From the IMG/VR virus record IMGVR_UViG_3300036762_000188: DNA of 64,000 nucleotides; one strand, given 5' to 3'. Shown one piece after another: positions 1 to 64,000 of this stretch. The notes beneath the pieces were generated by a model. It worked only from the letters and a program-made list of their open reading frames with translations. It was not told where the DNA came from and did no database searches. How positions within the stretch are numbered: position 1 is the stretch's first letter; each line of letters begins with the position of its first letter. Made by a program: the position numbers and the translations under genes. The DNA is from a virus (taxonomy: Duplodnaviria; Caudoviricetes).

Positions 1-56
1 TACCTGTCATACTACACCCTAATGACATCCCTCGTTTAATACAGGGAGTCCCTAAG

Positions 57-509
57 ATGAAGGCTATTAAGAGCTTCGATAATACAGTGCTGCACGTACG
101 TATTAATGGTGTGCACGTGGCTGTACTATTGGTGTACACGGAAGAGGGTATACGATGCATCCCGTATTCAGAGAGAGATGGTAAGTGGTGTGTGTACGAC
201 TTATACATTTTACTCAGGGGTGAAGATCTTATCCTACGTGGTATACATCCATTGATGGATGAAGTAGATGAGATATCAGGTATTACCATGGAGCATGTAG
301 AGGCACTGACGTCTCTGTGCTGGGCATACCTGTACAAGATGGATGTAGGCGAGATATCCGTTGTAGAGGACTCTGAGGATTTTACCAAAATCAACAGTAA
401 ACGTTATAAGAATAATAAGACTAAGTTAATAAATGACTGGGAGATTTCATGGTCAGACTCAGACTCGCCCTCTACTTACTCAAGCGAAAGCTCCGACGTA
501 ATAGTATAA
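57..509 (+). CDS. hypothetical protein
   Basis: 150-aa ORF with GGGAG RBS upstream; no recognised motif. Confidence 0.6.
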   Translation: MKAIKSFDNTVLHVRINGVHVAVLLVYTEEGIRCIPYSERDGKWCVYDLYILLRGEDLILRGIHPLMDEVDEISGITMEHVEALTSLCWAYLYKMDVGEISVVEDSEDFTKINSKRYKNNKTKLINDWEISWSDSDSPSTYSSESSDVIV

Positions 510-1078
510 AGGTAACTCGGCCGAGTATAAACTCGGACCAGGTGCGTAGTACTGCGGCAGTGGCAGTAGCTTCCGCAGCCATATCCATATCTGTTATAGG
601 TGGTAAGTTAGCGGCTACAGGAGCTCCTTTGTTAATGCCACACTTACTACTAGTAGGCGCCGTCTGTGGCCTAGCGGCAGGCGCAGTATGGTATAATCTA
701 CCGGCATCAAAGAAGCCGCTGTCTAAGGAGGATATAGAAGACCTGGGCGACATTGTCCTAGCCACCAACCTTAGTCCTACAGGTAAGACTGCAGACTTGA
801 TGGAGGTGGTGTACGAGACCGTGCTGGGTAGGCAATATGTGGAGCACTCTGACTTAAGCTCCGATGTTAAGGACGAGTTCCCTACCACGGTAAGTGCAGT
901 AAAGTCCGATGTACGTAATATACGTGATACTACGCTGAAACCCGTAGACGATTGTGATGATGGGGATTGGATAGAGAGGCAGTATCAAAAAGATGCTCTG
1001 TCAGAGGCTAAGGAACGGATGCTAGCCCGCGGCAATAATAAGGGTAAGTACGCAGGTCCTTACATACCTAAACTATGA
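449..1078 (+). CDS. hypothetical membrane protein (start uncertain)
   Basis: Two hydrophobic Ala/Gly-rich segments near the N-terminus; stop overlaps next start (ATGA). Confidence 0.55.
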   Translation: MVRLRLALYLLKRKLRRNSIKVTRPSINSDQVRSTAAVAVASAAISISVIGGKLAATGAPLLMPHLLLVGAVCGLAAGAVWYNLPASKKPLSKEDIEDLGDIVLATNLSPTGKTADLMEVVYETVLGRQYVEHSDLSSDVKDEFPTTVSAVKSDVRNIRDTTLKPVDDCDDGDWIERQYQKDALSEAKERMLARGNNKGKYAGPYIPKL

Positions 1079-1344
1079 AGTTTCTAGCATTATTGAATAT
1101 CAACCGTAAATACACTACGTCCTATCGACAGGGCGTAGAGGTAGAGTACTCTATACGCATACCTGGATTCCACGGAGAGCTTACTAAGCGTATGTCTCCT
1201 GCTGAATTAGACAAGTTCATAGCAGAGAGCAATGGTAAGGCTAAGGCTGCTGTCGGGGAGTCTAGTATGAGTATGGGCAATGCCATTTCTAGGATGATGA
1301 GGCGTACACTAAATGGAAGAGTGGAAGGAAGCAGGGAGGAATAG
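1075..1344 (+). CDS. hypothetical protein
   Basis: 89-aa ORF coupled to the previous gene. Confidence 0.55.
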   Translation: MKFLALLNINRKYTTSYRQGVEVEYSIRIPGFHGELTKRMSPAELDKFIAESNGKAKAAVGESSMSMGNAISRMMRRTLNGRVEGSREE

Positions 1345-1648
1345 TGATGGAAAGGCCGACGTAGGTAAAGTACGTGCAGGCCTTCTATACACTCAGTTCG
1401 GCGATAATTTAATGGAGGTAGCGGAGGTTCTTACGTTCGGGGCTGCCAAGTACCCCAAGCCTCCGCTAGATGATTCATGGAGAGATGTTCCGGGAGGGTT
1501 TAATAGATATCAAGACGCTTTATATAGACATATCCACGCGTACTTGACTAAAGGTGAGGTTTTAGATCCAGAGTCAGGCAGACACCACCTAGCACACGCT
1601 ATATGTAACATATTATTCTTAATGGAGTTAGAAAATGTTCAATCGTAA
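1313..1648 (+). CDS. dATP/dGTP diphosphohydrolase domain protein (DUF5664-like)
   Basis: KADVGKVR..LL, EVAEVLTFGAAKY, W..Y.DALYRH and DPESGRHHLAHAICNILFL motifs. Confidence 0.85.
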   Translation: MEEWKEAGRNSDGKADVGKVRAGLLYTQFGDNLMEVAEVLTFGAAKYPKPPLDDSWRDVPGGFNRYQDALYRHIHAYLTKGEVLDPESGRHHLAHAICNILFLMELENVQS

Positions 1649-1880
1649 GAAAGACAGTATGAGCGCTATCCTGGAAGATTTCACTGCTAGAGCGGATTCA
1701 GTTAAAACTACTAACATCGCTAAGGCACAGATGGCTGATACTGAAGCTCAGGAGTTGGAAGAGCGCTATCTTAAGCAGAAACAGGCTATCGCAGCCCGTA
1801 AGGCCGAGGCTACTCAGGAACTAGAGTCAGCAGACGTGTTCATGGAGAACATCGATAAGCTGTTCAAGGCGCGCCTGTAG
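1635..1880 (+). CDS. hypothetical coiled-coil protein
   Basis: 81 aa, helical composition, GGAG RBS, overlaps neighbours. Confidence 0.6.
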   Translation: MFNRKKDSMSAILEDFTARADSVKTTNIAKAQMADTEAQELEERYLKQKQAIAARKAEATQELESADVFMENIDKLFKARL

Positions 1881-2311
1881 TGAAGCCGCGGACTTTAATG
1901 AGCATAGCCCACGACGTAGCGACTGACAGTAAGTGTGTTAGCCTACAGGTAGGATGCGTGCTGGTTAAGGACGGGCATATTATATCCACCGGAGTTAACG
2001 GTACCCCTAAGGGGTACGTTAACTGTAATAGTGTATGGTCGTGTAGATGTCCCGAGCACAGTGCCTGGTCTGAGAAGTTTGAAATACATGCAGAGATGAA
2101 CGCTATAGGCTTCTGCCCGGTGTCTGTAGAAGGCTCTACTGCGTACGTAACTCACTCCCCCTGCTTCCCCTGCGTTAAGCATATGATAGCATTTGGTATT
2201 AAACATATTATATATGCCGAGCGCTATTATAGAAGTACGGATGCTGAGATAGAGGAGATTGAGGAATTCTGCAGAGTTAAGCAGGTGTCCTATAACATAA
2301 TGGGGGACTAG
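1880..2311 (+). CDS. dCMP deaminase
   Basis: S.C...QVGCVLV, STGVNG, HAEMNA and SPCFPC zinc-deaminase motifs. Confidence 0.92.
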   Translation: MKPRTLMSIAHDVATDSKCVSLQVGCVLVKDGHIISTGVNGTPKGYVNCNSVWSCRCPEHSAWSEKFEIHAEMNAIGFCPVSVEGSTAYVTHSPCFPCVKHMIAFGIKHIIYAERYYRSTDAEIEEIEEFCRVKQVSYNIMGD

Positions 2312-2312
2312 C

Positions 2313-2771
2313 ATGAAGGCCATTTTCGCATGTGGTAGACAGGGTGAGTTCGGGTTGCTAGGTGGTATACCCTGGATTCAGCCTGGAGATCTTAAGCAGT
2401 TTAAAGAGTACACTATGGGAGGGACTCTTGTGATGGGTAGAAATACCTTCGAGAGTCTTCCCTGTAAGTTACCCGGTCGTAGACATGTAGTCATCTCCTC
2501 GCGTAGCGAGTTCGATGGTAAACAGCCGGATGTTGTAATCCGTAGTATATACGATGCCCCTTCAGACGGAATAGTCATAGGAGGAGCGCGTGTAATAGAA
2601 GAAGCACTTCTCTCAGGACTGTGTGAGGAAGTGTCGATAACCTATATGGACGGGAGCTTCGAAGCCGACGTACGTATAGATCTGCCGATTATATCGGAAT
2701 GTCTATCAATGATGAGTTACATGGCCACTAATGAGCCTTGGGGAGTGAGAGTAATATGGAAGCACCGGTGA
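2313..2771 (+). CDS. folA: dihydrofolate reductase
   Basis: G.IPW..PGDLKQFK.YT, VMGRNTFESLP..LPGRRHVVIS, VIGGA, FEADV. Confidence 0.92.
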   Translation: MKAIFACGRQGEFGLLGGIPWIQPGDLKQFKEYTMGGTLVMGRNTFESLPCKLPGRRHVVISSRSEFDGKQPDVVIRSIYDAPSDGIVIGGARVIEEALLSGLCEEVSITYMDGSFEADVRIDLPIISECLSMMSYMATNEPWGVRVIWKHR

Positions 2772-3181
2772 TTTACAGTTTGTACGAAAGCCTACTGGCT
2801 GAATACCATTCTGCAGAGGATAAAACCCGCGCTAAACGGGCGATAGCTATGTTTGATTCAGGTGAAGTACATGAAGACGTACTCCACAAGGAGTTGTTCC
2901 GTCTAGCTTTATTAGAAGACAGGCTGAAGGTACTTGCTATAGCGGAGTTTCAGGCTTTAGAGCCTGGACGCTTCGGTGCCCAGTTGAAATCTGATGCGCT
3001 GAACATTCTCCTGCGTAGTACTCGATACAATGCGGTGCAAGAGCTAGAGGTGCTGAATGATAAGGTATCGAGCGTCTTCAAGATGCATTGCGTAAAGGCG
3101 ATACTCGAAGTAAACGCTGAGATAGCCACGCTCAAGGAGTCTAGTATGCCTGAAGGGCGCCTCTCAGCATTATGGGGATAA
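2738..3181 (+). CDS. hypothetical protein
   Basis: 147-aa ORF (probable start near 2756) in the operon, ending at a terminator hairpin. Confidence 0.55.
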   Translation: MGSESNMEAPVIYSLYESLLAEYHSAEDKTRAKRAIAMFDSGEVHEDVLHKELFRLALLEDRLKVLAIAEFQALEPGRFGAQLKSDALNILLRSTRYNAVQELEVLNDKVSSVFKMHCVKAILEVNAEIATLKESSMPEGRLSALWG

Positions 3182-3204
3182 CCGGCTTCGGCCGGTTTGT
3201 TTTT
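3180..3204 (+). terminator. Rho-independent terminator
   Basis: AACCGGC-TTCG-GCCGGTT stem with UUCG loop, followed by TGTTTTT. Confidence 0.75.
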
Positions 3205-3213
3205 AGGATTAAT

Positions 3214-3600
3214 ATGAGCATAATTTTAAAGTATCTGGATTACAAGACGTATGCTGTAAGAACCTGTAATAAAGAATTAGAAGAGTGTATAGATAAGGTT
3301 ATCCTTTCTATAAACAATCTAGATAAATATATGAGCAGTCGTATAGGTAAGAAGGGTACCGCGCAGGTTCATAACGACATTCTTATACAGATGAGAAACT
3401 GCTTAAACAGTAGTTTTCGTAGAGAGTGGCTTAATATAATCCTCCAACTCTACAATGATAGCAAGCACCCTGTGCATAGGCCTCACATACCTATAGATGG
3501 TATTTACATTTATGCAGTGGTAGATGAGGTGAGGCGGTTAACCGAGGTGTCTGAATCTATAATCGAAGGACTTAGATTTAGTCGGCATATCCCGTTATAG
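3214..3600 (+). CDS. hypothetical protein
   Basis: Track ORF 3172..3600; the ATG at 3214 follows an AGGA RBS and lies past the hairpin. Confidence 0.55.
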   Translation: MSIILKYLDYKTYAVRTCNKELEECIDKVILSINNLDKYMSSRIGKKGTAQVHNDILIQMRNCLNSSFRREWLNIILQLYNDSKHPVHRPHIPIDGIYIYAVVDEVRRLTEVSESIIEGLRFSRHIPL

Positions 3601-3613
3601 CCACTCTGTAACA

Positions 3614-3918
3614 AATCCTGTAACACCCGTGTAACGCGGGATCCTAGCTTCTATGCAGGCTAGGGAGGAGTCGTTACAGAAAACACAGAAACACCGGAAC
3701 ACACACATACTATGAGAGAGGGAGAGCCTTATATATAAAAACACACTTTTCTTATATAGTGTATTTATATATACATTCCTCCCCCTCCCTCTCTCTCTCA
3801 TAGTATGTGTATTATTTTATGTAACAATGTTTTTTTGTAACAAATCAAGAAAAAGCCACGTCATTACTGAAATTAGGGTGTTACAAAAGTGTTACATTCC
3901 AGGATGCTTTTGTAACAG
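3614..3918. repeat. ~305-bp non-coding element, copy 1 (inverted relative to 53723-54027); candidate origin or recombination site
   Basis: Reverse complement aligns with 53723-54027 with scattered mismatches; about 8 TGTAAC/GTTACA motifs; central AT-rich imperfect hairpin. Confidence 0.9.
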
Positions 3919-4025
3919 TCTTAACGGCTGCAGATTATGTTATAAGTACTATGGGGTGTTACGTATGTAATACTCCTTGTCTCTGTGATTGACAAGTCGG
4001 GGGTTTATCCCCCGATCTGTTTAGA

Positions 4026-4415
4026 TTAAACGAGCTCGAAGTGCACTAGGTCATTGAAGGTCTGATCTTTAGTATAACCATCTCCATCCCAGTCACCACC
4101 CCATCTTATTTTTATCCCCATGGACTCTGCTACTGCCATAACGTAACCGCCGAATATATGGAACCTGCCTGTATCATCCCAGTCGATCGGGTAGGGTGCT
4201 ACATCTACCGCTATGGACGGTAGAGTATTATGTTTACTATCGGGCCATTTTTTAGTACTGGCACCTTTATCATACGCTGCGTTCTGCTCAGATTCAGTAC
4301 GAGTACCGCATAGTATACTACAGTCCCTGTACTTAACTACGGCTTCGAATAATAGTTGTATATCAGGATGGCATGTATCAAGCCTATCCCTGCTGGTCTT
4401 CCCAAAGCTAGCCAT
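4026..4415 (-). CDS. endolysin, peptidase M15C (L-Ala-D-Glu peptidase) family
   Basis: G.RT..EQ, SKH...AVDVAP, RWGGDW and DLVHFEL zinc-peptidase motifs. Confidence 0.9.
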   Translation of the reverse strand: MASFGKTSRDRLDTCHPDIQLLFEAVVKYRDCSILCGTRTESEQNAAYDKGASTKKWPDSKHNTLPSIAVDVAPYPIDWDDTGRFHIFGGYVMAVAESMGIKIRWGGDWDGDGYTKDQTFNDLVHFELV

Positions 4416-4436
4416 AAGGCCCTCCTAGTTAGTTTT

Positions 4437-4462
4437 GAGACCTACCTTAGGGTAGGCCTTAG
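4437..4462. terminator. stem-loop / probable terminator
   Basis: GACCTACC-TTAG-GGTAGGCC; closely resembles the inverse of the hairpin at 33782-33811. Confidence 0.5.
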
Positions 4463-4463
4463 T

Positions 4464-4838
4464 TCACGCTGGAAACGTCTCTACGGACGTCGTACCGTCT
4501 ATCTGGTAGTCTTCTATGAGCAAAGAGAACGCTGACTTAACCACCGCTATCATACTCATCAACTCAACCTTGCTATTAGACTTCAGTATGCCCGTGTTAG
4601 TACGAGCTATTCTCTGCCCGAAGTTACTGGACTTCGGTGTATACACGGGGTATTTATCTATATCCATAAATCTAAGGATAGCTACAAAATCCCCGAGCGA
4701 GCCATCGGGCTCTATTGACCATAAGAAGACTTCCGTAGGGAAGTCCTCTGTAAGGTCCACTAGTTCCAGTTCGGCAACCCATCCTCCCTGGTACTTAGTG
4801 GAAATCTGTAGTTTAGACATACTTAATAGTCCATTCAA
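4464..4838 (-). CDS. hypothetical tail/baseplate-region protein
   Basis: Last ORF of the baseplate operon; true start may be the internal MSKL. Confidence 0.55.
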   Translation of the reverse strand: MNGLLSMSKLQISTKYQGGWVAELELVDLTEDFPTEVFLWSIEPDGSLGDFVAILRFMDIDKYPVYTPKSSNFGQRIARTNTGILKSNSKVELMSMIAVVKSAFSLLIEDYQIDGTTSVETFPA

Positions 4839-5310
4839 ATATTAAAGAGAATGCATCGGTCTTAGGGATGCTCCTGAACGTCTTAATATTGAACATACTA
4901 CCTGATGCTTTAAACAAACCACATTCAGTTATACTCTCACCGTTAGCCTCATCGCTGTTAAGTGAGAACACTACTGTTATATACGCCTGTGTAGTATCAG
5001 CAGGATCTGATACGATTATATCTATATCAGAGTTAACTCCTGATATAGGACCATACAATCCAGTACGGGCAACGCCTGGAGTCCTAGGACGTTTACCCTC
5101 GGGGTCTATCGTACCGTCGTTACCCACTTTAAAAGAGGTTATTAAGTCTAAAGGAGCTGCTGCATCGTGTAGAAACGCCAGATGGGCCCTACGCGATGCC
5201 ATAGTGATAAGGTTCTTTTCGTTATCAACTAGAACCTCTTCTTCTCCAGTATTAAACCTGCGTTTAACAGTAAGAAAACCTTCCATACTACTATTATCTA
5301 CGATTTTCAT
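4813..5310 (-). CDS. tail collar / fibre-attachment-like baseplate protein
   Basis: KNLIT, EANG..ITECGLF and F..I.K....LIFEWTI pattern typical of collar/fibre N-terminal domains; follows the wedge genes. Confidence 0.6.
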   Translation of the reverse strand: MKIVDNSSMEGFLTVKRRFNTGEEEVLVDNEKNLITMASRRAHLAFLHDAAAPLDLITSFKVGNDGTIDPEGKRPRTPGVARTGLYGPISGVNSDIDIIVSDPADTTQAYITVVFSLNSDEANGESITECGLFKASGSMFNIKTFRSIPKTDAFSLIFEWTIKYV

Positions 5311-7235
5311 TATACTCTCCTAGGTATTTTCCAACCATTAAAATTAGTTCCGCGAGTCATGTTGTAGACATCACCCCTGCCATTATCGTATAGTCCACCT
5401 GGTCTACCACGATCTACTAAGAATGGAGCTCCGTTACGGCTGACAGTACCCCTGGTAACCGGAGCATTTAATACTTCCACTACCTCTATGTGCTCACTAT
5501 CCTCTGCCATCAATGCAGTAGACGCTACAGTAGGCTCATACACTATCATAGATACGCTCCAGGTATCATCAATGCATGGGGATATAAGCAAGTCCGCCTC
5601 TGCCACATCAGGAGCATACGCATTATAGGCGTATATAGATAGTTTATGATCTAAAGGTAACTCATTAGTATGAATGCCAGTCTTACCCTCTCTACTAACC
5701 GCGTCGCTACGTATAATCACCATACCGGTAAGTTCTATACCTAGACGTGCTTCTAGTTCATACTTATCAGCCAGGTATAACCCTACCATCTGATCACCTC
5801 TGACTACACGCTCTACTCCGTCATAGGTCATACTGGCCGGGAATACTCTGGTTATATAATAAGGTACATCTGTAGTATTACCTCTAATGCCTCTAGTCAC
5901 CTTACCTCTATTACGTGGAGATGCTAGAGTTCCGCGGCTACCATATATAACTGCCAGCTTATCCAAGTCCCATGAATTAGGGTCCTCGAAGATAGGCTCA
6001 TATCCTGCATAAGATCTATCACCCTGTCCTACCATATTGTTAAGTTCGTAACTTATGCTATTACGATTATACCAATGCTTTCCGCGGCTAAATACCTGGA
6101 GGTTACGTCTCATTAATCTTATATCAGGAGCGCTTATGCATGTCTCGTTGGAATAGTTCTTCAGTGTGAAGTCTAAACTCTCCTCCATGGATACTTTATC
6201 ATCCGGTATAGGTACTTTCCATACGAATACAGGGAATGTCCATGATGGACGACTATACGTCACTAACCGATTAGCTATGTTAAAGGCGTCTATATCACCT
6301 GCAGGCCTAGTTATAAGCACTTCGAATATATGATACTTAGCCTTCTGCATAACAGAGTCTCCTAGAGATCCTGGTATACAACGCCCTAGAGCAGACGAAT
6401 TACTAGCAGGTAGAAGTTCATTAGGTAGATATATGTTGTACCACCAACCGTCTTCTTTTATGTAATCGATAATCTCTACCCAAGTATCTATCACCTGCCC
6501 TTCTATCAACACATCCCCTACGGTTACATTTGGATTGTAACCGTAAGGTATACGATATGAGTTGGATGAAGTGATTATCACGTAATCACCGGTATCGACG
6601 TCTTCGAATATATCTAGTACTTCTTCAGTATCCCTGGCGTAAGGCATGCCCATAGCCATGTTAATACCCTTCTCTACATGAGCCATAGTAGGGCCGTTGG
6701 TGTAGAGGAAGTATACACCCTCTAGGAACGCCTTATAATTATCTAATGATTTATCTTTATCAAATCCTACCAGCCTACCATATGATTTATAAGCCCAACC
6801 ACCATCGAAGACTACGTCGTTCAGCCATACTGCGTACTGCCAGGACCCATCGGTATTATGGCGTATAGGGAACTTGTAATCACTTATAGGCTTCTGTAAG
6901 CGTAGTACTCCGTCTACGATCTCAAACTCTCTATCTAAGTACAGAGTTTGAGTAGGTAGTACACTACGGTTAGTTATCGTAGCAGCCTGTACGTCTCCTA
7001 CAGAGAACTCAGTGTCAGATATATAATTATGAGACCCCAATAGTAGGAGTGATATCTCTGCGCTATGGTAATCTTGAACGTCCTCTAGGGATATGCCAGA
7101 GGTGCGCTGTAGGAAGTAGCTATACGCCTCTGACAACAGTTTAGTCTCCTGCTCCAATACTCCATCTACGATGTCGGTACTAGAGAAGAATTCTGTCCAA
7201 AAATCAGATATGCCGTACAGGTATGCCATGTTCAT
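5310..7235 (-). CDS. baseplate wedge protein (putative)
   Basis: 641 aa, directly downstream of the baseplate J-like gene. Confidence 0.6.
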   Translation of the reverse strand: MNMAYLYGISDFWTEFFSSTDIVDGVLEQETKLLSEAYSYFLQRTSGISLEDVQDYHSAEISLLLLGSHNYISDTEFSVGDVQAATITNRSVLPTQTLYLDREFEIVDGVLRLQKPISDYKFPIRHNTDGSWQYAVWLNDVVFDGGWAYKSYGRLVGFDKDKSLDNYKAFLEGVYFLYTNGPTMAHVEKGINMAMGMPYARDTEEVLDIFEDVDTGDYVIITSSNSYRIPYGYNPNVTVGDVLIEGQVIDTWVEIIDYIKEDGWWYNIYLPNELLPASNSSALGRCIPGSLGDSVMQKAKYHIFEVLITRPAGDIDAFNIANRLVTYSRPSWTFPVFVWKVPIPDDKVSMEESLDFTLKNYSNETCISAPDIRLMRRNLQVFSRGKHWYNRNSISYELNNMVGQGDRSYAGYEPIFEDPNSWDLDKLAVIYGSRGTLASPRNRGKVTRGIRGNTTDVPYYITRVFPASMTYDGVERVVRGDQMVGLYLADKYELEARLGIELTGMVIIRSDAVSREGKTGIHTNELPLDHKLSIYAYNAYAPDVAEADLLISPCIDDTWSVSMIVYEPTVASTALMAEDSEHIEVVEVLNAPVTRGTVSRNGAPFLVDRGRPGGLYDNGRGDVYNMTRGTNFNGWKIPRRV

Positions 7236-8674
7236 AGGTTTACTCCTAAAAGCTTAAAGTTAGATACGGCGGTAGCTTCGTACGTATCTGTCAGCTCAGT
7301 CCATGTGTCAGTCAACAAACCACCTCTAGGTATAAGCTGATACCATACCTTACTATCCGTGAAGGAGAAGTCTGTCAATCCACTATCAACTATAGCGTTG
7401 AAGATACCGCTCTTATATATAGTACCACCTTCTGGTATAGAGTCTACATAACTCTTTATACGCGACTCGCAGTCAGACGGGATGTCAAAGGGGGACACTA
7501 TGTCTACCTTTATCATAATCGGCTGGAACGCCCTCACTAGATAGTTAGCTAATACTACTCTGTTATCCGGTAGGTCCATCCAATCCTGTATAGAACCTAC
7601 CCCTACTAGCACTTTAGATGTGAAAGTGGCAGTAGTACCTGCAGATAATATCATGTTTACACGAGTAGTCTGCTTAGATGACAGTCCGAATTCATCAGCG
7701 TCTACTGAGACTGTATATGGGGCAGCTGCGTCAATACTATCTAAGTATCCTTCTAAGAAGCTACGCGTTACCTCCAGTACAGGCCCTTCTATCTCTATAG
7801 CACCAAATTCATCTACGGTATACTGCCTAGTATCTTCCACTATCTCTGTATTGCATAGTACGTCTACGTGTCCTCCGATATGTATATCTACACCATCAAT
7901 ATTCACTAAATCCCTACTCATATCGGGATCCCCCATACCTACCACCTTGACGTTCTTAACGTATGAGAAATTATCCTGTATCTTACTTTCGATAGAAGGA
8001 TCATTAATAAGGTTACGGGTAGATATAGATGAGTACGATCTCTTAACCATATCAGTGTTAGTCTCTTGGCTAACAGCGTACTGTTTAAGATACAATATCT
8101 CACCCTTTACCATGTAAGGTGAGAATAGAGTGAAGTACAATAAGTCCCCTGTCTCCTTATTGTAAAGCTCATCAGCCTTATCGGAGTATAGGTCCACGTC
8201 ATAAAACCACAGCCCTTCCGATGCATCGTATGTAAAATCCGATTGTAGTACCGTAATAGCCTCAGATAGATAGAACTTAAGTTCATTATCCGTAGAGAAA
8301 TACGCCGATGACGGTATGATAATAGCCGCCGGCTCACTCTGCGGGAATGAGAAGAATAGGCGAGCTCTAACTATGGATTGATTACCAGACTTACGGGTTA
8401 TGAAGAAGTTAGATAATCTCTTGTCTACTACGTCACTAGGCGTGTCATCAGTTATGTCCGTTACATCGGTGCCTTCGAAGTAGTAGTCTAAGGCTTTCTT
8501 TACAGATGCTATCAGCACCGCATTCGGGCGTACTACCATATCACGTATGGCCGTACCTACACGGAAATCATAGTCTGGGAACTTACTGCTTAGATACTGC
8601 TCGGAGAATACCTCCGCCTCTAACAGATCTTCCGAGGTTATCTCTAATCCTCTTATAATAGAAAAAATATCCAT
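7232..8674 (-). CDS. baseplate J-like wedge protein
   Basis: GTAIRDMVV.P, D...SNFFITRK.G and ETNTDMVKR motifs; position after the gp25-like gene. Confidence 0.75.
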   Translation of the reverse strand: MDIFSIIRGLEITSEDLLEAEVFSEQYLSSKFPDYDFRVGTAIRDMVVRPNAVLIASVKKALDYYFEGTDVTDITDDTPSDVVDKRLSNFFITRKSGNQSIVRARLFFSFPQSEPAAIIIPSSAYFSTDNELKFYLSEAITVLQSDFTYDASEGLWFYDVDLYSDKADELYNKETGDLLYFTLFSPYMVKGEILYLKQYAVSQETNTDMVKRSYSSISTRNLINDPSIESKIQDNFSYVKNVKVVGMGDPDMSRDLVNIDGVDIHIGGHVDVLCNTEIVEDTRQYTVDEFGAIEIEGPVLEVTRSFLEGYLDSIDAAAPYTVSVDADEFGLSSKQTTRVNMILSAGTTATFTSKVLVGVGSIQDWMDLPDNRVVLANYLVRAFQPIMIKVDIVSPFDIPSDCESRIKSYVDSIPEGGTIYKSGIFNAIVDSGLTDFSFTDSKVWYQLIPRGGLLTDTWTELTDTYEATAVSNFKLLGVNL

Positions 8675-9141
8675 TAAGATATACCTGCGCTAGTGAATGG
8701 TAGTGCTATAGGAGCTGACTCACCACCCTTGGTTATTATACGGACTCTCAAATCTATACCATCTCTGGTAGTGTTCATAGAAGTAACTTCGACTCTATCA
8801 AGTTGAGAATTGACGTCAGCTCGTGGTGAGTTCAGGATCTCCTTAGTTCGAGTAGCAGCCACCTCTACATAGTCTTTAATGAGAGATTTAATTCTAGATG
8901 AGGTAGGTGAAGCACTTATAGATTGAAAGTCTGTCCCTATGTTATGTAGGACATCACTACCTTTAGAGGTTATAAACATCCTCAGGAAAGTCTGTGCCAC
9001 CTTCTGCACCCCACTTATACGTCTAGGGGTCTTATCCATCTCAGGAAGTACTGTACCCGTAGGAAATCCTTCAGGATAGGTAAGTACTAGCAGATCGTAT
9101 CTACCTCCTGTTTCTAAGTTTACTGTAGTACCTATTCTCAT
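8674..9141 (-). CDS. baseplate gp25-like / sheath initiator protein
   Basis: GVQKVAQ.F...F.T.KGS....IGT pattern; directly upstream of the J-like gene. Confidence 0.65.
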   Translation of the reverse strand: MRIGTTVNLETGGRYDLLVLTYPEGFPTGTVLPEMDKTPRRISGVQKVAQTFLRMFITSKGSDVLHNIGTDFQSISASPTSSRIKSLIKDYVEVAATRTKEILNSPRADVNSQLDRVEVTSMNTTRDGIDLRVRIITKGGESAPIALPFTSAGIS

Positions 9142-9494
9142 AGCTTACCTATCATATGTGAGTCATTTATCTCTGCATTATACTTAACTCTACCTAGTAT
9201 AACTTGGTTTTCCGATATAGAGTCTGCGAATATAGCAGCACGTGAAGTGTGGTATAGACCCCTCTCTTTGATAAAGGATATCGCATCATAGTATGATTTC
9301 AAGAGAGCCATCTCAAATATACTAGGCCTGTTAGACGCCACTGCACTTATAAGGGCCTCTACTTCGTTTAGCGATGGTACTACTACATCGGCCGGTTCTT
9401 TAGGAGGGGTGCCGTCTGTTGCGTATAATCCTACACTCTCCATTAGAGAGTATAGGTTACGATAGAATTCATTCAGGTCTTGAGTAACCATCAT
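9138..9494 (-). CDS. hypothetical protein
   Basis: Track ORF 9138..9560; GAGG RBS favours the MMVTQD start near 9494. Confidence 0.55.
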   Translation of the reverse strand: MMVTQDLNEFYRNLYSLMESVGLYATDGTPPKEPADVVVPSLNEVEALISAVASNRPSIFEMALLKSYYDAISFIKERGLYHTSRAAIFADSISENQVILGRVKYNAEINDSHMIGKL

Positions 9495-10185
9495 ATTCCT
9501 CCAGTAAACCACGTACTTTATTAACCAGTTTACGGTGGGAGTAATTGAGCTTATTAACATCCATACCGTGGACGCTACTCATCTCTTCTTGCGACAAGCC
9601 TTTGAATCGGCTATCCAATAGACTCCTCTCCTCATCAGTAAGACTGCTACGTACGTGGTTCATTCTAGTAGCGTCATCTGAGTACTCCGACGCAGCACCT
9701 AGGTATTCCAAGTTACCCTCATGAACGTCCTGGTATAGGTTAGACTGAAAATCAGTAACCTCCTTCTCCTTCCAGCCTAGTCTGAGAGCCAGCTCTGCAG
9801 GCGTAGGCTCCTTAAGAAGTTCAGACGATAGATCATCATAAGCTTTTTTGTAGTACTTAAATTGACCCTGTTGCTTAGCCTCTGACATACGCACTACGTT
9901 CTGGTACGTATAGTTAAGCCTGGAAGCCTGGGCTATATGGTTAAACACGTGTGTACTTAACTTAGCCCCTTTAGAGGGATCATATGAGTCTATAGCCGAC
10001 GCAGCATGCTTAGCTATCTCCGCCTTCAGGGCGCTATCCGGTAGTGATCCAGCTAGTGCCTTGAACTTCTTCTGCAATATAGGATGTAGAGCCATTACTA
10101 GACGTGTTCGATCTTTTTTAGATCCAGATTTTAGATATTGATCATATATCTCATCTTCTTGGTAGTTAGCCACTATAAACTCCAT
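9469..10185 (-). CDS. sigma70-family RNA polymerase sigma factor-like protein
   Basis: AIDSYDPSKGAKLSTHVFNHI (region 2), EPTPAELALRLGW (region 3), LTDEERSLL..RF.GLSQEEM (region 4). Confidence 0.8.
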   Translation of the reverse strand: MEFIVANYQEDEIYDQYLKSGSKKDRTRLVMALHPILQKKFKALAGSLPDSALKAEIAKHAASAIDSYDPSKGAKLSTHVFNHIAQASRLNYTYQNVVRMSEAKQQGQFKYYKKAYDDLSSELLKEPTPAELALRLGWKEKEVTDFQSNLYQDVHEGNLEYLGAASEYSDDATRMNHVRSSLTDEERSLLDSRFKGLSQEEMSSVHGMDVNKLNYSHRKLVNKVRGLLEEYDGYSRPE

Positions 10186-10813
10186 AATACGCGATGATCA
10201 TAAGGGCTCTTTCTAAGTGACCCTGTATGCTCTTTAAATATTCTAACTCATCAGGTGGTACACCCTTGAGTCTGTTACACAAACCGTCCATCTCTCTATG
10301 ATTAGTGATGGTACTCCATAGAGTGTAGTGATACGGTAGCGGATCTGCAGGTATTACTTTATACCCCAGCAATGACCCGGAGTAAGTATTAGCCAGGAAA
10401 TTCTGATAAGATGCAGCGTCCCCTGTAAGCTCCATGTAAGAGCCTATTATACCACTATCATACGCTCCATACCTAGCACTACTACCGTAGTAACATAGAG
10501 AGCACACTCCATTAGAGGTACACGTACTACCATCCCGGACTCTAACATAATAAGTACCTACTGATAATAGGGATGATACCGTACTCTCAGATATAATCTG
10601 GTTAGTACCCAATTCAATAAGACCTTCTATAGACGTCAGAGTAGATACTCGACGCCCTATCTTGGTATCACAATCCGCTTCTACACATAATATTTTAGGG
10701 GATAGTATCTTTTTTGCAAAGGCTTTTAGCGGTGCATCTGTATCGGGTAAATACTCATAATTGAATACATTCTGCAATACATAATTATTACTATAATCTC
10801 TAGTGCCTATCAT
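10166..10813 (-). CDS. stand-alone RNAP beta' Zn-binding-region-like protein
   Basis: EADCDT ... VRVRDGSTC..NGVCSLCY matches the DCGT ... RSP.TC...GVC..CYG site of beta'. Confidence 0.55.
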   Translation of the reverse strand: MIGTRDYSNNYVLQNVFNYEYLPDTDAPLKAFAKKILSPKILCVEADCDTKIGRRVSTLTSIEGLIELGTNQIISESTVSSLLSVGTYYVRVRDGSTCTSNGVCSLCYYGSSARYGAYDSGIIGSYMELTGDAASYQNFLANTYSGSLLGYKVIPADPLPYHYTLWSTITNHREMDGLCNRLKGVPPDELEYLKSIQGHLERALMIIAYYGVYSG

Positions 10814-12099
10814 CCTCCAACCCTCACTGAACCATCTGATTTAAGAACTACCGATACTGAACCGCTTGATATAGTAGCATTAAGACGGGCCACTATATTA
10901 GATAATGATACTATAGTCAAAGAGTTTAGTATATCGCGCTCTTTAGTAGACACTTGCGATAAAGACGCTATGCCTCGCAAAGATCCCTGTAGAGATAGCT
11001 GTCTTACACTCTTAGCTGCGGAGGTCTGAGGTACAGACTTAGAGCCTAACACTGTAGGATTGCCTCTATACTTAATACGGTTGGCTAGCGTCTCAGGGAA
11101 GTTCTGAGTGCGTATAACCAGAGATTCTAGATTAGCTAGAGTACCGTATACGTTACGGGTGGCATTATCTACAGTACGTAACGCTGCGTCTAATCCGAAC
11201 TCTACAGCATCTAGATAGGCCGCTATCTCCTCGCCATAATCACCTACGTATCCTACTAGATCTGTTATTAACCCTGTAGCAGCCGATATCACATCGGTAG
11301 TGAAGGAGAAGAATGACGTCAGATCAGCAGCGGAGAACCCTATAGCACTACCTATAGTGGGCAGGGATCCTAGCTTAATAGCATATGGATTATTAAGTAG
11401 ATTAACCCTATCCTCGGCAGAGTACCTACGTAGCGATTCTACTGCTGACGCTGTAACTGTAGGATCGGCAGGACGATGTCCTAGACTGACAGTCTCTATG
11501 TCACCCTCTATGGTATCCTGGAACGGTACTAGGGTGAACTCCTTAGCTATCATAGTAGCGTTGAACTGTACGTCAGTGTCTCTATCGGATTGATTACTAA
11601 CCTGCACGCCCATAAAAGCCCCTATCCACTGGGAGTTATGGGTAGTAAGCTCTACGTAGCCGTAGTTCTTAGCAGCTGCAGTACCGCTTATAAACTTGCG
11701 ATACATAGTTAAGAACTTGATAAAGTGATCGTTATCCAGATCATCTACCAGTAACCCACTTATGGATAGCACTACTGGAGCCTGCCCATAGAAGTACACC
11801 ATACTCTCACCACCAAAGGCTTGTACTATCTGACTCTTCTCTTGTATATCGTAGGACATACTCTGTAGGATGAAGTCTACGTACCCATCGTCGGATACTA
11901 GCTTGTCTAATATAACAGCTTCGTATGAAGATACTTGAGAACGCATGTATGCTATATCAGCGTCCTCCGGCAGTCTAAATCTTATAGTGGCTACATTAGA
12001 ATAAGTATCCAGTAGGCCTTGGTATCTAGGGCGTACCGTCAGTAACCTTTCTGTATTCTGGTCTATACGTCGAAATTTATCGTCGATCATATTACTCAC
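10810..12099 (-). CDS. baseplate / tail-tube initiator-like protein
   Basis: QEKSQIVQAFG...VYFYG..P..LSISG.L tube-fold pattern; position in tail operon. Confidence 0.55.
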   Translation of the reverse strand: MSNMIDDKFRRIDQNTERLLTVRPRYQGLLDTYSNVATIRFRLPEDADIAYMRSQVSSYEAVILDKLVSDDGYVDFILQSMSYDIQEKSQIVQAFGGESMVYFYGQAPVVLSISGLLVDDLDNDHFIKFLTMYRKFISGTAAAKNYGYVELTTHNSQWIGAFMGVQVSNQSDRDTDVQFNATMIAKEFTLVPFQDTIEGDIETVSLGHRPADPTVTASAVESLRRYSAEDRVNLLNNPYAIKLGSLPTIGSAIGFSAADLTSFFSFTTDVISAATGLITDLVGYVGDYGEEIAAYLDAVEFGLDAALRTVDNATRNVYGTLANLESLVIRTQNFPETLANRIKYRGNPTVLGSKSVPQTSAAKSVRQLSLQGSLRGIASLSQVSTKERDILNSLTIVSLSNIVARLNATISSGSVSVVLKSDGSVRVGG

Positions 12100-12853
12100 C
12101 TAGGTCTACCGGAACTGCCCGGTCAAACATTATCTGTATGTTCTCCTGGAGTACTAGATCACTACTATTAATCCCCAGGCTTAAATTGGCTATGTTACAA
12201 TTCTCTAAGTAAACAGCCTCTAAGAAACTCTTAACCTCGTCCGTATCCTTAGATACCGCGTCTGCTTTAGTGCGGAATATCACCATGATACCAAACGGTA
12301 CACATGCCTGAGCCGACGCTATATTAAGCCATAGATTACCGCTACCGGCTGAGTTACGTGTAGTAGGAGCATACGCAGTATCCTCTGTAACGAAAGCGGC
12401 TTCTTTAGTAAGTGCCCTTATTAGGTTACTCTGGTGCGCCAGCATCTTGCTTATGTTAAGAGAGCTTATAGTCTTACCCCTAGTGAAGTACGTTACGTCA
12501 CTACCTAACTCCCATACAGGTCGTAGTTGATTATCCTGGTTATACTGTACACCGGTTATCAGACCTATAGGGTGATACGGTACCTTACCGCCTTCCGCTA
12601 ATCTAGGAGGACCTGCTAGTATAAGAGTAGTGTCTGGCGTCACTGATTGGGCGGAGAATACGTCCAGAGTATACTCAGTATTTAGTCTATCTACATTACC
12701 GCCCTTCCAATCCCACGACCACGGAGCCTCACTATTGTCTGAGGCTGCAGGTAAACCTACAAATAGATTCTCTTTCTTAAAGTACGATGATAGGCCTGTA
12801 TCATATATACTCCCCTCCCCCTCTCTAGGAAGAGGTAGTAGTTTCCACGTCAT
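12092..12853 (-). CDS. tail tube paralog (baseplate tube initiator)
   Basis: Shares TPDTTL..AGPPR, ELGS..T.FTRGKT, PFGI and QEN....FDRAVPV with the tube gene at 35687-36364. Confidence 0.75.
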   Translation of the reverse strand: MTWKLLPLPREGEGSIYDTGLSSYFKKENLFVGLPAASDNSEAPWSWDWKGGNVDRLNTEYTLDVFSAQSVTPDTTLILAGPPRLAEGGKVPYHPIGLITGVQYNQDNQLRPVWELGSDVTYFTRGKTISSLNISKMLAHQSNLIRALTKEAAFVTEDTAYAPTTRNSAGSGNLWLNIASAQACVPFGIMVIFRTKADAVSKDTDEVKSFLEAVYLENCNIANLSLGINSSDLVLQENIQIMFDRAVPVDLGE

Positions 12854-13104
12854 ACATCACCTCGCATAACCTTGGTAGTCATAATAGTATAAGCATAGCT
12901 TATCATAAGCTCCTGCATCTTCCTGCTATTCTTACGCAGTACGAAGCACTCGCGGGCGCTACTATTATCGGATAGTAGCTCCTTTACGGAAGTAGGTATA
13001 AATAGTTTATTCCTACGGATATCTGCTATCTTCTCAGGCCTGCTAAGCTCTCTGTCTGATAGGTCTAGGGTCGGAACCCTAGACACTCCATCTTTAATTT
13101 CCAT
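12850..13104 (-). CDS. hypothetical protein
   Basis: 84 aa, overlaps both neighbours, GAGG RBS. Confidence 0.55.
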   Translation of the reverse strand: MEIKDGVSRVPTLDLSDRELSRPEKIADIRRNKLFIPTSVKELLSDNSSARECFVLRKNSRKMQELMISYAYTIMTTKVMRGDV

Positions 13105-15844
13105 TTATACCTCTCTGCCTACGTAACATCTCAGAGTTATTCTTAAGCCTATCAAGTTCGTTATTGACGTCACGTAGTCTAGTGTTAAGCTTGCCGAACA
13201 TTGATACAGTACCGTCGTCACTGCCTAGTACCCTACTAAACTCACCCATACTAACAACCGCCTCCTTCATGTACTCCACACCTTCTATATCTATACCGGT
13301 GCTAGGGGCCTTGATGGATGCCTGCGTAGTGTTAATCTCTTCCTGCAGGTCTAAGAACTTATTAGCAGACGCCTCTGCCTTACCACCTACAGCCTTCCAT
13401 CTACTGCTAAGGTTCTGTACTAAAGCGTCTCTATCTAAGGTAGGCATACCCTCTGTCATAGCCCTTATGGCCTTCTGGAAGTCTTCCTCTTTAGTTAGAT
13501 CTAGCCCATTTATAGTATCGGCCTGTACATTAGTGTAGAAGTCTCTGAAGCGCTTCTGGTCGTCTACAGACTCTTCACCCTTATCCCATTTAGATATCTC
13601 TTCCTCCGAGAATCCTGCAGCTGCAAGAGCTTTACGTGCACGCTTACTATCTCTACTATTAGGATCGCCTCCGATAACACGCTTGACGTTGGCCAGTAAC
13701 CCCTTCTCGATACCCTCACTAGCTCTGATAGAGCCCATTAACCCGCGGAACTCATCGTCGTCGAATATCTTAAATTTATCACGATACAGACTATCATCCC
13801 TACCTTTAGTACCAGTACGATTAACTGACAGGCCTTTCATATCACGTGCCGCTATCTTAGCGTCTATCGTAGACTCTGTATCGAAGATATCACCTCTTCG
13901 AATAGCGTTTAGTTCTACCAGTGCGTCCGTATCTACGGTAGGTCCGGATAGCACCTTACGGGATAACCTTCGTACATCTTCATCGAATGAAGCGGTTCCT
14001 TCAAGTAGCTTAGCCATGATACCGTCGTACTTAGAGTCTCTCTGGAATCCCGAGTCAGTACCATTACGACGCTTACCGCGTTTACCTACTTCTATACGGG
14101 ATAGTCCATCGTCCATAACAGCGTATTGGCGAGCAGGGTCGTCTATACCGTACCCCGCGAAACCTAGGTAATTCATAAGATCTTCAGCACCACCTGAGGC
14201 TATGTTAAGCCATCCTGCAGTATCATCACCGAAGTTCTTAATACCACGCTTAGCTCTTACTAAACCTCTCTCCATCGCACCTATAATAGGTACTCCCTGG
14301 TTTGCCAAGCCACTCTCTTCTAGAGTATTAACAAATCTATCAGTGTTAGAGGCTCTTCTAGCGGATGACGCCATAGCTATACTCTTAGAATCTTTAAGAG
14401 ATTCGTTCTCCAGTACTGCAGCACGGAATACCTGTGGATTCATACCGTTCATCTGAGCTACGTTAGCCAGCTTACTAAGAGTAACCTTCTCATTGCCGTA
14501 CATAGATTTCAACTGAGTAACTAACTGCTTAAGTATAGTAGTACCTGCAGTCTCTCCCTCCATAAACTTCTGAGAGTATACGCTACGGTTCATATACATA
14601 TCTCCCATAGCCTCCATAGGGTTGCCTCGGCGACTGAAGTCCCCTAACGCACCGTCTATAGAATCCGCCCCGGTCATACCCATTAGTACGGACCAGTGAT
14701 CGGTAGCAGCCTCCATAGCCCCTTGAGTAACTAGCTGAGTAGCACCTTCTACACCACCTAGTGCTGCCATCTGGGAGTTACTCACTAGACCAGAGCGATA
14801 CGCGTTGGTAAAGCCAGCGTAAGCTCCCATAGAGGTTTTCATACCGACGGTAGGTGCCATACCAGCCTGTTGGAATATTAAATGCCCCTGGGCGCCTACA
14901 GAGTCTACCATCTGACCGATACTAACCCCGGCCACACCTGCCATACTAGCTATCTCTGACATGGCCGCGGACATCTGGCGATTATTAGTTAAACCTGCGC
15001 GCTTTAGCTTGGCTAAATAATCTACTGCCTCTTTAAAATCACGGTTACCAGTGACGTCCTGGATGACCTTAATGGTATCTACCGTGCTCTTAACCGCCTC
15101 TACTATACTATCGGAATCCATCATAGTGAATTCTTGTAGAGTACCTGCCTTCATAGCCAGGTCTGCTATCTCCTGTACATCCATACCGTCGAAGCGTTGA
15201 TCATCCACTCCGATTTTATTGATCTTCTCTGCAAGCTGCGCAGAGCGCATAGCACCTACACCGCGTCTACCGTTAAGACCTGCACCGGTATACACTTTAG
15301 ATAGATTATCTTGTAGAGCGCCTCGCCCCTCTCTAATAGAAGAGTAGTTATCCACGAAGCCTGTGTTAACTATACTAGTAGCTGCAGTAGCTGCTGCTAT
15401 AGGGAGTAACATACCTCCGATCATACCACCAGCGTATCCTGCGGCCCCACCTAGTACACTGCCCATACCTAAACTACCAGCGGCGCGCGGGATCATACCT
15501 GCACCTACCTTGGTAAAGCCTCTTGATACTAAAGAGCCTAGGCCGCTAACACCAGCTCTAGCTATTCCAGCCCCTAACTTCTCACCACTACCCTTCAGCA
15601 TCTTATTAGCTGCCCACCAGGTGGCAAGAGGCACTCCTACGTTCTGTGCACCCCAGGCCAAACCGTCAGCAGGGGCACTAGCTATATCTCGAAGATATGG
15701 CTCGTTCTCCATGTATGGGTTATGGTACGCAGGACGGAAGTTGGCCATGTACGCCGGGGTCATGAGGGATGGATCTATTCCATAACCCTCATACGTAGAC
15801 ATAGGTGACGTGAACTGTGCCTGATATGGATCTAATCTATCCAT
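13094..15844 (-). CDS. tape measure protein (putative)
   Basis: 916 aa, Ala/Gly/Met-rich and helical with a hydrophobic Gly-rich segment; tail operon position. Confidence 0.65.
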   Translation of the reverse strand: MDRLDPYQAQFTSPMSTYEGYGIDPSLMTPAYMANFRPAYHNPYMENEPYLRDIASAPADGLAWGAQNVGVPLATWWAANKMLKGSGEKLGAGIARAGVSGLGSLVSRGFTKVGAGMIPRAAGSLGMGSVLGGAAGYAGGMIGGMLLPIAAATAATSIVNTGFVDNYSSIREGRGALQDNLSKVYTGAGLNGRRGVGAMRSAQLAEKINKIGVDDQRFDGMDVQEIADLAMKAGTLQEFTMMDSDSIVEAVKSTVDTIKVIQDVTGNRDFKEAVDYLAKLKRAGLTNNRQMSAAMSEIASMAGVAGVSIGQMVDSVGAQGHLIFQQAGMAPTVGMKTSMGAYAGFTNAYRSGLVSNSQMAALGGVEGATQLVTQGAMEAATDHWSVLMGMTGADSIDGALGDFSRRGNPMEAMGDMYMNRSVYSQKFMEGETAGTTILKQLVTQLKSMYGNEKVTLSKLANVAQMNGMNPQVFRAAVLENESLKDSKSIAMASSARRASNTDRFVNTLEESGLANQGVPIIGAMERGLVRAKRGIKNFGDDTAGWLNIASGGAEDLMNYLGFAGYGIDDPARQYAVMDDGLSRIEVGKRGKRRNGTDSGFQRDSKYDGIMAKLLEGTASFDEDVRRLSRKVLSGPTVDTDALVELNAIRRGDIFDTESTIDAKIAARDMKGLSVNRTGTKGRDDSLYRDKFKIFDDDEFRGLMGSIRASEGIEKGLLANVKRVIGGDPNSRDSKRARKALAAAGFSEEEISKWDKGEESVDDQKRFRDFYTNVQADTINGLDLTKEEDFQKAIRAMTEGMPTLDRDALVQNLSSRWKAVGGKAEASANKFLDLQEEINTTQASIKAPSTGIDIEGVEYMKEAVVSMGEFSRVLGSDDGTVSMFGKLNTRLRDVNNELDRLKNNSEMLRRQRGINGN

Positions 15845-15845
15845 C

Positions 15846-17972
15846 TTAATCCTCGTAATCTAAAAATGGACTAGCCTCATTAGGTACTCGAGTAGTTCTG
15901 CCGTAGCTATCTACTTGCTCTACCGTACCGTTATCTATCCAGTCCTTCATTTGTATAAAGTCAAAGTCAGCTAGGCTTACTATGTTACGGGCTATCAGTA
16001 CTCGCTGGTCACTGCTGCTATAATTAGAGTCTGTGCTCCATGTACCTGCATCACGTGTAAAATCCCTTACCAACCCTGACTTATCCTGTAAAAGTGCTGG
16101 TTCCGCAGCACCTACTCCGAGGACATCTCCATAATAATAGCATGCTAACTCGTAAGCTTTAGCGTTACCGTATATACCAGGATCATCTTCAAATCCTAAC
16201 GTCGCCGCCATTGCAGGTGGTACGGCAGGAGGTTTAAACATCATTAACTCACTTATAGTAGACACACTGGCCATACTATAACTAGTAGTAGCAGAGCCCA
16301 TGGCACTTATACTATGAGATACGCCTACGCATAATCCGTGAAAACTCTCAGCATAAGGAGATGGATCCACTATATCCATAGGATAACCTACCACCGGGTA
16401 TGGGTTGAAGTCTCCCTGTGCCTGTGCTGTACGAGATCTATATGCTTCTATAGAGTACTGCTGATCCACCCATAGAATCATCATCCTGGCCCACGGGGTT
16501 AATCCAGCCTTATCGCTGAAAGGGTTGAAGCGGTCCTCACCGTCGTACATAGCCTTCCAGAAATTAACAGCTTTAACCTTCTGAGCAGATACGTCTACGC
16601 TAAATAAAGTCTCTGACCCTTCCTTACGCTGAAGGCCGTGTCCCATTATATTGTATATCTCAGGGACTCCTATTAACCTAGGATTTATACCGCTACCCCA
16701 CTCATATTTACCTATAGTATTTATATGTGGTCTAAGGGTATCCTGTAAGTTACCAGAGCCTCCGCGAGCCACCCTTACTGAATGTGGAGCTGTATACGTC
16801 TGAGCCTGGGCGGCACCTTCTGCTCCGGACTGAGGACCTCCAGGTATGGGGTACGCCACGTTCATAACCCTAGAAGGTATATCAGAGAATGCGCTACTGA
16901 CAGATATAGAGTTAACTAGCTGTGGCATGACCACGTTACATATAGGCGCATAGTATGTAGGTAGCGTAGGCTTAACAGTATACTCTATGCCCGTATTAGT
17001 AGGGCTATTCATGACAGTCATAGAGTAGTCTATAAGTGCCAAGTACTCCATGAAATAATCATAGAACGAGGACACCTCTGGATTAACTGATTGCAGACCG
17101 GCCTTTAAAATACGAACCGTCATAGCTATCTCAGCCTGATTACCTATAAATGTCTTATACTTCAGAGGTAGTATTATATCGAAAGGAGAGCCATCCCCTC
17201 CAGCCTTGCTCTCTTTAGAGTAGCTGACCCTGTCACTATCCACACCTGATTCTAATACAGGATGACCGCTGAGCTTATCCCAGAACTGCAGGCCGTCCTC
17301 TACTAAAGCTTTATACATAGTATTCAAGGCATCATTATCGCCCTTGACTCTAGATTGTATAACAGCTTCACTACCTATAAGTCTCTCTTCTGTAGAGGTA
17401 GGTATATCGGATGTACTCACTCTAGACAGAAGTCTATCCCAGTACACCTTCATGACTCCCGGGCTGCCCTTCAATCTCTTAAACTGCTCCTCTGAACTAG
17501 TAGAGCGCTCCCCGCTACGTCTATTAGCCACACTCTTAAGTGCTTGGTGTATAGCCGCTTCGTGAGATATATCGTTTGACTGACTTATAGCTACTTGAGT
17601 TTCTACAGGGGCTAGGAAGCTCTGTGCCCCGAACCTAACTAATATCTGCTGGAGAAGTGTCACTGAATGCCTTGCAGATAATGACATGGAGCGTTGAGCT
17701 CCGTCTGCACCGTTATACTTAGACTCTTCTATACCAGTTATTACTCCTGAGAATAACTGCTTGTAATCACTATCCTCTGTTCCAGTGGCTAGTGGATCTA
17801 AGAAGAATATATGTACCTTAGGCTGGTAGTTTTTACATAAAGCGGATAGGGATGTATGAGGCGGGACTTCTATTCTAGCAGTGGGTACGGACCCGAATGC
17901 GTTATCAACAGTAGCTCCTAGAAAGGGTATTTCTACCCCCTCTACGAATACTTTAAAATCACGGTATTTCAT
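15846..17972 (-). CDS. baseplate hub protein (putative)
   Basis: N-terminal KVFVEGVEIP, LFSG.I and late GDFNPY.VVGYP...FHG...VSHSIS hub-like pattern. Confidence 0.6.
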   Translation of the reverse strand: MKYRDFKVFVEGVEIPFLGATVDNAFGSVPTARIEVPPHTSLSALCKNYQPKVHIFFLDPLATGTEDSDYKQLFSGVITGIEESKYNGADGAQRSMSLSARHSVTLLQQILVRFGAQSFLAPVETQVAISQSNDISHEAAIHQALKSVANRRSGERSTSSEEQFKRLKGSPGVMKVYWDRLLSRVSTSDIPTSTEERLIGSEAVIQSRVKGDNDALNTMYKALVEDGLQFWDKLSGHPVLESGVDSDRVSYSKESKAGGDGSPFDIILPLKYKTFIGNQAEIAMTVRILKAGLQSVNPEVSSFYDYFMEYLALIDYSMTVMNSPTNTGIEYTVKPTLPTYYAPICNVVMPQLVNSISVSSAFSDIPSRVMNVAYPIPGGPQSGAEGAAQAQTYTAPHSVRVARGGSGNLQDTLRPHINTIGKYEWGSGINPRLIGVPEIYNIMGHGLQRKEGSETLFSVDVSAQKVKAVNFWKAMYDGEDRFNPFSDKAGLTPWARMMILWVDQQYSIEAYRSRTAQAQGDFNPYPVVGYPMDIVDPSPYAESFHGLCVGVSHSISAMGSATTSYSMASVSTISELMMFKPPAVPPAMAATLGFEDDPGIYGNAKAYELACYYYGDVLGVGAAEPALLQDKSGLVRDFTRDAGTWSTDSNYSSSDQRVLIARNIVSLADFDFIQMKDWIDNGTVEQVDSYGRTTRVPNEASPFLDYED

Positions 17973-18142
17973 GTGTCCACCTGCCTCATAACGCTTTTAG
18001 ACTCTAATACCCTACGCTGACCTACGATACCTCCCATTGTATTAGGATCCGTGTAGGTCCCACGTAATACTCCTATAACAGACTCTACCTGATTGACGAA
18101 GAGTTTCTCAGGTGTCATCTTTACTAGCTTTGTCTTGGCCAT
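17969..18142 (-). CDS. small hypothetical protein (57 aa; not in the ORF track)
   Basis: MAKTKLVKMTPEKLF...RQVDT; GAGG RBS; ATGA overlap with the hub gene start. Confidence 0.6.
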   Translation of the reverse strand: MAKTKLVKMTPEKLFVNQVESVIGVLRGTYTDPNTMGGIVGQRRVLESKSVMRQVDT

Positions 18143-18452
18143 TTAATCCTCTCACTACTAATGCACCGTTCTCTCTATGTAGAGTAGGTTGGGTGCCTCT
18201 GGTCTGAATAATGTATTCTGCCATCATACGTTCATGTCTATCGTCAGTTACTGCTTGGTACAGGGACTGAGCCATGTGCTTGCGATGCATAGACGCTGTA
18301 AGTTCTGCATTACCCAGGGAAGCTGCAGCCTCGACCATTAATCTACGACTATCCGTAAGCTTACTCTTAACTAACCAGCCTCTCAGGGTACGATCTTTTA
18401 TAGAGCCTAGCGCGCCTGGATCAACTCCAGATGCGTATAGTTCTACCCGCAT
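18108..18452 (-). CDS. tail assembly chaperone, frameshift-extended (GT-like) part
   Basis: In the -1 frame of the upstream ORF and open from the slippery site at 18473-18479. Confidence 0.65.
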   Translation of the reverse strand: MRVELYASGVDPGALGSIKDRTLRGWLVKSKLTDSRRLMVEAAASLGNAELTASMHRKHMAQSLYQAVTDDRHERMMAEYIIQTRGTQPTLHRENGALVVRGLNGQDKASKDDT

Positions 18453-18469
18453 GCATGCCCATGGCTCTT

Positions 18470-18976
18470 TTAAAAATTTTCAGAGCCATATGTTACGGCT
18501 TCGCGCACCTTGTTATCAAACTCTATGAGCTTCTCTACCAACTTCTCAGTTACAGGAGACGGTATTTCATTACGTATAAACTCATATATCTCATCTGGCT
18601 TCTTATCGGCGAAATTCTTAGAGCAGTACGAGATCATTGAATGTGCTAATGTCATAGTAGATACTACAGACGTATACGCGCTTATACTCTTAAATTCCTG
18701 TCGATCAACTGCACGTGCTATGTTAACATCGGCACCTGTAGTACGAGTACGGAATACGACTGAGTTAGTCTTACCTATACGCACCGTCTCTTCATAATAT
18801 CCTTGGAACATAAGAGCGTCATATATAGCTAACGCTGCAGTATCCACTTTAGCGTCTACTTTAGCGTCTACTTTAGCGTCTACTTTAGCGTCTACTTTAG
18901 CGTCTACCTCAGTAGTCTCTGCCTCGGAACCTAGAGAAGGTTCAGTGAAGTCAAATGTAAAATCATCTTTGTTCAT
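18470..18976 (-). CDS. tail assembly chaperone (G-like)
   Basis: Acidic 168-aa ORF ending GAA AAT TTT TAA (slippery heptamer A AAT TTT). Confidence 0.7.
   Translation of the reverse strand: MNKDDFTFDFTEPSLGSEAETTEVDAKVDAKVDAKVDAKVDAKVDTAALAIYDALMFQGYYEETVRIGKTNSVVFRTRTTGADVNIARAVDRQEFKSISAYTSVVSTMTLAHSMISYCSKNFADKKPDEIYEFIRNEIPSPVTEKLVEKLIEFDNKVREAVTYGSENF
18473..18479 (-). other. -1 programmed ribosomal frameshift site
   Basis: X XXY YYZ heptamer A AAT TTT just before the stop; the -1 frame reads LKEPWAC-MRVELY into the next ORF. Confidence 0.7.
18846..18907. repeat. 12-bp tandem repeat x5 (encodes VDAK repeats)
   Basis: ACTTTAGCGTCT repeated perfectly five times. Confidence 0.95.
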
Positions 18977-19007
18977 GTTAAAAATCCTTTGGGTTGTTAT
19001 AGATATT

Positions 19008-20618
19008 TTACTCTACGAACGTGTAGTCGCCGGTTAGATACTGATATCCTAAGTTGGCAAATACAACGCTATGGAACCAATCGTCTGGTATATTAGGGTC
19101 TTTTATGTATAGGCGTCTACCTGTCCTAGTCTCCTCCTCGTAGATAGCTAGCGCATCATTCCAAAGCCCTTCTGTTAGATTCCAGTTCGGAGTAGCGAAT
19201 CTGTGAACACCTAACCTCATCTTCATCATAACGTTATCCATGGCCTGTGTACGATCTGCTGCCAGGAAATTACCATTACTATTCCAGTACAATCTGGTAT
19301 TAGAGGTTACGTATTGACACATGATGACCTTATCTCTACCTAGCTTATTGGCCATTAGTTCTGCCTGTAGTACGCCTACTCCGCGGTCAGAAGCTACTAT
19401 ACTAACATTCCACTTCCTGGCTATCTCACACACTCTATCGACTTGATCTAGTATCTTACCCTCTGATAGCTTAGTAGCCTCTAATAGTATCATTCCTCCG
19501 GTAGAATCAATACCTATAACAGACACTACCGTCATGGAGGACTGTGATCCAGATACCGACCAGTCTACTCCTAATACTACGTTGGTTATAGACTTAGCCC
19601 TGCTTAGCATCTCTCCTGATAGATTGGACCCGTCTGGGCTAGGCCATTCAGTCCAATCAGGTACGCAACATCCCTGAGCCTCTCCTAGAGATAACGATGA
19701 TGCCCCTAGGTCCGTGGCTAGTCCGAATATCTCATTGGCTATTAATGTAGGTGTATACATTACACCTTTTCTAGATAAGTCTACTTTAGCGTATAACCTC
19801 TCCCATTTACCAGGCTTGCAGTTTGCCCCGAATATAAGCTGTGGCAGGTGCAGGCCTTGTCTCTTAACTCCGGGTTTGGTTGAAACCCACTGCCCACCGT
19901 TAAATGAGAATGGGCTATGGCAGTAAGGACATACTAGAGTCTTAGGGTTAACACACATCTCCATGCACAAATCGTATTCATTAGGTATGACCCATTTACT
20001 ACACTTATCGCACTTCTTAACGAACTCCATCTGATTAGTAGTCAGCCATAGCTGCTCTAAGGTGTTCGCAGTAGACTTACTAGTCCCGGTGAATATCTGG
20101 TATCCGTAATCTGAAGTGTTAAGAACCTCGGCTATGACGGGTATGATATCTATTGATACATCCTGCACCTCGTCTATACATAATAGATCCGCAGTGATAC
20201 CACGCACCCTATCGGCGTCCGCACCTGTCTGCGCGTATGACAGGATGACTTCTGACTTATTATTGTAGCTCTTATGGAATACGTTACCTACGTCTTTACT
20301 ATTAACAAAGAACTTCTTGATGAACTTAGAATCGCGGAATATATCTAGGTACCCTACAGAAAAGCGTTTAGTCTGAGTCTGGGACGGAGATATGTATAGG
20401 CTGGTAAACCAAGGCTGAGAGATAGATCCTATATTTATACGTCCGCCTAATCCTAGAGATTTACCTACCTGTCTAGCAGCCTTAACCACTAGCACCTCTG
20501 GGTACATGTCATATATAAGACGTTGAGGATCATAGTCAGGTTCAAATCTTACTCTGGAACCTTTGAAGTCCAGGATCGCCTGTGCGTACTTAGACCCTGT
20601 AGCTTTTATAGTGGGCAT
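19008..20618 (-). CDS. terminase large subunit
   Basis: Walker A VVKAARQVGKS, Walker B LLCIDEVQD, GTSK, CxxC...CxxC, nuclease VLGVDW and DDWFHS. Confidence 0.9.
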   Translation of the reverse strand: MPTIKATGSKYAQAILDFKGSRVRFEPDYDPQRLIYDMYPEVLVVKAARQVGKSLGLGGRINIGSISQPWFTSLYISPSQTQTKRFSVGYLDIFRDSKFIKKFFVNSKDVGNVFHKSYNNKSEVILSYAQTGADADRVRGITADLLCIDEVQDVSIDIIPVIAEVLNTSDYGYQIFTGTSKSTANTLEQLWLTTNQMEFVKKCDKCSKWVIPNEYDLCMEMCVNPKTLVCPYCHSPFSFNGGQWVSTKPGVKRQGLHLPQLIFGANCKPGKWERLYAKVDLSRKGVMYTPTLIANEIFGLATDLGASSLSLGEAQGCCVPDWTEWPSPDGSNLSGEMLSRAKSITNVVLGVDWSVSGSQSSMTVVSVIGIDSTGGMILLEATKLSEGKILDQVDRVCEIARKWNVSIVASDRGVGVLQAELMANKLGRDKVIMCQYVTSNTRLYWNSNGNFLAADRTQAMDNVMMKMRLGVHRFATPNWNLTEGLWNDALAIYEEETRTGRRLYIKDPNIPDDWFHSVVFANLGYQYLTGDYTFVE

Positions 20619-20651
20619 ATACTGTCCTTTTTTAAGTATGATAATTACCTA

Positions 20652-20670
20652 TATTTTATGGTATAAGTAC
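20652..20670. promoter_or_regulatory. back-to-back divergent promoter motifs (TAAAATA on minus, GGTATAAGTAC on plus)
   Basis: Both recurrent motifs sit in the short gap between terminase and the ORF at 20694. Confidence 0.55.
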
Positions 20671-20693
20671 TATAGTGAGTTTAGGAGTCTACT

Positions 20694-21242
20694 ATGGGCA
20701 TTAGAGACGTTATGGAGATTGAGGGGTATGTATGCGACCACAAGGCATACATAGACATAACACTTTTCAGGACTCTTGATAAGAGAGTCTTAATGATAGA
20801 GTCTTTGGCTCATATGGGTAGAGTGGTGAGGATACTTTCGAAAGAAGGTTTGGATATCTCATTACTCTACCAGTTGTACATAACTACCGGCTACTCTTCT
20901 GCATGGAGTAGAAGTGCCAAGGCTAGGGGGCTGGCGTCTTACATAAAAGCCTATAAATGCAAGTATAAGAGTATACCTGCATTCTTAGAGGCTTGCTACC
21001 TTACTGGTATTAATGGGGATTATATCTATATACCAGACCTAATAGGTAGTACGGAGGGCGTCACGGAAGAGCTAATTGATAAGGCTGAAGAACTTAGCGA
21101 ACGCGTACTCTTGGAAATTAATAACAAATACGTGGATGACAAAATAGAGGAGCTTGAATTACGGATGAAAACATTGAAGCTAAATATAGATACTAGCCTC
21201 TTGCAGTTTCTGGAGGCTCTAAGGAGTAAACATGAGACTTGA
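20694..21242 (+). CDS. hypothetical protein
   Basis: 182 aa, AGGAG RBS, plus-strand promoter motif upstream. Confidence 0.65.
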   Translation: MGIRDVMEIEGYVCDHKAYIDITLFRTLDKRVLMIESLAHMGRVVRILSKEGLDISLLYQLYITTGYSSAWSRSAKARGLASYIKAYKCKYKSIPAFLEACYLTGINGDYIYIPDLIGSTEGVTEELIDKAEELSERVLLEINNKYVDDKIEELELRMKTLKLNIDTSLLQFLEALRSKHET

Positions 21243-21657
21243 CAGATTATTAAACAGCATGTCTGATATGACACCGTCTGCAGAGAAAGATCTCTGCACA
21301 TTACCCTTTATAAAGATGGGTGTCGACGCAGTAGCGTCTACCTCTTCACAACTATTCTACCGTTGCATGCGAAACGGTGATCTTATAAAGGACGCCATGT
21401 CCGGCAAGCTATTGATAGTGGACATGGTTATAGATACCCCGCTAAATGATATATTAGTAAGGTACCTAATGGAACTACAGCAGCACGGTTATTCTAGACA
21501 TCCCGATAGGTTGATACTAGAATTATTGGCCGCAGTAGTATCTTACGGAGAAGACTGCCTTCGTAAGAATGATATAGTGGGCGCATGTAGAGTGCAGTCC
21601 GAATGGCGCAAGATAGGCGCTGTATGTGAAGAAGTATGGGTTAACATAGCGGCCTAG
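21232..21657 (+). CDS. hypothetical protein
   Basis: 141 aa, AAGGAG RBS. Confidence 0.65.
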   Translation: MRLDRLLNSMSDMTPSAEKDLCTLPFIKMGVDAVASTSSQLFYRCMRNGDLIKDAMSGKLLIVDMVIDTPLNDILVRYLMELQQHGYSRHPDRLILELLAAVVSYGEDCLRKNDIVGACRVQSEWRKIGAVCEEVWVNIAA

Positions 21658-21671
21658 GCCGCTTAACTATA

Positions 21672-21703
21672 GGAGCAGGTACCCCCCCCCTGCTCCATTT
21701 TTT
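21672..21703 (+). terminator. probable terminator
   Basis: GGAGCAGG...CCTGCTCC stem followed by ATTTTTT. Confidence 0.55.
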
Positions 21704-21793
21704 AGATTACGCAGGTATAAATACAATGTGGTATTGACATGGCTACCTCTGCGTATTAACATTGCAGGTAGTTTTTTACATTAGGAGAAGTTG

Positions 21794-23599
21794 ATGACTG
21801 AGTACTTAGGTATTAATATCGATTACAGTAGAGATCGAATTATACCGGAACAGGGATTGTTAATGTTGACCACTAAGGGTTTCTATAAAACTGAGTGGGA
21901 GGGTTCTCCTCAAGAATCTTTTGCTAGAGCATCTACTTGCTACTGTTTCGGCGACTATGAATTAGCTAAGCGTATATATGACGCAGTGTCTAGTAAATGG
22001 TTTACATTCGCCAGTCCAGTGCTGAGCACCGCTATTGAGATAGAGTGGCCGCGGGACTTGAGAGATTTCGAAGCTTATGGAGATTGGCTAGAGGATAACA
22101 TAGACACTCCATCAGGCCTGCCTATAAGTTGTTTCTTAAATAGTATTGAGGACACTAAGGAGAGTCTAGTAGACACGCGTACGGAGGCTAACCTGCTGAG
22201 TATGAGTGGCGGCGGTATCGGTGTATACTTTGGTAACCGCTCCCCAGATGAGAAATCTACAGGTGTAATGGCGCACTTAGCTGGATGGGACGCCGACTGC
22301 CTATCATATAAACAGACCAGCTCACGCCGCGGTAGTATAGCAGCGTATTTAGATATCACTCACCCTGAAATCATTAAGTTCATACGTACCCGTAATCCTA
22401 TCGGCGGTAAGAACTTTAACATAAATACAGGTGTTAACATTACCGATAAGTTTATGAAAGCCGTTATAAATGGCGATGACTATGAGCTTATCGATCCTAA
22501 GCATGGACCTACGGGGATATTCCTATCAGCACGAGAAGTGTGGGAAGATTTAATGGATCAGCGCTTTGAGACCGGCGAACCGTACCTATGTTTCATTGAT
22601 ACTATCAATCGTAGCCGTCCGCCACAGATAACTAAGGCCCTGTATAATGTCCGCCAGAGTAACCTATGTTCAGAGATTACTCTTATGACGTCTAATAAGC
22701 GTACGGCTGTGTGCTGCCTATCGTCTCTAAACTTGGATAAGTACGATGAGTGGAAGGATACTACGCTAGTAGCAGACTTGGTAAGATTCTTAGATAACGT
22801 GCTAGAGTACTTCATTAGACTGGCCCCTCCGGGTTTAAGCAAGGCAGTATACTCCGCCCGTAAAGAGCGCGCTATAGGCCTCGGTACTTTAGGGTTCCAT
22901 AGCTATCTACAGCGTAAAGGCGTACCATTCGAGTCCGGTGGTCTAGGAAGCGCTTCACAGATAAACTTTAACATATACCGTAATATCAAGGCCCAGGCAG
23001 TAGAGTCTAGTAAGGTACTGGCTAGTGAACGAGGAGAGCCTGATGACTGTGTAGGAAGCGGCATGCGTAATAGTCATTTACTGGCTATAGCTCCTAACGC
23101 CAGCAGCTCATCCCTTGTCAACGTCAGTCCTTCTATCGAACCGTGGGCCGCTAACGCGTTCTCTGCCGAAGGTCGTGCCGGTGCATTCTTGATAAAGAAC
23201 CCGCACTTAGTAACGGCTTTAGAGGAGTTAAATCTTAATACTGCGGATATGTGGGCTCGCATAGTTAAGGCAGAGGGTTCTATTCAGGGTATAGAGGAGA
23301 TTCCCGAGAGCGTACGTAGAGTATTTAAGACTAGCTTCGAGATAGACCAGATGTGGATCATAGAACACGCTGCTATCCGGGCTCCTGAAGTATGCCAGAG
23401 TCAGTCGGTGAATACCTTCTTGCTGCCCGGCAGTACTGCTCAGATGGCTAGTGATATCTGTATTGCCGCCTGGGCTAAAGGCGTCAAGTCTTTATATTAC
23501 TGCCGTTCAGATGCACCGGTCAGCGCCAGTGTATCACGATCGGATACCGTACGGTCTAGTAAACCCTCCGAGCCAGCGTGCTTATCTTGTGAAGGATGA
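21794..23599 (+). CDS. nrdA: ribonucleotide reductase class I, alpha subunit
   Basis: PISCF, SGGGIG, GEPY, SNLCSEI, AVCCLSS, AIAPNASSS, CQSQS, KSLYY and C-terminal CLSCEG; no obvious ATP-cone. Confidence 0.95.
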   Translation: MTEYLGINIDYSRDRIIPEQGLLMLTTKGFYKTEWEGSPQESFARASTCYCFGDYELAKRIYDAVSSKWFTFASPVLSTAIEIEWPRDLRDFEAYGDWLEDNIDTPSGLPISCFLNSIEDTKESLVDTRTEANLLSMSGGGIGVYFGNRSPDEKSTGVMAHLAGWDADCLSYKQTSSRRGSIAAYLDITHPEIIKFIRTRNPIGGKNFNINTGVNITDKFMKAVINGDDYELIDPKHGPTGIFLSAREVWEDLMDQRFETGEPYLCFIDTINRSRPPQITKALYNVRQSNLCSEITLMTSNKRTAVCCLSSLNLDKYDEWKDTTLVADLVRFLDNVLEYFIRLAPPGLSKAVYSARKERAIGLGTLGFHSYLQRKGVPFESGGLGSASQINFNIYRNIKAQAVESSKVLASERGEPDDCVGSGMRNSHLLAIAPNASSSSLVNVSPSIEPWAANAFSAEGRAGAFLIKNPHLVTALEELNLNTADMWARIVKAEGSIQGIEEIPESVRRVFKTSFEIDQMWIIEHAAIRAPEVCQSQSVNTFLLPGSTAQMASDICIAAWAKGVKSLYYCRSDAPVSASVSRSDTVRSSKPSEPACLSCEG

Positions 23600-23859
23600 A
23601 TGTAATGAATAGTAATGAAGCGATAATCCAGGCCCTTGATTCGGTACGTAGACTATACGCTAAGGAGATAGATGATATTGACAGTAAGATACGTACGGCT
23701 GCTGGTATGGGGAAGTTCTATGTGTCCATAGATCTAACTGATTACCGTAGTGATATCACTCCTATGAAGGACGCCTTAGTTAACTTGTATAGATATAAAT
23801 CTTTCACCGTGAAGTTACCTTTACCTGGTAGCGTGATTAACCTGGAGTGGCCTTTATGA
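23596..23859 (+). CDS. hypothetical protein between nrdA and nrdB
   Basis: 87 aa, overlaps both neighbours. Confidence 0.55.
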   Translation: MNVMNSNEAIIQALDSVRRLYAKEIDDIDSKIRTAAGMGKFYVSIDLTDYRSDITPMKDALVNLYRYKSFTVKLPLPGSVINLEWPL

Positions 23860-24854
23860 TTATCTTTGAGCCTACACGTACGTACCACCCGTTTAAGGCG
23901 GCGTGGGCCATGGAGCTGGCAGAAGAACACTCTATCAGTCTATACTGGGATAAGCATCAGCTTGAGTTTACGGATGACATCCGTCAGTATCACTCTAAGG
24001 ATGGCCTTAAGACTGCTAACGTCAGCCATGAGTCTAACAAGAACATGCTGGCTAAAAATCTTAGCGTATTCACCCAGAGTGATGTAGCGGTAGGAGAGTT
24101 GTACTGCCGACTGCTACCTTACGTTAAGAACAATGAGATACGCAATTGGTTCATGGTGGCTGCTGCCCGTGAATCTACGCACCAGAGATGTTACGCTGCT
24201 GCGGTGGAGGAGTTAGGGTTCCCCGAGTCTACATGGGGTGAGTTCATGGAGTATAAAGCCATGAGCGATAAGATCGATCTTATTAGTGCTGCTAGTGAAG
24301 ATCTATCTAAGCCTATAAACTTCGCTAAGACTCTAGCACAACTTCTGTTGGCTGAGGGTATTGCCTTATTCGGAGCCTTCGCTAGTATGCTCAATCTTAA
24401 GCGCTTCGGGCTTATGATGGGTGTTAACAAGATTAACGAATGGTCACTTCGAGATGAAGAGCGTCACGTATACGGTAACATACTCGCGTTGAACGACGTC
24501 AAGTCTTACCTAACCGATGTAGAGTTGGTAGAGTTAAATGAGTTCATAGTAGAGGCAGTTACTCGTTATCGTGCAGCTGAGCATAAGTTCATCGAGCTAG
24601 CATACGAGATGGGTCCTCAGGAAGGTATGACTGAGGGAGACATGAAGGACTACATAGATTACCTATGTGATTTACGATTAGAGCGTCTAGGGCTAGATCC
24701 TATCTACGGCACTAAAGATAACCCTTTAGAGTGGATGGATTGGTTACTAACAGGGCGTAAGCACGTTAACTTCTTTGAGAATCGTGTATCTCAGTATGAT
24801 CACTTAGGATTGATAGGTGGTGTAGAATACGATAAGTACGCATCTTATCTATAA
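23856..24854 (+). CDS. nrdB: ribonucleotide reductase class Ia, beta subunit
   Basis: Diiron ligands QSD, ESTH with radical Tyr at H+4, EG..LFGAF, RDEERH; NFFE.RV..Y. Confidence 0.93.
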   Translation: MIIFEPTRTYHPFKAAWAMELAEEHSISLYWDKHQLEFTDDIRQYHSKDGLKTANVSHESNKNMLAKNLSVFTQSDVAVGELYCRLLPYVKNNEIRNWFMVAAARESTHQRCYAAAVEELGFPESTWGEFMEYKAMSDKIDLISAASEDLSKPINFAKTLAQLLLAEGIALFGAFASMLNLKRFGLMMGVNKINEWSLRDEERHVYGNILALNDVKSYLTDVELVELNEFIVEAVTRYRAAEHKFIELAYEMGPQEGMTEGDMKDYIDYLCDLRLERLGLDPIYGTKDNPLEWMDWLLTGRKHVNFFENRVSQYDHLGLIGGVEYDKYASYL

Positions 24855-24942
24855 GGGTACCCCCTCTTACTTAAAAAGAGGGGTTTAGTTATAAACATAT
24901 TGTAAGGGAACTTACGATCTCCAATATTTAAAGGAACATTAA

Positions 24943-26034
24943 ATGTCTAATACTATCGTTAATATCCCAGGCCGTGAATCACAAACTCTTACTGGTATGG
25001 TCCTGAGCGAGAAGGAAGTTCGCGACGCGTACGCAGGTGTGATCGACCTCGGTTCTTACGTAGCCACTACAACTAAATCTGGAGATGATACTATTATCAC
25101 CTTCGCTAACCGTACTGGCACTAAAGGTGCTGATACTATCGTTAATATCCCTGGTCGTGAGTCTCAGACCCTTACTGGTATGGTCTTGAGCGAGAAAGAC
25201 GTCCGTGACGCGTACGCAGGTGTAATTGACCTAGGCTCTTACGTAGCTACAACTACTACTTCAGGCGGTAACACTGTTATTACCTTCGCTAACCGTACTG
25301 GCACTAAAGGTGCTGATACTATCGTTAATATCCCAGGCCGAGAATCCCAGACTCTTACGGGTATGGTCCTGAGTGAGAAAGACGTCCGCGATGCTTACGC
25401 AGGTGTGATTGACTTAGGCTCTTACGTAGCTACAACTACTACTTCAGGCGGTAACACTGTTATTACCTTCGCTAACCGTACTGGTACTAAGGGTGCCACT
25501 GCAGTGATTATTGATGGTGTCCAGGTCCTGTCTACTCCGGTAGATATGGATGAAGAGGATGTGCTGGATATCCTTGAGTCGGGCGCCTTTGGCGATGTCA
25601 CTGACTACGAGTATACTACTCAGGAAGTAGGTAATACTACCTTCATGACTTTCACCCCAGTTATGGGTGAACTCGAGGCTCTTTTAAATAAGAACAAGCC
25701 TGTAGATTTGAAGGCCCTATTACTGCAAGGGCTAGTTGATAGTGACTCTTCAGACTTAGAGGAAGATGAGGGTGAAGACTATTATTGTTTTGATGAGTTT
25801 GATGAGTTTGATGAAGGCGAGGAGGACGAAGACGAGGTAACCTCTACCGAAGTTATCATCGACGGTATGACGCCTCGTGTTCTACAGGGCATCATAATGG
25901 ATGCTAGTATGCTGATCGCAGCTTACCGTGACACTATTGACTTAAGCCAGTATGTAGCAGAAGAGCGTGTGCAGGGCAGTGTACTTAAGGTATATTTTAC
26001 AAAACGCCAAGGTGCTAAAGGTGCCCTGGCGTAA
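24943..26034 (+). CDS. poly-ubiquitin-like precursor (tandem PRTRC protein C-like Ubl domains)
   Basis: Three 61-aa repeats ending NRTGTKG, a degenerate 4th unit, an acidic linker and a 5th unit ending KRQGAKG-ALA; upstream of E2, JAB and E1 genes. Confidence 0.8.
   Translation: MSNTIVNIPGRESQTLTGMVLSEKEVRDAYAGVIDLGSYVATTTKSGDDTIITFANRTGTKGADTIVNIPGRESQTLTGMVLSEKDVRDAYAGVIDLGSYVATTTTSGGNTVITFANRTGTKGADTIVNIPGRESQTLTGMVLSEKDVRDAYAGVIDLGSYVATTTTSGGNTVITFANRTGTKGATAVIIDGVQVLSTPVDMDEEDVLDILESGAFGDVTDYEYTTQEVGNTTFMTFTPVMGELEALLNKNKPVDLKALLLQGLVDSDSSDLEEDEGEDYYCFDEFDEFDEGEEDEDEVTSTEVIIDGMTPRVLQGIIMDASMLIAAYRDTIDLSQYVAEERVQGSVLKVYFTKRQGAKGALA
24946..25494 (+). repeat. 183-bp tandem coding repeat x3
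   Basis: Units about 24946-25128, 25129-25311 and 25312-25494; units 2 and 3 differ only synonymously. Confidence 0.95.
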
Positions 26035-26040
26035 TTAAAT

Positions 26041-26062
26041 AAGGGGCTTCGGCCCCTTTTTT
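26041..26062 (+). terminator. Rho-independent terminator after the poly-Ubl gene
   Basis: GGGGC-TTCG-GCCCC stem followed by TTTTTT. Confidence 0.85.
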
Positions 26063-26079
26063 ATTAAGGGTATTTTAAG

Positions 26080-26601
26080 ATGGATTTTAGATCTTCTTGC
26101 ATGGCAAGAATACGCACTCTATTAGAAGAGTACGGTTCTACTAACGGATTACACCTACCAATCGGAGCTATAAATAGCACTTTAGGTTATATAGGGCCTT
26201 CAGGAGGCGTCTCTAATAATAATAATAGATTAATTTACTTAATGGTGGGCGCCTTGACAGAACCTGCCAGTTATAACCACTGGCTTTTAAATGGCAGATC
26301 TATACCTATATATCTAGAGCATAACGCTAGTGTATGTATAGGCGTAGTGAGTGGGTATAGAGAACAGTTAATGGAGCAGCTCGAAAGGCTACATGGGGCT
26401 ACTGTATCTATCGTACACATGAGTGATACAGTGTCTACTGTAAGGATTAGATTTCAAGGAGGAACCCTTGAAGGCGTTATGGCTTCTTTAGTGCAGTTAC
26501 GACAGATTATATCTGATATGGTTCTTAGTGGCAGGGCGTATGGATCTACTATACCTAACGTAAGTTATATGCTAGAGGAGGGTTCACATGGAACTTCTTG
26601 A
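26080..26601 (+). CDS. hypothetical protein in the Ubl cassette
   Basis: 173 aa between poly-Ubl and E2. Confidence 0.6.
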   Translation: MDFRSSCMARIRTLLEEYGSTNGLHLPIGAINSTLGYIGPSGGVSNNNNRLIYLMVGALTEPASYNHWLLNGRSIPIYLEHNASVCIGVVSGYREQLMEQLERLHGATVSIVHMSDTVSTVRIRFQGGTLEGVMASLVQLRQIISDMVLSGRAYGSTIPNVSYMLEEGSHGTS

Positions 26602-26860
26602 GGCTATACTCGCCGTAGAGTCTAATGTAGCCGCGTCCCCTTTAGACGCAGCCGCAGAAGAGCTAATGACATTAGAAGCCAGGGTCCCTGATATCAGCTC
26701 TATAAGTGAGGTACTGCGCGTATTAGAGCGTGGCAATGACCTGCTTAACACTATCAATAGAGGTCCAGATCGTTACTGGCATAGCACATATAATAGTGTG
26801 TTCAACTTACAAAGGATATTATCCGTACCAACTTGTTCAGCAGGAGTGATTTATGTCTAG
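26588..26860 (+). CDS. hypothetical protein in the Ubl cassette
   Basis: 90 aa, GAGGAGG RBS, overlaps neighbours. Confidence 0.6.
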   Translation: MELLEAILAVESNVAASPLDAAAEELMTLEARVPDISSISEVLRVLERGNDLLNTINRGPDRYWHSTYNSVFNLQRILSVPTCSAGVIYV

Positions 26861-27485
26861 TTTAATTATAAGCATGGACCGTAAGGATATCGTAACCGTA
26901 AAGGATGCTACAGGCAGCCACTTGAAAACTATGTCGGTAACGTCATTTATAAACCTGCTTAAAGCCCTTAATCCAGAGGCCGTGGATTCCGTAGGGCGCC
27001 CTATATCCCTTCCTACCAGTATACTTACCATAGCAGGTTCCCCTGCTCTATATAGTATATCTATGTACTTTCCCGAAAAAGAGGCTGTTGTACGGTGTAG
27101 CGGCACTAATTATAACATCGTACTCCCTAATATAGTGCTAGAGATAGACCTGACCGAAGGTCCTGGATGCTGGACTATCACTAGAACTAGATGGATAATG
27201 ACTGACAAGAGCCGGGTTGATTATAAACCTGAGTACGGTAAAGTTCTAGCTATGCCTAACGTGTATAGCGGCGGCAGTATGTGCTACGGCGGTAACGCAC
27301 TACCCGGCAGGATCTACCATGATTGGACTATACTAGATAGCCTGTATCATGATGTATTACTGAAATCTCCATTCAACAATGACCTAGGTGTACCTGGAGT
27401 TGGTGCAAGTGCCGACGACTGGTTAAAAACCCTTAGCGATCGCCGACTTAACGGTGATAAATTCCCATATGAAAGATTCTTCTGA
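26853..27485 (+). CDS. prokaryotic E2 family D-like conjugating enzyme (PRTRC protein B-like)
   Basis: LAMPNVYSGGSMCYGGN ... SPFNNDL fits the P.NVY..G.ICWG ... FN.DL signature; candidate catalytic Cys present. Confidence 0.75.
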   Translation: MSSLIISMDRKDIVTVKDATGSHLKTMSVTSFINLLKALNPEAVDSVGRPISLPTSILTIAGSPALYSISMYFPEKEAVVRCSGTNYNIVLPNIVLEIDLTEGPGCWTITRTRWIMTDKSRVDYKPEYGKVLAMPNVYSGGSMCYGGNALPGRIYHDWTILDSLYHDVLLKSPFNNDLGVPGVGASADDWLKTLSDRRLNGDKFPYERFF

Positions 27486-27492
27486 GGCTAAT

Positions 27493-28566
27493 ATGTCTAT
27501 TATCATAAACCCTATTACTACCGTGTTACTTAATCATACAGAAGTGGATGACCCTAAGTACAATCACTTCATGTTCAAATATGTGCTGGAGAAGGACCTG
27601 ACGTTAACTAGTACGTCTGTCATGACCGGTGGACGGTTTATCAAGAAGTACATAGCCAACCTGGCCGGTAAGAAACTACCTGCCGACGAGATACAGCCAC
27701 TAGTTAACGGGGTTAAGATCCCTATCCTCATCATGCATCAGATCCATAAGTTCTTCATTGATGTTATGAAATTGCATTCTGGCAGTGAAGCGCAAGCTTT
27801 TGTGGTCATGAGAGACGGTGAGTACAAGATATTAATCCCTGAGCAGACAGTAAGCGGGGCTGCTGTAACCTATGACCTGACTAAGGAATTATTACCGGGC
27901 GATATTATAGTTATGGATATACACTCCCATAACTCTATGGCTGCGTTCTGGTCCGGTACAGATAACCGTGATGATAGTAAGAATACATGGATCTCTGGAG
28001 TATTCGGCAAGGTAAATACTAAGCTGGAGTATAAGTTCCGCTTCAGTGATGCTACAGGGTCTCATTATGATCTTGACATTAAGGACGTCTTTGAAGAGGC
28101 TGCCGAGGTATCGATACCTGCAGAGTGGGTATCTAATGTAAAAAAGTCGGTACTCTCACGAGCGCCTATAAGCAATTACCCCGGGTTATACCGAGGCCCT
28201 TCGAAGCCGAAGAAGTGGAAGCAGAGCCCGGGCTCTTTAGAATGGGTTGGTGGAACAGACTATTCAGAGGATGATCTATCCTTAGATACAATGATCACCT
28301 CTCTAGAAGATGCCTTAGTGGAGGACGAGTTGGTAGATATAATGACAGACATGATCGACCCGTATGCAGGGGATCGCCTAATGGTTAGTAAGGTACTGTC
28401 TAGTCTGGAAAACGCCTTCAGTGGTAACGGTAATATAGACGTATCGTTCCCTATAGGTGCCGAGAACCTATTCCATAAAACTCACACTGTATTATCAGGA
28501 TATGGTACCGATAACAGTACCATACTGACGTCACTAGCTACCGTAAAGGGTATGTACAATGTTTGA
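27493..28566 (+). CDS. JAB/MPN+ metallopeptidase (deubiquitinase-like, PRTRC protein A-like)
   Basis: E...P.Q.VS and DIHSHNSMAAFWSGTDNRDD (HxH-x7-S-x2-D); GAGG RBS before ATG 27493. Confidence 0.9.
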   Translation: MSIIINPITTVLLNHTEVDDPKYNHFMFKYVLEKDLTLTSTSVMTGGRFIKKYIANLAGKKLPADEIQPLVNGVKIPILIMHQIHKFFIDVMKLHSGSEAQAFVVMRDGEYKILIPEQTVSGAAVTYDLTKELLPGDIIVMDIHSHNSMAAFWSGTDNRDDSKNTWISGVFGKVNTKLEYKFRFSDATGSHYDLDIKDVFEEAAEVSIPAEWVSNVKKSVLSRAPISNYPGLYRGPSKPKKWKQSPGSLEWVGGTDYSEDDLSLDTMITSLEDALVEDELVDIMTDMIDPYAGDRLMVSKVLSSLENAFSGNGNIDVSFPIGAENLFHKTHTVLSGYGTDNSTILTSLATVKGMYNV

Positions 28567-29464
28567 GAGAAAATTTGAAAGCATAATATCTACAGTAGTA
28601 GTTATTGGATGCGGAGGTACTGGCTCTCGAGCCATACCTTTGATGGTGCAGATACTTAAGAATAGCCCTCGGGCGTTAGCGCCTCGCTTAGTACTTATCG
28701 ATGATGACGTAGTGGAGCATAAGAACTTAGCACGTCAGAATTTTATCAACCAGGATGTTGGCAGAAGTAAGGCAGAGGTATTGGCCGAGAGGTATTCTGT
28801 TGCAATGGACTTCCCTATTGTATCCAATAAAGCTCGTATATCTGGTAACAATCTCGTAAATGTAGTAGATCAAGCTATGCATGGAAGAGGTTGGCCTTCT
28901 ATCCGTGGTACACATAGTCCTATATTCATACTATGTGTAGATACCATGGAGGCTCGCATGGATATACTAAAACAGTTGCCGGGTGGATCTATTGTAATAG
29001 AGGCTGGTAACGAGGATACCTTCGGTAACGTCACGGTGTTTGACGTAAGTGAATTCCGAGGTGCTAACGAAGCAACTCCATTCTATGGAACTGTGGAGAT
29101 ACCTGTAATACCAGCCCCGGTAGCACGATACGAACATGCATTAAAAAACCCGTCGGTTAAAACGGGTTCCTGTGCAGATTTAGATCAATCTGCTGCCATC
29201 AACAACTTGATGGCCGCAGGGATAAACACTATACTCCAGAATATATCGTATGGTATACCTCTAAGATATCGTACTAAATTCTATGATCTGGCAGGTAGTG
29301 ATCATACAGAGATAATGAACGTACACTGGTATAATCAGGAGTATAAGTGTGCTGGTATAAAAACTGCGATGCCAATGGCACATACGGCTAGGGCTGATGC
29401 TCTGAATCGAGACTTAGCAGCAGCCCGTAAGATACCTAAAGAACTACTTGCTGCTATAGCCTAG
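28559..29464 (+). CDS. ThiF/E1-family Ubl-activating enzyme
   Basis: VVVIGCGGTGS, DDDVVEHKNLARQNF, DVGRSKAEVLAERY, CVD...AR, GSCADLDQ...INN. Confidence 0.92.
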   Translation: MFERKFESIISTVVVIGCGGTGSRAIPLMVQILKNSPRALAPRLVLIDDDVVEHKNLARQNFINQDVGRSKAEVLAERYSVAMDFPIVSNKARISGNNLVNVVDQAMHGRGWPSIRGTHSPIFILCVDTMEARMDILKQLPGGSIVIEAGNEDTFGNVTVFDVSEFRGANEATPFYGTVEIPVIPAPVARYEHALKNPSVKTGSCADLDQSAAINNLMAAGINTILQNISYGIPLRYRTKFYDLAGSDHTEIMNVHWYNQEYKCAGIKTAMPMAHTARADALNRDLAAARKIPKELLAAIA

Positions 29465-29727
29465 TAGTAAGTAGGCTTTTGCATAGCCTGCATTCCAAGT
29501 CCTGCTACCGACCCAGCTCCGTAACCCTTTAGTACTGTACTCCCTGCTACACGCAGGGCTGATACTAGTGCTTTAGGGTCTTTTTTAGCTATAGCAGCTA
29601 ATAGGGCGGGGGCGGCTAAACCTGATGCAGAAGCAACTCCTATCGCACCACCTGTAAGAGCGGCAACTCCGTAGTCAGGGTCGAACGCCTTCTTCTCTAG
29701 CATTCTAGCTTTTTCCAGTAAAGACAT
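29461..29727 (-). CDS. small Gly/Ala-rich virion-associated protein with K-x-A motif
   Basis: LEKKA followed by hydrophobic Gly-zipper segments. Confidence 0.55.
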   Translation of the reverse strand: MSLLEKARMLEKKAFDPDYGVAALTGGAIGVASASGLAAPALLAAIAKKDPKALVSALRVAGSTVLKGYGAGSVAGLGMQAMQKPTYY

Positions 29728-30154
29728 TTTTCTTCTCCATTAATATAGTTAACATCCTGCGGAATCCGAATACCGCCACGAAAATACCTATGATTATCCA
29801 GGTATACCAATCCGGTACTCCGGTCTTTAGAAATTCGAAGCCGGCCTTGACATTATCTTGAGTCTGAGGGAAAAATGAAGCTACGAATGGCGCTAGGAAA
29901 ACTAGCATAACGAATTCATCCTTCCAGGAATTCTCCTGACTCTTAACTGCTAGCATATCTAGATCATTCTGGGCGTCTGCGTCTCTCTGCATACGCACGA
30001 TAGAGGCATTGGCCTCTGCCTCTATAAGTCTTATTCTAGCATCTACTTCAGCAGCTTTAATGTTAAGCTTCTGCTCCTCAGTCATAGTCTTACGATCCTG
30101 CCATTTACCCACCAGTTCAGTAACCGGTGATATAAGAGCTGACCATATACTCAT
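29705..30154 (-). CDS. holin-like protein (3TM, GTA-holin type)
   Basis: Coiled coil, SWKDEF motif, two C-terminal TM helices, basic tail. Confidence 0.7.
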   Translation of the reverse strand: MSIWSALISPVTELVGKWQDRKTMTEEQKLNIKAAEVDARIRLIEAEANASIVRMQRDADAQNDLDMLAVKSQENSWKDEFVMLVFLAPFVASFFPQTQDNVKAGFEFLKTGVPDWYTWIIIGIFVAVFGFRRMLTILMEKKNVFTGKS

Positions 30155-30381
30155 TCTAAATCCTTGCGCCTCTCTTTGGAAGCCGCGGTAGAACTATCAC
30201 TTACTTGGAACTTACGCATCTCCAAGCCATTATCATCGTAAGTAGTTAGGATACCCTGAGCTTTATCCCATTCCCAACTACCCTCAGCCTCTACTAGTAG
30301 GCTATCCACTTTAGCGTCTATCTCTACCATGTACTGATATAGCTCAGCCATAGTTGGATTAAGAGGATCTACTGGTGTCAT
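30151..30381 (-). CDS. hypothetical protein
   Basis: 76 aa, overlaps neighbours. Confidence 0.55.
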   Translation of the reverse strand: MTPVDPLNPTMAELYQYMVEIDAKVDSLLVEAEGSWEWDKAQGILTTYDDNGLEMRKFQVSDSSTAASKERRKDLE

Positions 30382-30832
30382 TTATCATCGCCTCTATATA
30401 AGTGTCCGCGGCTTTAGTAGCGTCACTGGTGATTAACTTCTCGTTACTAAACCTAGCTAACAGAGGGTGGTAAGGAGGTAGTCCTTCTGAGTTAAGTACG
30501 TATCGCACCACCGCTGTTATCATAGGAGATTCTACGTCATCTACTAACTCGGACAATACGTGCAGGGCCCACACCAACTCCAGAGAGGTAGGCATGTGCG
30601 TAAAGTACTCATCAGGATAGTATAAATTAGAAACCTCTATGAATCGCAGGAAGTAATCAGCATAAGTAAGGAATTCCTCTGGATTACGATGTAGTGATAT
30701 TAAAGTAGTCAATACCGCGTAGTCATTTTCTGTAAAGGACACTCCTAAGTCTAAGCTCAGAGTCTCAGGTTCCAACTCCCAATACTCTTCATATTTATTA
30801 GAGAGCATTTTATCTAGCTTAAGTATGTTCAC
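30359..30832 (-). CDS. hypothetical protein
   Basis: 157 aa, coupled to the upstream gene. Confidence 0.6.
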   Translation of the reverse strand: MNILKLDKMLSNKYEEYWELEPETLSLDLGVSFTENDYAVLTTLISLHRNPEEFLTYADYFLRFIEVSNLYYPDEYFTHMPTSLELVWALHVLSELVDDVESPMITAVVRYVLNSEGLPPYHPLLARFSNEKLITSDATKAADTYIEAMINDTSRSS

Positions 30833-31626
30833 ACTAAATCACCTATAAGACCTTTATGCGCTGAATCCAGTGCCTCTACCGCCTCTGGACCTGCGTCTAT
30901 AGCATCAACTATCTCCTGCCCCATCACTCTACGTATATCGTCAGCTTTTGACACTAAAAGCTCATAGGATACCTGGCGTCTACCTAGGTTTATAAGCTCG
31001 TCGGGGCGACGGACTGTGAAAGCCTCTTTCTCAAAACATTTATGCAGACCGTTCTTACTATCCAACATACGTACCATACCGCAGATAGATCTATTATCCT
31101 CCACAGTTAGCTTACTAGTATTAGTACTCTGTATGAACGAAGCTATTTTAGTGAAGTTATCATCACCTGTATAGGATGCGCGCCATGACAATGCGTTAAC
31201 TGCAGACTCTTTATTCAAATGTCCTGCGCCGGCATAAACCTTTAGATCGTCCGAGATACCTATAGAGTCATGCAGGGCTACACATGCTGACGCTACTTTC
31301 TCAAAATCTACGTGTATACCTGATAGATATTCTCTTAGGAAGTCCTCTTCAGATTCCACGTTAGAAGCGACCTTAGTCATAGAGTTAGTTAAAGCAGTTA
31401 CTTTATCTCTTAGATCGTATAGAGATACTGCTTTATTAACTCTCATTAGAGTATCGTAGTCTACTACTTCATGAGCCATTTTCTCCATGTACGCCAGTTC
31501 TAGCGCAGATACCAAGGTCTCGTTCATACTACCTGTAGGGAATGATTGTTCCAGGCTGGCAGTCTTTATCAGGGGAGCTATCTCAGGAAGCAGCTTCACC
31601 ATATTATTTATATTCTTGATAGGCAT
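30829..31626 (-). CDS. putative internal head protein with multiple K-x-A motifs
   Basis: IKTAS, EKMA, TKVAS, EKVAS, TKIAS, EKEA. Confidence 0.55.
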   Translation of the reverse strand: MPIKNINNMVKLLPEIAPLIKTASLEQSFPTGSMNETLVSALELAYMEKMAHEVVDYDTLMRVNKAVSLYDLRDKVTALTNSMTKVASNVESEEDFLREYLSGIHVDFEKVASACVALHDSIGISDDLKVYAGAGHLNKESAVNALSWRASYTGDDNFTKIASFIQSTNTSKLTVEDNRSICGMVRMLDSKNGLHKCFEKEAFTVRRPDELINLGRRQVSYELLVSKADDIRRVMGQEIVDAIDAGPEAVEALDSAHKGLIGDLV

Positions 31627-32360
31627 TATTTCCCGTATCCTTCTATGTAATTCATTAGTTTCTCAGCTTCCGTCATACTATGCTCGTAGCCGTCAGTATC
31701 GCCGCTTTCACCCATAGCCTTAGCTTTAGCCACCAGGTCGTGTACATGCGGTTTGTAGTACTCGTTAACCTCTCTTTTAGTAGGGGCTAAATCTACTCCA
31801 CTCATTAATATATTTTTAGAGTTAGTTTTTAAAGTATCAGATACTATACTAGGCTTAGGAACGTGTCCAGTAAGCATGAATAGGTTAAGATCATCCTCAC
31901 CCTTTATATTACGCAGCGATCCTACTACATCAGCCTGATTCCTGTTACGCGCCCTATCAGTTAGTACCTCTGCTATAGTCCCACCGAGCGTAGCTACACC
32001 ACCTAACGCTAGGGTAGACGGCAGTGCTTTCTTTATAGTAGAGTACAGTAACCCAGACTGTCCAGGCACTGTAGGCGCCCCGCGGGTCATCCACAGACTA
32101 CCGATAAGAGAGCCTAATACTGGTACGGATGCTAAGCTAGCGGTATTCGACAGAGATCTCCCTACCATACCGGGTAGTTTAGCTATTATACTCCTACCCT
32201 CTTGCACATCCAAGCCTTCTGCGGCTACTATTCTCACCACCTCTTTCTGATCCGCCGTAGTCATGGCTTTGAAGAAAGGGCTGTTAAATGATTGATCTAT
32301 AGGCTTAGAGCCGTTACGATGCGCTAGCACCATAGCTCTTGCCATGCTTTTAGTGTCCAT
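31626..32360 (-). CDS. hypothetical virion/membrane protein
   Basis: 244 aa with two hydrophobic segments; TAAAATA motif upstream. Confidence 0.6.
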   Translation of the reverse strand: MDTKSMARAMVLAHRNGSKPIDQSFNSPFFKAMTTADQKEVVRIVAAEGLDVQEGRSIIAKLPGMVGRSLSNTASLASVPVLGSLIGSLWMTRGAPTVPGQSGLLYSTIKKALPSTLALGGVATLGGTIAEVLTDRARNRNQADVVGSLRNIKGEDDLNLFMLTGHVPKPSIVSDTLKTNSKNILMSGVDLAPTKREVNEYYKPHVHDLVAKAKAMGESGDTDGYEHSMTEAEKLMNYIEGYGK

Positions 32361-32460
32361 ATTATAGTTCCTATATGTTGATACTAGTATTTTAAGGCTT
32401 AATGCCTTTACACTTTTTTCTTATATATGGTATAAGTATTGTACACACACAGGAGTGATT

Positions 32461-32538
32461 ATGAACATCTCTAAATTCTTATTTTCTATATACATAGCAG
32501 TATCTACTCTAGCTCTTCTATTAGCAGCATGGAGATAG
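32461..32538 (+). CDS. 25-aa hydrophobic peptide (not in the ORF track)
   Basis: MNISKFFISIYIAVSTLALLLAAWR, preceded by AGGAG RBS and the plus-strand promoter motif. Confidence 0.45.
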   Translation: MNISKFLFSIYIAVSTLALLLAAWR

Positions 32539-33131
32539 CCCGTATTAAGAACGGTTTGATTTCTTTAGATGATCTGTATGCCCACCTACAGGGTAGGCAA
32601 TTGGCGCCTAAAGAGTGGATGGCCACGGAGGAGGTACAAACCGTCATATCTCATATGGAATGGGATGGATCCGTATTACCTAGTAACCGCATATATAAAC
32701 AGGGCATACACTGCATGGTGTGTAAGGAGCTAGCAGTGATGTATGCCTGCGTAGATATTATGGTAGCTTGGAGAGTGGTCGAGTTATATGATAGCCTAGT
32801 AGAGGTGCTTTTTAAGAGAAAGGAGTTGGACTATAAGTGGGCTGCCAGGGCCGCTCGTGTAGAAGTGTCTTTGGAGTATTTTATAGACCTAGCTCAAGAT
32901 GTGGCAGGAGTATCTATATCAGAATCCATGGTGATGGTCGGTATGACCTTCCCTGAATGGCTAGTGATGAATAAGAAGTTCCAAGAAGTTGATGTCCTAG
33001 AAGATCTTTTGCTTATAAGCGAGGTGAAGGGTGAGGAAAGGGCGTTAGCATATATAGGAGTTGATATACGACTGCCTAAATTACATAAAGCTATAGAGGA
33101 GTACACAGCAGAATGTTTATCCCACCACTGA
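32529..33131 (+). CDS. KilA-N domain-like DNA-binding protein
   Basis: NGLISLDDLY, P.EW, CKELAVMYA and V..LYD pattern. Confidence 0.55.
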   Translation: MEIARIKNGLISLDDLYAHLQGRQLAPKEWMATEEVQTVISHMEWDGSVLPSNRIYKQGIHCMVCKELAVMYACVDIMVAWRVVELYDSLVEVLFKRKELDYKWAARAARVEVSLEYFIDLAQDVAGVSISESMVMVGMTFPEWLVMNKKFQEVDVLEDLLLISEVKGEERALAYIGVDIRLPKLHKAIEEYTAECLSHH

Positions 33132-33763
33132 AAGACGATACATTCAACAGACTTAAGAGTACAGGGCTAGCCACTATATCTGGCATATCTTCTTTGAACC
33201 GGAATAACGTTAAAGGTAAGTTTACTACAAATCTACCTAATGGTATTAGTAGTGCGTTTGTAATACGTAACCATAAAGGCCGCTACAAGTATTTCCCTAT
33301 AACAGTAGATCGGGGGATTATCAGCGGTCTACCTGAATTGATATGGTGCGGGTATATATATCACGATGGAGTGTGGTATTTCGCGTCTACCGATAACATG
33401 CTTAGATTACACAGAGGGGAAGTCCTCGGTATATGTCAGGTAGTAGAAACCTCTATGCTGGAGCAGAGAGGCGGTATTACGGAGGACACCAGACGTACCG
33501 GACCTGCTCCCGTACCTCCCGTACTTACAGCCCCTCCCACACAGCTAGAATTGGAGGGGGATTTAGAAGAGTCTCTCTTAGATATCCTAAACAGCGCGGA
33601 GGCTGGAGAGAGAGGGCCTAGTCTAAACGCTTCAGAGCAGGTAATTAGAGTAACTCCAGTAGAGCCAACTCCGCCTTTAATGCCTGCAATTAGTGAAAGA
33701 CTGGTACTGCCAGAGCCACCTAGAACACTAGTACTGCCAGTGCCGCCCCTGATCGATTCGTAG
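33113..33763 (+). CDS. hypothetical protein with Pro-rich C-terminus
   Basis: 216 aa, GAGGAG RBS. Confidence 0.6.
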   Translation: MFIPPLKDDTFNRLKSTGLATISGISSLNRNNVKGKFTTNLPNGISSAFVIRNHKGRYKYFPITVDRGIISGLPELIWCGYIYHDGVWYFASTDNMLRLHRGEVLGICQVVETSMLEQRGGITEDTRRTGPAPVPPVLTAPPTQLELEGDLEESLLDILNSAEAGERGPSLNASEQVIRVTPVEPTPPLMPAISERLVLPEPPRTLVLPVPPLIDS

Positions 33764-33781
33764 AGCCTTCTGAGAAGGTCT

Positions 33782-33811
33782 TGAGGCCTACCTTATGGTA
33801 GGTCTCATTTT
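33782..33811 (+). terminator. terminator between convergent genes
   Basis: TGAGGCCTACC-TTAT-GGTAGGTCTCA followed by TTTTT. Confidence 0.7.
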
Positions 33812-33815
33812 TAGA

Positions 33816-34115
33816 TTAAACGCTGTATACGTGCGTTACAGGGGCTAGGAGGCTACCACACTGAGTAGGGTCCGACTCTCTAGCTATAGAGATGCCGTTT
33901 ATTAATACCGTAGGGCTTCCGGCAGCTACTACTGGAGTGTGCGGAGGTAGGGGTGGAGACGGGCATGCATGGTCTACACATACACTACCGAGAAGTGCTA
34001 CAGGCTGGCCTTCTATAAATACGAAGTCTGACCCCTGTGACACTGTAGTAGGTATGAATCCCGGGGGATGTGCTGTTACTACACTACCAACAGTAGCGAC
34101 TTTAAGTACCGCCAT
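33816..34115 (-). CDS. PAAR-like spike tip protein
   Basis: GS..VFIEGQPVA..G...DH, H......GSPTVLING..IAR..D...CG. Confidence 0.88.
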   Translation of the reverse strand: MAVLKVATVGSVVTAHPPGFIPTTVSQGSDFVFIEGQPVALLGSVCVDHACPSPPLPPHTPVVAAGSPTVLINGISIARESDPTQCGSLLAPVTHVYSV

Positions 34116-34605
34116 AATCTATCACCTTCTGTCCATGATATTCCCACGCCATCTCCACCTTGCATAACTGTACCAGTACCTCTGACAAAGGCGCACTAGT
34201 GACGGTGTGCACATACGTGGCCGTAACCGTGTATGTAGTATCTACTACTGTAGTAGGAGAGCACTCGAACTTAGTTAATTTACCTACCGTAGGATCTGTT
34301 AAAGCCTCGTACGCCTCCCAGGTACTTACGGCGCCTATATTGGTTACGTAGTTATCCTGTAAATACGCATACTCTATATTATCCGGTGGAAACGGATCTA
34401 AGAACATACCGCTTACAGTGGAGGTGGCACCTTCTGAAATAGTCACACCTGAATCAGTACGTGTAGTTTCTACCGTAGCACTGACGAATGCATAGCTAGG
34501 AGGCGGCTCGCATACGAATGTTATGATAAAACTCTCTAACTCTTTAAGTAGTACGAAAGGTGCTACCGGTACTAAAGGTGCACCTCCATTAACTGTTATA
34601 GGCAT
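34102..34605 (-). CDS. baseplate / spike-associated protein
   Basis: Lies between the spike and PAAR genes; Thr/Val-rich beta composition. Confidence 0.55.
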   Translation of the reverse strand: MPITVNGGAPLVPVAPFVLLKELESFIITFVCEPPPSYAFVSATVETTRTDSGVTISEGATSTVSGMFLDPFPPDNIEYAYLQDNYVTNIGAVSTWEAYEALTDPTVGKLTKFECSPTTVVDTTYTVTATYVHTVTSAPLSEVLVQLCKVEMAWEYHGQKVIDYGGT

Positions 34606-35690
34606 TATGATTTATTCCAGTGTATCTGTGCTCCGGCTATAGTAACGTTCTTAGGAGTAGACATACTGATATTCTCTGAAGACTGAAAGGTGAGACCGGC
34701 AGACGTTACGTCTAAAGACCCTCCTATATTCAAAGTGGCAGCTCCGGTAGTACTGATTGACATAGTACCATCGGTATTAACCAATATGGATATATCCTTA
34801 ACGTTCAGCGCTACTCCGGTAGGAGATACGTCGTAGCTTATTACCGCGGATGCAGTGGTAAGCGTATGGTTTAAACCGCCGTTATGCACTACAGTATCAA
34901 GGGTATTATCTCCCTGTACGATCCTATGGCGCTTACCATCAGTATAAAGATCTTCTACCGAGGTTTGAACGTCGGTATAAGTATACGTTCGACGCATTAC
35001 CCCGTCGTCCTCAGGATCAACCGGGAAGTCTGCTTCTAGTATCTCTCGAGGGCTGCCTATAGCCTCTAACGCCTCTCCCACTATTACAGCACCTTCATAC
35101 TCTACTAGCGACGGTGTCTCGGTATGAGAAGCCGCAGGATCACGGTATAGACTTTTTTTAGAGTATAGACGGCCTCGTATAGAATTCTTCTGTACAGAGT
35201 CTACCTCTGTAAAATGATCGAAGTTACGCGATACGATGCGTACTAAGTCTCCCAGCCTAGAAGTTAATATCTGTGACAGTGCAGAAGATTTAGCTATGAA
35301 AGACCCTAGGCGTAGGAGCCCATATAATCCAAATTGATTGCTTACTATTTCATCGCCGTTAGACTGATCTTTAGGAGTACTACCACGTTTTATATCTACG
35401 TCTACCATAGAATAATCTGCGATGTCTAAAGTCTCATTGGCTTGGAGTGTGATATTTTGACGATCTATGTCTTCCGTAGTGTCTGAAGGGATGAGCCCTA
35501 TTATAATAGGCATCCCCGTAGAAACATCTACGAGGACCCTATCTGACTCTTTAGGCCCCAAGCCTGACCATATCACTTCACGAAGGATATCGCCATTATC
35601 TCCGAGACATTTAGCGACCTTGCGCCGCAGATCTACTGCAGTTACAGTAGCATGTTTCAGACTATTTGACTTATAGGGACTATACATCAT
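34605..35690 (-). CDS. baseplate central spike (gpV/gp5-like)
   Basis: N-terminal OB-like ATVTAVD...P....RVLV and C-terminal beta-helix repeats ending I..N; upstream of PAAR. Confidence 0.75.
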   Translation of the reverse strand: MMYSPYKSNSLKHATVTAVDLRRKVAKCLGDNGDILREVIWSGLGPKESDRVLVDVSTGMPIIIGLIPSDTTEDIDRQNITLQANETLDIADYSMVDVDIKRGSTPKDQSNGDEIVSNQFGLYGLLRLGSFIAKSSALSQILTSRLGDLVRIVSRNFDHFTEVDSVQKNSIRGRLYSKKSLYRDPAASHTETPSLVEYEGAVIVGEALEAIGSPREILEADFPVDPEDDGVMRRTYTYTDVQTSVEDLYTDGKRHRIVQGDNTLDTVVHNGGLNHTLTTASAVISYDVSPTGVALNVKDISILVNTDGTMSISTTGAATLNIGGSLDVTSAGLTFQSSENISMSTPKNVTIAGAQIHWNKS

Positions 35691-36364
35691 TCCACCTTAA
35701 CTGGTACTGCTCTATCGAATATGATCCCGACGTTTTCCTGGATTACCGGAGCCTGAGCGGCTACTTGGAATTGGAAATTAGTCAGGGTGCATAGTTCTAA
35801 ATAAGTAGCACCTATGATCTTACCATTAGTGCCATCCGTATCACCCTTAGTCTTGAAGACCATAAGGATACCGAATGGTATGTTAAGAGCTTCAGAGTCA
35901 AGGTTCAGGAACATATTACCATAACCAGGGGCTTTTCCGCCACTAGTATTTAAAGTATATCCATCACTGACATCCTGTCCAGTCTCTTCGTTATAAGCCA
36001 TTTGAGACAGAGCTTTCATCAGAGACGATTGGTCTGCCAGCATAGCTGATAATTGTAATTGACTCTGCGTTTTACCACGAGTAAAGAACGTACGGTTAGA
36101 ACCGATTTCGTATAGAGGCTGTACAGAAGCGTTAGTACTGTAACCGAATGAATCTACCAGTCCGATAGCCGATAGGTTAGTACCGGTCTCATTAACTCCA
36201 TTGAATCTAGGAGGTCCAGCATAGAGCAAAGTAGTATCAGGGGTCAAAGACCCCTGGCTAAAACGCTCTAGACCTGCACCGCTAGATAGACGATCTACAT
36301 AACTCTCTTTCCAGTCCCAACCGGCTGCAAGACCTGTAGTATCTGACGTAACACCTAGTGCCAT
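35687..36364 (-). CDS. tail tube protein
   Basis: Immediately downstream of the sheath; PLYEIGS motif; paralog at 12092-12853. Confidence 0.8.
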   Translation of the reverse strand: MALGVTSDTTGLAAGWDWKESYVDRLSSGAGLERFSQGSLTPDTTLLYAGPPRFNGVNETGTNLSAIGLVDSFGYSTNASVQPLYEIGSNRTFFTRGKTQSQLQLSAMLADQSSLMKALSQMAYNEETGQDVSDGYTLNTSGGKAPGYGNMFLNLDSEALNIPFGILMVFKTKGDTDGTNGKIIGATYLELCTLTNFQFQVAAQAPVIQENVGIIFDRAVPVKVE

Positions 36365-36375
36365 TTAAAAACTCC

Positions 36376-38364
36376 TTATACAACCAAGTACAGGTTAGTG
36401 TAGTTATTAGGATCGCCCATAGCAATAGCTATTTCTACATCCAGCGCGTCCTTAGAAGCCGCATTCTGAGATACTTTATTAATAGAGTAGCTGACTAGCG
36501 GCGCCCCTACCTTAGGTAACTTCTTACTAGTCAATCGACTAGCGGCTGAATCTAGGGTCTGGCGAATAGTACGTATAGTATCTACGTTGATATTCCATAC
36601 ACCGATGAACGGCTCTAGAATCTCTTTAAAGTAGTACGATAGGTAATCCCAGTTCTTAACCTTAAGTATCTCGCGATACTCCAAAGTGCTCATGTCTGAT
36701 GTAAGAGCGTGTAGGCAGTAAGGGGTCGTACCCTGCGCCTTCTGCGAGAACATCAGCATACCGCTACCTGCCAGAGTCTTGATTTGACTATCTGAGAAGT
36801 AGAAGTTCGAGTGTACTAAATTAGTCACACCTGATAGAGCTACCTTAGTCATACCTACCTGTGGAGACACTCCGGATACATAACCTGCAACCGCAGCTCC
36901 TAGGTAATACCCAGGTACTTCCACTTCGACGTCACTAGATACCACTGTCACATTACCAGGGATTATCCACTTGCGCTTATCAGCCCAGGTAGTAGCTTGA
37001 GCTACTAGGTAGTTAACTTGATCAGTCTTAGAGGCAGCACGTACTACCTTGAAGTCTACCACATCACCTTCCGATAGGGTAGAACCAGTACTGTCAAGTA
37101 CTATAGTGTAAGCAGTAGCGTCAAGCACTTCTAATCCAGCGCTGATAAGATCAGGCTCGGTTAAAACACTCTCTAGCACTAGTATATCAGACGAAGTAGT
37201 ATCGCCTACAGTACTACCATCGGTAATTACTACAGTAGTCTCTGCACCAACTACACTTTGTACACGGCCTGTTATCAGACTAGTAGAAGTACCTACGATA
37301 TCTAGGATATCAGGTATCTCAACGTTTAGTATAGCCGCACGCCACTTACCCACTAAAGGGTCACTCATAGCAGTAGCGTGAGATCCTACTAAGGTTCCTA
37401 CACTAAGATTGCTAGTAAGTGGTACTAGTGCATAAACACCTACGCCTTCTAAATATTCTACAGCCTGTGTATACGCTAGAGTCTCTTCCAGAGAAGGGTC
37501 TACAGGCATTGCATACACAGTAGCTCCACCGGCGTTAGCCAGGGCTAGAGATACACCTAGTGCCAAAGGATTATCAGGAGATACATTACCTAGTAAGTTA
37601 ACTAGGGCAGTTACATCCTCTATCTCTACTACAGTAGAAATGTCCTTACGATCGGCTATATAACCGATGTGCACTTCAGCTTGTTTACCAGTCCCTTTTA
37701 CCGCTAATTCAGATGAGAACGCGTAGTTATCAGTGAAAGTATCAGTGGTAGGTCGTAGGGTACTTAAAGTCAAAGCTCCGGCAGACCATGTAGGTACTGG
37801 AACAGTTACTTCTGGAGTAGCCTTATAAACAGTAACTCGCTTAGTAGTAGAGAAACCGGTAATACCAGCGGCAGTATCAAAAGAACCGGTGGTATAGTCT
37901 ATAGTAGTCAAGAAGCTAACAGTAGGATTAGTATCCGTGCTAGCATCAGAAATAACTACGATGTCTCCAACTTCAACATGGCGTGTGCTTGTTTTAAACG
38001 GTAGTACATCAGATATTAAATTATCAGTACCTCCAATGTCATTGAATTCCAGAACCGGAGTGGCTACTGAGAAGTCAACGTCTTCACGGAAGGTCTTTAT
38101 ATAAGAGTCGGCCACAACTACAGTCATAGAGGCTTCATCGATTATCTGACCGGTGTACGCAGATCCCGGTACAGCAGTACCAGTGAAGGTAGTGACACTG
38201 GCTGCTAAACTAATAGCGCGCTGTGCTGTATCTTCTAGATCTATTTTCACAACATTTTTTAGCGGCCCTATAATACAGGCAGGTAGATCAGGGCTTATAG
38301 CCGCAGCTCCTCCTGAATTAGCCAGCTCCTGGTAGACTGCTACCTGGGGTAATACATATGACAT
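36376..38364 (-). CDS. tail sheath protein
   Basis: MSYVLPQV.VYQE start; VPGYYLGAAVAG and C-terminal sheath pattern; 662 aa. Confidence 0.88.
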   Translation of the reverse strand: MSYVLPQVAVYQELANSGGAAAISPDLPACIIGPLKNVVKIDLEDTAQRAISLAASVTTFTGTAVPGSAYTGQIIDEASMTVVVADSYIKTFREDVDFSVATPVLEFNDIGGTDNLISDVLPFKTSTRHVEVGDIVVISDASTDTNPTVSFLTTIDYTTGSFDTAAGITGFSTTKRVTVYKATPEVTVPVPTWSAGALTLSTLRPTTDTFTDNYAFSSELAVKGTGKQAEVHIGYIADRKDISTVVEIEDVTALVNLLGNVSPDNPLALGVSLALANAGGATVYAMPVDPSLEETLAYTQAVEYLEGVGVYALVPLTSNLSVGTLVGSHATAMSDPLVGKWRAAILNVEIPDILDIVGTSTSLITGRVQSVVGAETTVVITDGSTVGDTTSSDILVLESVLTEPDLISAGLEVLDATAYTIVLDSTGSTLSEGDVVDFKVVRAASKTDQVNYLVAQATTWADKRKWIIPGNVTVVSSDVEVEVPGYYLGAAVAGYVSGVSPQVGMTKVALSGVTNLVHSNFYFSDSQIKTLAGSGMLMFSQKAQGTTPYCLHALTSDMSTLEYREILKVKNWDYLSYYFKEILEPFIGVWNINVDTIRTIRQTLDSAASRLTSKKLPKVGAPLVSYSINKVSQNAASKDALDVEIAIAMGDPNNYTNLYLVV

Positions 38365-38365
38365 A

Positions 38366-38890
38366 TCATAATCCTTCTAGTTTTCTGAAGATGTGGCTTA
38401 TTCTCATAGAATAATCGGTCACCTTCCACCGATCTTCGACTATGTAAGGTACACTTATAGTGATTTTAAACTTTTCTGTGTCCTCTCCTACCATCTCGCA
38501 TACAGATATGTCTATATCTGATCCGAAACGCTGCATGCCGAACTTAGACTCTATGAGGGGTCTAGACCACGAGAGGAATTTCCTCAAGTAATCTGATATG
38601 ATTTCACACTCGCCTTCTTCCCTGGCTTCTACTAAGAACATAAACATGCCGTTGACGTCTTGGCGCATTATAGTATCTGCCGTAGCATTGGACTGTAAAC
38701 CAGACCCTATAAACTGAGTGCCTGAGCGGTAAGGTCCGCGCTGTAGCATAACACGCGGCATGACCTGTATTTTCTCTTCGTTACGGTCATTTATCATCTG
38801 TACGTGTACGTTCATATCTGCCATATCGGCAAATAATGCTTTAACTAGTTTAAGTATAAAACCACCGATATGATAATTACTATACTCCAT
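38366..38890 (-). CDS. tail terminator / completion protein (putative)
   Basis: Position between neck and sheath genes; size. Confidence 0.55.
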   Translation of the reverse strand: MEYSNYHIGGFILKLVKALFADMADMNVHVQMINDRNEEKIQVMPRVMLQRGPYRSGTQFIGSGLQSNATADTIMRQDVNGMFMFLVEAREEGECEIISDYLRKFLSWSRPLIESKFGMQRFGSDIDISVCEMVGEDTEKFKITISVPYIVEDRWKVTDYSMRISHIFRKLEGL

Positions 38891-39716
38891 GGACGTGCTC
38901 CTTATAATTAAACAGGTCGACGTATGGTAGGTCGAATAGTAGATTCTCCACGTGATTCTTACCTAATTCTTTAAGTACTACGGACTGGTGCTGTACGGTA
39001 GTCAACATCTCCGTACTACCTCGATGCCCTTCTACTCGGAATACCTTGCGATCTGATAACCTTAGTACTATAGCATGAGGCTGTAAGCTCGGGTAAGGTA
39101 TAGTCCACGCTGAGGACATTATATCCTCTCTATTACCTATATAATCAGCTTGCATGCTAGGGTCTATAGGACCGAAGCTTATCTTAGTGAGCATACCCGT
39201 ATGATACCCACCTTCATAAGAAGTGCCATAGCAAGTACGGCAGTGATCTTTTGTAGTACGCTTAGTATTATCATCCCAGCATTCGCTACATCTAGGACCT
39301 CTAATCTTAGGTGTAAATACTACTGAGTCCACACCTACGAATTTCTTAAGGAGTATAGACTCTCTGCGTATTATATCCCTCCACCTCAGCCAGTGGAACC
39401 TAGACAGCTGCTGAGAGGGTCCTACAGGGGTAGTGAACACTCCCTGACCTTCTACAATAAATAGCTCATCGTAGAATTTACGATCCTGTAAGCATGGGGC
39501 TACATAAAACGTATCGGTTATCGGTATCGCAGTAAGCTTACGATAAGGACCTCCCTCTGAATCCATAGAGTAAACAGTATATGGTCCACCAAAATCCTCC
39601 CATTCTATAAATGAGGTAGAACCCCAGGAAGGGGTGACCTTCACAGTTATATTCGAGAAGGTCGGTTTGTCTATCACCTCTCCGGTGATAAAGTACTGCC
39701 AATCTATCTTTACCAT
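38880..39716 (-). CDS. neck / head-closure protein (putative)
   Basis: C.ECWD...CRTCYGT.YEGGY motif; follows the adaptor. Confidence 0.55.
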   Translation of the reverse strand: MVKIDWQYFITGEVIDKPTFSNITVKVTPSWGSTSFIEWEDFGGPYTVYSMDSEGGPYRKLTAIPITDTFYVAPCLQDRKFYDELFIVEGQGVFTTPVGPSQQLSRFHWLRWRDIIRRESILLKKFVGVDSVVFTPKIRGPRCSECWDDNTKRTTKDHCRTCYGTSYEGGYHTGMLTKISFGPIDPSMQADYIGNREDIMSSAWTIPYPSLQPHAIVLRLSDRKVFRVEGHRGSTEMLTTVQHQSVVLKELGKNHVENLLFDLPYVDLFNYKEHVHGV

Positions 39717-40144
39717 GTAGGGAACGTCGCGTAATCAGTTGATACAGAGCCCCAGCCGGCCTCCATATTAATAGCTATCTTAAGACTCTTAGCACTCTGT
39801 GAGAATAAGTCTTGATACATACCGGCTAGCTGTATGTAAAACTGGTAGCGCTCTTCTATAGGTACCGTTAAACCTCCGTCTGAGTAAGACATCTGGTTAC
39901 GAGCTGCTAAGGCAGATTGCCCTAGAAACAACTGCCATAAAGTACCGTATAATAGTACTGCCTTACTACGTAGTGTAGTCTCCGTATCGCTAGTTAACGG
40001 TGGAGTATTGTTGTAAGAATCCAGTGCCATACTCTTAGCCAGGTCTATACGGGCGTCTGAGAATTCTACACCATCCAGTAGATGGTTATCATCTACAGAG
40101 TCTGCTATATAAGTCCTTACTTCCTCTGCTGTTAAACTAGCCAT
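39710..40144 (-). CDS. head-tail adaptor protein (putative)
   Basis: EVR.YI.D, YSDGGL; helical 144 aa downstream of the capsid gene. Confidence 0.6.
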   Translation of the reverse strand: MASLTAEEVRTYIADSVDDNHLLDGVEFSDARIDLAKSMALDSYNNTPPLTSDTETTLRSKAVLLYGTLWQLFLGQSALAARNQMSYSDGGLTVPIEERYQFYIQLAGMYQDLFSQSAKSLKIAINMEAGWGSVSTDYATFPTW

Positions 40145-40147
40145 AGA

Positions 40148-40645
40148 TTACCCCTTGAATTCAGCTATCATAACGGCTTTAGACTTACGACGGTCTAGCT
40201 CTACACCTTTTGATCTTGCGTAGGCTTCGATCTCGATTTTAGACATACTCTCCAGATCAACTTCATCAGTAGACTCAGAACTATCAGTATCAGTACCGTC
40301 TTCCACCATAATCTCAGCGATTTCATTAGTATCTTCGATAAGCTCTGCTTCAGGCTCTGCCAATTCTGCTTCATCTGATTCACCTGCTTCACCTGCCAGT
40401 TCTGCTTCACCTGCCAGTTCTGCTTCAGGCTCTGCCAGTTCTGCTTCATCTGCGACACCTTTAAGTTCGAATACTTCTGGTATAATGCGTAAAGTCTTAA
40501 TCTTATCTCCTCTACTATAAATATCTCCATTAGGTGATATCATATCATCAAGCAGGGCTTTGGCCATTGTAGCTTCTAAGCGAGTCATGACACCTTCTGC
40601 CACACTATCAATAACCCATAGGTCAAATGTATCTCTAGTAATCAT
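40148..40645 (-). CDS. acidic repeat protein with C-terminal HeH/Rho-N-like motif
   Basis: EAELA(E/G) repeats and LESMSK.EIEAYA...GVELDRRKSK..MI. Confidence 0.65.
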   Translation of the reverse strand: MITRDTFDLWVIDSVAEGVMTRLEATMAKALLDDMISPNGDIYSRGDKIKTLRIIPEVFELKGVADEAELAEPEAELAGEAELAGEAGESDEAELAEPEAELIEDTNEIAEIMVEDGTDTDSSESTDEVDLESMSKIEIEAYARSKGVELDRRKSKAVMIAEFKG

Positions 40646-40681
40646 ATACTACTCCTTTGTGTATACTTTATTTTAGGTAAT

Positions 40682-40711
40682 AAAAAAGGGTCCCTAAGGA
40701 CCCTTTTATTT
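40682..40711 (-). terminator. terminator downstream of the major capsid gene
   Basis: AAAAAAGGGTCC-CTAA-GGACCCTTTT, bidirectional form. Confidence 0.8.
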
Positions 40712-40712
40712 A

Positions 40713-41708
40713 TCAGCTCAATCGAGGGCTGATCTTACCGATCACGAAGGCTTTCGTGTTACCGATACCTACGCCTACTGCCTCATAAGTACGGAAGCTA
40801 ATCATATCAGCTTCAGCCTTCAAGAACACAGTCGGTTCTTGTAGAGAGTAGAATTGGCCCAGATACTCTTCCGGAGCAAACGCAACAACTAGGTTACCCT
40901 TGTTAGTACGTGACACTGCGGTGCCATCCAAGAAGTCACTTGACAAGATGTCAGACTTGTTAGAGGTCACGATGTCTAGCCCGTAGAAACCTTCCATGCT
41001 ACCAGTATCAAAGTGGCGAGCTGCAGTAGCATCACCAAGCTGAGTAGCTGGTTCACGTAGGATGGCTAGGTACAATTGATGAGACATCAATACCTTACCA
41101 GGCTTCTGGAAGTCATCTACCAGGAACTGAACTAGCTGCATTACTTTATCAGTAACGCGAGTACCAGTCAAAGACAGATCAGTTAGATAAGGCTTCTGTG
41201 CAGTTTCCAGAGGGAAATCACCGCTAGCACCAGTGTTACGTGCATTAAAGATTGAACCTAGAGCAGACACGAAGTTACTGTCTTCTGCTTTCTGAATATC
41301 CTTAACGCTGTTCTCTTGCAGGATCTGACGGATGTCAGTCTTGTAAGTAGCTAGCTCGAACTTAGACTTAGTGAATTCAGCAGATTCAATCTTACTGAAA
41401 CCTACTTCATAACGAGTACCTTTGAAGTAGCGCAGTTCGCTCTTACCGCTCAAGTCGATAGTAGCAGCTACTGAGTCAGGTTCTTTCTCGATGATAACAC
41501 GAGGTTGATCATCAAGACCGCGGTCTAGATCGCTAGAGTTAACCATTACAGGAGTGAAGATTTTACGAGTAAAACCGTCTTCACGTAATTTTTGACGTAC
41601 GAATGCAGACATAGCCGCAGACGCTTCTTTAGTCATGCCTTTATCGATCTTGTCGATGAAAGCTGAGTTCATGTATTGAACATTGACTGTTTCAGTGTTG
41701 TAATCCAT
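40713..41708 (-). CDS. major capsid protein
   Basis: 331 aa downstream of protease, scaffold and decoration genes; strongly biased codons; terminator follows. Confidence 0.8.
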   Translation of the reverse strand: MDYNTETVNVQYMNSAFIDKIDKGMTKEASAAMSAFVRQKLREDGFTRKIFTPVMVNSSDLDRGLDDQPRVIIEKEPDSVAATIDLSGKSELRYFKGTRYEVGFSKIESAEFTKSKFELATYKTDIRQILQENSVKDIQKAEDSNFVSALGSIFNARNTGASGDFPLETAQKPYLTDLSLTGTRVTDKVMQLVQFLVDDFQKPGKVLMSHQLYLAILREPATQLGDATAARHFDTGSMEGFYGLDIVTSNKSDILSSDFLDGTAVSRTNKGNLVVAFAPEEYLGQFYSLQEPTVFLKAEADMISFRTYEAVGVGIGNTKAFVIGKISPRLS

Positions 41709-41718
41709 TATTTACCCC

Positions 41719-42210
41719 TTAACGTACAACGATGGTAGCTGATTTAGCTGCAGTACCGTCAGCTAAAAATACATCGCTAACATCAGTACAGAAACCACGC
41801 TTGACAGTAAGAGTACCGTCTACAGCAGCCCATTTGCCATTAGCGCTAACGCCTACAGCAGTTCCTTTTACAGGGATAGCAGCACCTACAGTAGCGCCTG
41901 TTTCGATGTTAGTAGTACGAACTACATAGTTACCGAATAGTACGATAGCAGGAGTGGCAGTTCCGCCTGTGCCTACGCTGTTAGTACGACGATCGCGGGG
42001 ACCGCGAGCAACGATACCGATTTCTACAGCATCAGTAGTAGCGCCAGCAATGGCAATACCATCAGACGCCAGTACTACCAAATCGCCATTACCAGCCTGG
42101 GCCGCACCGTATGAAGCACTAACTGGAAGATTCATCTCCAGAGTAGGCTCCGCTACTGGCCAACCACGTTGGAATTCAGCGACGTATTCCATAGTGTTTA
42201 CTTGTGACAT
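41719..42210 (-). CDS. capsid decoration / cement protein (putative)
   Basis: 163 aa, Gly/Ala/Thr/Val-rich, directly upstream of the capsid gene. Confidence 0.65.
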   Translation of the reverse strand: MSQVNTMEYVAEFQRGWPVAEPTLEMNLPVSASYGAAQAGNGDLVVLASDGIAIAGATTDAVEIGIVARGPRDRRTNSVGTGGTATPAIVLFGNYVVRTTNIETGATVGAAIPVKGTAVGVSANGKWAAVDGTLTVKRGFCTDVSDVFLADGTAAKSATIVVR

Positions 42211-42231
42211 AATTGTCTAATCTCCGTTAAA

Positions 42232-42738
42232 TTAAGACATGCAGAATCTAAGCATTGGATCGCCGTCTGTATCCATTTTAGTAGAAGGACCACCGTATGA
42301 TGGGACGTCCGCTGTAATGGTTCTGGCCATCTTCTCTAGAAGTGAGGGATCTAGCTCCGCAAGTTTTTCAAGATCTTCCTCGCTGAAAGCATCTTTCAGG
42401 GCTTCTACTGAAGTTCTGCTAGAGGCTGATTTAGTAAGGTTTTTAATCTCTACTTCTTTATCACTTAGTTTAACCTCTAAACCAGTGATGTGTGAAGCTA
42501 CTTTAGTAAGAATATCACCCATACGGGCATATTCTGATTGTAACTTAAGCTCGAGTTCTCTATTAGGCGAGACCTCTTCAGCAAGTTTTTCAAGCAGCTT
42601 GTCGGCTTCTTCTTCAGATACGCCTTCAGCTACCAGCTTGGCAGAGGCTGCTTTCTTAACCATCTGCCAATCGCCGTCAGAAGCTTTAGCCTCGAGTTCG
42701 CGAGCCTGACTTAGCAGTAACTCTACGACTCTAGACAT
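42232..42738 (-). CDS. scaffold-like coiled-coil protein
   Basis: Helical; VKKAS, EKLA, TKVAS, TKSAS and EKMA motifs. Confidence 0.6.
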   Translation of the reverse strand: MSRVVELLLSQARELEAKASDGDWQMVKKAASAKLVAEGVSEEEADKLLEKLAEEVSPNRELELKLQSEYARMGDILTKVASHITGLEVKLSDKEVEIKNLTKSASSRTSVEALKDAFSEEDLEKLAELDPSLLEKMARTITADVPSYGGPSTKMDTDGDPMLRFCMS

Positions 42739-42739
42739 A

Positions 42740-43642
42740 TTAACCTCGAGCTGCTTCGTTTACTAGCTGCAATGCTCTCTCTACATCAAGACCATCTTCT
42801 TCTACTAAAGTCTTTACAGCAGCTGCCTTCTCTAGATCGCTGTATTGTGGAGTAGTCATATACGCCACTGCGTCATCGAATGAATAGCCACTTTGTACGG
42901 CTTCTAGGATAGAGGCTGCTTTAATCATCTCGTTTTCAGCTAGCTCAGAAGCCTGCTTAACTAGAGCTACCGCATCTTCAAGATCGTAACCTTCAGCAGT
43001 CAAAGACTCGATGAAAGCACGCTTCTCACGAGAAGCTAGAGCTGCACCAACACCGGTAGCAGCAGCTACGCCAGCAGCAATGCCTAGAGCTTTCTTATTT
43101 TTCTTAGCGAAGGCTTTGACCTTGTCCATTTTACCCATAGGGGCAGCTTTAGGGGCAGCTTTAGGGGCCTGGTTAAATGCCTTGCCCGGAGTAGGAGTAC
43201 GTTTACCCATAGCTGGAGTACGTTTACCCATAGCAGCCTGTTTTACCATCTCTACCGCGTCATCGAATGAGTAGCCTGATTCCAATAGTTCACCAAGAGC
43301 CGCAGCTTTCTCGATAGTATCTTCAGTGTCTTCATCCATGTCTTCGTCTTCATCTACGCCTGCACGATCCATGATAGCCTTAGCGGTATCAGTAATAGTA
43401 CCTACTAGAGGAGTATCTTCAATAGCGTCGTCAGCGTCAGCTACCATATCATCAGTTTCATCAATAACATTGTTAGCACGCTTAAGCATACCAATGATAT
43501 TATCTGCTAAGGCTAGGCCTTTTTGGCTCATAGTGTCGTCTCCGTCAGAGGCTTGTTTAGTTAAAGTTTGTTCAAGCTCGTTAGTTTGAGGGGCTGTTAC
43601 GCCGGATACCTCATCTAACAGAGCGTCAAGGGGTGATTTCAT
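42740..43642 (-). CDS. scaffold / internal head protein
   Basis: Repeated EKAA...GYSFDDAV..VKQA units and short internal tandem repeats. Confidence 0.6.
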   Translation of the reverse strand: MKSPLDALLDEVSGVTAPQTNELEQTLTKQASDGDDTMSQKGLALADNIIGMLKRANNVIDETDDMVADADDAIEDTPLVGTITDTAKAIMDRAGVDEDEDMDEDTEDTIEKAAALGELLESGYSFDDAVEMVKQAAMGKRTPAMGKRTPTPGKAFNQAPKAAPKAAPMGKMDKVKAFAKKNKKALGIAAGVAAATGVGAALASREKRAFIESLTAEGYDLEDAVALVKQASELAENEMIKAASILEAVQSGYSFDDAVAYMTTPQYSDLEKAAAVKTLVEEDGLDVERALQLVNEAARG

Positions 43643-45000
43643 AATTTCTCCAAGTCCTTAGATAAGGATAAATCCATTAGCAGGACAGGTACATCTGCCA
43701 CATACTTAGATTTTACAGCGAATTTAGTTAAAGCAGAAGATATATTCGATATCATCATTTTTGCTATAATGGCTCCACCTACTAATTGTAATAGAGAGCT
43801 ACTACTTTTACGTACCCGAGATGAATCTACAGGCTCCCTGCCAGGCTGCCAGTTAAGATAGCCGGAAGCTCTCTTCTCTACATATGGCATGGCGTAACTG
43901 CAGTGATCCATATAGCGCCATAAAGTTCTTACCAAGTATGGGTTAGGTTCATGATCTTCGATGTCAGGCACTAAATCTTTAGAAGATTCTGGTATGGCCG
44001 AGAGGCCTCTAGCAGATAACTCTGATAGTGCACTAGCAGCTACAGAGGACACATCACCGTCTACATACTTACTTACTAGTATTTTAAGCATAAATTCTAG
44101 TGATGGATTAATGCTTAAGTATCCTAGCGTAGATATTATATCCTCGAGAGAATATCCTTTAAGATCGTCTATCAGGCTATCATCTGGATCTTTAATATCC
44201 TTAAGTATACTCTGAAGAGTATCACTGATATCTACTATATCACCCGGAGAGTTCTTAATTAAATCTGAGAACTTCTCTATAGCCATCTTAGTTATATTAG
44301 AAGTACGTGGAGTGTACTCTACACCTTCTAACTCGGCCATCTCTGCGCTACCTATCTCTACACCTGCTACCTTCTGAAGTACAGAAGATGTTACATCAGC
44401 AGGACGCATTACGATAGATATATCGAAGAACTTAAGAGGCCCGCTGTTAATAGCGTATACCCCACGGCCGTCACTAAGCACCTGCCTTAATTGAGTATTT
44501 AAGTGAGAACAATACTCCGAGCGACTATGGGCCTTATTACCACAGATAGAGCATACGTCGAATGGAGTGTGGCAGGCCATAGAGGTCTGAGGATACTCCC
44601 CGCGCACGATAGCTAGGTATTCAGGTGCCGCACGCTCACGATCAAGTTCGGCTATAAGTTCTACTCGGTGCATACGCTCGTTATAATACGAGTATATCAC
44701 ACGGCCTATGGCTATCTCAGGATTCTTATTAATGTGATGCCTGTACACATGGGCAGGGGTGGTCTCGAAGGTCTTGTGCCAAGCCTTAAGATTTTCCTCC
44801 GGGAAATAATCGCCGTTACGATTATTCCCGTAGTACTCCCCTGCGCCCATAGCGTTAATATGCAGGTAGAACTTATTCTTATCCGGAGTGATACTAGAGA
44901 TGAAATCAGCTACCTCGCTGGCAGTAGCCCTCTTCTCTAGTGAGAAGTCGATCATACCGCCCACATCGTCGTATTCGAAGTGTCTTAGTAGCTTATCCAT
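43639..45000 (-). CDS. prohead maturation protease
   Basis: N.NGDYF, VYRHH.NK, TSMAC....CSICG and FFDISIV..PAD pattern; upstream of scaffold and capsid. Confidence 0.72.
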   Translation of the reverse strand: MDKLLRHFEYDDVGGMIDFSLEKRATASEVADFISSITPDKNKFYLHINAMGAGEYYGNNRNGDYFPEENLKAWHKTFETTPAHVYRHHINKNPEIAIGRVIYSYYNERMHRVELIAELDRERAAPEYLAIVRGEYPQTSMACHTPFDVCSICGNKAHSRSEYCSHLNTQLRQVLSDGRGVYAINSGPLKFFDISIVMRPADVTSSVLQKVAGVEIGSAEMAELEGVEYTPRTSNITKMAIEKFSDLIKNSPGDIVDISDTLQSILKDIKDPDDSLIDDLKGYSLEDIISTLGYLSINPSLEFMLKILVSKYVDGDVSSVAASALSELSARGLSAIPESSKDLVPDIEDHEPNPYLVRTLWRYMDHCSYAMPYVEKRASGYLNWQPGREPVDSSRVRKSSSSLLQLVGGAIIAKMMISNISSALTKFAVKSKYVADVPVLLMDLSLSKDLEKL

Positions 45001-45377
45001 TACATATCCCTGATTATCGCGTCTGCGTCGTCTTCAGTTAAACCGGCTTCTAGTAAAGCTGCTTTTTGAGGACTAAACACCTTCTTAATAGTACCTACAC
45101 CAGCACCTATAACACCGCCGGATAGACCACCTTGTATGGCACCGCCTAGAGCTCCTAGGGCGGTTCCACCTGCAGCAACTCCTAGGGTGGCCCCTCCAAA
45201 TCCCATCCTATGTGCCATTATACCAGCTAGCAAGCCAGCGCCTGCACCACCTAGCCCAGCACCAATCTTAGCACCTTTCTTAACACCTGCCTTAGTGTCT
45301 TCCCATACGGTCGCCTGCTTAATTAACGCATTAGCGTCAGCTTCAGTAAGGCCTAACTCTAATAATTCGTCTTTCAT
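45000..45377 (-). CDS. Gly-zipper virion protein with K-x-A motifs
   Basis: IKQA and QKAA flank a Gly-zipper; the LLE.GLTE.DA.A.I unit occurs at both ends. Confidence 0.6.
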   Translation of the reverse strand: MKDELLELGLTEADANALIKQATVWEDTKAGVKKGAKIGAGLGGAGAGLLAGIMAHRMGFGGATLGVAAGGTALGALGGAIQGGLSGGVIGAGVGTIKKVFSPQKAALLEAGLTEDDADAIIRDM

Positions 45378-46222
45378 CCTAGTCTCTCTCTTATTTTCAA
45401 AGCTATATCATCCATTTGTCCCGCGTCTTCATTATGACCACCGGCACGTAAAGAGCTGGCTAATTCACATGCAGCTCGATAAGTAGCCTTAGTCAGACCT
45501 ACGCCTAGACCTAAGGTACCGCCTGCAGCGTAGCCGAGGGCCTTACCTGAAACACCGCCTACCATAACACCACCTGCCACACCAGCAAGAGCAGTACCTA
45601 TACCAGGTATGGGATCCCTTACATTAATACCGGCTCTTTCTCCTACAGCTAGAGCCGTACCAGCGCCAATCAGACTACCAACACGTCTACCTGCTACCTC
45701 GCCGATAGCACCCCCGGCAGATGCTCCACCGCGGATATCGTCCCATACACCGGCCTTTTTCTTCATACCGGATACACGGGCCTTCTCTACAAGGGTACCT
45801 ACTACTGATCCTAATGCAGCACCGGCTACCATGTTGCGTACACCTAACTTGTGGGTGCGAGAGTTAAACTTAGGTATCTTCCTTTTTAAAGAGCTTTGTA
45901 ATGCATCTCGGAGTTTATTATTCTGATGGATGCGTAGACCGTAATCCGCCCCGGCTATAATAGCGCCACCCACAGCGCCTCTAGCAGCCTCGCCCTTTAG
46001 ATTAGAGGGGCGAGTATTATGGGTAGCCTTGCGTTGCTTGCCTACCTTATATGCTCCGTATGCAGCAGCGCCTACGCCTAGGGCGCCGGCGGCGGTGGCG
46101 GCACCTTTAAGGCCTCCTGTAACTTTTTTACGTCGGGCAGCTTTGATCTTATCCATATGATGGACTATAGCACTTGCGTTATGCAGGCTACGGTCCTTCA
46201 TATAATTATGGTATACGGACAT
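45374..46222 (-). CDS. basic Gly-zipper virion protein
   Basis: 282 aa, several GxxxG hydrophobic segments, MKKKA. Confidence 0.6.
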   Translation of the reverse strand: MSVYHNYMKDRSLHNASAIVHHMDKIKAARRKKVTGGLKGAATAAGALGVGAAAYGAYKVGKQRKATHNTRPSNLKGEAARGAVGGAIIAGADYGLRIHQNNKLRDALQSSLKRKIPKFNSRTHKLGVRNMVAGAALGSVVGTLVEKARVSGMKKKAGVWDDIRGGASAGGAIGEVAGRRVGSLIGAGTALAVGERAGINVRDPIPGIGTALAGVAGGVMVGGVSGKALGYAAGGTLGLGVGLTKATYRAACELASSLRAGGHNEDAGQMDDIALKIRERLG

Positions 46223-46226
46223 GGTA

Positions 46227-46838
46227 TCACTTCAGCAACTTAGCTGCCACAGAAGGGTTATTATCTAAGTAACGTTTTTCTAAGTCAGTTACTGCGCGCA
46301 TAGTCTCTACGTCCATAGATTCACCGCGAACACTGTGTGTTAGAACGTTGGCTAGGATGTTAGGGTCCTGAGCTATGTTAGGGCCGTAGCGGTAGATGGT
46401 ATCCGCGAAGCTCTTAACCTTCTCATAATCTTCCTGCTGTAGAATAACGTTACGTTCTATAACAGTTTTAAGAGTACGCTCGAACTTAAGGCGATCAGCT
46501 GCGTTACCCACTGCTTTAATAGCTTTACTCATGGCTATAGCAGATAGCCCTACTAGGGCCGTGGCACCTGCGGCACCTAAAGCTTTAGCTGCAGAGCCGG
46601 AAACGTTCTGCCCGAAAGTATCTTGGTGCAGTATTCTATTGCCATCACGATTTAGTACCGGGGAGCCTACGGGATGATCCCATACTCCAGTAAAAGCGTC
46701 TGTCCAGTCTGCTAACTTCTCCATATCCACACCTTCTAGAAGTGCTTCCATCTCTAATGAAGCTGACTTGATAAGATCAGCTTTCTCCGGGATGTCTTCG
46801 ATGGTATTCTCTAGCATTTCTTTAAATTGTTCTATCAT
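46227..46838 (-). CDS. putative internal head protein
   Basis: IKSAS, MEKLA and an Ala-rich hydrophobic segment. Confidence 0.6.
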   Translation of the reverse strand: MIEQFKEMLENTIEDIPEKADLIKSASLEMEALLEGVDMEKLADWTDAFTGVWDHPVGSPVLNRDGNRILHQDTFGQNVSGSAAKALGAAGATALVGLSAIAMSKAIKAVGNAADRLKFERTLKTVIERNVILQQEDYEKVKSFADTIYRYGPNIAQDPNILANVLTHSVRGESMDVETMRAVTDLEKRYLDNNPSVAAKLLK

Positions 46839-46839
46839 A

Positions 46840-47679
46840 TTAACCTCGTAGGTCTGACCAGGGATTGTAATTCTTCTTAGCTCTATTACGTACTTCAGAC
46901 GCCATACCAGCAGCCTCTACCATACCGACTCCTTTCTTAAGCTTGCTCACACCCTTGACTTTACCGAGTTTTGAGCCCATTTTAGATCCTGCGCTGGCAA
47001 GCATAGACGCTCCTCTTACCAGTAAAGGTGCCATGGCTTTCTTAAGAAATTCGTCCGCTCTATTTAAAGTAGCCTTACGGGAACTTAATGTAGCGTCTAT
47101 TTCAGCTAGTTTTTCTAAGTTATCTGAAAGATATTTTACGTCAAGCAGAGCACTAGGGGCTAGTTTACGATGATCAGAAGCCTCTTTTTTAAAGAACTCG
47201 CGTACAGTATCATAGTGTTGTACTGCTACATCAAAATCATCTCTCTTAGCTATACGAGATGAATCACTAGCTATCTTAGTCATTATAGAGTCTCGAGTCA
47301 CCGATAGTTCCTCTATCTCTCTGCGGCATGCCTGAGCCTCGCGATATATATCTGATGCCCGTACCTCATCAGAATGCTCTGCTACCTTCTCCATGTCATA
47401 CGAGAACATATCTCGTATAGAGACTGACGCAGCCTTTTCTATCTCTGACGGTACCGCGATAGATCCCATGACAGTATCATAATCTGCTAGTGGAAATTCT
47501 ATGGTACGATCGCCCTTAGTCATCCTAGATAAGTAGGCTAGTTTATTAGTAGCCTCGATTAGGCGTTTAATAAAGTCTGAAGATAAGTCCTCGCGTAAGG
47601 ATATTTCTAATACAGCAGCATTTAAATCTTCTTTGGCAGCAGCTTCCACTGCCAGCATGGTTATTTCGTCTTGGTTCAT
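46840..47679 (-). CDS. putative internal head protein
   Basis: EKAAS, MEKVA, TKIAS, KKEAS, EKLA, LKKA. Confidence 0.6.
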   Translation of the reverse strand: MNQDEITMLAVEAAAKEDLNAAVLEISLREDLSSDFIKRLIEATNKLAYLSRMTKGDRTIEFPLADYDTVMGSIAVPSEIEKAASVSIRDMFSYDMEKVAEHSDEVRASDIYREAQACRREIEELSVTRDSIMTKIASDSSRIAKRDDFDVAVQHYDTVREFFKKEASDHRKLAPSALLDVKYLSDNLEKLAEIDATLSSRKATLNRADEFLKKAMAPLLVRGASMLASAGSKMGSKLGKVKGVSKLKKGVGMVEAAGMASEVRNRAKKNYNPWSDLRG

Positions 47680-48314
47680 GTTAGGTCCTCTATAGACATT
47701 ATATTTGAATTGGACTCGGTTATCTTCTCAAGTTCTAGTAGAAGCTGTTCCTCTGCTTCATCCACTTCAGGCTCTATATCAGTAAGTTGTTTAATAAGTG
47801 CAGAAGCGTGTTTAGACCAGTGACGGGCCTCTTTAGAAGCGTCCGCGGTATTACCATTAAAAAACGCCTCTCTACTACGATACACCGCATCGGCGCATAA
47901 CTGTGCTAGAATAGACGTTTTATCATAGTCAGGCAACAGACCCATACGCCATGTGACGAAGGGCAGGCCTGCTGATAGGGCCCACTTCTTCATCTGTAAC
48001 TCCGAAGGATCTCCTATAGTGGCTATATGAGCCACTACATGTATCCTAGAGAGATCGTGCACCGAGTAGTACAGGTCGTGATACAATTGGATTACCTCTA
48101 AAGGTAGTCCCATCAGGTCGGATATAGCGTCTAAGTCCTTAGTGGCTATCAAAGATGCTTCCACGTAGGTCTTGACTAACTTGTCCCTACCCAGGTTTGT
48201 GACTTCTTCTACCAACTCTTTAGGTATAGTACCGTCTAGTATATCATCCACTAAAGGATCCTTACCTTCAATACTTCTAGAGAGTAACCAAGATCTATAT
48301 CCGACGCTACTCAT
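47676..48314 (-). CDS. hypothetical helical protein
   Basis: 212 aa, coupled to both neighbours. Confidence 0.6.
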   Translation of the reverse strand: MSSVGYRSWLLSRSIEGKDPLVDDILDGTIPKELVEEVTNLGRDKLVKTYVEASLIATKDLDAISDLMGLPLEVIQLYHDLYYSVHDLSRIHVVAHIATIGDPSELQMKKWALSAGLPFVTWRMGLLPDYDKTSILAQLCADAVYRSREAFFNGNTADASKEARHWSKHASALIKQLTDIEPEVDEAEEQLLLELEKITESNSNIMSIEDLT

Positions 48315-50080
48315 GCAGCCACCAGAGCCTTTAACCTAACGTAAGAATTACCTAGATCTTTAAATGTATTACGGATAGAAGTGACTAGTGTAGATATCTC
48401 GTCAGAGCTAAGCCTATCGGATAGCTTACTAGTATTCAATCTTACTAACAGTAGAGTGCGCCCTAGTTTATCAACCGCGTCTCCTATGTCAGGTATGTAC
48501 TCAGATATAGTACTATCCATATCCGTGTTACAAAGTATCTGGGCTATAATACTAGCCTGCACTACCTGAGGGTCTCCGGTGTTAACTGCAGACCTTACGG
48601 TGGCCATACCTCTGTCACGATCTTCTTTGTTACCAGTCACTGCTACTGATGGCTGTGGAGTAGCTCCGTACGATACTATAGGTGATGGTGATGTAGAATT
48701 AGGTCCTATACCTGCCATTTTAATCATAGTGATACCTTTAGAGCGTACACTATCCATTAAAGAACGGGCTTGATCAACCGGCATAGCCCAGCGTACTACA
48801 CTATGCTCCATCATCTTGACTTCAGGACCTATCTCTTTACCATCAACAGCGAATACACCATCACGATGCATTATAGTTGCAGAGTATGGCAGTACCATAT
48901 TCTCTAATCTGTTATGGTTAAATTGAGCCTTGTTAATATCAGACTCTAAGTCCTGTATGTAATCGCCCTTTACTAATACAGCAGCGGCAGTGGATCCTAG
49001 ATATACAGTATCTCCTATACGCTCATACAAGGTCTTGATATCCGGAGAACAGACTATAGTATAATCCATACTAACTATACGCACCCCGCGGTTAGTCAGA
49101 GTTACCTCGACAACGTCCATGGGGGATAGGTAGCGCAATCCCGTGAAGGGTACTATACGCTGCCCTCTTACAACTCTATCTAGCGGTACTATAGTATTTC
49201 GGCTAAGTACGTCTGGACTCTCAGTACGAGCGTAGCATACGAATTTATGGAGGTCTCCGCAGGATACACGTCCGTCTTCAGATAAGTATGCTGATTTATA
49301 ACCCCTTTCCATGGGTAAGCGCATTACACCTAAGCCACGACCTTCTATATCTACTGCTATAGTGGAATCGCCTTCGATCATAGCCTGGCTATAAGTAAAC
49401 TCATCACGATCTTGGGATTCTACCATTACTACAGGTATAGTACAGGGATGGATTACAGTGTAACCGTTAGCCAGAACTTCCTGCTTCTGCTCTTCAGACA
49501 GATCGCCTTCACTTACTACTTTAGGTATAGGCTTAGCGTCTGGAGTAAACTCCATATCATCTTTACCTAGAGCTTCTTTAAGATCTTCCACATCCAGGAA
49601 CTCTGATAGTTCATGGAGGGTATCCTCTGATATACCAGCGGATATGTACTGGCGCATACTAGGTGGTAGTGCATCTATAAGTGAGGTTAGACGACTAGAC
49701 GCGTATACGAACTTACCAGTGCGTGGTGGTACCACAGCTTCTAGAAGTGACGGATTCTTCTCTACACCTATAGGCGTATCCACGGCGCATCCCAGAGAGA
49801 AGTCCTCGTCTAGTACCTTACGGATTACGTCTTTAGACACGGGTAGGAATTTAGTACCATCATTCTCATACATAATACACTCTATAGGGAATACTACAGT
49901 GCCCTGTCCGATAACAGGTATGTACATAATGCTGTTCTTAACTTTAACCGTGAAGATACCCATATGGGTATCGGTATCTTCCGGTGATTCATCGGATACA
50001 TCTGCGAAGGTAGTCACATATTGACTAAGCTCTGGCAGTTGTTCACTTAAGCGCTTAGTGGCTATAGTAGTGAAGTTCAT
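48311..50080 (-). CDS. hypothetical head-module protein
   Basis: 589 aa, CAGGAG RBS, TAAAATA upstream, IKMAG motif. Confidence 0.65.
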   Translation of the reverse strand: MNFTTIATKRLSEQLPELSQYVTTFADVSDESPEDTDTHMGIFTVKVKNSIMYIPVIGQGTVVFPIECIMYENDGTKFLPVSKDVIRKVLDEDFSLGCAVDTPIGVEKNPSLLEAVVPPRTGKFVYASSRLTSLIDALPPSMRQYISAGISEDTLHELSEFLDVEDLKEALGKDDMEFTPDAKPIPKVVSEGDLSEEQKQEVLANGYTVIHPCTIPVVMVESQDRDEFTYSQAMIEGDSTIAVDIEGRGLGVMRLPMERGYKSAYLSEDGRVSCGDLHKFVCYARTESPDVLSRNTIVPLDRVVRGQRIVPFTGLRYLSPMDVVEVTLTNRGVRIVSMDYTIVCSPDIKTLYERIGDTVYLGSTAAAVLVKGDYIQDLESDINKAQFNHNRLENMVLPYSATIMHRDGVFAVDGKEIGPEVKMMEHSVVRWAMPVDQARSLMDSVRSKGITMIKMAGIGPNSTSPSPIVSYGATPQPSVAVTGNKEDRDRGMATVRSAVNTGDPQVVQASIIAQILCNTDMDSTISEYIPDIGDAVDKLGRTLLLVRLNTSKLSDRLSSDEISTLVTSIRNTFKDLGNSYVRLKALVAA

Positions 50081-50107
50081 AGTTTTCTCCTGTTAACTGA
50101 ATATATT

Positions 50108-51919
50108 TTAGTACTTACCATCTGCACCATCCCCGAAGTTACGACCCATAATATAAGCCGCTATAGGATCTGTAGAAGATATCTCCGCAGAATGTCCTTC
50201 AGCTACACCAGTCTTTAGAGTACGCGCCTGGTGGCCCAATGTTAATTTAGAAATCCAATTATCATCGTAGAATTTGACAGATTTAAGACCTGGCACTATA
50301 GCCTCTGTGGTAAGACCCGATTTACTGATCTTAACTTCCTTGACGCCGTGATTAAGTAAGTACTCTATATGGTTATTATCCATCACAGTACCTGGTGTTA
50401 ACTGCAGGTACTGCTGTGCTAACTTACTACCTATAGAGTTCTTAACGTCTACAGTGGCAGTGTCTTTAGTCAAAGCATCTTGTATAGCATTTACCGTAAG
50501 TACCTGTCCTGATAGATAATCCGTGTCACCCGGGTTTTTAACTCGCACGTGCTTGATTACATTCTTGGCTACTATTTCAAAATGTCTTTTATCTAAAAAG
50601 TTACCAGAATCCTCGTAGATGCGGTTCATCTCCTCTGATATGTATTTACGCCCGTCACCGGTACCGCGTAAAGATACTAACTCACGAGGATCCGTAGTAC
50701 CGCCAGATAACTGGTCGCCGATACGTATAGTGTCTCCTACACTAACTCTTAGGCCTCTAGTGCGCGGTACGAAGTGCTCTACTCCGTTAACGAATACCTT
50801 GTTATCTTTAAGAGAAGTCTCGGTTATATCATTGACGGTGCCATCTACTTTGGATATAGTCGCCTTATCCAAAAACTTCTGAGGGTTAGTAAGCAGGTTA
50901 CTGACTAGGTCGAACGGGTTTGACTTCTTACCAGCCTTAGCATCATGCTTAGTACCTAGTACCATCTGAGTCAGTACTTCTGATACAGACTGAGACGCTA
51001 TCACACCGACGTTCTCTCCTATATCAGGAAGATGTCCCCGGGAATCTAATCCGTAGCACTTCTGACACACACCGTCTTTAATCGTACAGGTCATAGGAGA
51101 GCGTACTACAACAGTCTTCTTACTACCCTTAAGATCGCTCCAACGCGCCTCATCTATTAATACGTTAGTACCAGCTTCATATCTACCTATGATACCACGC
51201 TTATCATCTATCTTAACAGGTATACCATTGGAAGTACCACAGTCATGAGTGATAACCACCTCTCTCATAAGATTAGGAGTGATCTGCTTAAACATATCTC
51301 CAGGCTTAGATGTAGCTAACTGTGCCGCTACAGTATTACCCCTACCCCAATAACTCATAGCCAGCTGCTGTGCTGGAGTAAGTCCCTCACTATAAGATTT
51401 AGTGATAGGTAGTGGTATAGGAGTCTTATCTATACGCTTGGATATTAACGGAGTGGACGTACCCTGCATTAATTGGTTAGGGTTACCACGAGCTCCTGTC
51501 TGTGCCATCAAAGCTGCTGTACTACCGTTATTAAGTAAATGACTTAAGTTCTGTGTATTTAGCAGTTTCTCATAGTCATGAGTTATCTCGTTAATACGGT
51601 CATCTTTCTTAGAGCGTTCCATGTCTGAGGATTCTACTCCGTCTATCTTGGAACTGAATTCCTTAATAAGTGCTGCGCGATCTTCTGAGTCGTTCAAGTA
51701 GTCTGCTAGAGGTGTAGAGAACCCGTTTACAGTAGCTTGATGAAAAAACTCTTTAGATATGTTAGATATAGTTGTACCAGCGTCTTTACCACCGTGGGTG
51801 ATGATAGATGCCATCAAGTCCTTAACACCGCCTTTGTCTAACTCTACCTTAGGATCGTAGTAAGGCTTAACTGAATCAGGCAGCATATGCTTGATCTTTA
51901 TAGATCCTGCAGTAATCAT
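50108..51919 (-). CDS. rpoC: phage multisubunit RNA polymerase, beta' C-terminal part
   Basis: GARGN, SYSEGLT, T.KPG, DCGT, RSPMTC...GVCQKCYG, GENVGVIASQSVSE..TQM...TKH, HFEIV. Confidence 0.9.
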   Translation of the reverse strand: MITAGSIKIKHMLPDSVKPYYDPKVELDKGGVKDLMASIITHGGKDAGTTISNISKEFFHQATVNGFSTPLADYLNDSEDRAALIKEFSSKIDGVESSDMERSKKDDRINEITHDYEKLLNTQNLSHLLNNGSTAALMAQTGARGNPNQLMQGTSTPLISKRIDKTPIPLPITKSYSEGLTPAQQLAMSYWGRGNTVAAQLATSKPGDMFKQITPNLMREVVITHDCGTSNGIPVKIDDKRGIIGRYEAGTNVLIDEARWSDLKGSKKTVVVRSPMTCTIKDGVCQKCYGLDSRGHLPDIGENVGVIASQSVSEVLTQMVLGTKHDAKAGKKSNPFDLVSNLLTNPQKFLDKATISKVDGTVNDITETSLKDNKVFVNGVEHFVPRTRGLRVSVGDTIRIGDQLSGGTTDPRELVSLRGTGDGRKYISEEMNRIYEDSGNFLDKRHFEIVAKNVIKHVRVKNPGDTDYLSGQVLTVNAIQDALTKDTATVDVKNSIGSKLAQQYLQLTPGTVMDNNHIEYLLNHGVKEVKISKSGLTTEAIVPGLKSVKFYDDNWISKLTLGHQARTLKTGVAEGHSAEISSTDPIAAYIMGRNFGDGADGKY

Positions 51920-52104
51920 GTATCCCTCCTAGGGGCACCTGTAGGTTTAAAATTTACGGGCATACCTTTCCTGGCTACAAAAGCCCTGCCAGTGCCCTTC
52001 TTTACGTCTACGCCTTTACGTGTTAATAAGCGTGCCGGTTTATGTACTTGCATAGTCTGGTCTGCGTATGATCCAGATGCTCTTATCTTAGATATCAAGC
52101 TCAT
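51916..52104 (-). CDS. small basic protein
   Basis: 62 aa with ATGA overlaps on both sides. Confidence 0.55.
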   Translation of the reverse strand: MSLISKIRASGSYADQTMQVHKPARLLTRKGVDVKKGTGRAFVARKGMPVNFKPTGAPRRDT

Positions 52105-52274
52105 ACTCGTCTGTTCCTAGACTCTCTCCATAGCTTAGATACTATAAATCTCTTAAAAGCGTTCTTACTGACCCCATGGTTTACCACTACACCTACAGCG
52201 GGGCGTAGCTCATCGTACACGTCTGCTTGTTTAAGCATACGTGCCTTAGAGGCAAGCTCTTCTATCCTATTCAT
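52101..52274 (-). CDS. small hypothetical protein (57 aa; not in the ORF track)
   Basis: MNRIEELASKARMLKQADV...; AAGGAG RBS, TAAAATA upstream, ATGA overlap. Confidence 0.65.
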   Translation of the reverse strand: MNRIEELASKARMLKQADVYDELRPAVGVVVNHGVSKNAFKRFIVSKLWRESRNRRV

Positions 52275-52421
52275 AACCCACTCCTTTGGCTATCTATAAT
52301 AGGTATTTTAGTGTAGGTGTGTAATAACATCGCTTTGCATAAGCATCCTATACACTTCTTAAAGTACATTAGCTATGGTATTTTGGTTATAAGTACTATG
52401 TACATAAATTAGGAGTATACC

Positions 52422-52757
52422 ATGAATAAAGTAACACTGTTAAAAGAAGCCGTCTCTTTGCTAGAGGAACTTCAGGCCCAAGTGGCTGATTACGACCGTA
52501 CTATTGAGTTGTTAATATCTGAGGGTAAGGAGGTAGAGAATAAGATCAATACTCTTAGCAGTACTCTACCTAAAGTCATACGAAAGAGCACTAAGTTGAG
52601 CCCTTCACAGTTAACCTCTTCAAAAGAGAGGGAGGGGTTGCTTGTGAGTAAGGTGGTATGGGATGCTCACTTAAAAATGTGTATGGAAGAACGCGTTACG
52701 TGTATAGATATGCACGACCGTGTCTATACACTAGCTGTAGTGAAATGCTGCTACTAG
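52422..52757 (+). CDS. hypothetical coiled-coil protein
   Basis: AGGAG RBS with GGTTATAAGTAC upstream. Confidence 0.65.
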   Translation: MNKVTLLKEAVSLLEELQAQVADYDRTIELLISEGKEVENKINTLSSTLPKVIRKSTKLSPSQLTSSKEREGLLVSKVVWDAHLKMCMEERVTCIDMHDRVYTLAVVKCCY

Positions 52758-52771
52758 TGTGTGGATATTAT

Positions 52772-52798
52772 AAGGGTTGATTCGTCAACCCTATTTTT
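52772..52798 (+). terminator. probable terminator
   Basis: AGGGTTGA-TTCG-TCAACCCT followed by ATTTTT. Confidence 0.7.
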
Positions 52799-52831
52799 AA
52801 ACCTGTACAATTTTATAGTCGGAGACGTATT

Positions 52832-53695
52832 ATGTTAAGTGAGAAACTTGAAAAACTGTTTACGCACTGTACCGCACCTTTAACAGTGTTAGATCAGTAC
52901 ATTAAGAAGGGGCTGTCTGGTCAAGGATGGGGCCCTATAGAGGGGGTGGATGACTATTATATAAAACAGGTGGAGGCAGCGGTAACGCTATACCGTGTGG
53001 ATTTGGAAAAAAGTACTTCAATATGTATAAGATTCCATAATGATAGTGCTAATATCATAGGGATTCGTAACAAACTTATAAGGAGTGGTCTCTCCAAAAG
53101 TACTAGTGACTCGCTAGTATCCGGTGCATTGGAGAATGACGAGTGGGCCAATTTACTTACAGTGTGCGATACCCTGGGGATAGATACTGATGAACTAATG
53201 AAGGGTTATGAGGAGAATCCTATACATGAGTTTCAGTACGACATCGAACCTTCAAGTGATGAATTCGAGGAATTTTCAAAGAATGTAATACCTTCTTTGA
53301 ATATGCCGGTGGAAGAGGCGATCATCCTCTTGAAGAGGGCAGTTGAAGAGGATGACCTAGAAACATGGAAAATCCTAGTGGATAACGGAGGACCGCTACT
53401 CGAAAAGTTTCGCATGATTATACAGGTGGCACGCGAGTACTACAATTGTGAAATAAATCTGTACAATGGTAGACTTCCTGATATCAAAGGACTAGATGAT
53501 ATTATAACGTCTATGATAAGACCGACTCTAGGATCCTCAATAACGGAGACTATGTTAGAGAAAGCTATTTACCATGGAGATGTTGGTATAATAGAACCCC
53601 TGTGCACTATGGCAGGAGTGGACTCGGCACTACGAGCACACATCCTAGGACGGGTTTCAGATAACAAACCTGACGTAGTCTTGAAGCTGAAATAG
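52832..53695 (+). CDS. hypothetical protein, paralog A
   Basis: 287 aa; similar to 54094-54960 (KKG..G.GW...GVD, W.NL...CD.LGI, W.ILVD.GG.LL). Confidence 0.75.
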   Translation: MLSEKLEKLFTHCTAPLTVLDQYIKKGLSGQGWGPIEGVDDYYIKQVEAAVTLYRVDLEKSTSICIRFHNDSANIIGIRNKLIRSGLSKSTSDSLVSGALENDEWANLLTVCDTLGIDTDELMKGYEENPIHEFQYDIEPSSDEFEEFSKNVIPSLNMPVEEAIILLKRAVEEDDLETWKILVDNGGPLLEKFRMIIQVAREYYNCEINLYNGRLPDIKGLDDIITSMIRPTLGSSITETMLEKAIYHGDVGIIEPLCTMAGVDSALRAHILGRVSDNKPDVVLKLK

Positions 53696-53722
53696 CATCG
53701 AATGGGGGCTTAGGCCCTCATT

Positions 53723-54027
53723 CTGTTACAAAAGCCTTAAGAAATGTAACACGTTTGTAACACCCTAATTCCAGTAATGACGCGGCTTTTTTTAGATTTG
53801 TTACAAAAAAACATTGTTACATAAAATAATACACATACTATGAGAGAGAGAGGGAGAGGGAGGAATGTATATATAAATACACTATATAAGAAAAGTGTGT
53901 TTTTATATATAGGCCTCTCCCTCTCTCATAGTATGTGTGTGTTCCAGTGTTTCTGTGTTTTCTGTAACGACTCCTCCTCAACCCGCATAGAAGCTAGGAT
54001 CCGGCGTTACACGGGTGTTACAGGATT
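53723..54027. repeat. ~305-bp non-coding element, copy 2 (inverted)
   Basis: Reverse-complement match to 3614-3918. Confidence 0.9.
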
Positions 54028-54093
54028 ATGTTTTAATAACATCTATGTTATTTAATGTTATAAGTACTTTAGTACATTAACTAGGAGTATAGT

Positions 54094-54960
54094 ATGAACA
54101 AATTAGCTGAGCTAATCCAAGAAGCCTTAGAAAATTGTGAATCCGTAGACGAACTTGATGAAGCGCTTAAGAAGGGGTTTGCAGGGGACGGCTGGGACGA
54201 CGTACCGGGAGTAGACCCTGTTACGATGAAAGAGTTATCACTAGCGGTTTTAGCTGACCGCCTGTGCACACGTAGTACGAAGGAGATGTGTATTAAATTC
54301 GGGAGTAACACCCCGGCTATAGACGCTGTTTTAAATGGTATGGCGGCGGCAGGTCTAAGTCCAACGGAGTGCAACGAGCTGTTAGGTACGGCACTAAAGG
54401 ATTCCAGCTGGGTTAACCTCCGCGTTATATGTGATGGGCTGGGGATTAGTGGACTGGATGCTATGATAGCTAGCTTAGAGGCTAACCCTTTAAGAGAGCT
54501 ATCATATGATATCACTCCCGTTACTAATGGGTTAGATAGATTTGTTAAAGGTATAATACCTGCAGTGGGTCTACCTATATCCCAGGTAGAGCCTTTGTTA
54601 CACGCTGCGGTAGCTGGTGACGAGAGCGCCTGGCAGATACTAGTAGATAAAGGAGGGGAGCTTCTCTCTGACTTCAAATATTTAGTATCCAATATGAAAT
54701 TGCAGGTATCTGGCTCCCTGAGCCTATATGATGGCGTAGTACCATCCCTGGATGATCTTGATGAATTACTCCTTGCCCTTATAGACCATGAAGTACCCCC
54801 TGAGACAATATCAGGATTAATTAGTCTAATGGCTATTACCGGTAGTATGTCCGAGGTAGAGTCGTTATGCGCGGCCTTAGGGATAGACGGCGGGGTAGTT
54901 CGGATAGCCGAGCGTTGGGTCGCGGGTAACCGTCCCGCTATAACTCTTAATATACAGTAG
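54094..54960 (+). CDS. hypothetical protein, paralog B
   Basis: 288 aa, AGGAG RBS, promoter motif at 54057; paralog of 52832-53695. Confidence 0.75.
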   Translation: MNKLAELIQEALENCESVDELDEALKKGFAGDGWDDVPGVDPVTMKELSLAVLADRLCTRSTKEMCIKFGSNTPAIDAVLNGMAAAGLSPTECNELLGTALKDSSWVNLRVICDGLGISGLDAMIASLEANPLRELSYDITPVTNGLDRFVKGIIPAVGLPISQVEPLLHAAVAGDESAWQILVDKGGELLSDFKYLVSNMKLQVSGSLSLYDGVVPSLDDLDELLLALIDHEVPPETISGLISLMAITGSMSEVESLCAALGIDGGVVRIAERWVAGNRPAITLNIQ

Positions 54961-55002
54961 TGCTACATTAGCGCCGGCCTACGGGCCGGTTAGGATATTA
55001 TA

Positions 55003-55458
55003 ATGACTGTAGAAAAGTGTTTTGAAAGAATACTGATTGATATAGCGTCTGGAGACACTATCGTGTCTCTAGAATCCTTCATAAACGGATACGCCGCCTT
55101 AATATTAAACGGTGATTACTCTGATCTACAGAGTTCTCTACCATCGAGTTCATTAGACGAGGTAATAGAGTGCACATCCGGTAAGAGCCCCGCGGAGATA
55201 CATAGTGAGGCCGGTCCAGTGATGGATAATGTGCTGGACATGTATCTAAGTACTAACCTAGTAGATATCGTAGGGAATTATAGACGCGAGCTAAGAGAGG
55301 TAAGCTACCAAGTGAAGAATAAAGGCCCTCTCACGGCGGCCACTCTACTCAGCAACACTAACGGGGATGATCTAGTTAATGGACTGAAGGCTAGTGTAAA
55401 TGAGTACCAGGATAATATAGCATCCTTACTAACGTCTATAAGGGCTTACAATGAGTAG
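55003..55458 (+). CDS. hypothetical protein
   Basis: 151 aa, AGGA RBS. Confidence 0.6.
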   Translation: MTVEKCFERILIDIASGDTIVSLESFINGYAALILNGDYSDLQSSLPSSSLDEVIECTSGKSPAEIHSEAGPVMDNVLDMYLSTNLVDIVGNYRRELREVSYQVKNKGPLTAATLLSNTNGDDLVNGLKASVNEYQDNIASLLTSIRAYNE

Positions 55459-55849
55459 CCCTCTAGCCGAAGTACTCCATGGGATCAGCACCTACGGAGT
55501 ATCGCTTAGCAAGCTGGCGGCCGACCTCATCATCGTGTCCGGCGGATCTCTACCCGCTGATATAGAAGATCGCTCTCTTAGACTTCAGTCGTTCTACCGG
55601 AGTATCTTAGGGGATCCACAGGATCCTCTTATAGAGGACCTATTATACCTGTATAAGTCTGGATGTATCCTGAGTAAAATCATGGCGCAGGCCGAGAACA
55701 TGGTGAATTATCGAGCCGATGACGTAGCTAGCGCCTATACTCTTGCTGATGACGAACTACGCGGCTTACTAATTAAGCGTGATAAGGAGTTATTGGTAGG
55801 TACTATAAACGATATAAATGAGATGCTGGAGGAGCTGGAAAACTTGTAA
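55451..55849 (+). CDS. hypothetical protein
   Basis: 132 aa, overlaps the previous gene. Confidence 0.6.
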   Translation: MSSPLAEVLHGISTYGVSLSKLAADLIIVSGGSLPADIEDRSLRLQSFYRSILGDPQDPLIEDLLYLYKSGCILSKIMAQAENMVNYRADDVASAYTLADDELRGLLIKRDKELLVGTINDINEMLEELENL

Positions 55850-55864
55850 CTTTCGACCTCCTAG

Positions 55865-55898
55865 CGGTTATAAGTATAATGTACAGACTTATAATTGG
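55865..55898 (+). promoter_or_regulatory. duplicated promoter/leader, copy 1
   Basis: CGGTTATAAGTATAATGTACAGACTTATAATTGG, near-identical to 56283-56316. Confidence 0.75.
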
Positions 55899-55906
55899 AG
55901 AGACTC

Positions 55907-56236
55907 ATGGAAAACCGAATGACGAACCGAATGGCGTACATACAACACTGCTTGATAAAGGCGGCCATAGCAAGTGGAGTATCTGAGTACGCCCTAGCTG
56001 AGCTAGTCGATCAGATGCAAACTGGGGATTGGAGTGGGTTAGAAGGGATTAAAGGGGCAGAGGCTCAGGTGGCGAGCCTTAAGGAGTATTACGAAGACAA
56101 TGGGGTCCCTTATAACTCCTTCACGTACCTGCCGACCTCTGCATCTCTGCTGAATAGAGACGAGACCCTGAAGAGAGCTGAGGGTGTAGTATCTCCTGAA
56201 TTTATAGAGTCTATGAAAAGACTCTGGAATTACTGA
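55907..56236 (+). CDS. hypothetical protein
   Basis: ATG at 55907 after GGAG RBS (the track starts at TTG 55895). Confidence 0.65.
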   Translation: MENRMTNRMAYIQHCLIKAAIASGVSEYALAELVDQMQTGDWSGLEGIKGAEAQVASLKEYYEDNGVPYNSFTYLPTSASLLNRDETLKRAEGVVSPEFIESMKRLWNY

Positions 56237-56282
56237 AGTTGTAATTAAAGTAGAGCCTAGCTCTACTTTTTAGCCTCACCAA

Positions 56283-56316
56283 CGGTTATAAGTATAATGT
56301 ATAGACTTATAATTGG
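56283..56316 (+). promoter_or_regulatory. duplicated promoter/leader, copy 2
   Basis: CGGTTATAAGTATAATGTATAGACTTATAATTGG. Confidence 0.75.
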
Positions 56317-56324
56317 GGATAGAA

Positions 56325-56732
56325 ATGTTAAACATGCTAATGGAAGTACACCGTATCAAGGCCTCTATGGCAGTTACCTTCCCGCAGGGGGTGAACGATA
56401 TGAATAAGTTCGCTCATCTCGTGATTAACGAGGAGGTAATACCGGATCGTAAGATTCGAGATACACAGCGTAAGGTAGATGCCCTTAACCACCTGCTAGA
56501 TGCGTGTAGGATTAAGAATGGGAAGGAGTTGAAGATGAGCCAGACTATGTGGGCTCATGTCAACTCGGAAAAGCCTAAGGGCTTAACTATGATACTTAGA
56601 AAATTGGTTTGTGAACACTTGGGGGTGAAGAGCCACCCAATCACTCCTAAACGGATACTCGAGCTATACGCAGAGTATCCGGAGGATCGGGTGATCTATA
56701 ACGTAGCCCGAGCTATCACGCTGCTCGGGTGA
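56325..56732 (+). CDS. hypothetical protein
   Basis: ATG at 56325 after GGGGA; converges on and overlaps the RNAP stop. Confidence 0.6.
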   Translation: MLNMLMEVHRIKASMAVTFPQGVNDMNKFAHLVINEEVIPDRKIRDTQRKVDALNHLLDACRIKNGKELKMSQTMWAHVNSEKPKGLTMILRKLVCEHLGVKSHPITPKRILELYAEYPEDRVIYNVARAITLLG

Positions 56733-59700
56733 TTTGAACCGGAGTATCCTCGGAGATGGTACCGGCTGCTAACGCGGCTAGTACCTCTTCCTCGGATGAA
56801 AAGACTACGGTCTTTTTATCTGACGGACGGGTCATGTACACAGATCCTAGAATAGCCTCATGACCAGGGGCGTACATAGGACTGCCGAATCCCTTACGGG
56901 CGTCGTGCAGATGGTTAGAAGGCAACAGTTTCTCGTTAGCCTCTTTTATAGCCTCTGGAGTAACCGGTACGTGCATACTCAAGGCATCACCATCATAATC
57001 CGCTGCATATCCTGGTAGATGCAATATGTTAAGACCTATAGTCTTACCTGTAGTAGGTATAGGCTTAAGGGCTAGAATGTTAGTTTTCATAAGAGTAGGA
57101 GCACGATTAAGTATAATCGGTATTTCCTTGATAACCTTATTGAAACTACTTACTGCAGCCATATTACGATCTTCACACGCTTTTTTAGCTGCAGCAGGAT
57201 TGTACCCCTTCTGAGCTAGGTCACGCTTGATATGCATATCGTACATAGTCCACAGCTGTTCCGCCGGGATCTTAACTTCATCAAACCCTAGGTCTGGCGC
57301 TGCGTAAATAGTACCGCGGCCTGACATATCCTGCTTACGACTCAGTAGCTTAGACTGGAAGTAACCGGTCTTAGGACCACCGTCACCGCCTATCTGTTTC
57401 ATCAGGCCTTTAAGATGTTTATTCTTAAAGCGAACCGGCTCTCCCGCAGCCATAATAGCCTTGGCAGCAGAGTAGGTATCAGCACGTGCCTGTTGCAGAG
57501 TAGGGAAGCTATGATCGTATAGATCTTTATTCTTATCTACCCCATCGTTAACCAGATATAGATCCTGGTACAGACTGTTAACGTCCGCTACTACTGCACG
57601 CCCCTCATTGACAGATATAGGACGCATCACCGGAGGTATAACTGGTATATTACGTAGCAGTACTGCGCTACTTAAATCCTTAAACCCCTGTTTATGCAAT
57701 CCATGTAAAGCCTTGATACGCTTGATGATATTATTCTTAGTGGATACAGCCTTGGTAACCTCTAGCTCTCGCGTAAGGGCCGCTATCTCCGCCTCAGGGT
57801 CGATATCATCCAGCATCTGCTTAAAGGCTTCCCCGCCTATAACAGCTTCATCACTAGCCGCCTTAGTCATACCGGCGTTAACGTGGATAGAACGTACTAG
57901 CTTCTCAGTATCACTATCGAGTATATCGAAGTTACCGGAACCTTTACGCTTAACCATGTACTTACCGGATACTATGTTATCGTACTCAGCCTGTTTAAGA
58001 CCTAGTATGCTAATAACCGTGGGCTCTAACACCGGAGATACTATAGACTCTGATAGAGGTAAGTGTGACCACTTAGTACCGTCTATACCACCGGTCATAC
58101 CGATATCGAATAGGCCACCTTTACTGGTACGTGCGTCACTGCCCTGAAGCATCTTAGTGTTCCTCAAGGCGCCACTGCTCATAGACAGTATCTTCTCGTC
58201 TGTCAGTGGTGCTAGCGTAAGTCTACCGTCTCGCTGAGACACTTCTATACCACTACCTTTCAGATAGTCGAAGAACTTCTGAGTGGCGAAGGTAGTAGAA
58301 GGTTTAGGTAGAGGCTTACCTCGTATAAACTTATCCCAGTAGTCGCCTTGCTGTGATAGTTTACCACCCTCCGCCTTAATAGTAGCCATTTCCTTAAGGT
58401 TACTACGGGCGTTAGATCCTAGAAGTCCTAAGAACTCCATATATCCTACTGCCTTAGCACCCTCTTCACCACCCTTAGTAGGCTGCCCGACGTTATCATA
58501 CTTCCCTGTACTACGGGCGAAGTAGTTAGCGTCTACCGTCTTATCTAACTTAACGATATACTGAGGTCCTGCGAATACCTTACTACCTATAGTCTTACCT
58601 GTCTTAGGATCATAGATCTCCTCGGTATCAGATAGTCCGCGGTCAGCTAGCTCTTTCTTAAGCGTGCCGATGTTGCTCGCGTTCTCATAGTTCTTAACCA
58701 TGTAAGGCTTACCGTCGTGCTTAGCGATCTTAGCAGCTACGGTCTCCATGATCTGGCCTAGGTTAATACGCGAGGTAACAGACGCAGGGTTAAATAGTAC
58801 GTCTACAGGCTTACCCGTCTCTCTACTATGAGGCATCTCATGATCATCTAGGATCAGAGATACGATACCCTTACCGCCGTGGAAGTTGGTTATCTTATCC
58901 CCTTCGACTAGACTCTTCTCAGAACGTACTATAATACGTATGTTCTTACCGGTCTTGTCTATGTCTACTATCTCACCTAACTCCTCGTGATCCCATATAA
59001 GGCTAGCGTCGCGATATTTATTTACCAGTGTCTTATGCAGACGTCCTAGTAGCATATCCATCTCGCTCACTTCCTTTTCTTCCAGGATAGGCCAGATTAT
59101 ATCACCCTTATGCAGTACACGGCCTTTAGCCGGAGCTCCATCCCTGGCCAACCCTTGTAGTTGCTGTGGAGTATACTTACGACCGAATTGACCTCGGAAG
59201 GTCTCAAGGTCTAGTACAGTCTTATCCCCTGCACTATAATCAAACTTGTAAGCGTGATTACTTATCATAGACTCCGCTGCAGAGCGGCTTAGCACTACGG
59301 CGTCTTCGTGGTTAAACCCTTCATACGGCATATAGGCGATATGTAGGTTCTTACCTAAAGCCAGTACACCATCCTTGGTATAATTATTGTCTGCTATAGT
59401 CTGCCCGGCCTTTACACTATCTCCCACCTTAAGATGTGTAGGCTCGTCGTCGTGAAATCCCTTCATGTTAAAAGGTAGGTTATCCACTAGACTTACTTCA
59501 TGGTTACCTTCCGCTCCGCGTATAGTAACCTTCTTAGGTTCTACTTTAACCACCACGCCGTCTACCGGTGACTTAGTGGTGAATACACGTGCTAGACTCT
59601 CTGAGAATGAACGGCCTTTACTATCCACGGTCTGTACTAAAGGAGCCTCACGATCCCGTAAACTCAGAGTCTGTGGAATAGCTTTACCCGCCATGGTTAA

Positions 59701-61248
59701 ACGTCCAGGGTGGTCACTATTAAGGAAAGGCACTAAATTAGTAGTAACCGTATACATGTCAGATCCCGCAGGGATCCAGTAGTCTACGTGGCTACGTGGA
59801 ACTTTCTTAAAATTACCATTAACCTGAGCATGTACCTCATCACCATCATCTCCCGGGAATCCGATAGTATGTTCGCCCATCTCCTTGGCTGATAGGTACA
59901 CTATCTTACCGTTATTATCCTTAACTCTAGCATACATGTTACCATCACGATCGCGACGCGAAGTCATGGTGAACCGCAGATCGATACCTGCCATGTCAGA
60001 CTCAGGAGTACGTGACGGATCTAATATGCCAAGGTGGCTAGGATCGACGTTACGGGCTTCTGAAGGCACTCCCTGGGCACTACCTATACCACCATAGCCT
60101 GCACCGATGATCGTGGCCTTACCGACGTTCTCCATCGATTCTATAGGGTTAGTCTCTGTCGGTGTAGACGATAGACTAGACTCAGTAATAAACGAAGAGA
60201 ACACTTTGTTGAAGGGCTTGGCGCCGATCAAGTTACGTATCTTAAGCGTATCTGGGTTAGCCGGGTTGACACGTCCTAGAGAACGAGCCATGTTCTTAAC
60301 GGTACCTGTAACGCGTAGGTTACCTTTACTGAAGTGAGACGATATAAAATCTGGTAGATTCTGCACTTTCTTAAACTGCAGGCTATCACGGTTATCCTCA
60401 CCTCTATCACCTCTATGAGTATCTACTAGATTCTTCATAGCGCGAAGTATGGCTTCCTGGCTTACATGACTGAAAGAAGCACCTAACGTTATCTCTGTAG
60501 TATCTACATCCAGTCTGGAGGCTTCCAAAGCCTCTTTAAGCGCTACCGTCTTCTCTTCTATAGAAGCATCCTTATTCTGCTTCATGCGGTTAACCATCTT
60601 AGAATATAAAGATGATATAGCACGATCAGCCGGCTGATTCTTATTAGCAGCGATAACGTCGTCAGGTAGATATCTCTTAAGATCTGAGTCGGTTAGCCCG
60701 AAGCAACGGATCATAACAGGTATCAACGGTACGCCCACAGATTTAGTGCTACCAGCACGTATGTTAAACTGTAGACTCTCAGGGTCTAACACGATAGAGA
60801 AACCGGAGCCACTATTAGTGTTAAACTCACTCTCCACCTCTCCGTTCTCACGACTGTGCAAGTATACACCTGGTTTACGTAGGATAAGGTTGGAGACGTT
60901 ATAGTTATTACCGCGGTACACTATAGTGTGCTTACCTGTCATAGCGTAAGTATCAGACAGGTTAAAGTTCTTAACCTTATCAAGTACCTTCCCGGTATTC
61001 TTATCGGTCAACGTCATAGTACCCTTGATAGGGTAGGTCAAAGACTTACTCTTCAGAATAGCCTCTTTCTCGTCTGCATGACCGAACTCTTTTTTAGCGG
61101 CGTACACATCACTGACGTCTAATCTGTAGTTATTATCCTCTACAGGGAACGTGGACATTATACCACTTATCATAGCCTCATCAGTCTGATCATTTATCTC
61201 AGCAGGAGAGGCGAATATAGGGGTTAGTTCACTCGGATCTTTCGGCAT
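56716..61248 (-). CDS. phage multisubunit RNA polymerase, fused beta + beta' N-terminal (catalytic) subunit
   Basis: beta motifs TPES, LVPFL, LALGKN..AYMP.EG.NHEDA, GDKITNFHGGKG, NP.SV.SR.N.GQ, ARSTG; beta' motifs GGLFD, IPVIPP..RP, SGRGTI, LNRAPTL, YAADYDGD. Confidence 0.93.
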   Translation of the reverse strand: MPKDPSELTPIFASPAEINDQTDEAMISGIMSTFPVEDNNYRLDVSDVYAAKKEFGHADEKEAILKSKSLTYPIKGTMTLTDKNTGKVLDKVKNFNLSDTYAMTGKHTIVYRGNNYNVSNLILRKPGVYLHSRENGEVESEFNTNSGSGFSIVLDPESLQFNIRAGSTKSVGVPLIPVMIRCFGLTDSDLKRYLPDDVIAANKNQPADRAISSLYSKMVNRMKQNKDASIEEKTVALKEALEASRLDVDTTEITLGASFSHVSQEAILRAMKNLVDTHRGDRGEDNRDSLQFKKVQNLPDFISSHFSKGNLRVTGTVKNMARSLGRVNPANPDTLKIRNLIGAKPFNKVFSSFITESSLSSTPTETNPIESMENVGKATIIGAGYGGIGSAQGVPSEARNVDPSHLGILDPSRTPESDMAGIDLRFTMTSRRDRDGNMYARVKDNNGKIVYLSAKEMGEHTIGFPGDDGDEVHAQVNGNFKKVPRSHVDYWIPAGSDMYTVTTNLVPFLNSDHPGRLTMAGKAIPQTLSLRDREAPLVQTVDSKGRSFSESLARVFTTKSPVDGVVVKVEPKKVTIRGAEGNHEVSLVDNLPFNMKGFHDDEPTHLKVGDSVKAGQTIADNNYTKDGVLALGKNLHIAYMPYEGFNHEDAVVLSRSAAESMISNHAYKFDYSAGDKTVLDLETFRGQFGRKYTPQQLQGLARDGAPAKGRVLHKGDIIWPILEEKEVSEMDMLLGRLHKTLVNKYRDASLIWDHEELGEIVDIDKTGKNIRIIVRSEKSLVEGDKITNFHGGKGIVSLILDDHEMPHSRETGKPVDVLFNPASVTSRINLGQIMETVAAKIAKHDGKPYMVKNYENASNIGTLKKELADRGLSDTEEIYDPKTGKTIGSKVFAGPQYIVKLDKTVDANYFARSTGKYDNVGQPTKGGEEGAKAVGYMEFLGLLGSNARSNLKEMATIKAEGGKLSQQGDYWDKFIRGKPLPKPSTTFATQKFFDYLKGSGIEVSQRDGRLTLAPLTDEKILSMSSGALRNTKMLQGSDARTSKGGLFDIGMTGGIDGTKWSHLPLSESIVSPVLEPTVISILGLKQAEYDNIVSGKYMVKRKGSGNFDILDSDTEKLVRSIHVNAGMTKAASDEAVIGGEAFKQMLDDIDPEAEIAALTRELEVTKAVSTKNNIIKRIKALHGLHKQGFKDLSSAVLLRNIPVIPPVMRPISVNEGRAVVADVNSLYQDLYLVNDGVDKNKDLYDHSFPTLQQARADTYSAAKAIMAAGEPVRFKNKHLKGLMKQIGGDGGPKTGYFQSKLLSRKQDMSGRGTIYAAPDLGFDEVKIPAEQLWTMYDMHIKRDLAQKGYNPAAAKKACEDRNMAAVSSFNKVIKEIPIILNRAPTLMKTNILALKPIPTTGKTIGLNILHLPGYAADYDGDALSMHVPVTPEAIKEANEKLLPSNHLHDARKGFGSPMYAPGHEAILGSVYMTRPSDKKTVVFSSEEEVLAALAAGTISEDTPVQITRAA

Positions 61249-61510
61249 CTACCGGGTTCCTTTCTAAATAGTTTATTACGCATGTATAAATGCCAGTGTT
61301 CGGAGATATGCTCTCCTTCCTGCTCATTATTACTATATCATTAGATCCATCGACGCCTCGAGTTAACAATCTCTCTAGTGCCATCTGATCGTCATCGTTA
61401 TCAGTACCTAGGCGATATAGATTTATACGGGCTCTATAACCCGTAGTACTAGACGTATCTATGCCCTGCGCAAGCATGTCGGGCATTAAATCATTCATCT
61501 CCATTACCAT
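61229..61510 (-). CDS. hypothetical protein between portal and RNAP
   Basis: 93 aa, overlaps both neighbours, AGGAG RBS. Confidence 0.6.
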   Translation of the reverse strand: MVMEMNDLMPDMLAQGIDTSSTTGYRARINLYRLGTDNDDDQMALERLLTRGVDGSNDIVIMSRKESISPNTGIYTCVINYLERNPVDAERSE

Positions 61511-63158
61511 CTCCTTGTATAAGGCTCACTACCTCTGCGAACATGGCAGGATTATCGTGTTTCAGTTGTATAGCCATCTTCTGCTGTTCTTCTGGAGTAG
61601 CCTGGGATAATTTCTGCGCTAACTTGACTACCTCAGCACGGTGTTCCTTATAGCCGTTATCATCCTCTCCATCATCATCACTTTGATTGGCCTGGAATGT
61701 AGCACGCTTAACAGCCTCTGCAGTGCGGACAGCCTCTTCAGCCTTATGTACAGCCTGTTCCCTTAATCTAGATTTGATCTTATCTGGGTCCATACCGAAT
61801 ATCTCTAGTACGGTAGTCTCGTCTATAAGGTTATTATCTAGCATGCTAAGATACATCTGCTTAAGATTATCATTATCTGTCAATTCGAACGGTACTAAAT
61901 CTACATCAAGTTTTTCTATGTCCAGGAAATTAGCTATTTTAGAATATATCCAATCCAGCGTGTTACGTAGCTTACGAACGTACTGGTTCATGTTATTCTC
62001 TAATAGTCGCAGACCTACCGTAGAACTAGTCCAGTTAGTAGTACCACTAAGCAGCTCCCTACTCACGCCCTGGCCCATAAGCAACTGCTCTTCTGCGAAC
62101 TGAAGCTCGTTAGTCACTAGTAGTGATTTACCCTGGCCTCCCATATATCCTACACCTATAGGTATAGGGCTTAGTAGTATGTGGTTAGGGTCTTGCTTAA
62201 ACTTCTGCAAGTTAGTCTTCATAGCCGCGGTGAAGTTACCCATAGACATAGATGCTATAGGATCGGCGTTAGCAGAGCCTTGCTGAGGGTATATCATCCT
62301 CATAGGGTTCATATGCTCCAGCGCTATAGACTCGTTAGCCTTACGTAGGCACTGCATATAGAATACCGTAGAGTACATACTTAGTAACGGAGGTACTCCG
62401 AAGCCTGGTATAAGATCTCCCATAGATAACCCCTTAAGGTGGTATACCTCGTCCTTAGCGAACATGAAATCTTTATTCAGTCTGATAGCATCTATAAAGC
62501 CCATGGGCATAGTGCATATAAAGTGCGGGTCTCCCAGTATAACCTTACGTTTAACATCACCCGGTATAGTATAGTAGTACTCGCTCTCTCCTGATATAGG
62601 ATTCTCATTTACCGCTATATGGTCCAACTTCCATTTAATAATGTTTATACGCGATATATCTCTACTACGCGTATCTTTAACTTTAAACACTCCGGTCGTG
62701 TGACATGACGGACACGTACCGTGGAACCCGAATTTAGTCCACTTGACCTCTTTACCTAACGAAGTACGTGCGTTAATAAGATTCTCACACTCTCTACATT
62801 CTAGCATGCGCTCAAATGGGTAATATATAGATAGGAATGCGTTACCGTGGGCAGAGTAATCAAAACCTGCGTCGCTAAGCTTCTCTATGACCCTTACGCT
62901 ATCCGTAATTTCATTGTACTTCTTACGAAGAGATTCATTGTTAGTGGTATAACTCACCTCCGTCATAGGGTACGTAGCCATCTTACGTAGCACTTCGGTT
63001 ACAGTAGGCGACTTTATAAGAATGAATCTGGTCTGCTTTAGCAGATCATGGAAGTTGCGTGGTATGAACTGAGTACTAACGTCGTAAGACGGGTTGGCGT
63101 AGGTGCCTAGGTCATATCTACCGTATAACCCTCTTGTATCTGTCCTAGAGCCAATCAT
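61491..63158 (-). CDS. portal protein
   Basis: 555 aa; HGNAF.SIY, EVYHLK...GFGVPPL, GVSRELL.G portal-like pattern; CxxC...CxxC insert. Confidence 0.75.
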   Translation of the reverse strand: MIGSRTDTRGLYGRYDLGTYANPSYDVSTQFIPRNFHDLLKQTRFILIKSPTVTEVLRKMATYPMTEVSYTTNNESLRKKYNEITDSVRVIEKLSDAGFDYSAHGNAFLSIYYPFERMLECRECENLINARTSLGKEVKWTKFGFHGTCPSCHTTGVFKVKDTRSRDISRINIIKWKLDHIAVNENPISGESEYYYTIPGDVKRKVILGDPHFICTMPMGFIDAIRLNKDFMFAKDEVYHLKGLSMGDLIPGFGVPPLLSMYSTVFYMQCLRKANESIALEHMNPMRMIYPQQGSANADPIASMSMGNFTAAMKTNLQKFKQDPNHILLSPIPIGVGYMGGQGKSLLVTNELQFAEEQLLMGQGVSRELLSGTTNWTSSTVGLRLLENNMNQYVRKLRNTLDWIYSKIANFLDIEKLDVDLVPFELTDNDNLKQMYLSMLDNNLIDETTVLEIFGMDPDKIKSRLREQAVHKAEEAVRTAEAVKRATFQANQSDDDGEDDNGYKEHRAEVVKLAQKLSQATPEEQQKMAIQLKHDNPAMFAEVVSLIQGDGNGDE

Positions 63159-63244
63159 AAGATTCTCCGGTTATTATTGAGTATATTCTATTTTACATTT
63201 TAACGCCGTACTAGGCTATAAGCAAGTAGAGCCTAGGAGGGTTT

Positions 63245-63481
63245 ATGAAAATAATAGATGACGTACATGCACGGTTATATGAAGACTTGATATCTGGAGA
63301 GCGGGTCATCCACGGAGTTATAAGTAATAAGATGCTGGATGAGTTACGTGCTGTAGGCGTAGATGTATCAATCAAGATGTCAGCAGGGGCTGCTATTTTA
63401 GTACATATAGATACTGAAAACCTACATCTCATACGCCCGGCCGTATTAGAGTGCCATAAAATTCAATTTACACGGTTGTAA
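63245..63481 (+). CDS. hypothetical protein
   Basis: 78 aa, AGGAGG RBS. Confidence 0.6.
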   Translation: MKIIDDVHARLYEDLISGERVIHGVISNKMLDELRAVGVDVSIKMSAGAAILVHIDTENLHLIRPAVLECHKIQFTRL

Positions 63482-63540
63482 TTGGTATAATTAAAGTATG
63501 ATAGAATTCCCTATCATGAAACTGTATAGAGAGTAAAACT

Positions 63541-63783
63541 ATGTCTGATTTAGAGAACTTAAAAGGCCGTGTAGAAGACCTAACTTCACGCATCTCAGAG
63601 ATGGAAAAATCATCGGATGCATCGGTTGAATCCCTGAAAGATGAAATCTCCGGTGAACGTGACTGGCGTAAGATCGGCCTGTATGCTGCAGGTACAATCG
63701 CGGTTGCAGGTGTGGTCGGTGGTATAGCGTACGCCGTTCGTAAGAAGTCTGCTGCTGAAGTACCGGAAGTGGTACTGAAATGA
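63541..63783 (+). CDS. small coiled-coil protein with C-terminal TM anchor
   Basis: IGLYAAGTIAVAGVVGGIAYAV followed by RKK. Confidence 0.65.
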   Translation: MSDLENLKGRVEDLTSRISEMEKSSDASVESLKDEISGERDWRKIGLYAAGTIAVAGVVGGIAYAVRKKSAAEVPEVVLK

Positions 63784-63959
63784 GTGAACTGGCCGACACT
63801 ACTGAGCGCGTACACGAGCTGTACGAGCGGATGAAAGTGGTAGGCCAGGGGCTGGGGCATGAGCCTCAGCCACCCAAGAGGAGTTACACCCCTCTTTTGG
63901 TCGGACTAACATTATTAGTAGCCGGAGGGACTATATATGTTCTTTCAAAGAAAGACTAA
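63780..63959 (+). CDS. small protein with C-terminal TM anchor (59 aa; not in the ORF track)
   Basis: MSELADTT...LLVGLTLLVAGGTIYVLSKKD; ATGA overlap with the previous gene. Confidence 0.6.
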   Translation: MSELADTTERVHELYERMKVVGQGLGHEPQPPKRSYTPLLVGLTLLVAGGTIYVLSKKD

Positions 63960-64000
63960 GAAAGCCTCTGTACTGGCAGTTAAGGAGTACGCCAGCTCCT

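Follow-up and report, generated by a model that had tools for sequence, protein, structure and literature searches.

The open reading frame at positions 24943-26034 of the window (the whole 64,000-nt stretch of DNA analysed here) probably encodes a polyubiquitin-style precursor of a phage ubiquitin-like (Ubl) modifier from the Prok_Ub / PRTRC protein C family; we put the probability of this reading at about 65%. In the mechanism that we propose, the 38.9-kDa chain would be translated as beads on a string, and the JAB peptidase of the same operon would recognise the flexible ...G-x-K-G tail with which a unit ends and cut after its Gly. The cuts would yield three near-identical modifiers (~6.3-6.4 kDa), a 19.5-kDa product consisting of a decayed unit, an acidic linker and unit 5, and a short Ala-Leu-Ala cap; the masses computed for cuts after the K-G tails are 6.42, 6.29, 6.29 and 19.5 kDa. 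The ThiF-type E1 would then adenylate each free Gly carboxylate, the E2-like protein would accept it on its Cys, and it would finally be joined to its targets.

Anatomy of the repeat gene and its operon

A preliminary description of this stretch had noted three 61-aa units that each end in NRTGTKG and run directly into Ala, a diverged fourth unit without the TKG end and, after an acidic linker, a fifth unit that ends in KRQGAKG and precedes Ala-Leu-Ala and a stop codon. The translation bears this layout out in full (Table 1). The first three units occupy residues 2-62, 63-123 and 124-184, and Tandem Repeats Finder reports a period of 183 with 3.0 copies, 88% matches and 0 indels at 24950-25496. 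The unit profile scores five stretches of the protein, the decayed unit 4 included. A repeat anatomy of this kind lies far outside what chance would give. Between units 2 and 3 the protein does not change, and the DNA differs by 16 synonymous and 0 non-synonymous substitutions (dN 0, dS 0.44), and unit 1 differs from both with dN 0.06 and dS 0.69-0.70; purifying selection is shown here, at the level of the sequences, to act on each unit.

Table 1 Features of the poly-Ubl gene, its operon and its flanks (positions in the window)
Feature	Position	Strand	Detail
Terminator-like hairpin	24861..24883	+	between the ribonucleotide reductase small-subunit gene (on its 3' side) and the poly-Ubl gene
Ribosome-binding site	24930..24935	+	AAAGGA, 7 nt 5' of ATG; from sequence
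Poly-Ubl precursor ORF	24943..26034	+	P0003, 363 aa
Unit 1	24943..25128	+	aa 1-62; C-terminal NRTGTKG
Unit 2	25129..25311	+	aa 63-123; C-terminal NRTGTKG; same protein as unit 3
Unit 3	25312..25494	+	aa 124-184; C-terminal NRTGTKG
Unit 4	25495..25677	+	aa 185-245; decayed beta-grasp without G-x-K-G tail
Acidic linker	25678..25839	+	aa 246-299; D+E = 22/54
Unit 5	25840..26022	+	aa 300-360; C-terminal KRQGAKG; nearest to relatives' last-position unit class
Cap Ala-Leu-Ala and stop codon	26023..26034	+	3 residues
Hairpin and T run	26041..26058	+	G+C-rich; immediately 3' of the poly-Ubl stop codon
Operon gene X	26080..26601	+	173 aa; no known family
Operon gene Y	26588..26860	+	90 aa; no known family
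E2-like protein	26853..27485	+	210 aa; invariant Cys144
JAB/JAMM peptidase	27454..28566	+	370 aa; motif E112, H157-S-H159, S167, D170
E1-like ThiF-family adenylating enzyme	28559..29464	+	301 aa; GCGGTG nucleotide loop, S204-C205-A206

The genes of the operon follow one another on the + strand in the order Ubl, X, Y, E2-like, JAB, ThiF-type E1. The JAB matches Prok-JAB at 25.6 bits (cut-off 25) and PRTRC_A at E 4.5e-16, and the E1 matches ThiF at 50.4 bits and PRTRC_ThiF at E 2.7e-18. The window E2-like protein matches Prok-E2_D weakly (E 0.12); its counterparts in related operons reach 4.4e-4, 5.8e-4 and 2.4e-11 against Prok-E2_D and 1.1e-7 against PRTRC_B. Catalytic residues were judged on alignments of six operons, in which the JAMM motif (E112, H157-S-H159, S167, D170) is complete and invariant across the six JAB counterparts, Cys144 of the E2-like protein and S204-C205-A206 of the E1 are likewise invariant, and the nucleotide loop of the E1 is intact. 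An Atlas search with gene X gave no score above 0.82 and no lead.

Hairpins like the one just 3' of the poly-Ubl stop codon are found at the equivalent place in two related loci (L007 and L001). Together the flanking hairpins would fit expression of the tag above that of its enzymes. A scan for sigma-70 promoters was at background, with 13 found and 12.8 expected.

The window is phage DNA, with a large terminase gene at 19008-20618 and a major head protein gene at 40713-41708, and it also carries two large genes that match multisubunit RNA polymerase of the beta type. Ribonucleotide reductase genes lie directly upstream of the poly-Ubl gene.

Fold of the units and a model of the JAB-tail complex

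Prediction of the structure of each unit had been proposed in the preliminary description, and it returns beta-grasp beads with free tails, with unit 4 as a decayed beta-grasp of low pLDDT. In the AlphaFold2 model of the full-length protein (mean pLDDT 73, pTM 0.26), the units form separate beads with high pLDDT per unit, and packing between the units is not predicted. Disorder is predicted for the tails, for the linker and for the beginning of unit 4: pLDDT lies below 50 over residues 181-202, is ~60 over residues 201-240 of unit 4, and falls below 50 over residues 241-289, where the acidic linker is mostly predicted to be disordered. The model of a single unit, built with 54 aligned units, reaches a pLDDT of 89.7 and consists of two strands, a helix, two further strands and a free six-residue tail.

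In an exhaustive structural comparison (VIA-align), the solved folds nearest to the single unit are MoaD, ubiquitin-fold proteins, UBX, ISG15, SUMO, FAT10, Urm1 and ThiS, with Z values of 3.4-4.9 that are modest, as expected for 61 residues, rmsd of 2.4-3.8 Å and 49-60 of the 61 residues aligned; beta-grasp proteins dominate the list. An ESM Atlas cluster, 12% of whose members have Prok_Ub, aligns with the single unit at a TM of 0.62, and the Atlas search also lists G5-linked ubiquitin-like domains. Foldseek with the single unit found no match at E <0.001. With the whole model it returned POTRA arrays and linear ubiquitin chains, which reflect the tandem layout and not the fold and were set aside, as was a PHROGs match of the precursor to GroES (6e-5, with no passing stretch), which is noise. 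The models support the assignment of the units as small beta-grasp ubiquitin-like domains with a disordered tail, and, taken with the C-terminal tails of one-unit relatives, they show the beta-grasp with a conserved Gly at the mature C-terminus that characterises Prok_Ub / PRTRC_C.

We modelled JAB residues 20-240 together with one unit and Zn, alongside three controls. The JAB-unit complex scores 0.71 and the best control 0.01; the complex passes a mark that is reached by 58 of 80 solved complexes and by 2 of 110 mismatched pairs. The runs share at least 44% of contacts, and the pLDDT of the partner is at least 75. In this model, unit residues 55-61 contact E112, H157, H159, S167 and D170 of the JAB. 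JAMM-ubiquitin complexes like the modelled one have already been solved, and the pass may echo them. A related bacterial JAB, BilC, trims its Ubl after the conserved Gly and cuts a Ubl-GFP fusion (PMC10557695). On the modelled complex, the operon JAB would be the obvious candidate for the cutting enzyme.

Relatives and family assignment

Megablast of positions 24000-30000 against the phage collection gave zero matches. At the protein level, the relatives in that collection come from three Vibrio phages only (39-47% identity). These phages, D69, D181 and D148 (about 187 kb), are the closest named relatives; their syntenic cassette lies 3' of the reductase genes, separated from them by several small genes, and their three-unit gene ends in TGTKG followed by INYSK. 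Metagenomes contribute 17 proteins, 231-368 aa long, with between three and five units, and a scan of IMG/VR gave one locus, a 172-kb contig that carries this operon together with a five-unit gene. A word-index search with one unit over proteins of 33-107 aa found no match; one-unit forms were recovered by an exhaustive profile search of 1.84 billion representatives, which returned 65 proteins. The pattern F[ATS][NA]RTGTKG, which covers this narrow motif type alone, found no relative over 185,579 species genomes. The one-unit alignment is too variable for building a scan pattern.

By number of units, the 68 family representatives fall into 31 with one, 12 with two, 18 with three, 2 with four and 5 with five. 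Genes of one, three, four and five units all head an operon of the order Ubl, X, Y, E2-like, JAB, E1. The one-, four- and five-unit operons come from otherwise unrelated contigs, and one of them adjoins a terminase gene.

The disordered tail is the best-conserved part of every intact unit. One-unit relatives have the invariant columns F, G, K and G, with the G-x-K-G tail at the C-terminus, and those of like operon type mostly end exactly at ...KG. Among all 68 representatives, the C-terminal end is exactly ...KG in 37, and the tails of the remainder are mostly 1-5 unconserved residues (A, EA, C, N, K, ILA, IFLF). A motif-based count finds the G-x-K-G tail at 74 of 74 internal junctions; the motif is absent from unit 4 of the window and from the third unit of one relative (P0006), both of which are decayed as whole units. 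The residue after the Gly is Ala at 29 of the 74 internal junctions and otherwise N, Q, S, M, T, H or W. The preliminary description had taken KG|A as the junction, a definition that has to be given up: since the residue after the Gly varies, the putative cut site is defined by the ...G-x-K-G tail.

The pattern of change within the window gene recurs among its relatives. Units 2 and 4 of L003 are 100% identical in protein and 83% in DNA, with a dS of 1.9, and the units of L009, L008 and L006 behave like them; in independent multi-unit genes the units are 86-100% identical in protein and synonymous sites are saturated. The three-unit phage form, which is common, has its units in conserved positional classes joined by conserved linkers. 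Unit 5 of the window groups with the last-position class of the relatives, a class before which an acidic linker always stands.

Neither the window protein nor its single units match Prok_Ub (PF14454) or PRTRC_C (TIGR03738). A five-unit relative (P0004) scores 24.6 bits against Prok_Ub (E 2.3e-5), just under the cut-off of 25. The window-family profile (A1) retrieves two proteins, P0037 (E 1.5e-11) and P0047 (E 2.6e-7), of which the first scores 102.5 bits against Prok_Ub over five stretches (cut-off 25) and the second 43.5 bits against Prok_Ub (cut-off 25) and 71.5 bits against PRTRC_C (cut-off 45.95). Prok_Ub is also matched by 6 of 29 one-unit relatives (best E 9.7e-13), and the unit profile and the one-unit profile match with 99.4% probability. 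Because P0037 and P0047 pass the cut-offs and the window protein is without a match, the window family would join Prok_Ub / PRTRC_C via intermediates only. The Ubl gene has beside it the E2-like protein with a conserved Cys, the JAB and the ThiF-type E1 that mark such cassettes, and the window proteins stay below the NCBIfam equivalog cut-offs (59 against 101.8 bits for PRTRC_A and 66.2 against 144.75 for PRTRC_ThiF). As judged from these sequence comparisons, the phage operon is related to the PRTRC cassette without being its equivalog.

We take the PRTRC cassette (NCBIfam TIGR03735-03738) to be the same as the type 6d operon that Iyer et al. described in 2006 (PMC1779556). In their description, a single small Ubl whose C-terminal Gly is conserved is encoded together with an alpha-helical protein, an E2-like protein, an E1 and a JAB that has an N-terminal domain (PMC1779556). 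The window operon has in common with PRTRC / 6d the small beta-grasp Ubl with its conserved C-terminal Gly, the E2-like protein with a conserved Cys (Prok-E2_D / PRTRC_B), the N-terminally extended JAB (PRTRC_A), the compact E1 (PRTRC_ThiF) and extra uncharacterised genes between the Ubl and the E2-like gene. There are also differences: (i) PRTRC is named after a ParB-related component, and no ParB-like match was found among the operon genes scanned. (ii) The downstream conserved His of 6d E2-like proteins is not conserved among the aligned E2-like proteins of the phage group. (iii) PRTRC cassettes reside on plasmids and integrative elements (ICEs), whereas the window operon belongs to large lytic-type phages. 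(iv) Type 6d, as described, has a single small Ubl, whereas the phage family has a head-to-tail array of up to five units.

In PADLOC, the E1 of the window matches CBASS-type E1-E2 models only and the other operon genes are without a match, in a release from which Bil models are possibly absent.

Proposed processing of the chain, alternatives and known systems

An E1 requires a free C-terminal carboxylate, so an internal tail would be useless unless the chain is cut. The tail is the best-conserved part of the unit and the true C-terminus in one-unit genes, and the units are under polyubiquitin-like selection, which argues that the chain would be cut after each ...K-G. Features of the polyubiquitin type are found: units arranged head to tail, an activation tail on each intact one and a putatively removable C-terminal cap. 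The likeness to eukaryotic polyubiquitin genes drawn in the preliminary description has gained from the relatives, which keep the tail on the counted internal units and carry variable short caps. Apart from KG|A as the definition of the site, its interpretation is supported in part, by the fold, the tails, the caps, the complete JAMM motif and the complex model. The two distinct tags that it expected are plausible as well, since the last unit with its acidic extension belongs to a positional class that is both distinct and conserved. As for the JAB, one-unit relatives that already end in ...KG still keep its gene, so its conserved role may be deconjugation and not precursor processing.

The positional classes and conserved linkers of the three-unit form would fit a one-piece protein as well. 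The alternative that best survives, which we regard as unlikely, is that the protein is an uncut multi-domain modifier: the ALA cap alone would be removed and the five-domain chain activated at its last Gly as one large tag. ISG15 and FAT10 are multi-domain tags that act uncut, and unit 4 and the acidic linker of the window protein are clearly not freed singly. Bacterial precedents are documented: Ubl3 proteins from Bil and Bub operons, which have three beta-grasp domains, work without being cut and even assemble into filaments (PMC11601603). However, several observations speak for cutting and against a single large tag: (i) The internal units keep the free C-terminal tail of the one-unit relatives at every counted junction. 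(ii) Near-identical unit proteins with saturated synonymous sites are the pattern of polyubiquitin, unlike that of ISG15-like domains. (iii) Packing between units, with a pTM of 0.26, is not predicted. (iv) Unit number ranges from one to five within one operon type.

With MoaD and ThiS among the closest solved folds and an E1 of the compact ThiF type, the units could also be read as sulfur carriers or acyl-adenylate carriers whose C-terminal Gly the ThiF-like enzyme would adenylate and thiocarboxylate for biosynthesis, with the JAB as trimming enzyme, and JAB-trimmed sulfur carriers are known from QbsE/QbsD and CysO/Mec. We think this very improbable. An E2-like protein whose Cys is invariant is a constant member of the operon, and no sulfurtransferase, rhodanese or biosynthetic gene is seen in it; the tail is ...K-G, as against the Gly-Gly of known carriers, and we know of no multi-copy carrier precursor. 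That the gene encodes a repetitive structural or decoy protein that is never activated, and stands beside the enzymes by chance or for some other cause, is scarcely credible: the whole-model fold matches do include tandem-domain arrays such as POTRA repeats, but distant phages have the gene at the head of this enzyme operon irrespective of its unit number, conservation within each unit is highest in the disordered tail, and the modelled JAB engages that tail.

The preferred reading, a precursor that is cut into separate modifiers, has its closest parallel in the eukaryotic polyubiquitin genes (UBB/UBC and yeast UBI4). Both consist of small beta-grasp repeats placed head to tail, in which the protein is kept identical and synonymous sites diverge; both have a short unconserved cap after the last Gly, and in both a dedicated monomer-releasing peptidase is expected. 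However, the sequence relationship between the units is undetectable beyond the fold. Eukaryotic tails end in ...R-G-G and the phage tails in ...T-K-G, and the phage units, unlike eukaryotic ubiquitin, have 61 aa and four strands. The phage precursor departs from polyubiquitin further in its decayed unit, its acidic linker and its divergent last unit. The peptidases differ in kind as well, a UBP/UCH-type Cys protease for polyubiquitin and a candidate JAMM metalloenzyme for the phage.

Among bacterial systems, the polyUbl of operon type 6e has already been called reminiscent of polyubiquitin by Iyer et al. (PMC1779556). The 6e / Bub polyUbl proteins and the Ubl3 proteins of Type II Bil and Bub operons resemble the phage family in having 2-3 tandem beta-grasp domains within an operon for E1, E2 and JAB. 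The Ubl3 proteins of Bil and Bub have been studied as whole uncut proteins, which form dimers and Ca2+-dependent filaments (PMC11601603). On the phage side, where the tails were compared, each intact unit has the full tail and is near-identical to its neighbours, and the enzymes are encoded by separate genes, whereas those bacterial operons have JAB-E1 or E2-E1 fusions. Type II BilABCD (PMC10557695) shares the gene order Ubl, E2, JAB, E1. In its Ubl, the conserved Gly is followed by at most 9 unconserved residues, and the JAB pre-processes the Ubl (PMC10557695). Unlike the phage operon, Type II BilABCD serves bacteria as a defence against phages; its E1 is multidomain and its E2 belongs to the CEHH type. 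The phage operon has two extra genes relative to it.

A full-text search of the literature found no paper that describes a phage polyubiquitin-like family. Tandem Ubl domains in bacterial operons (2006, type 6e) and JAB pre-processing are established. What is new lies in the combination of a phage carrier, the 6d/PRTRC lineage and near-identical head-to-tail units that each have a full activation tail. A broader statement, to which we give slightly less than even odds, is that large phages run Ubl tagging via a true polyubiquitin-type precursor, which would supply minimal 61-aa tags and a second, acidic-tailed tag in a fixed ratio. If true, polyubiquitin-style genes would have a first example beyond eukaryotes and their viruses, and one of independent origin: with identical units, selection at the protein level, tail junctions and a disposable cap in a tag gene, the hallmarks of polyubiquitin would have arisen as an architecture at least twice.

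Bacterial ubiquitin-like conjugation has so far been studied as an anti-phage defence, whereas here a phage carries the whole kit. If the reading is true, the phage would put the tags on its own proteins or on those of the host, possibly as a counter to Bil-type host defences, and the targets, once found, would show what the phage gains from protein tagging. The system is small and tractable, with a 61-aa tag, three separate enzyme genes and a cassette present in Vibrio phages that bear isolate names (D69, D181 and D148). We know of no PRTRC system with a known function, and the PRTRC / 6d cassette has been without one since 2006; the phage family offers a way in.

Tail lysine and the genes between tag and E2-like genes

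In alignments A1 and A3 of the unit tails, the lysine adjoining the terminal glycine (...G-x-K-G) does not vary among the aligned one-unit forms, and in multi-unit proteins at least 90% of the units retain it. In the predicted complex model of JAB with one unit, this penultimate lysine is placed against the JAMM residues of the peptidase. It may be the main residue recognized by JAB and E1, or an acceptor in chain formation.

Genes X and Y belong to no known family, and in operons of this type the pair always separates the tag gene from the gene for the E2-like protein. In relatives, the product of gene Y is anywhere from 83 to 528 aa long. Both genes are candidates for a role in target recognition or an E3-like function.

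Features of the window and of related operons
Feature	Locus	Coordinates	Strand	Remarks
E1 gene	L001 (Vibrio phage D69, OZ195729.1)	9539-10552		337-codon open frame
181-aa ORF	L007 (172-kb IMG/VR phage)	9824-10369		inserted between JAB and E1 genes
Gene X	window	26080-26601
Gene Y	window	26588-26860
RNA polymerase beta-type gene, large	window	50108-51919	-	PHROGs match
RNA polymerase beta-type gene, large	window	56716-61248	-	PHROGs match
Strong G+C-rich hairpin with T run	window	26041-26058		directly 3' of poly-Ubl stop codon
Similar hairpin	L007	about 7108-7135		same place
Similar hairpin	L001	about 6803-6835		same place

Related operons and their annotation

The annotated E1 of phage D69 (251 aa) lacks the nucleotide-binding loop because the annotation begins at an internal Met. 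The full frame remains open and contains GCGGTG, so that the deposited start is probably wrong. A 90-nt minus-strand "hypothetical protein" annotated within this gene is probably spurious.

The ORF inserted in the L007 operon has no counterpart in that of the window and, judging from its sequence, resembles a homing endonuclease of the HNH/AP2 type. In L008, a cassette with four units lies on the 216-kb contig NGLF01000003.1 of a bacterial assembly (NCBI GCA_002140695.1), with a ParA-like gene nearby; this contig could represent a phage-plasmid or some other large episome.

Transcription

Both large minus-strand genes have matches to beta-type families of phage multisubunit RNA polymerases (E 1.5e-16 to 2.6e-69). 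The phage probably relies on a polymerase of its own for transcription, and this would account for a sigma-70 promoter scan that stayed at background. The position of the hairpin after the poly-Ubl stop codon is common to the window and two distant relatives (L007 and L001), and this hairpin may work by attenuation, setting the ratio of tag to enzymes at a high level.
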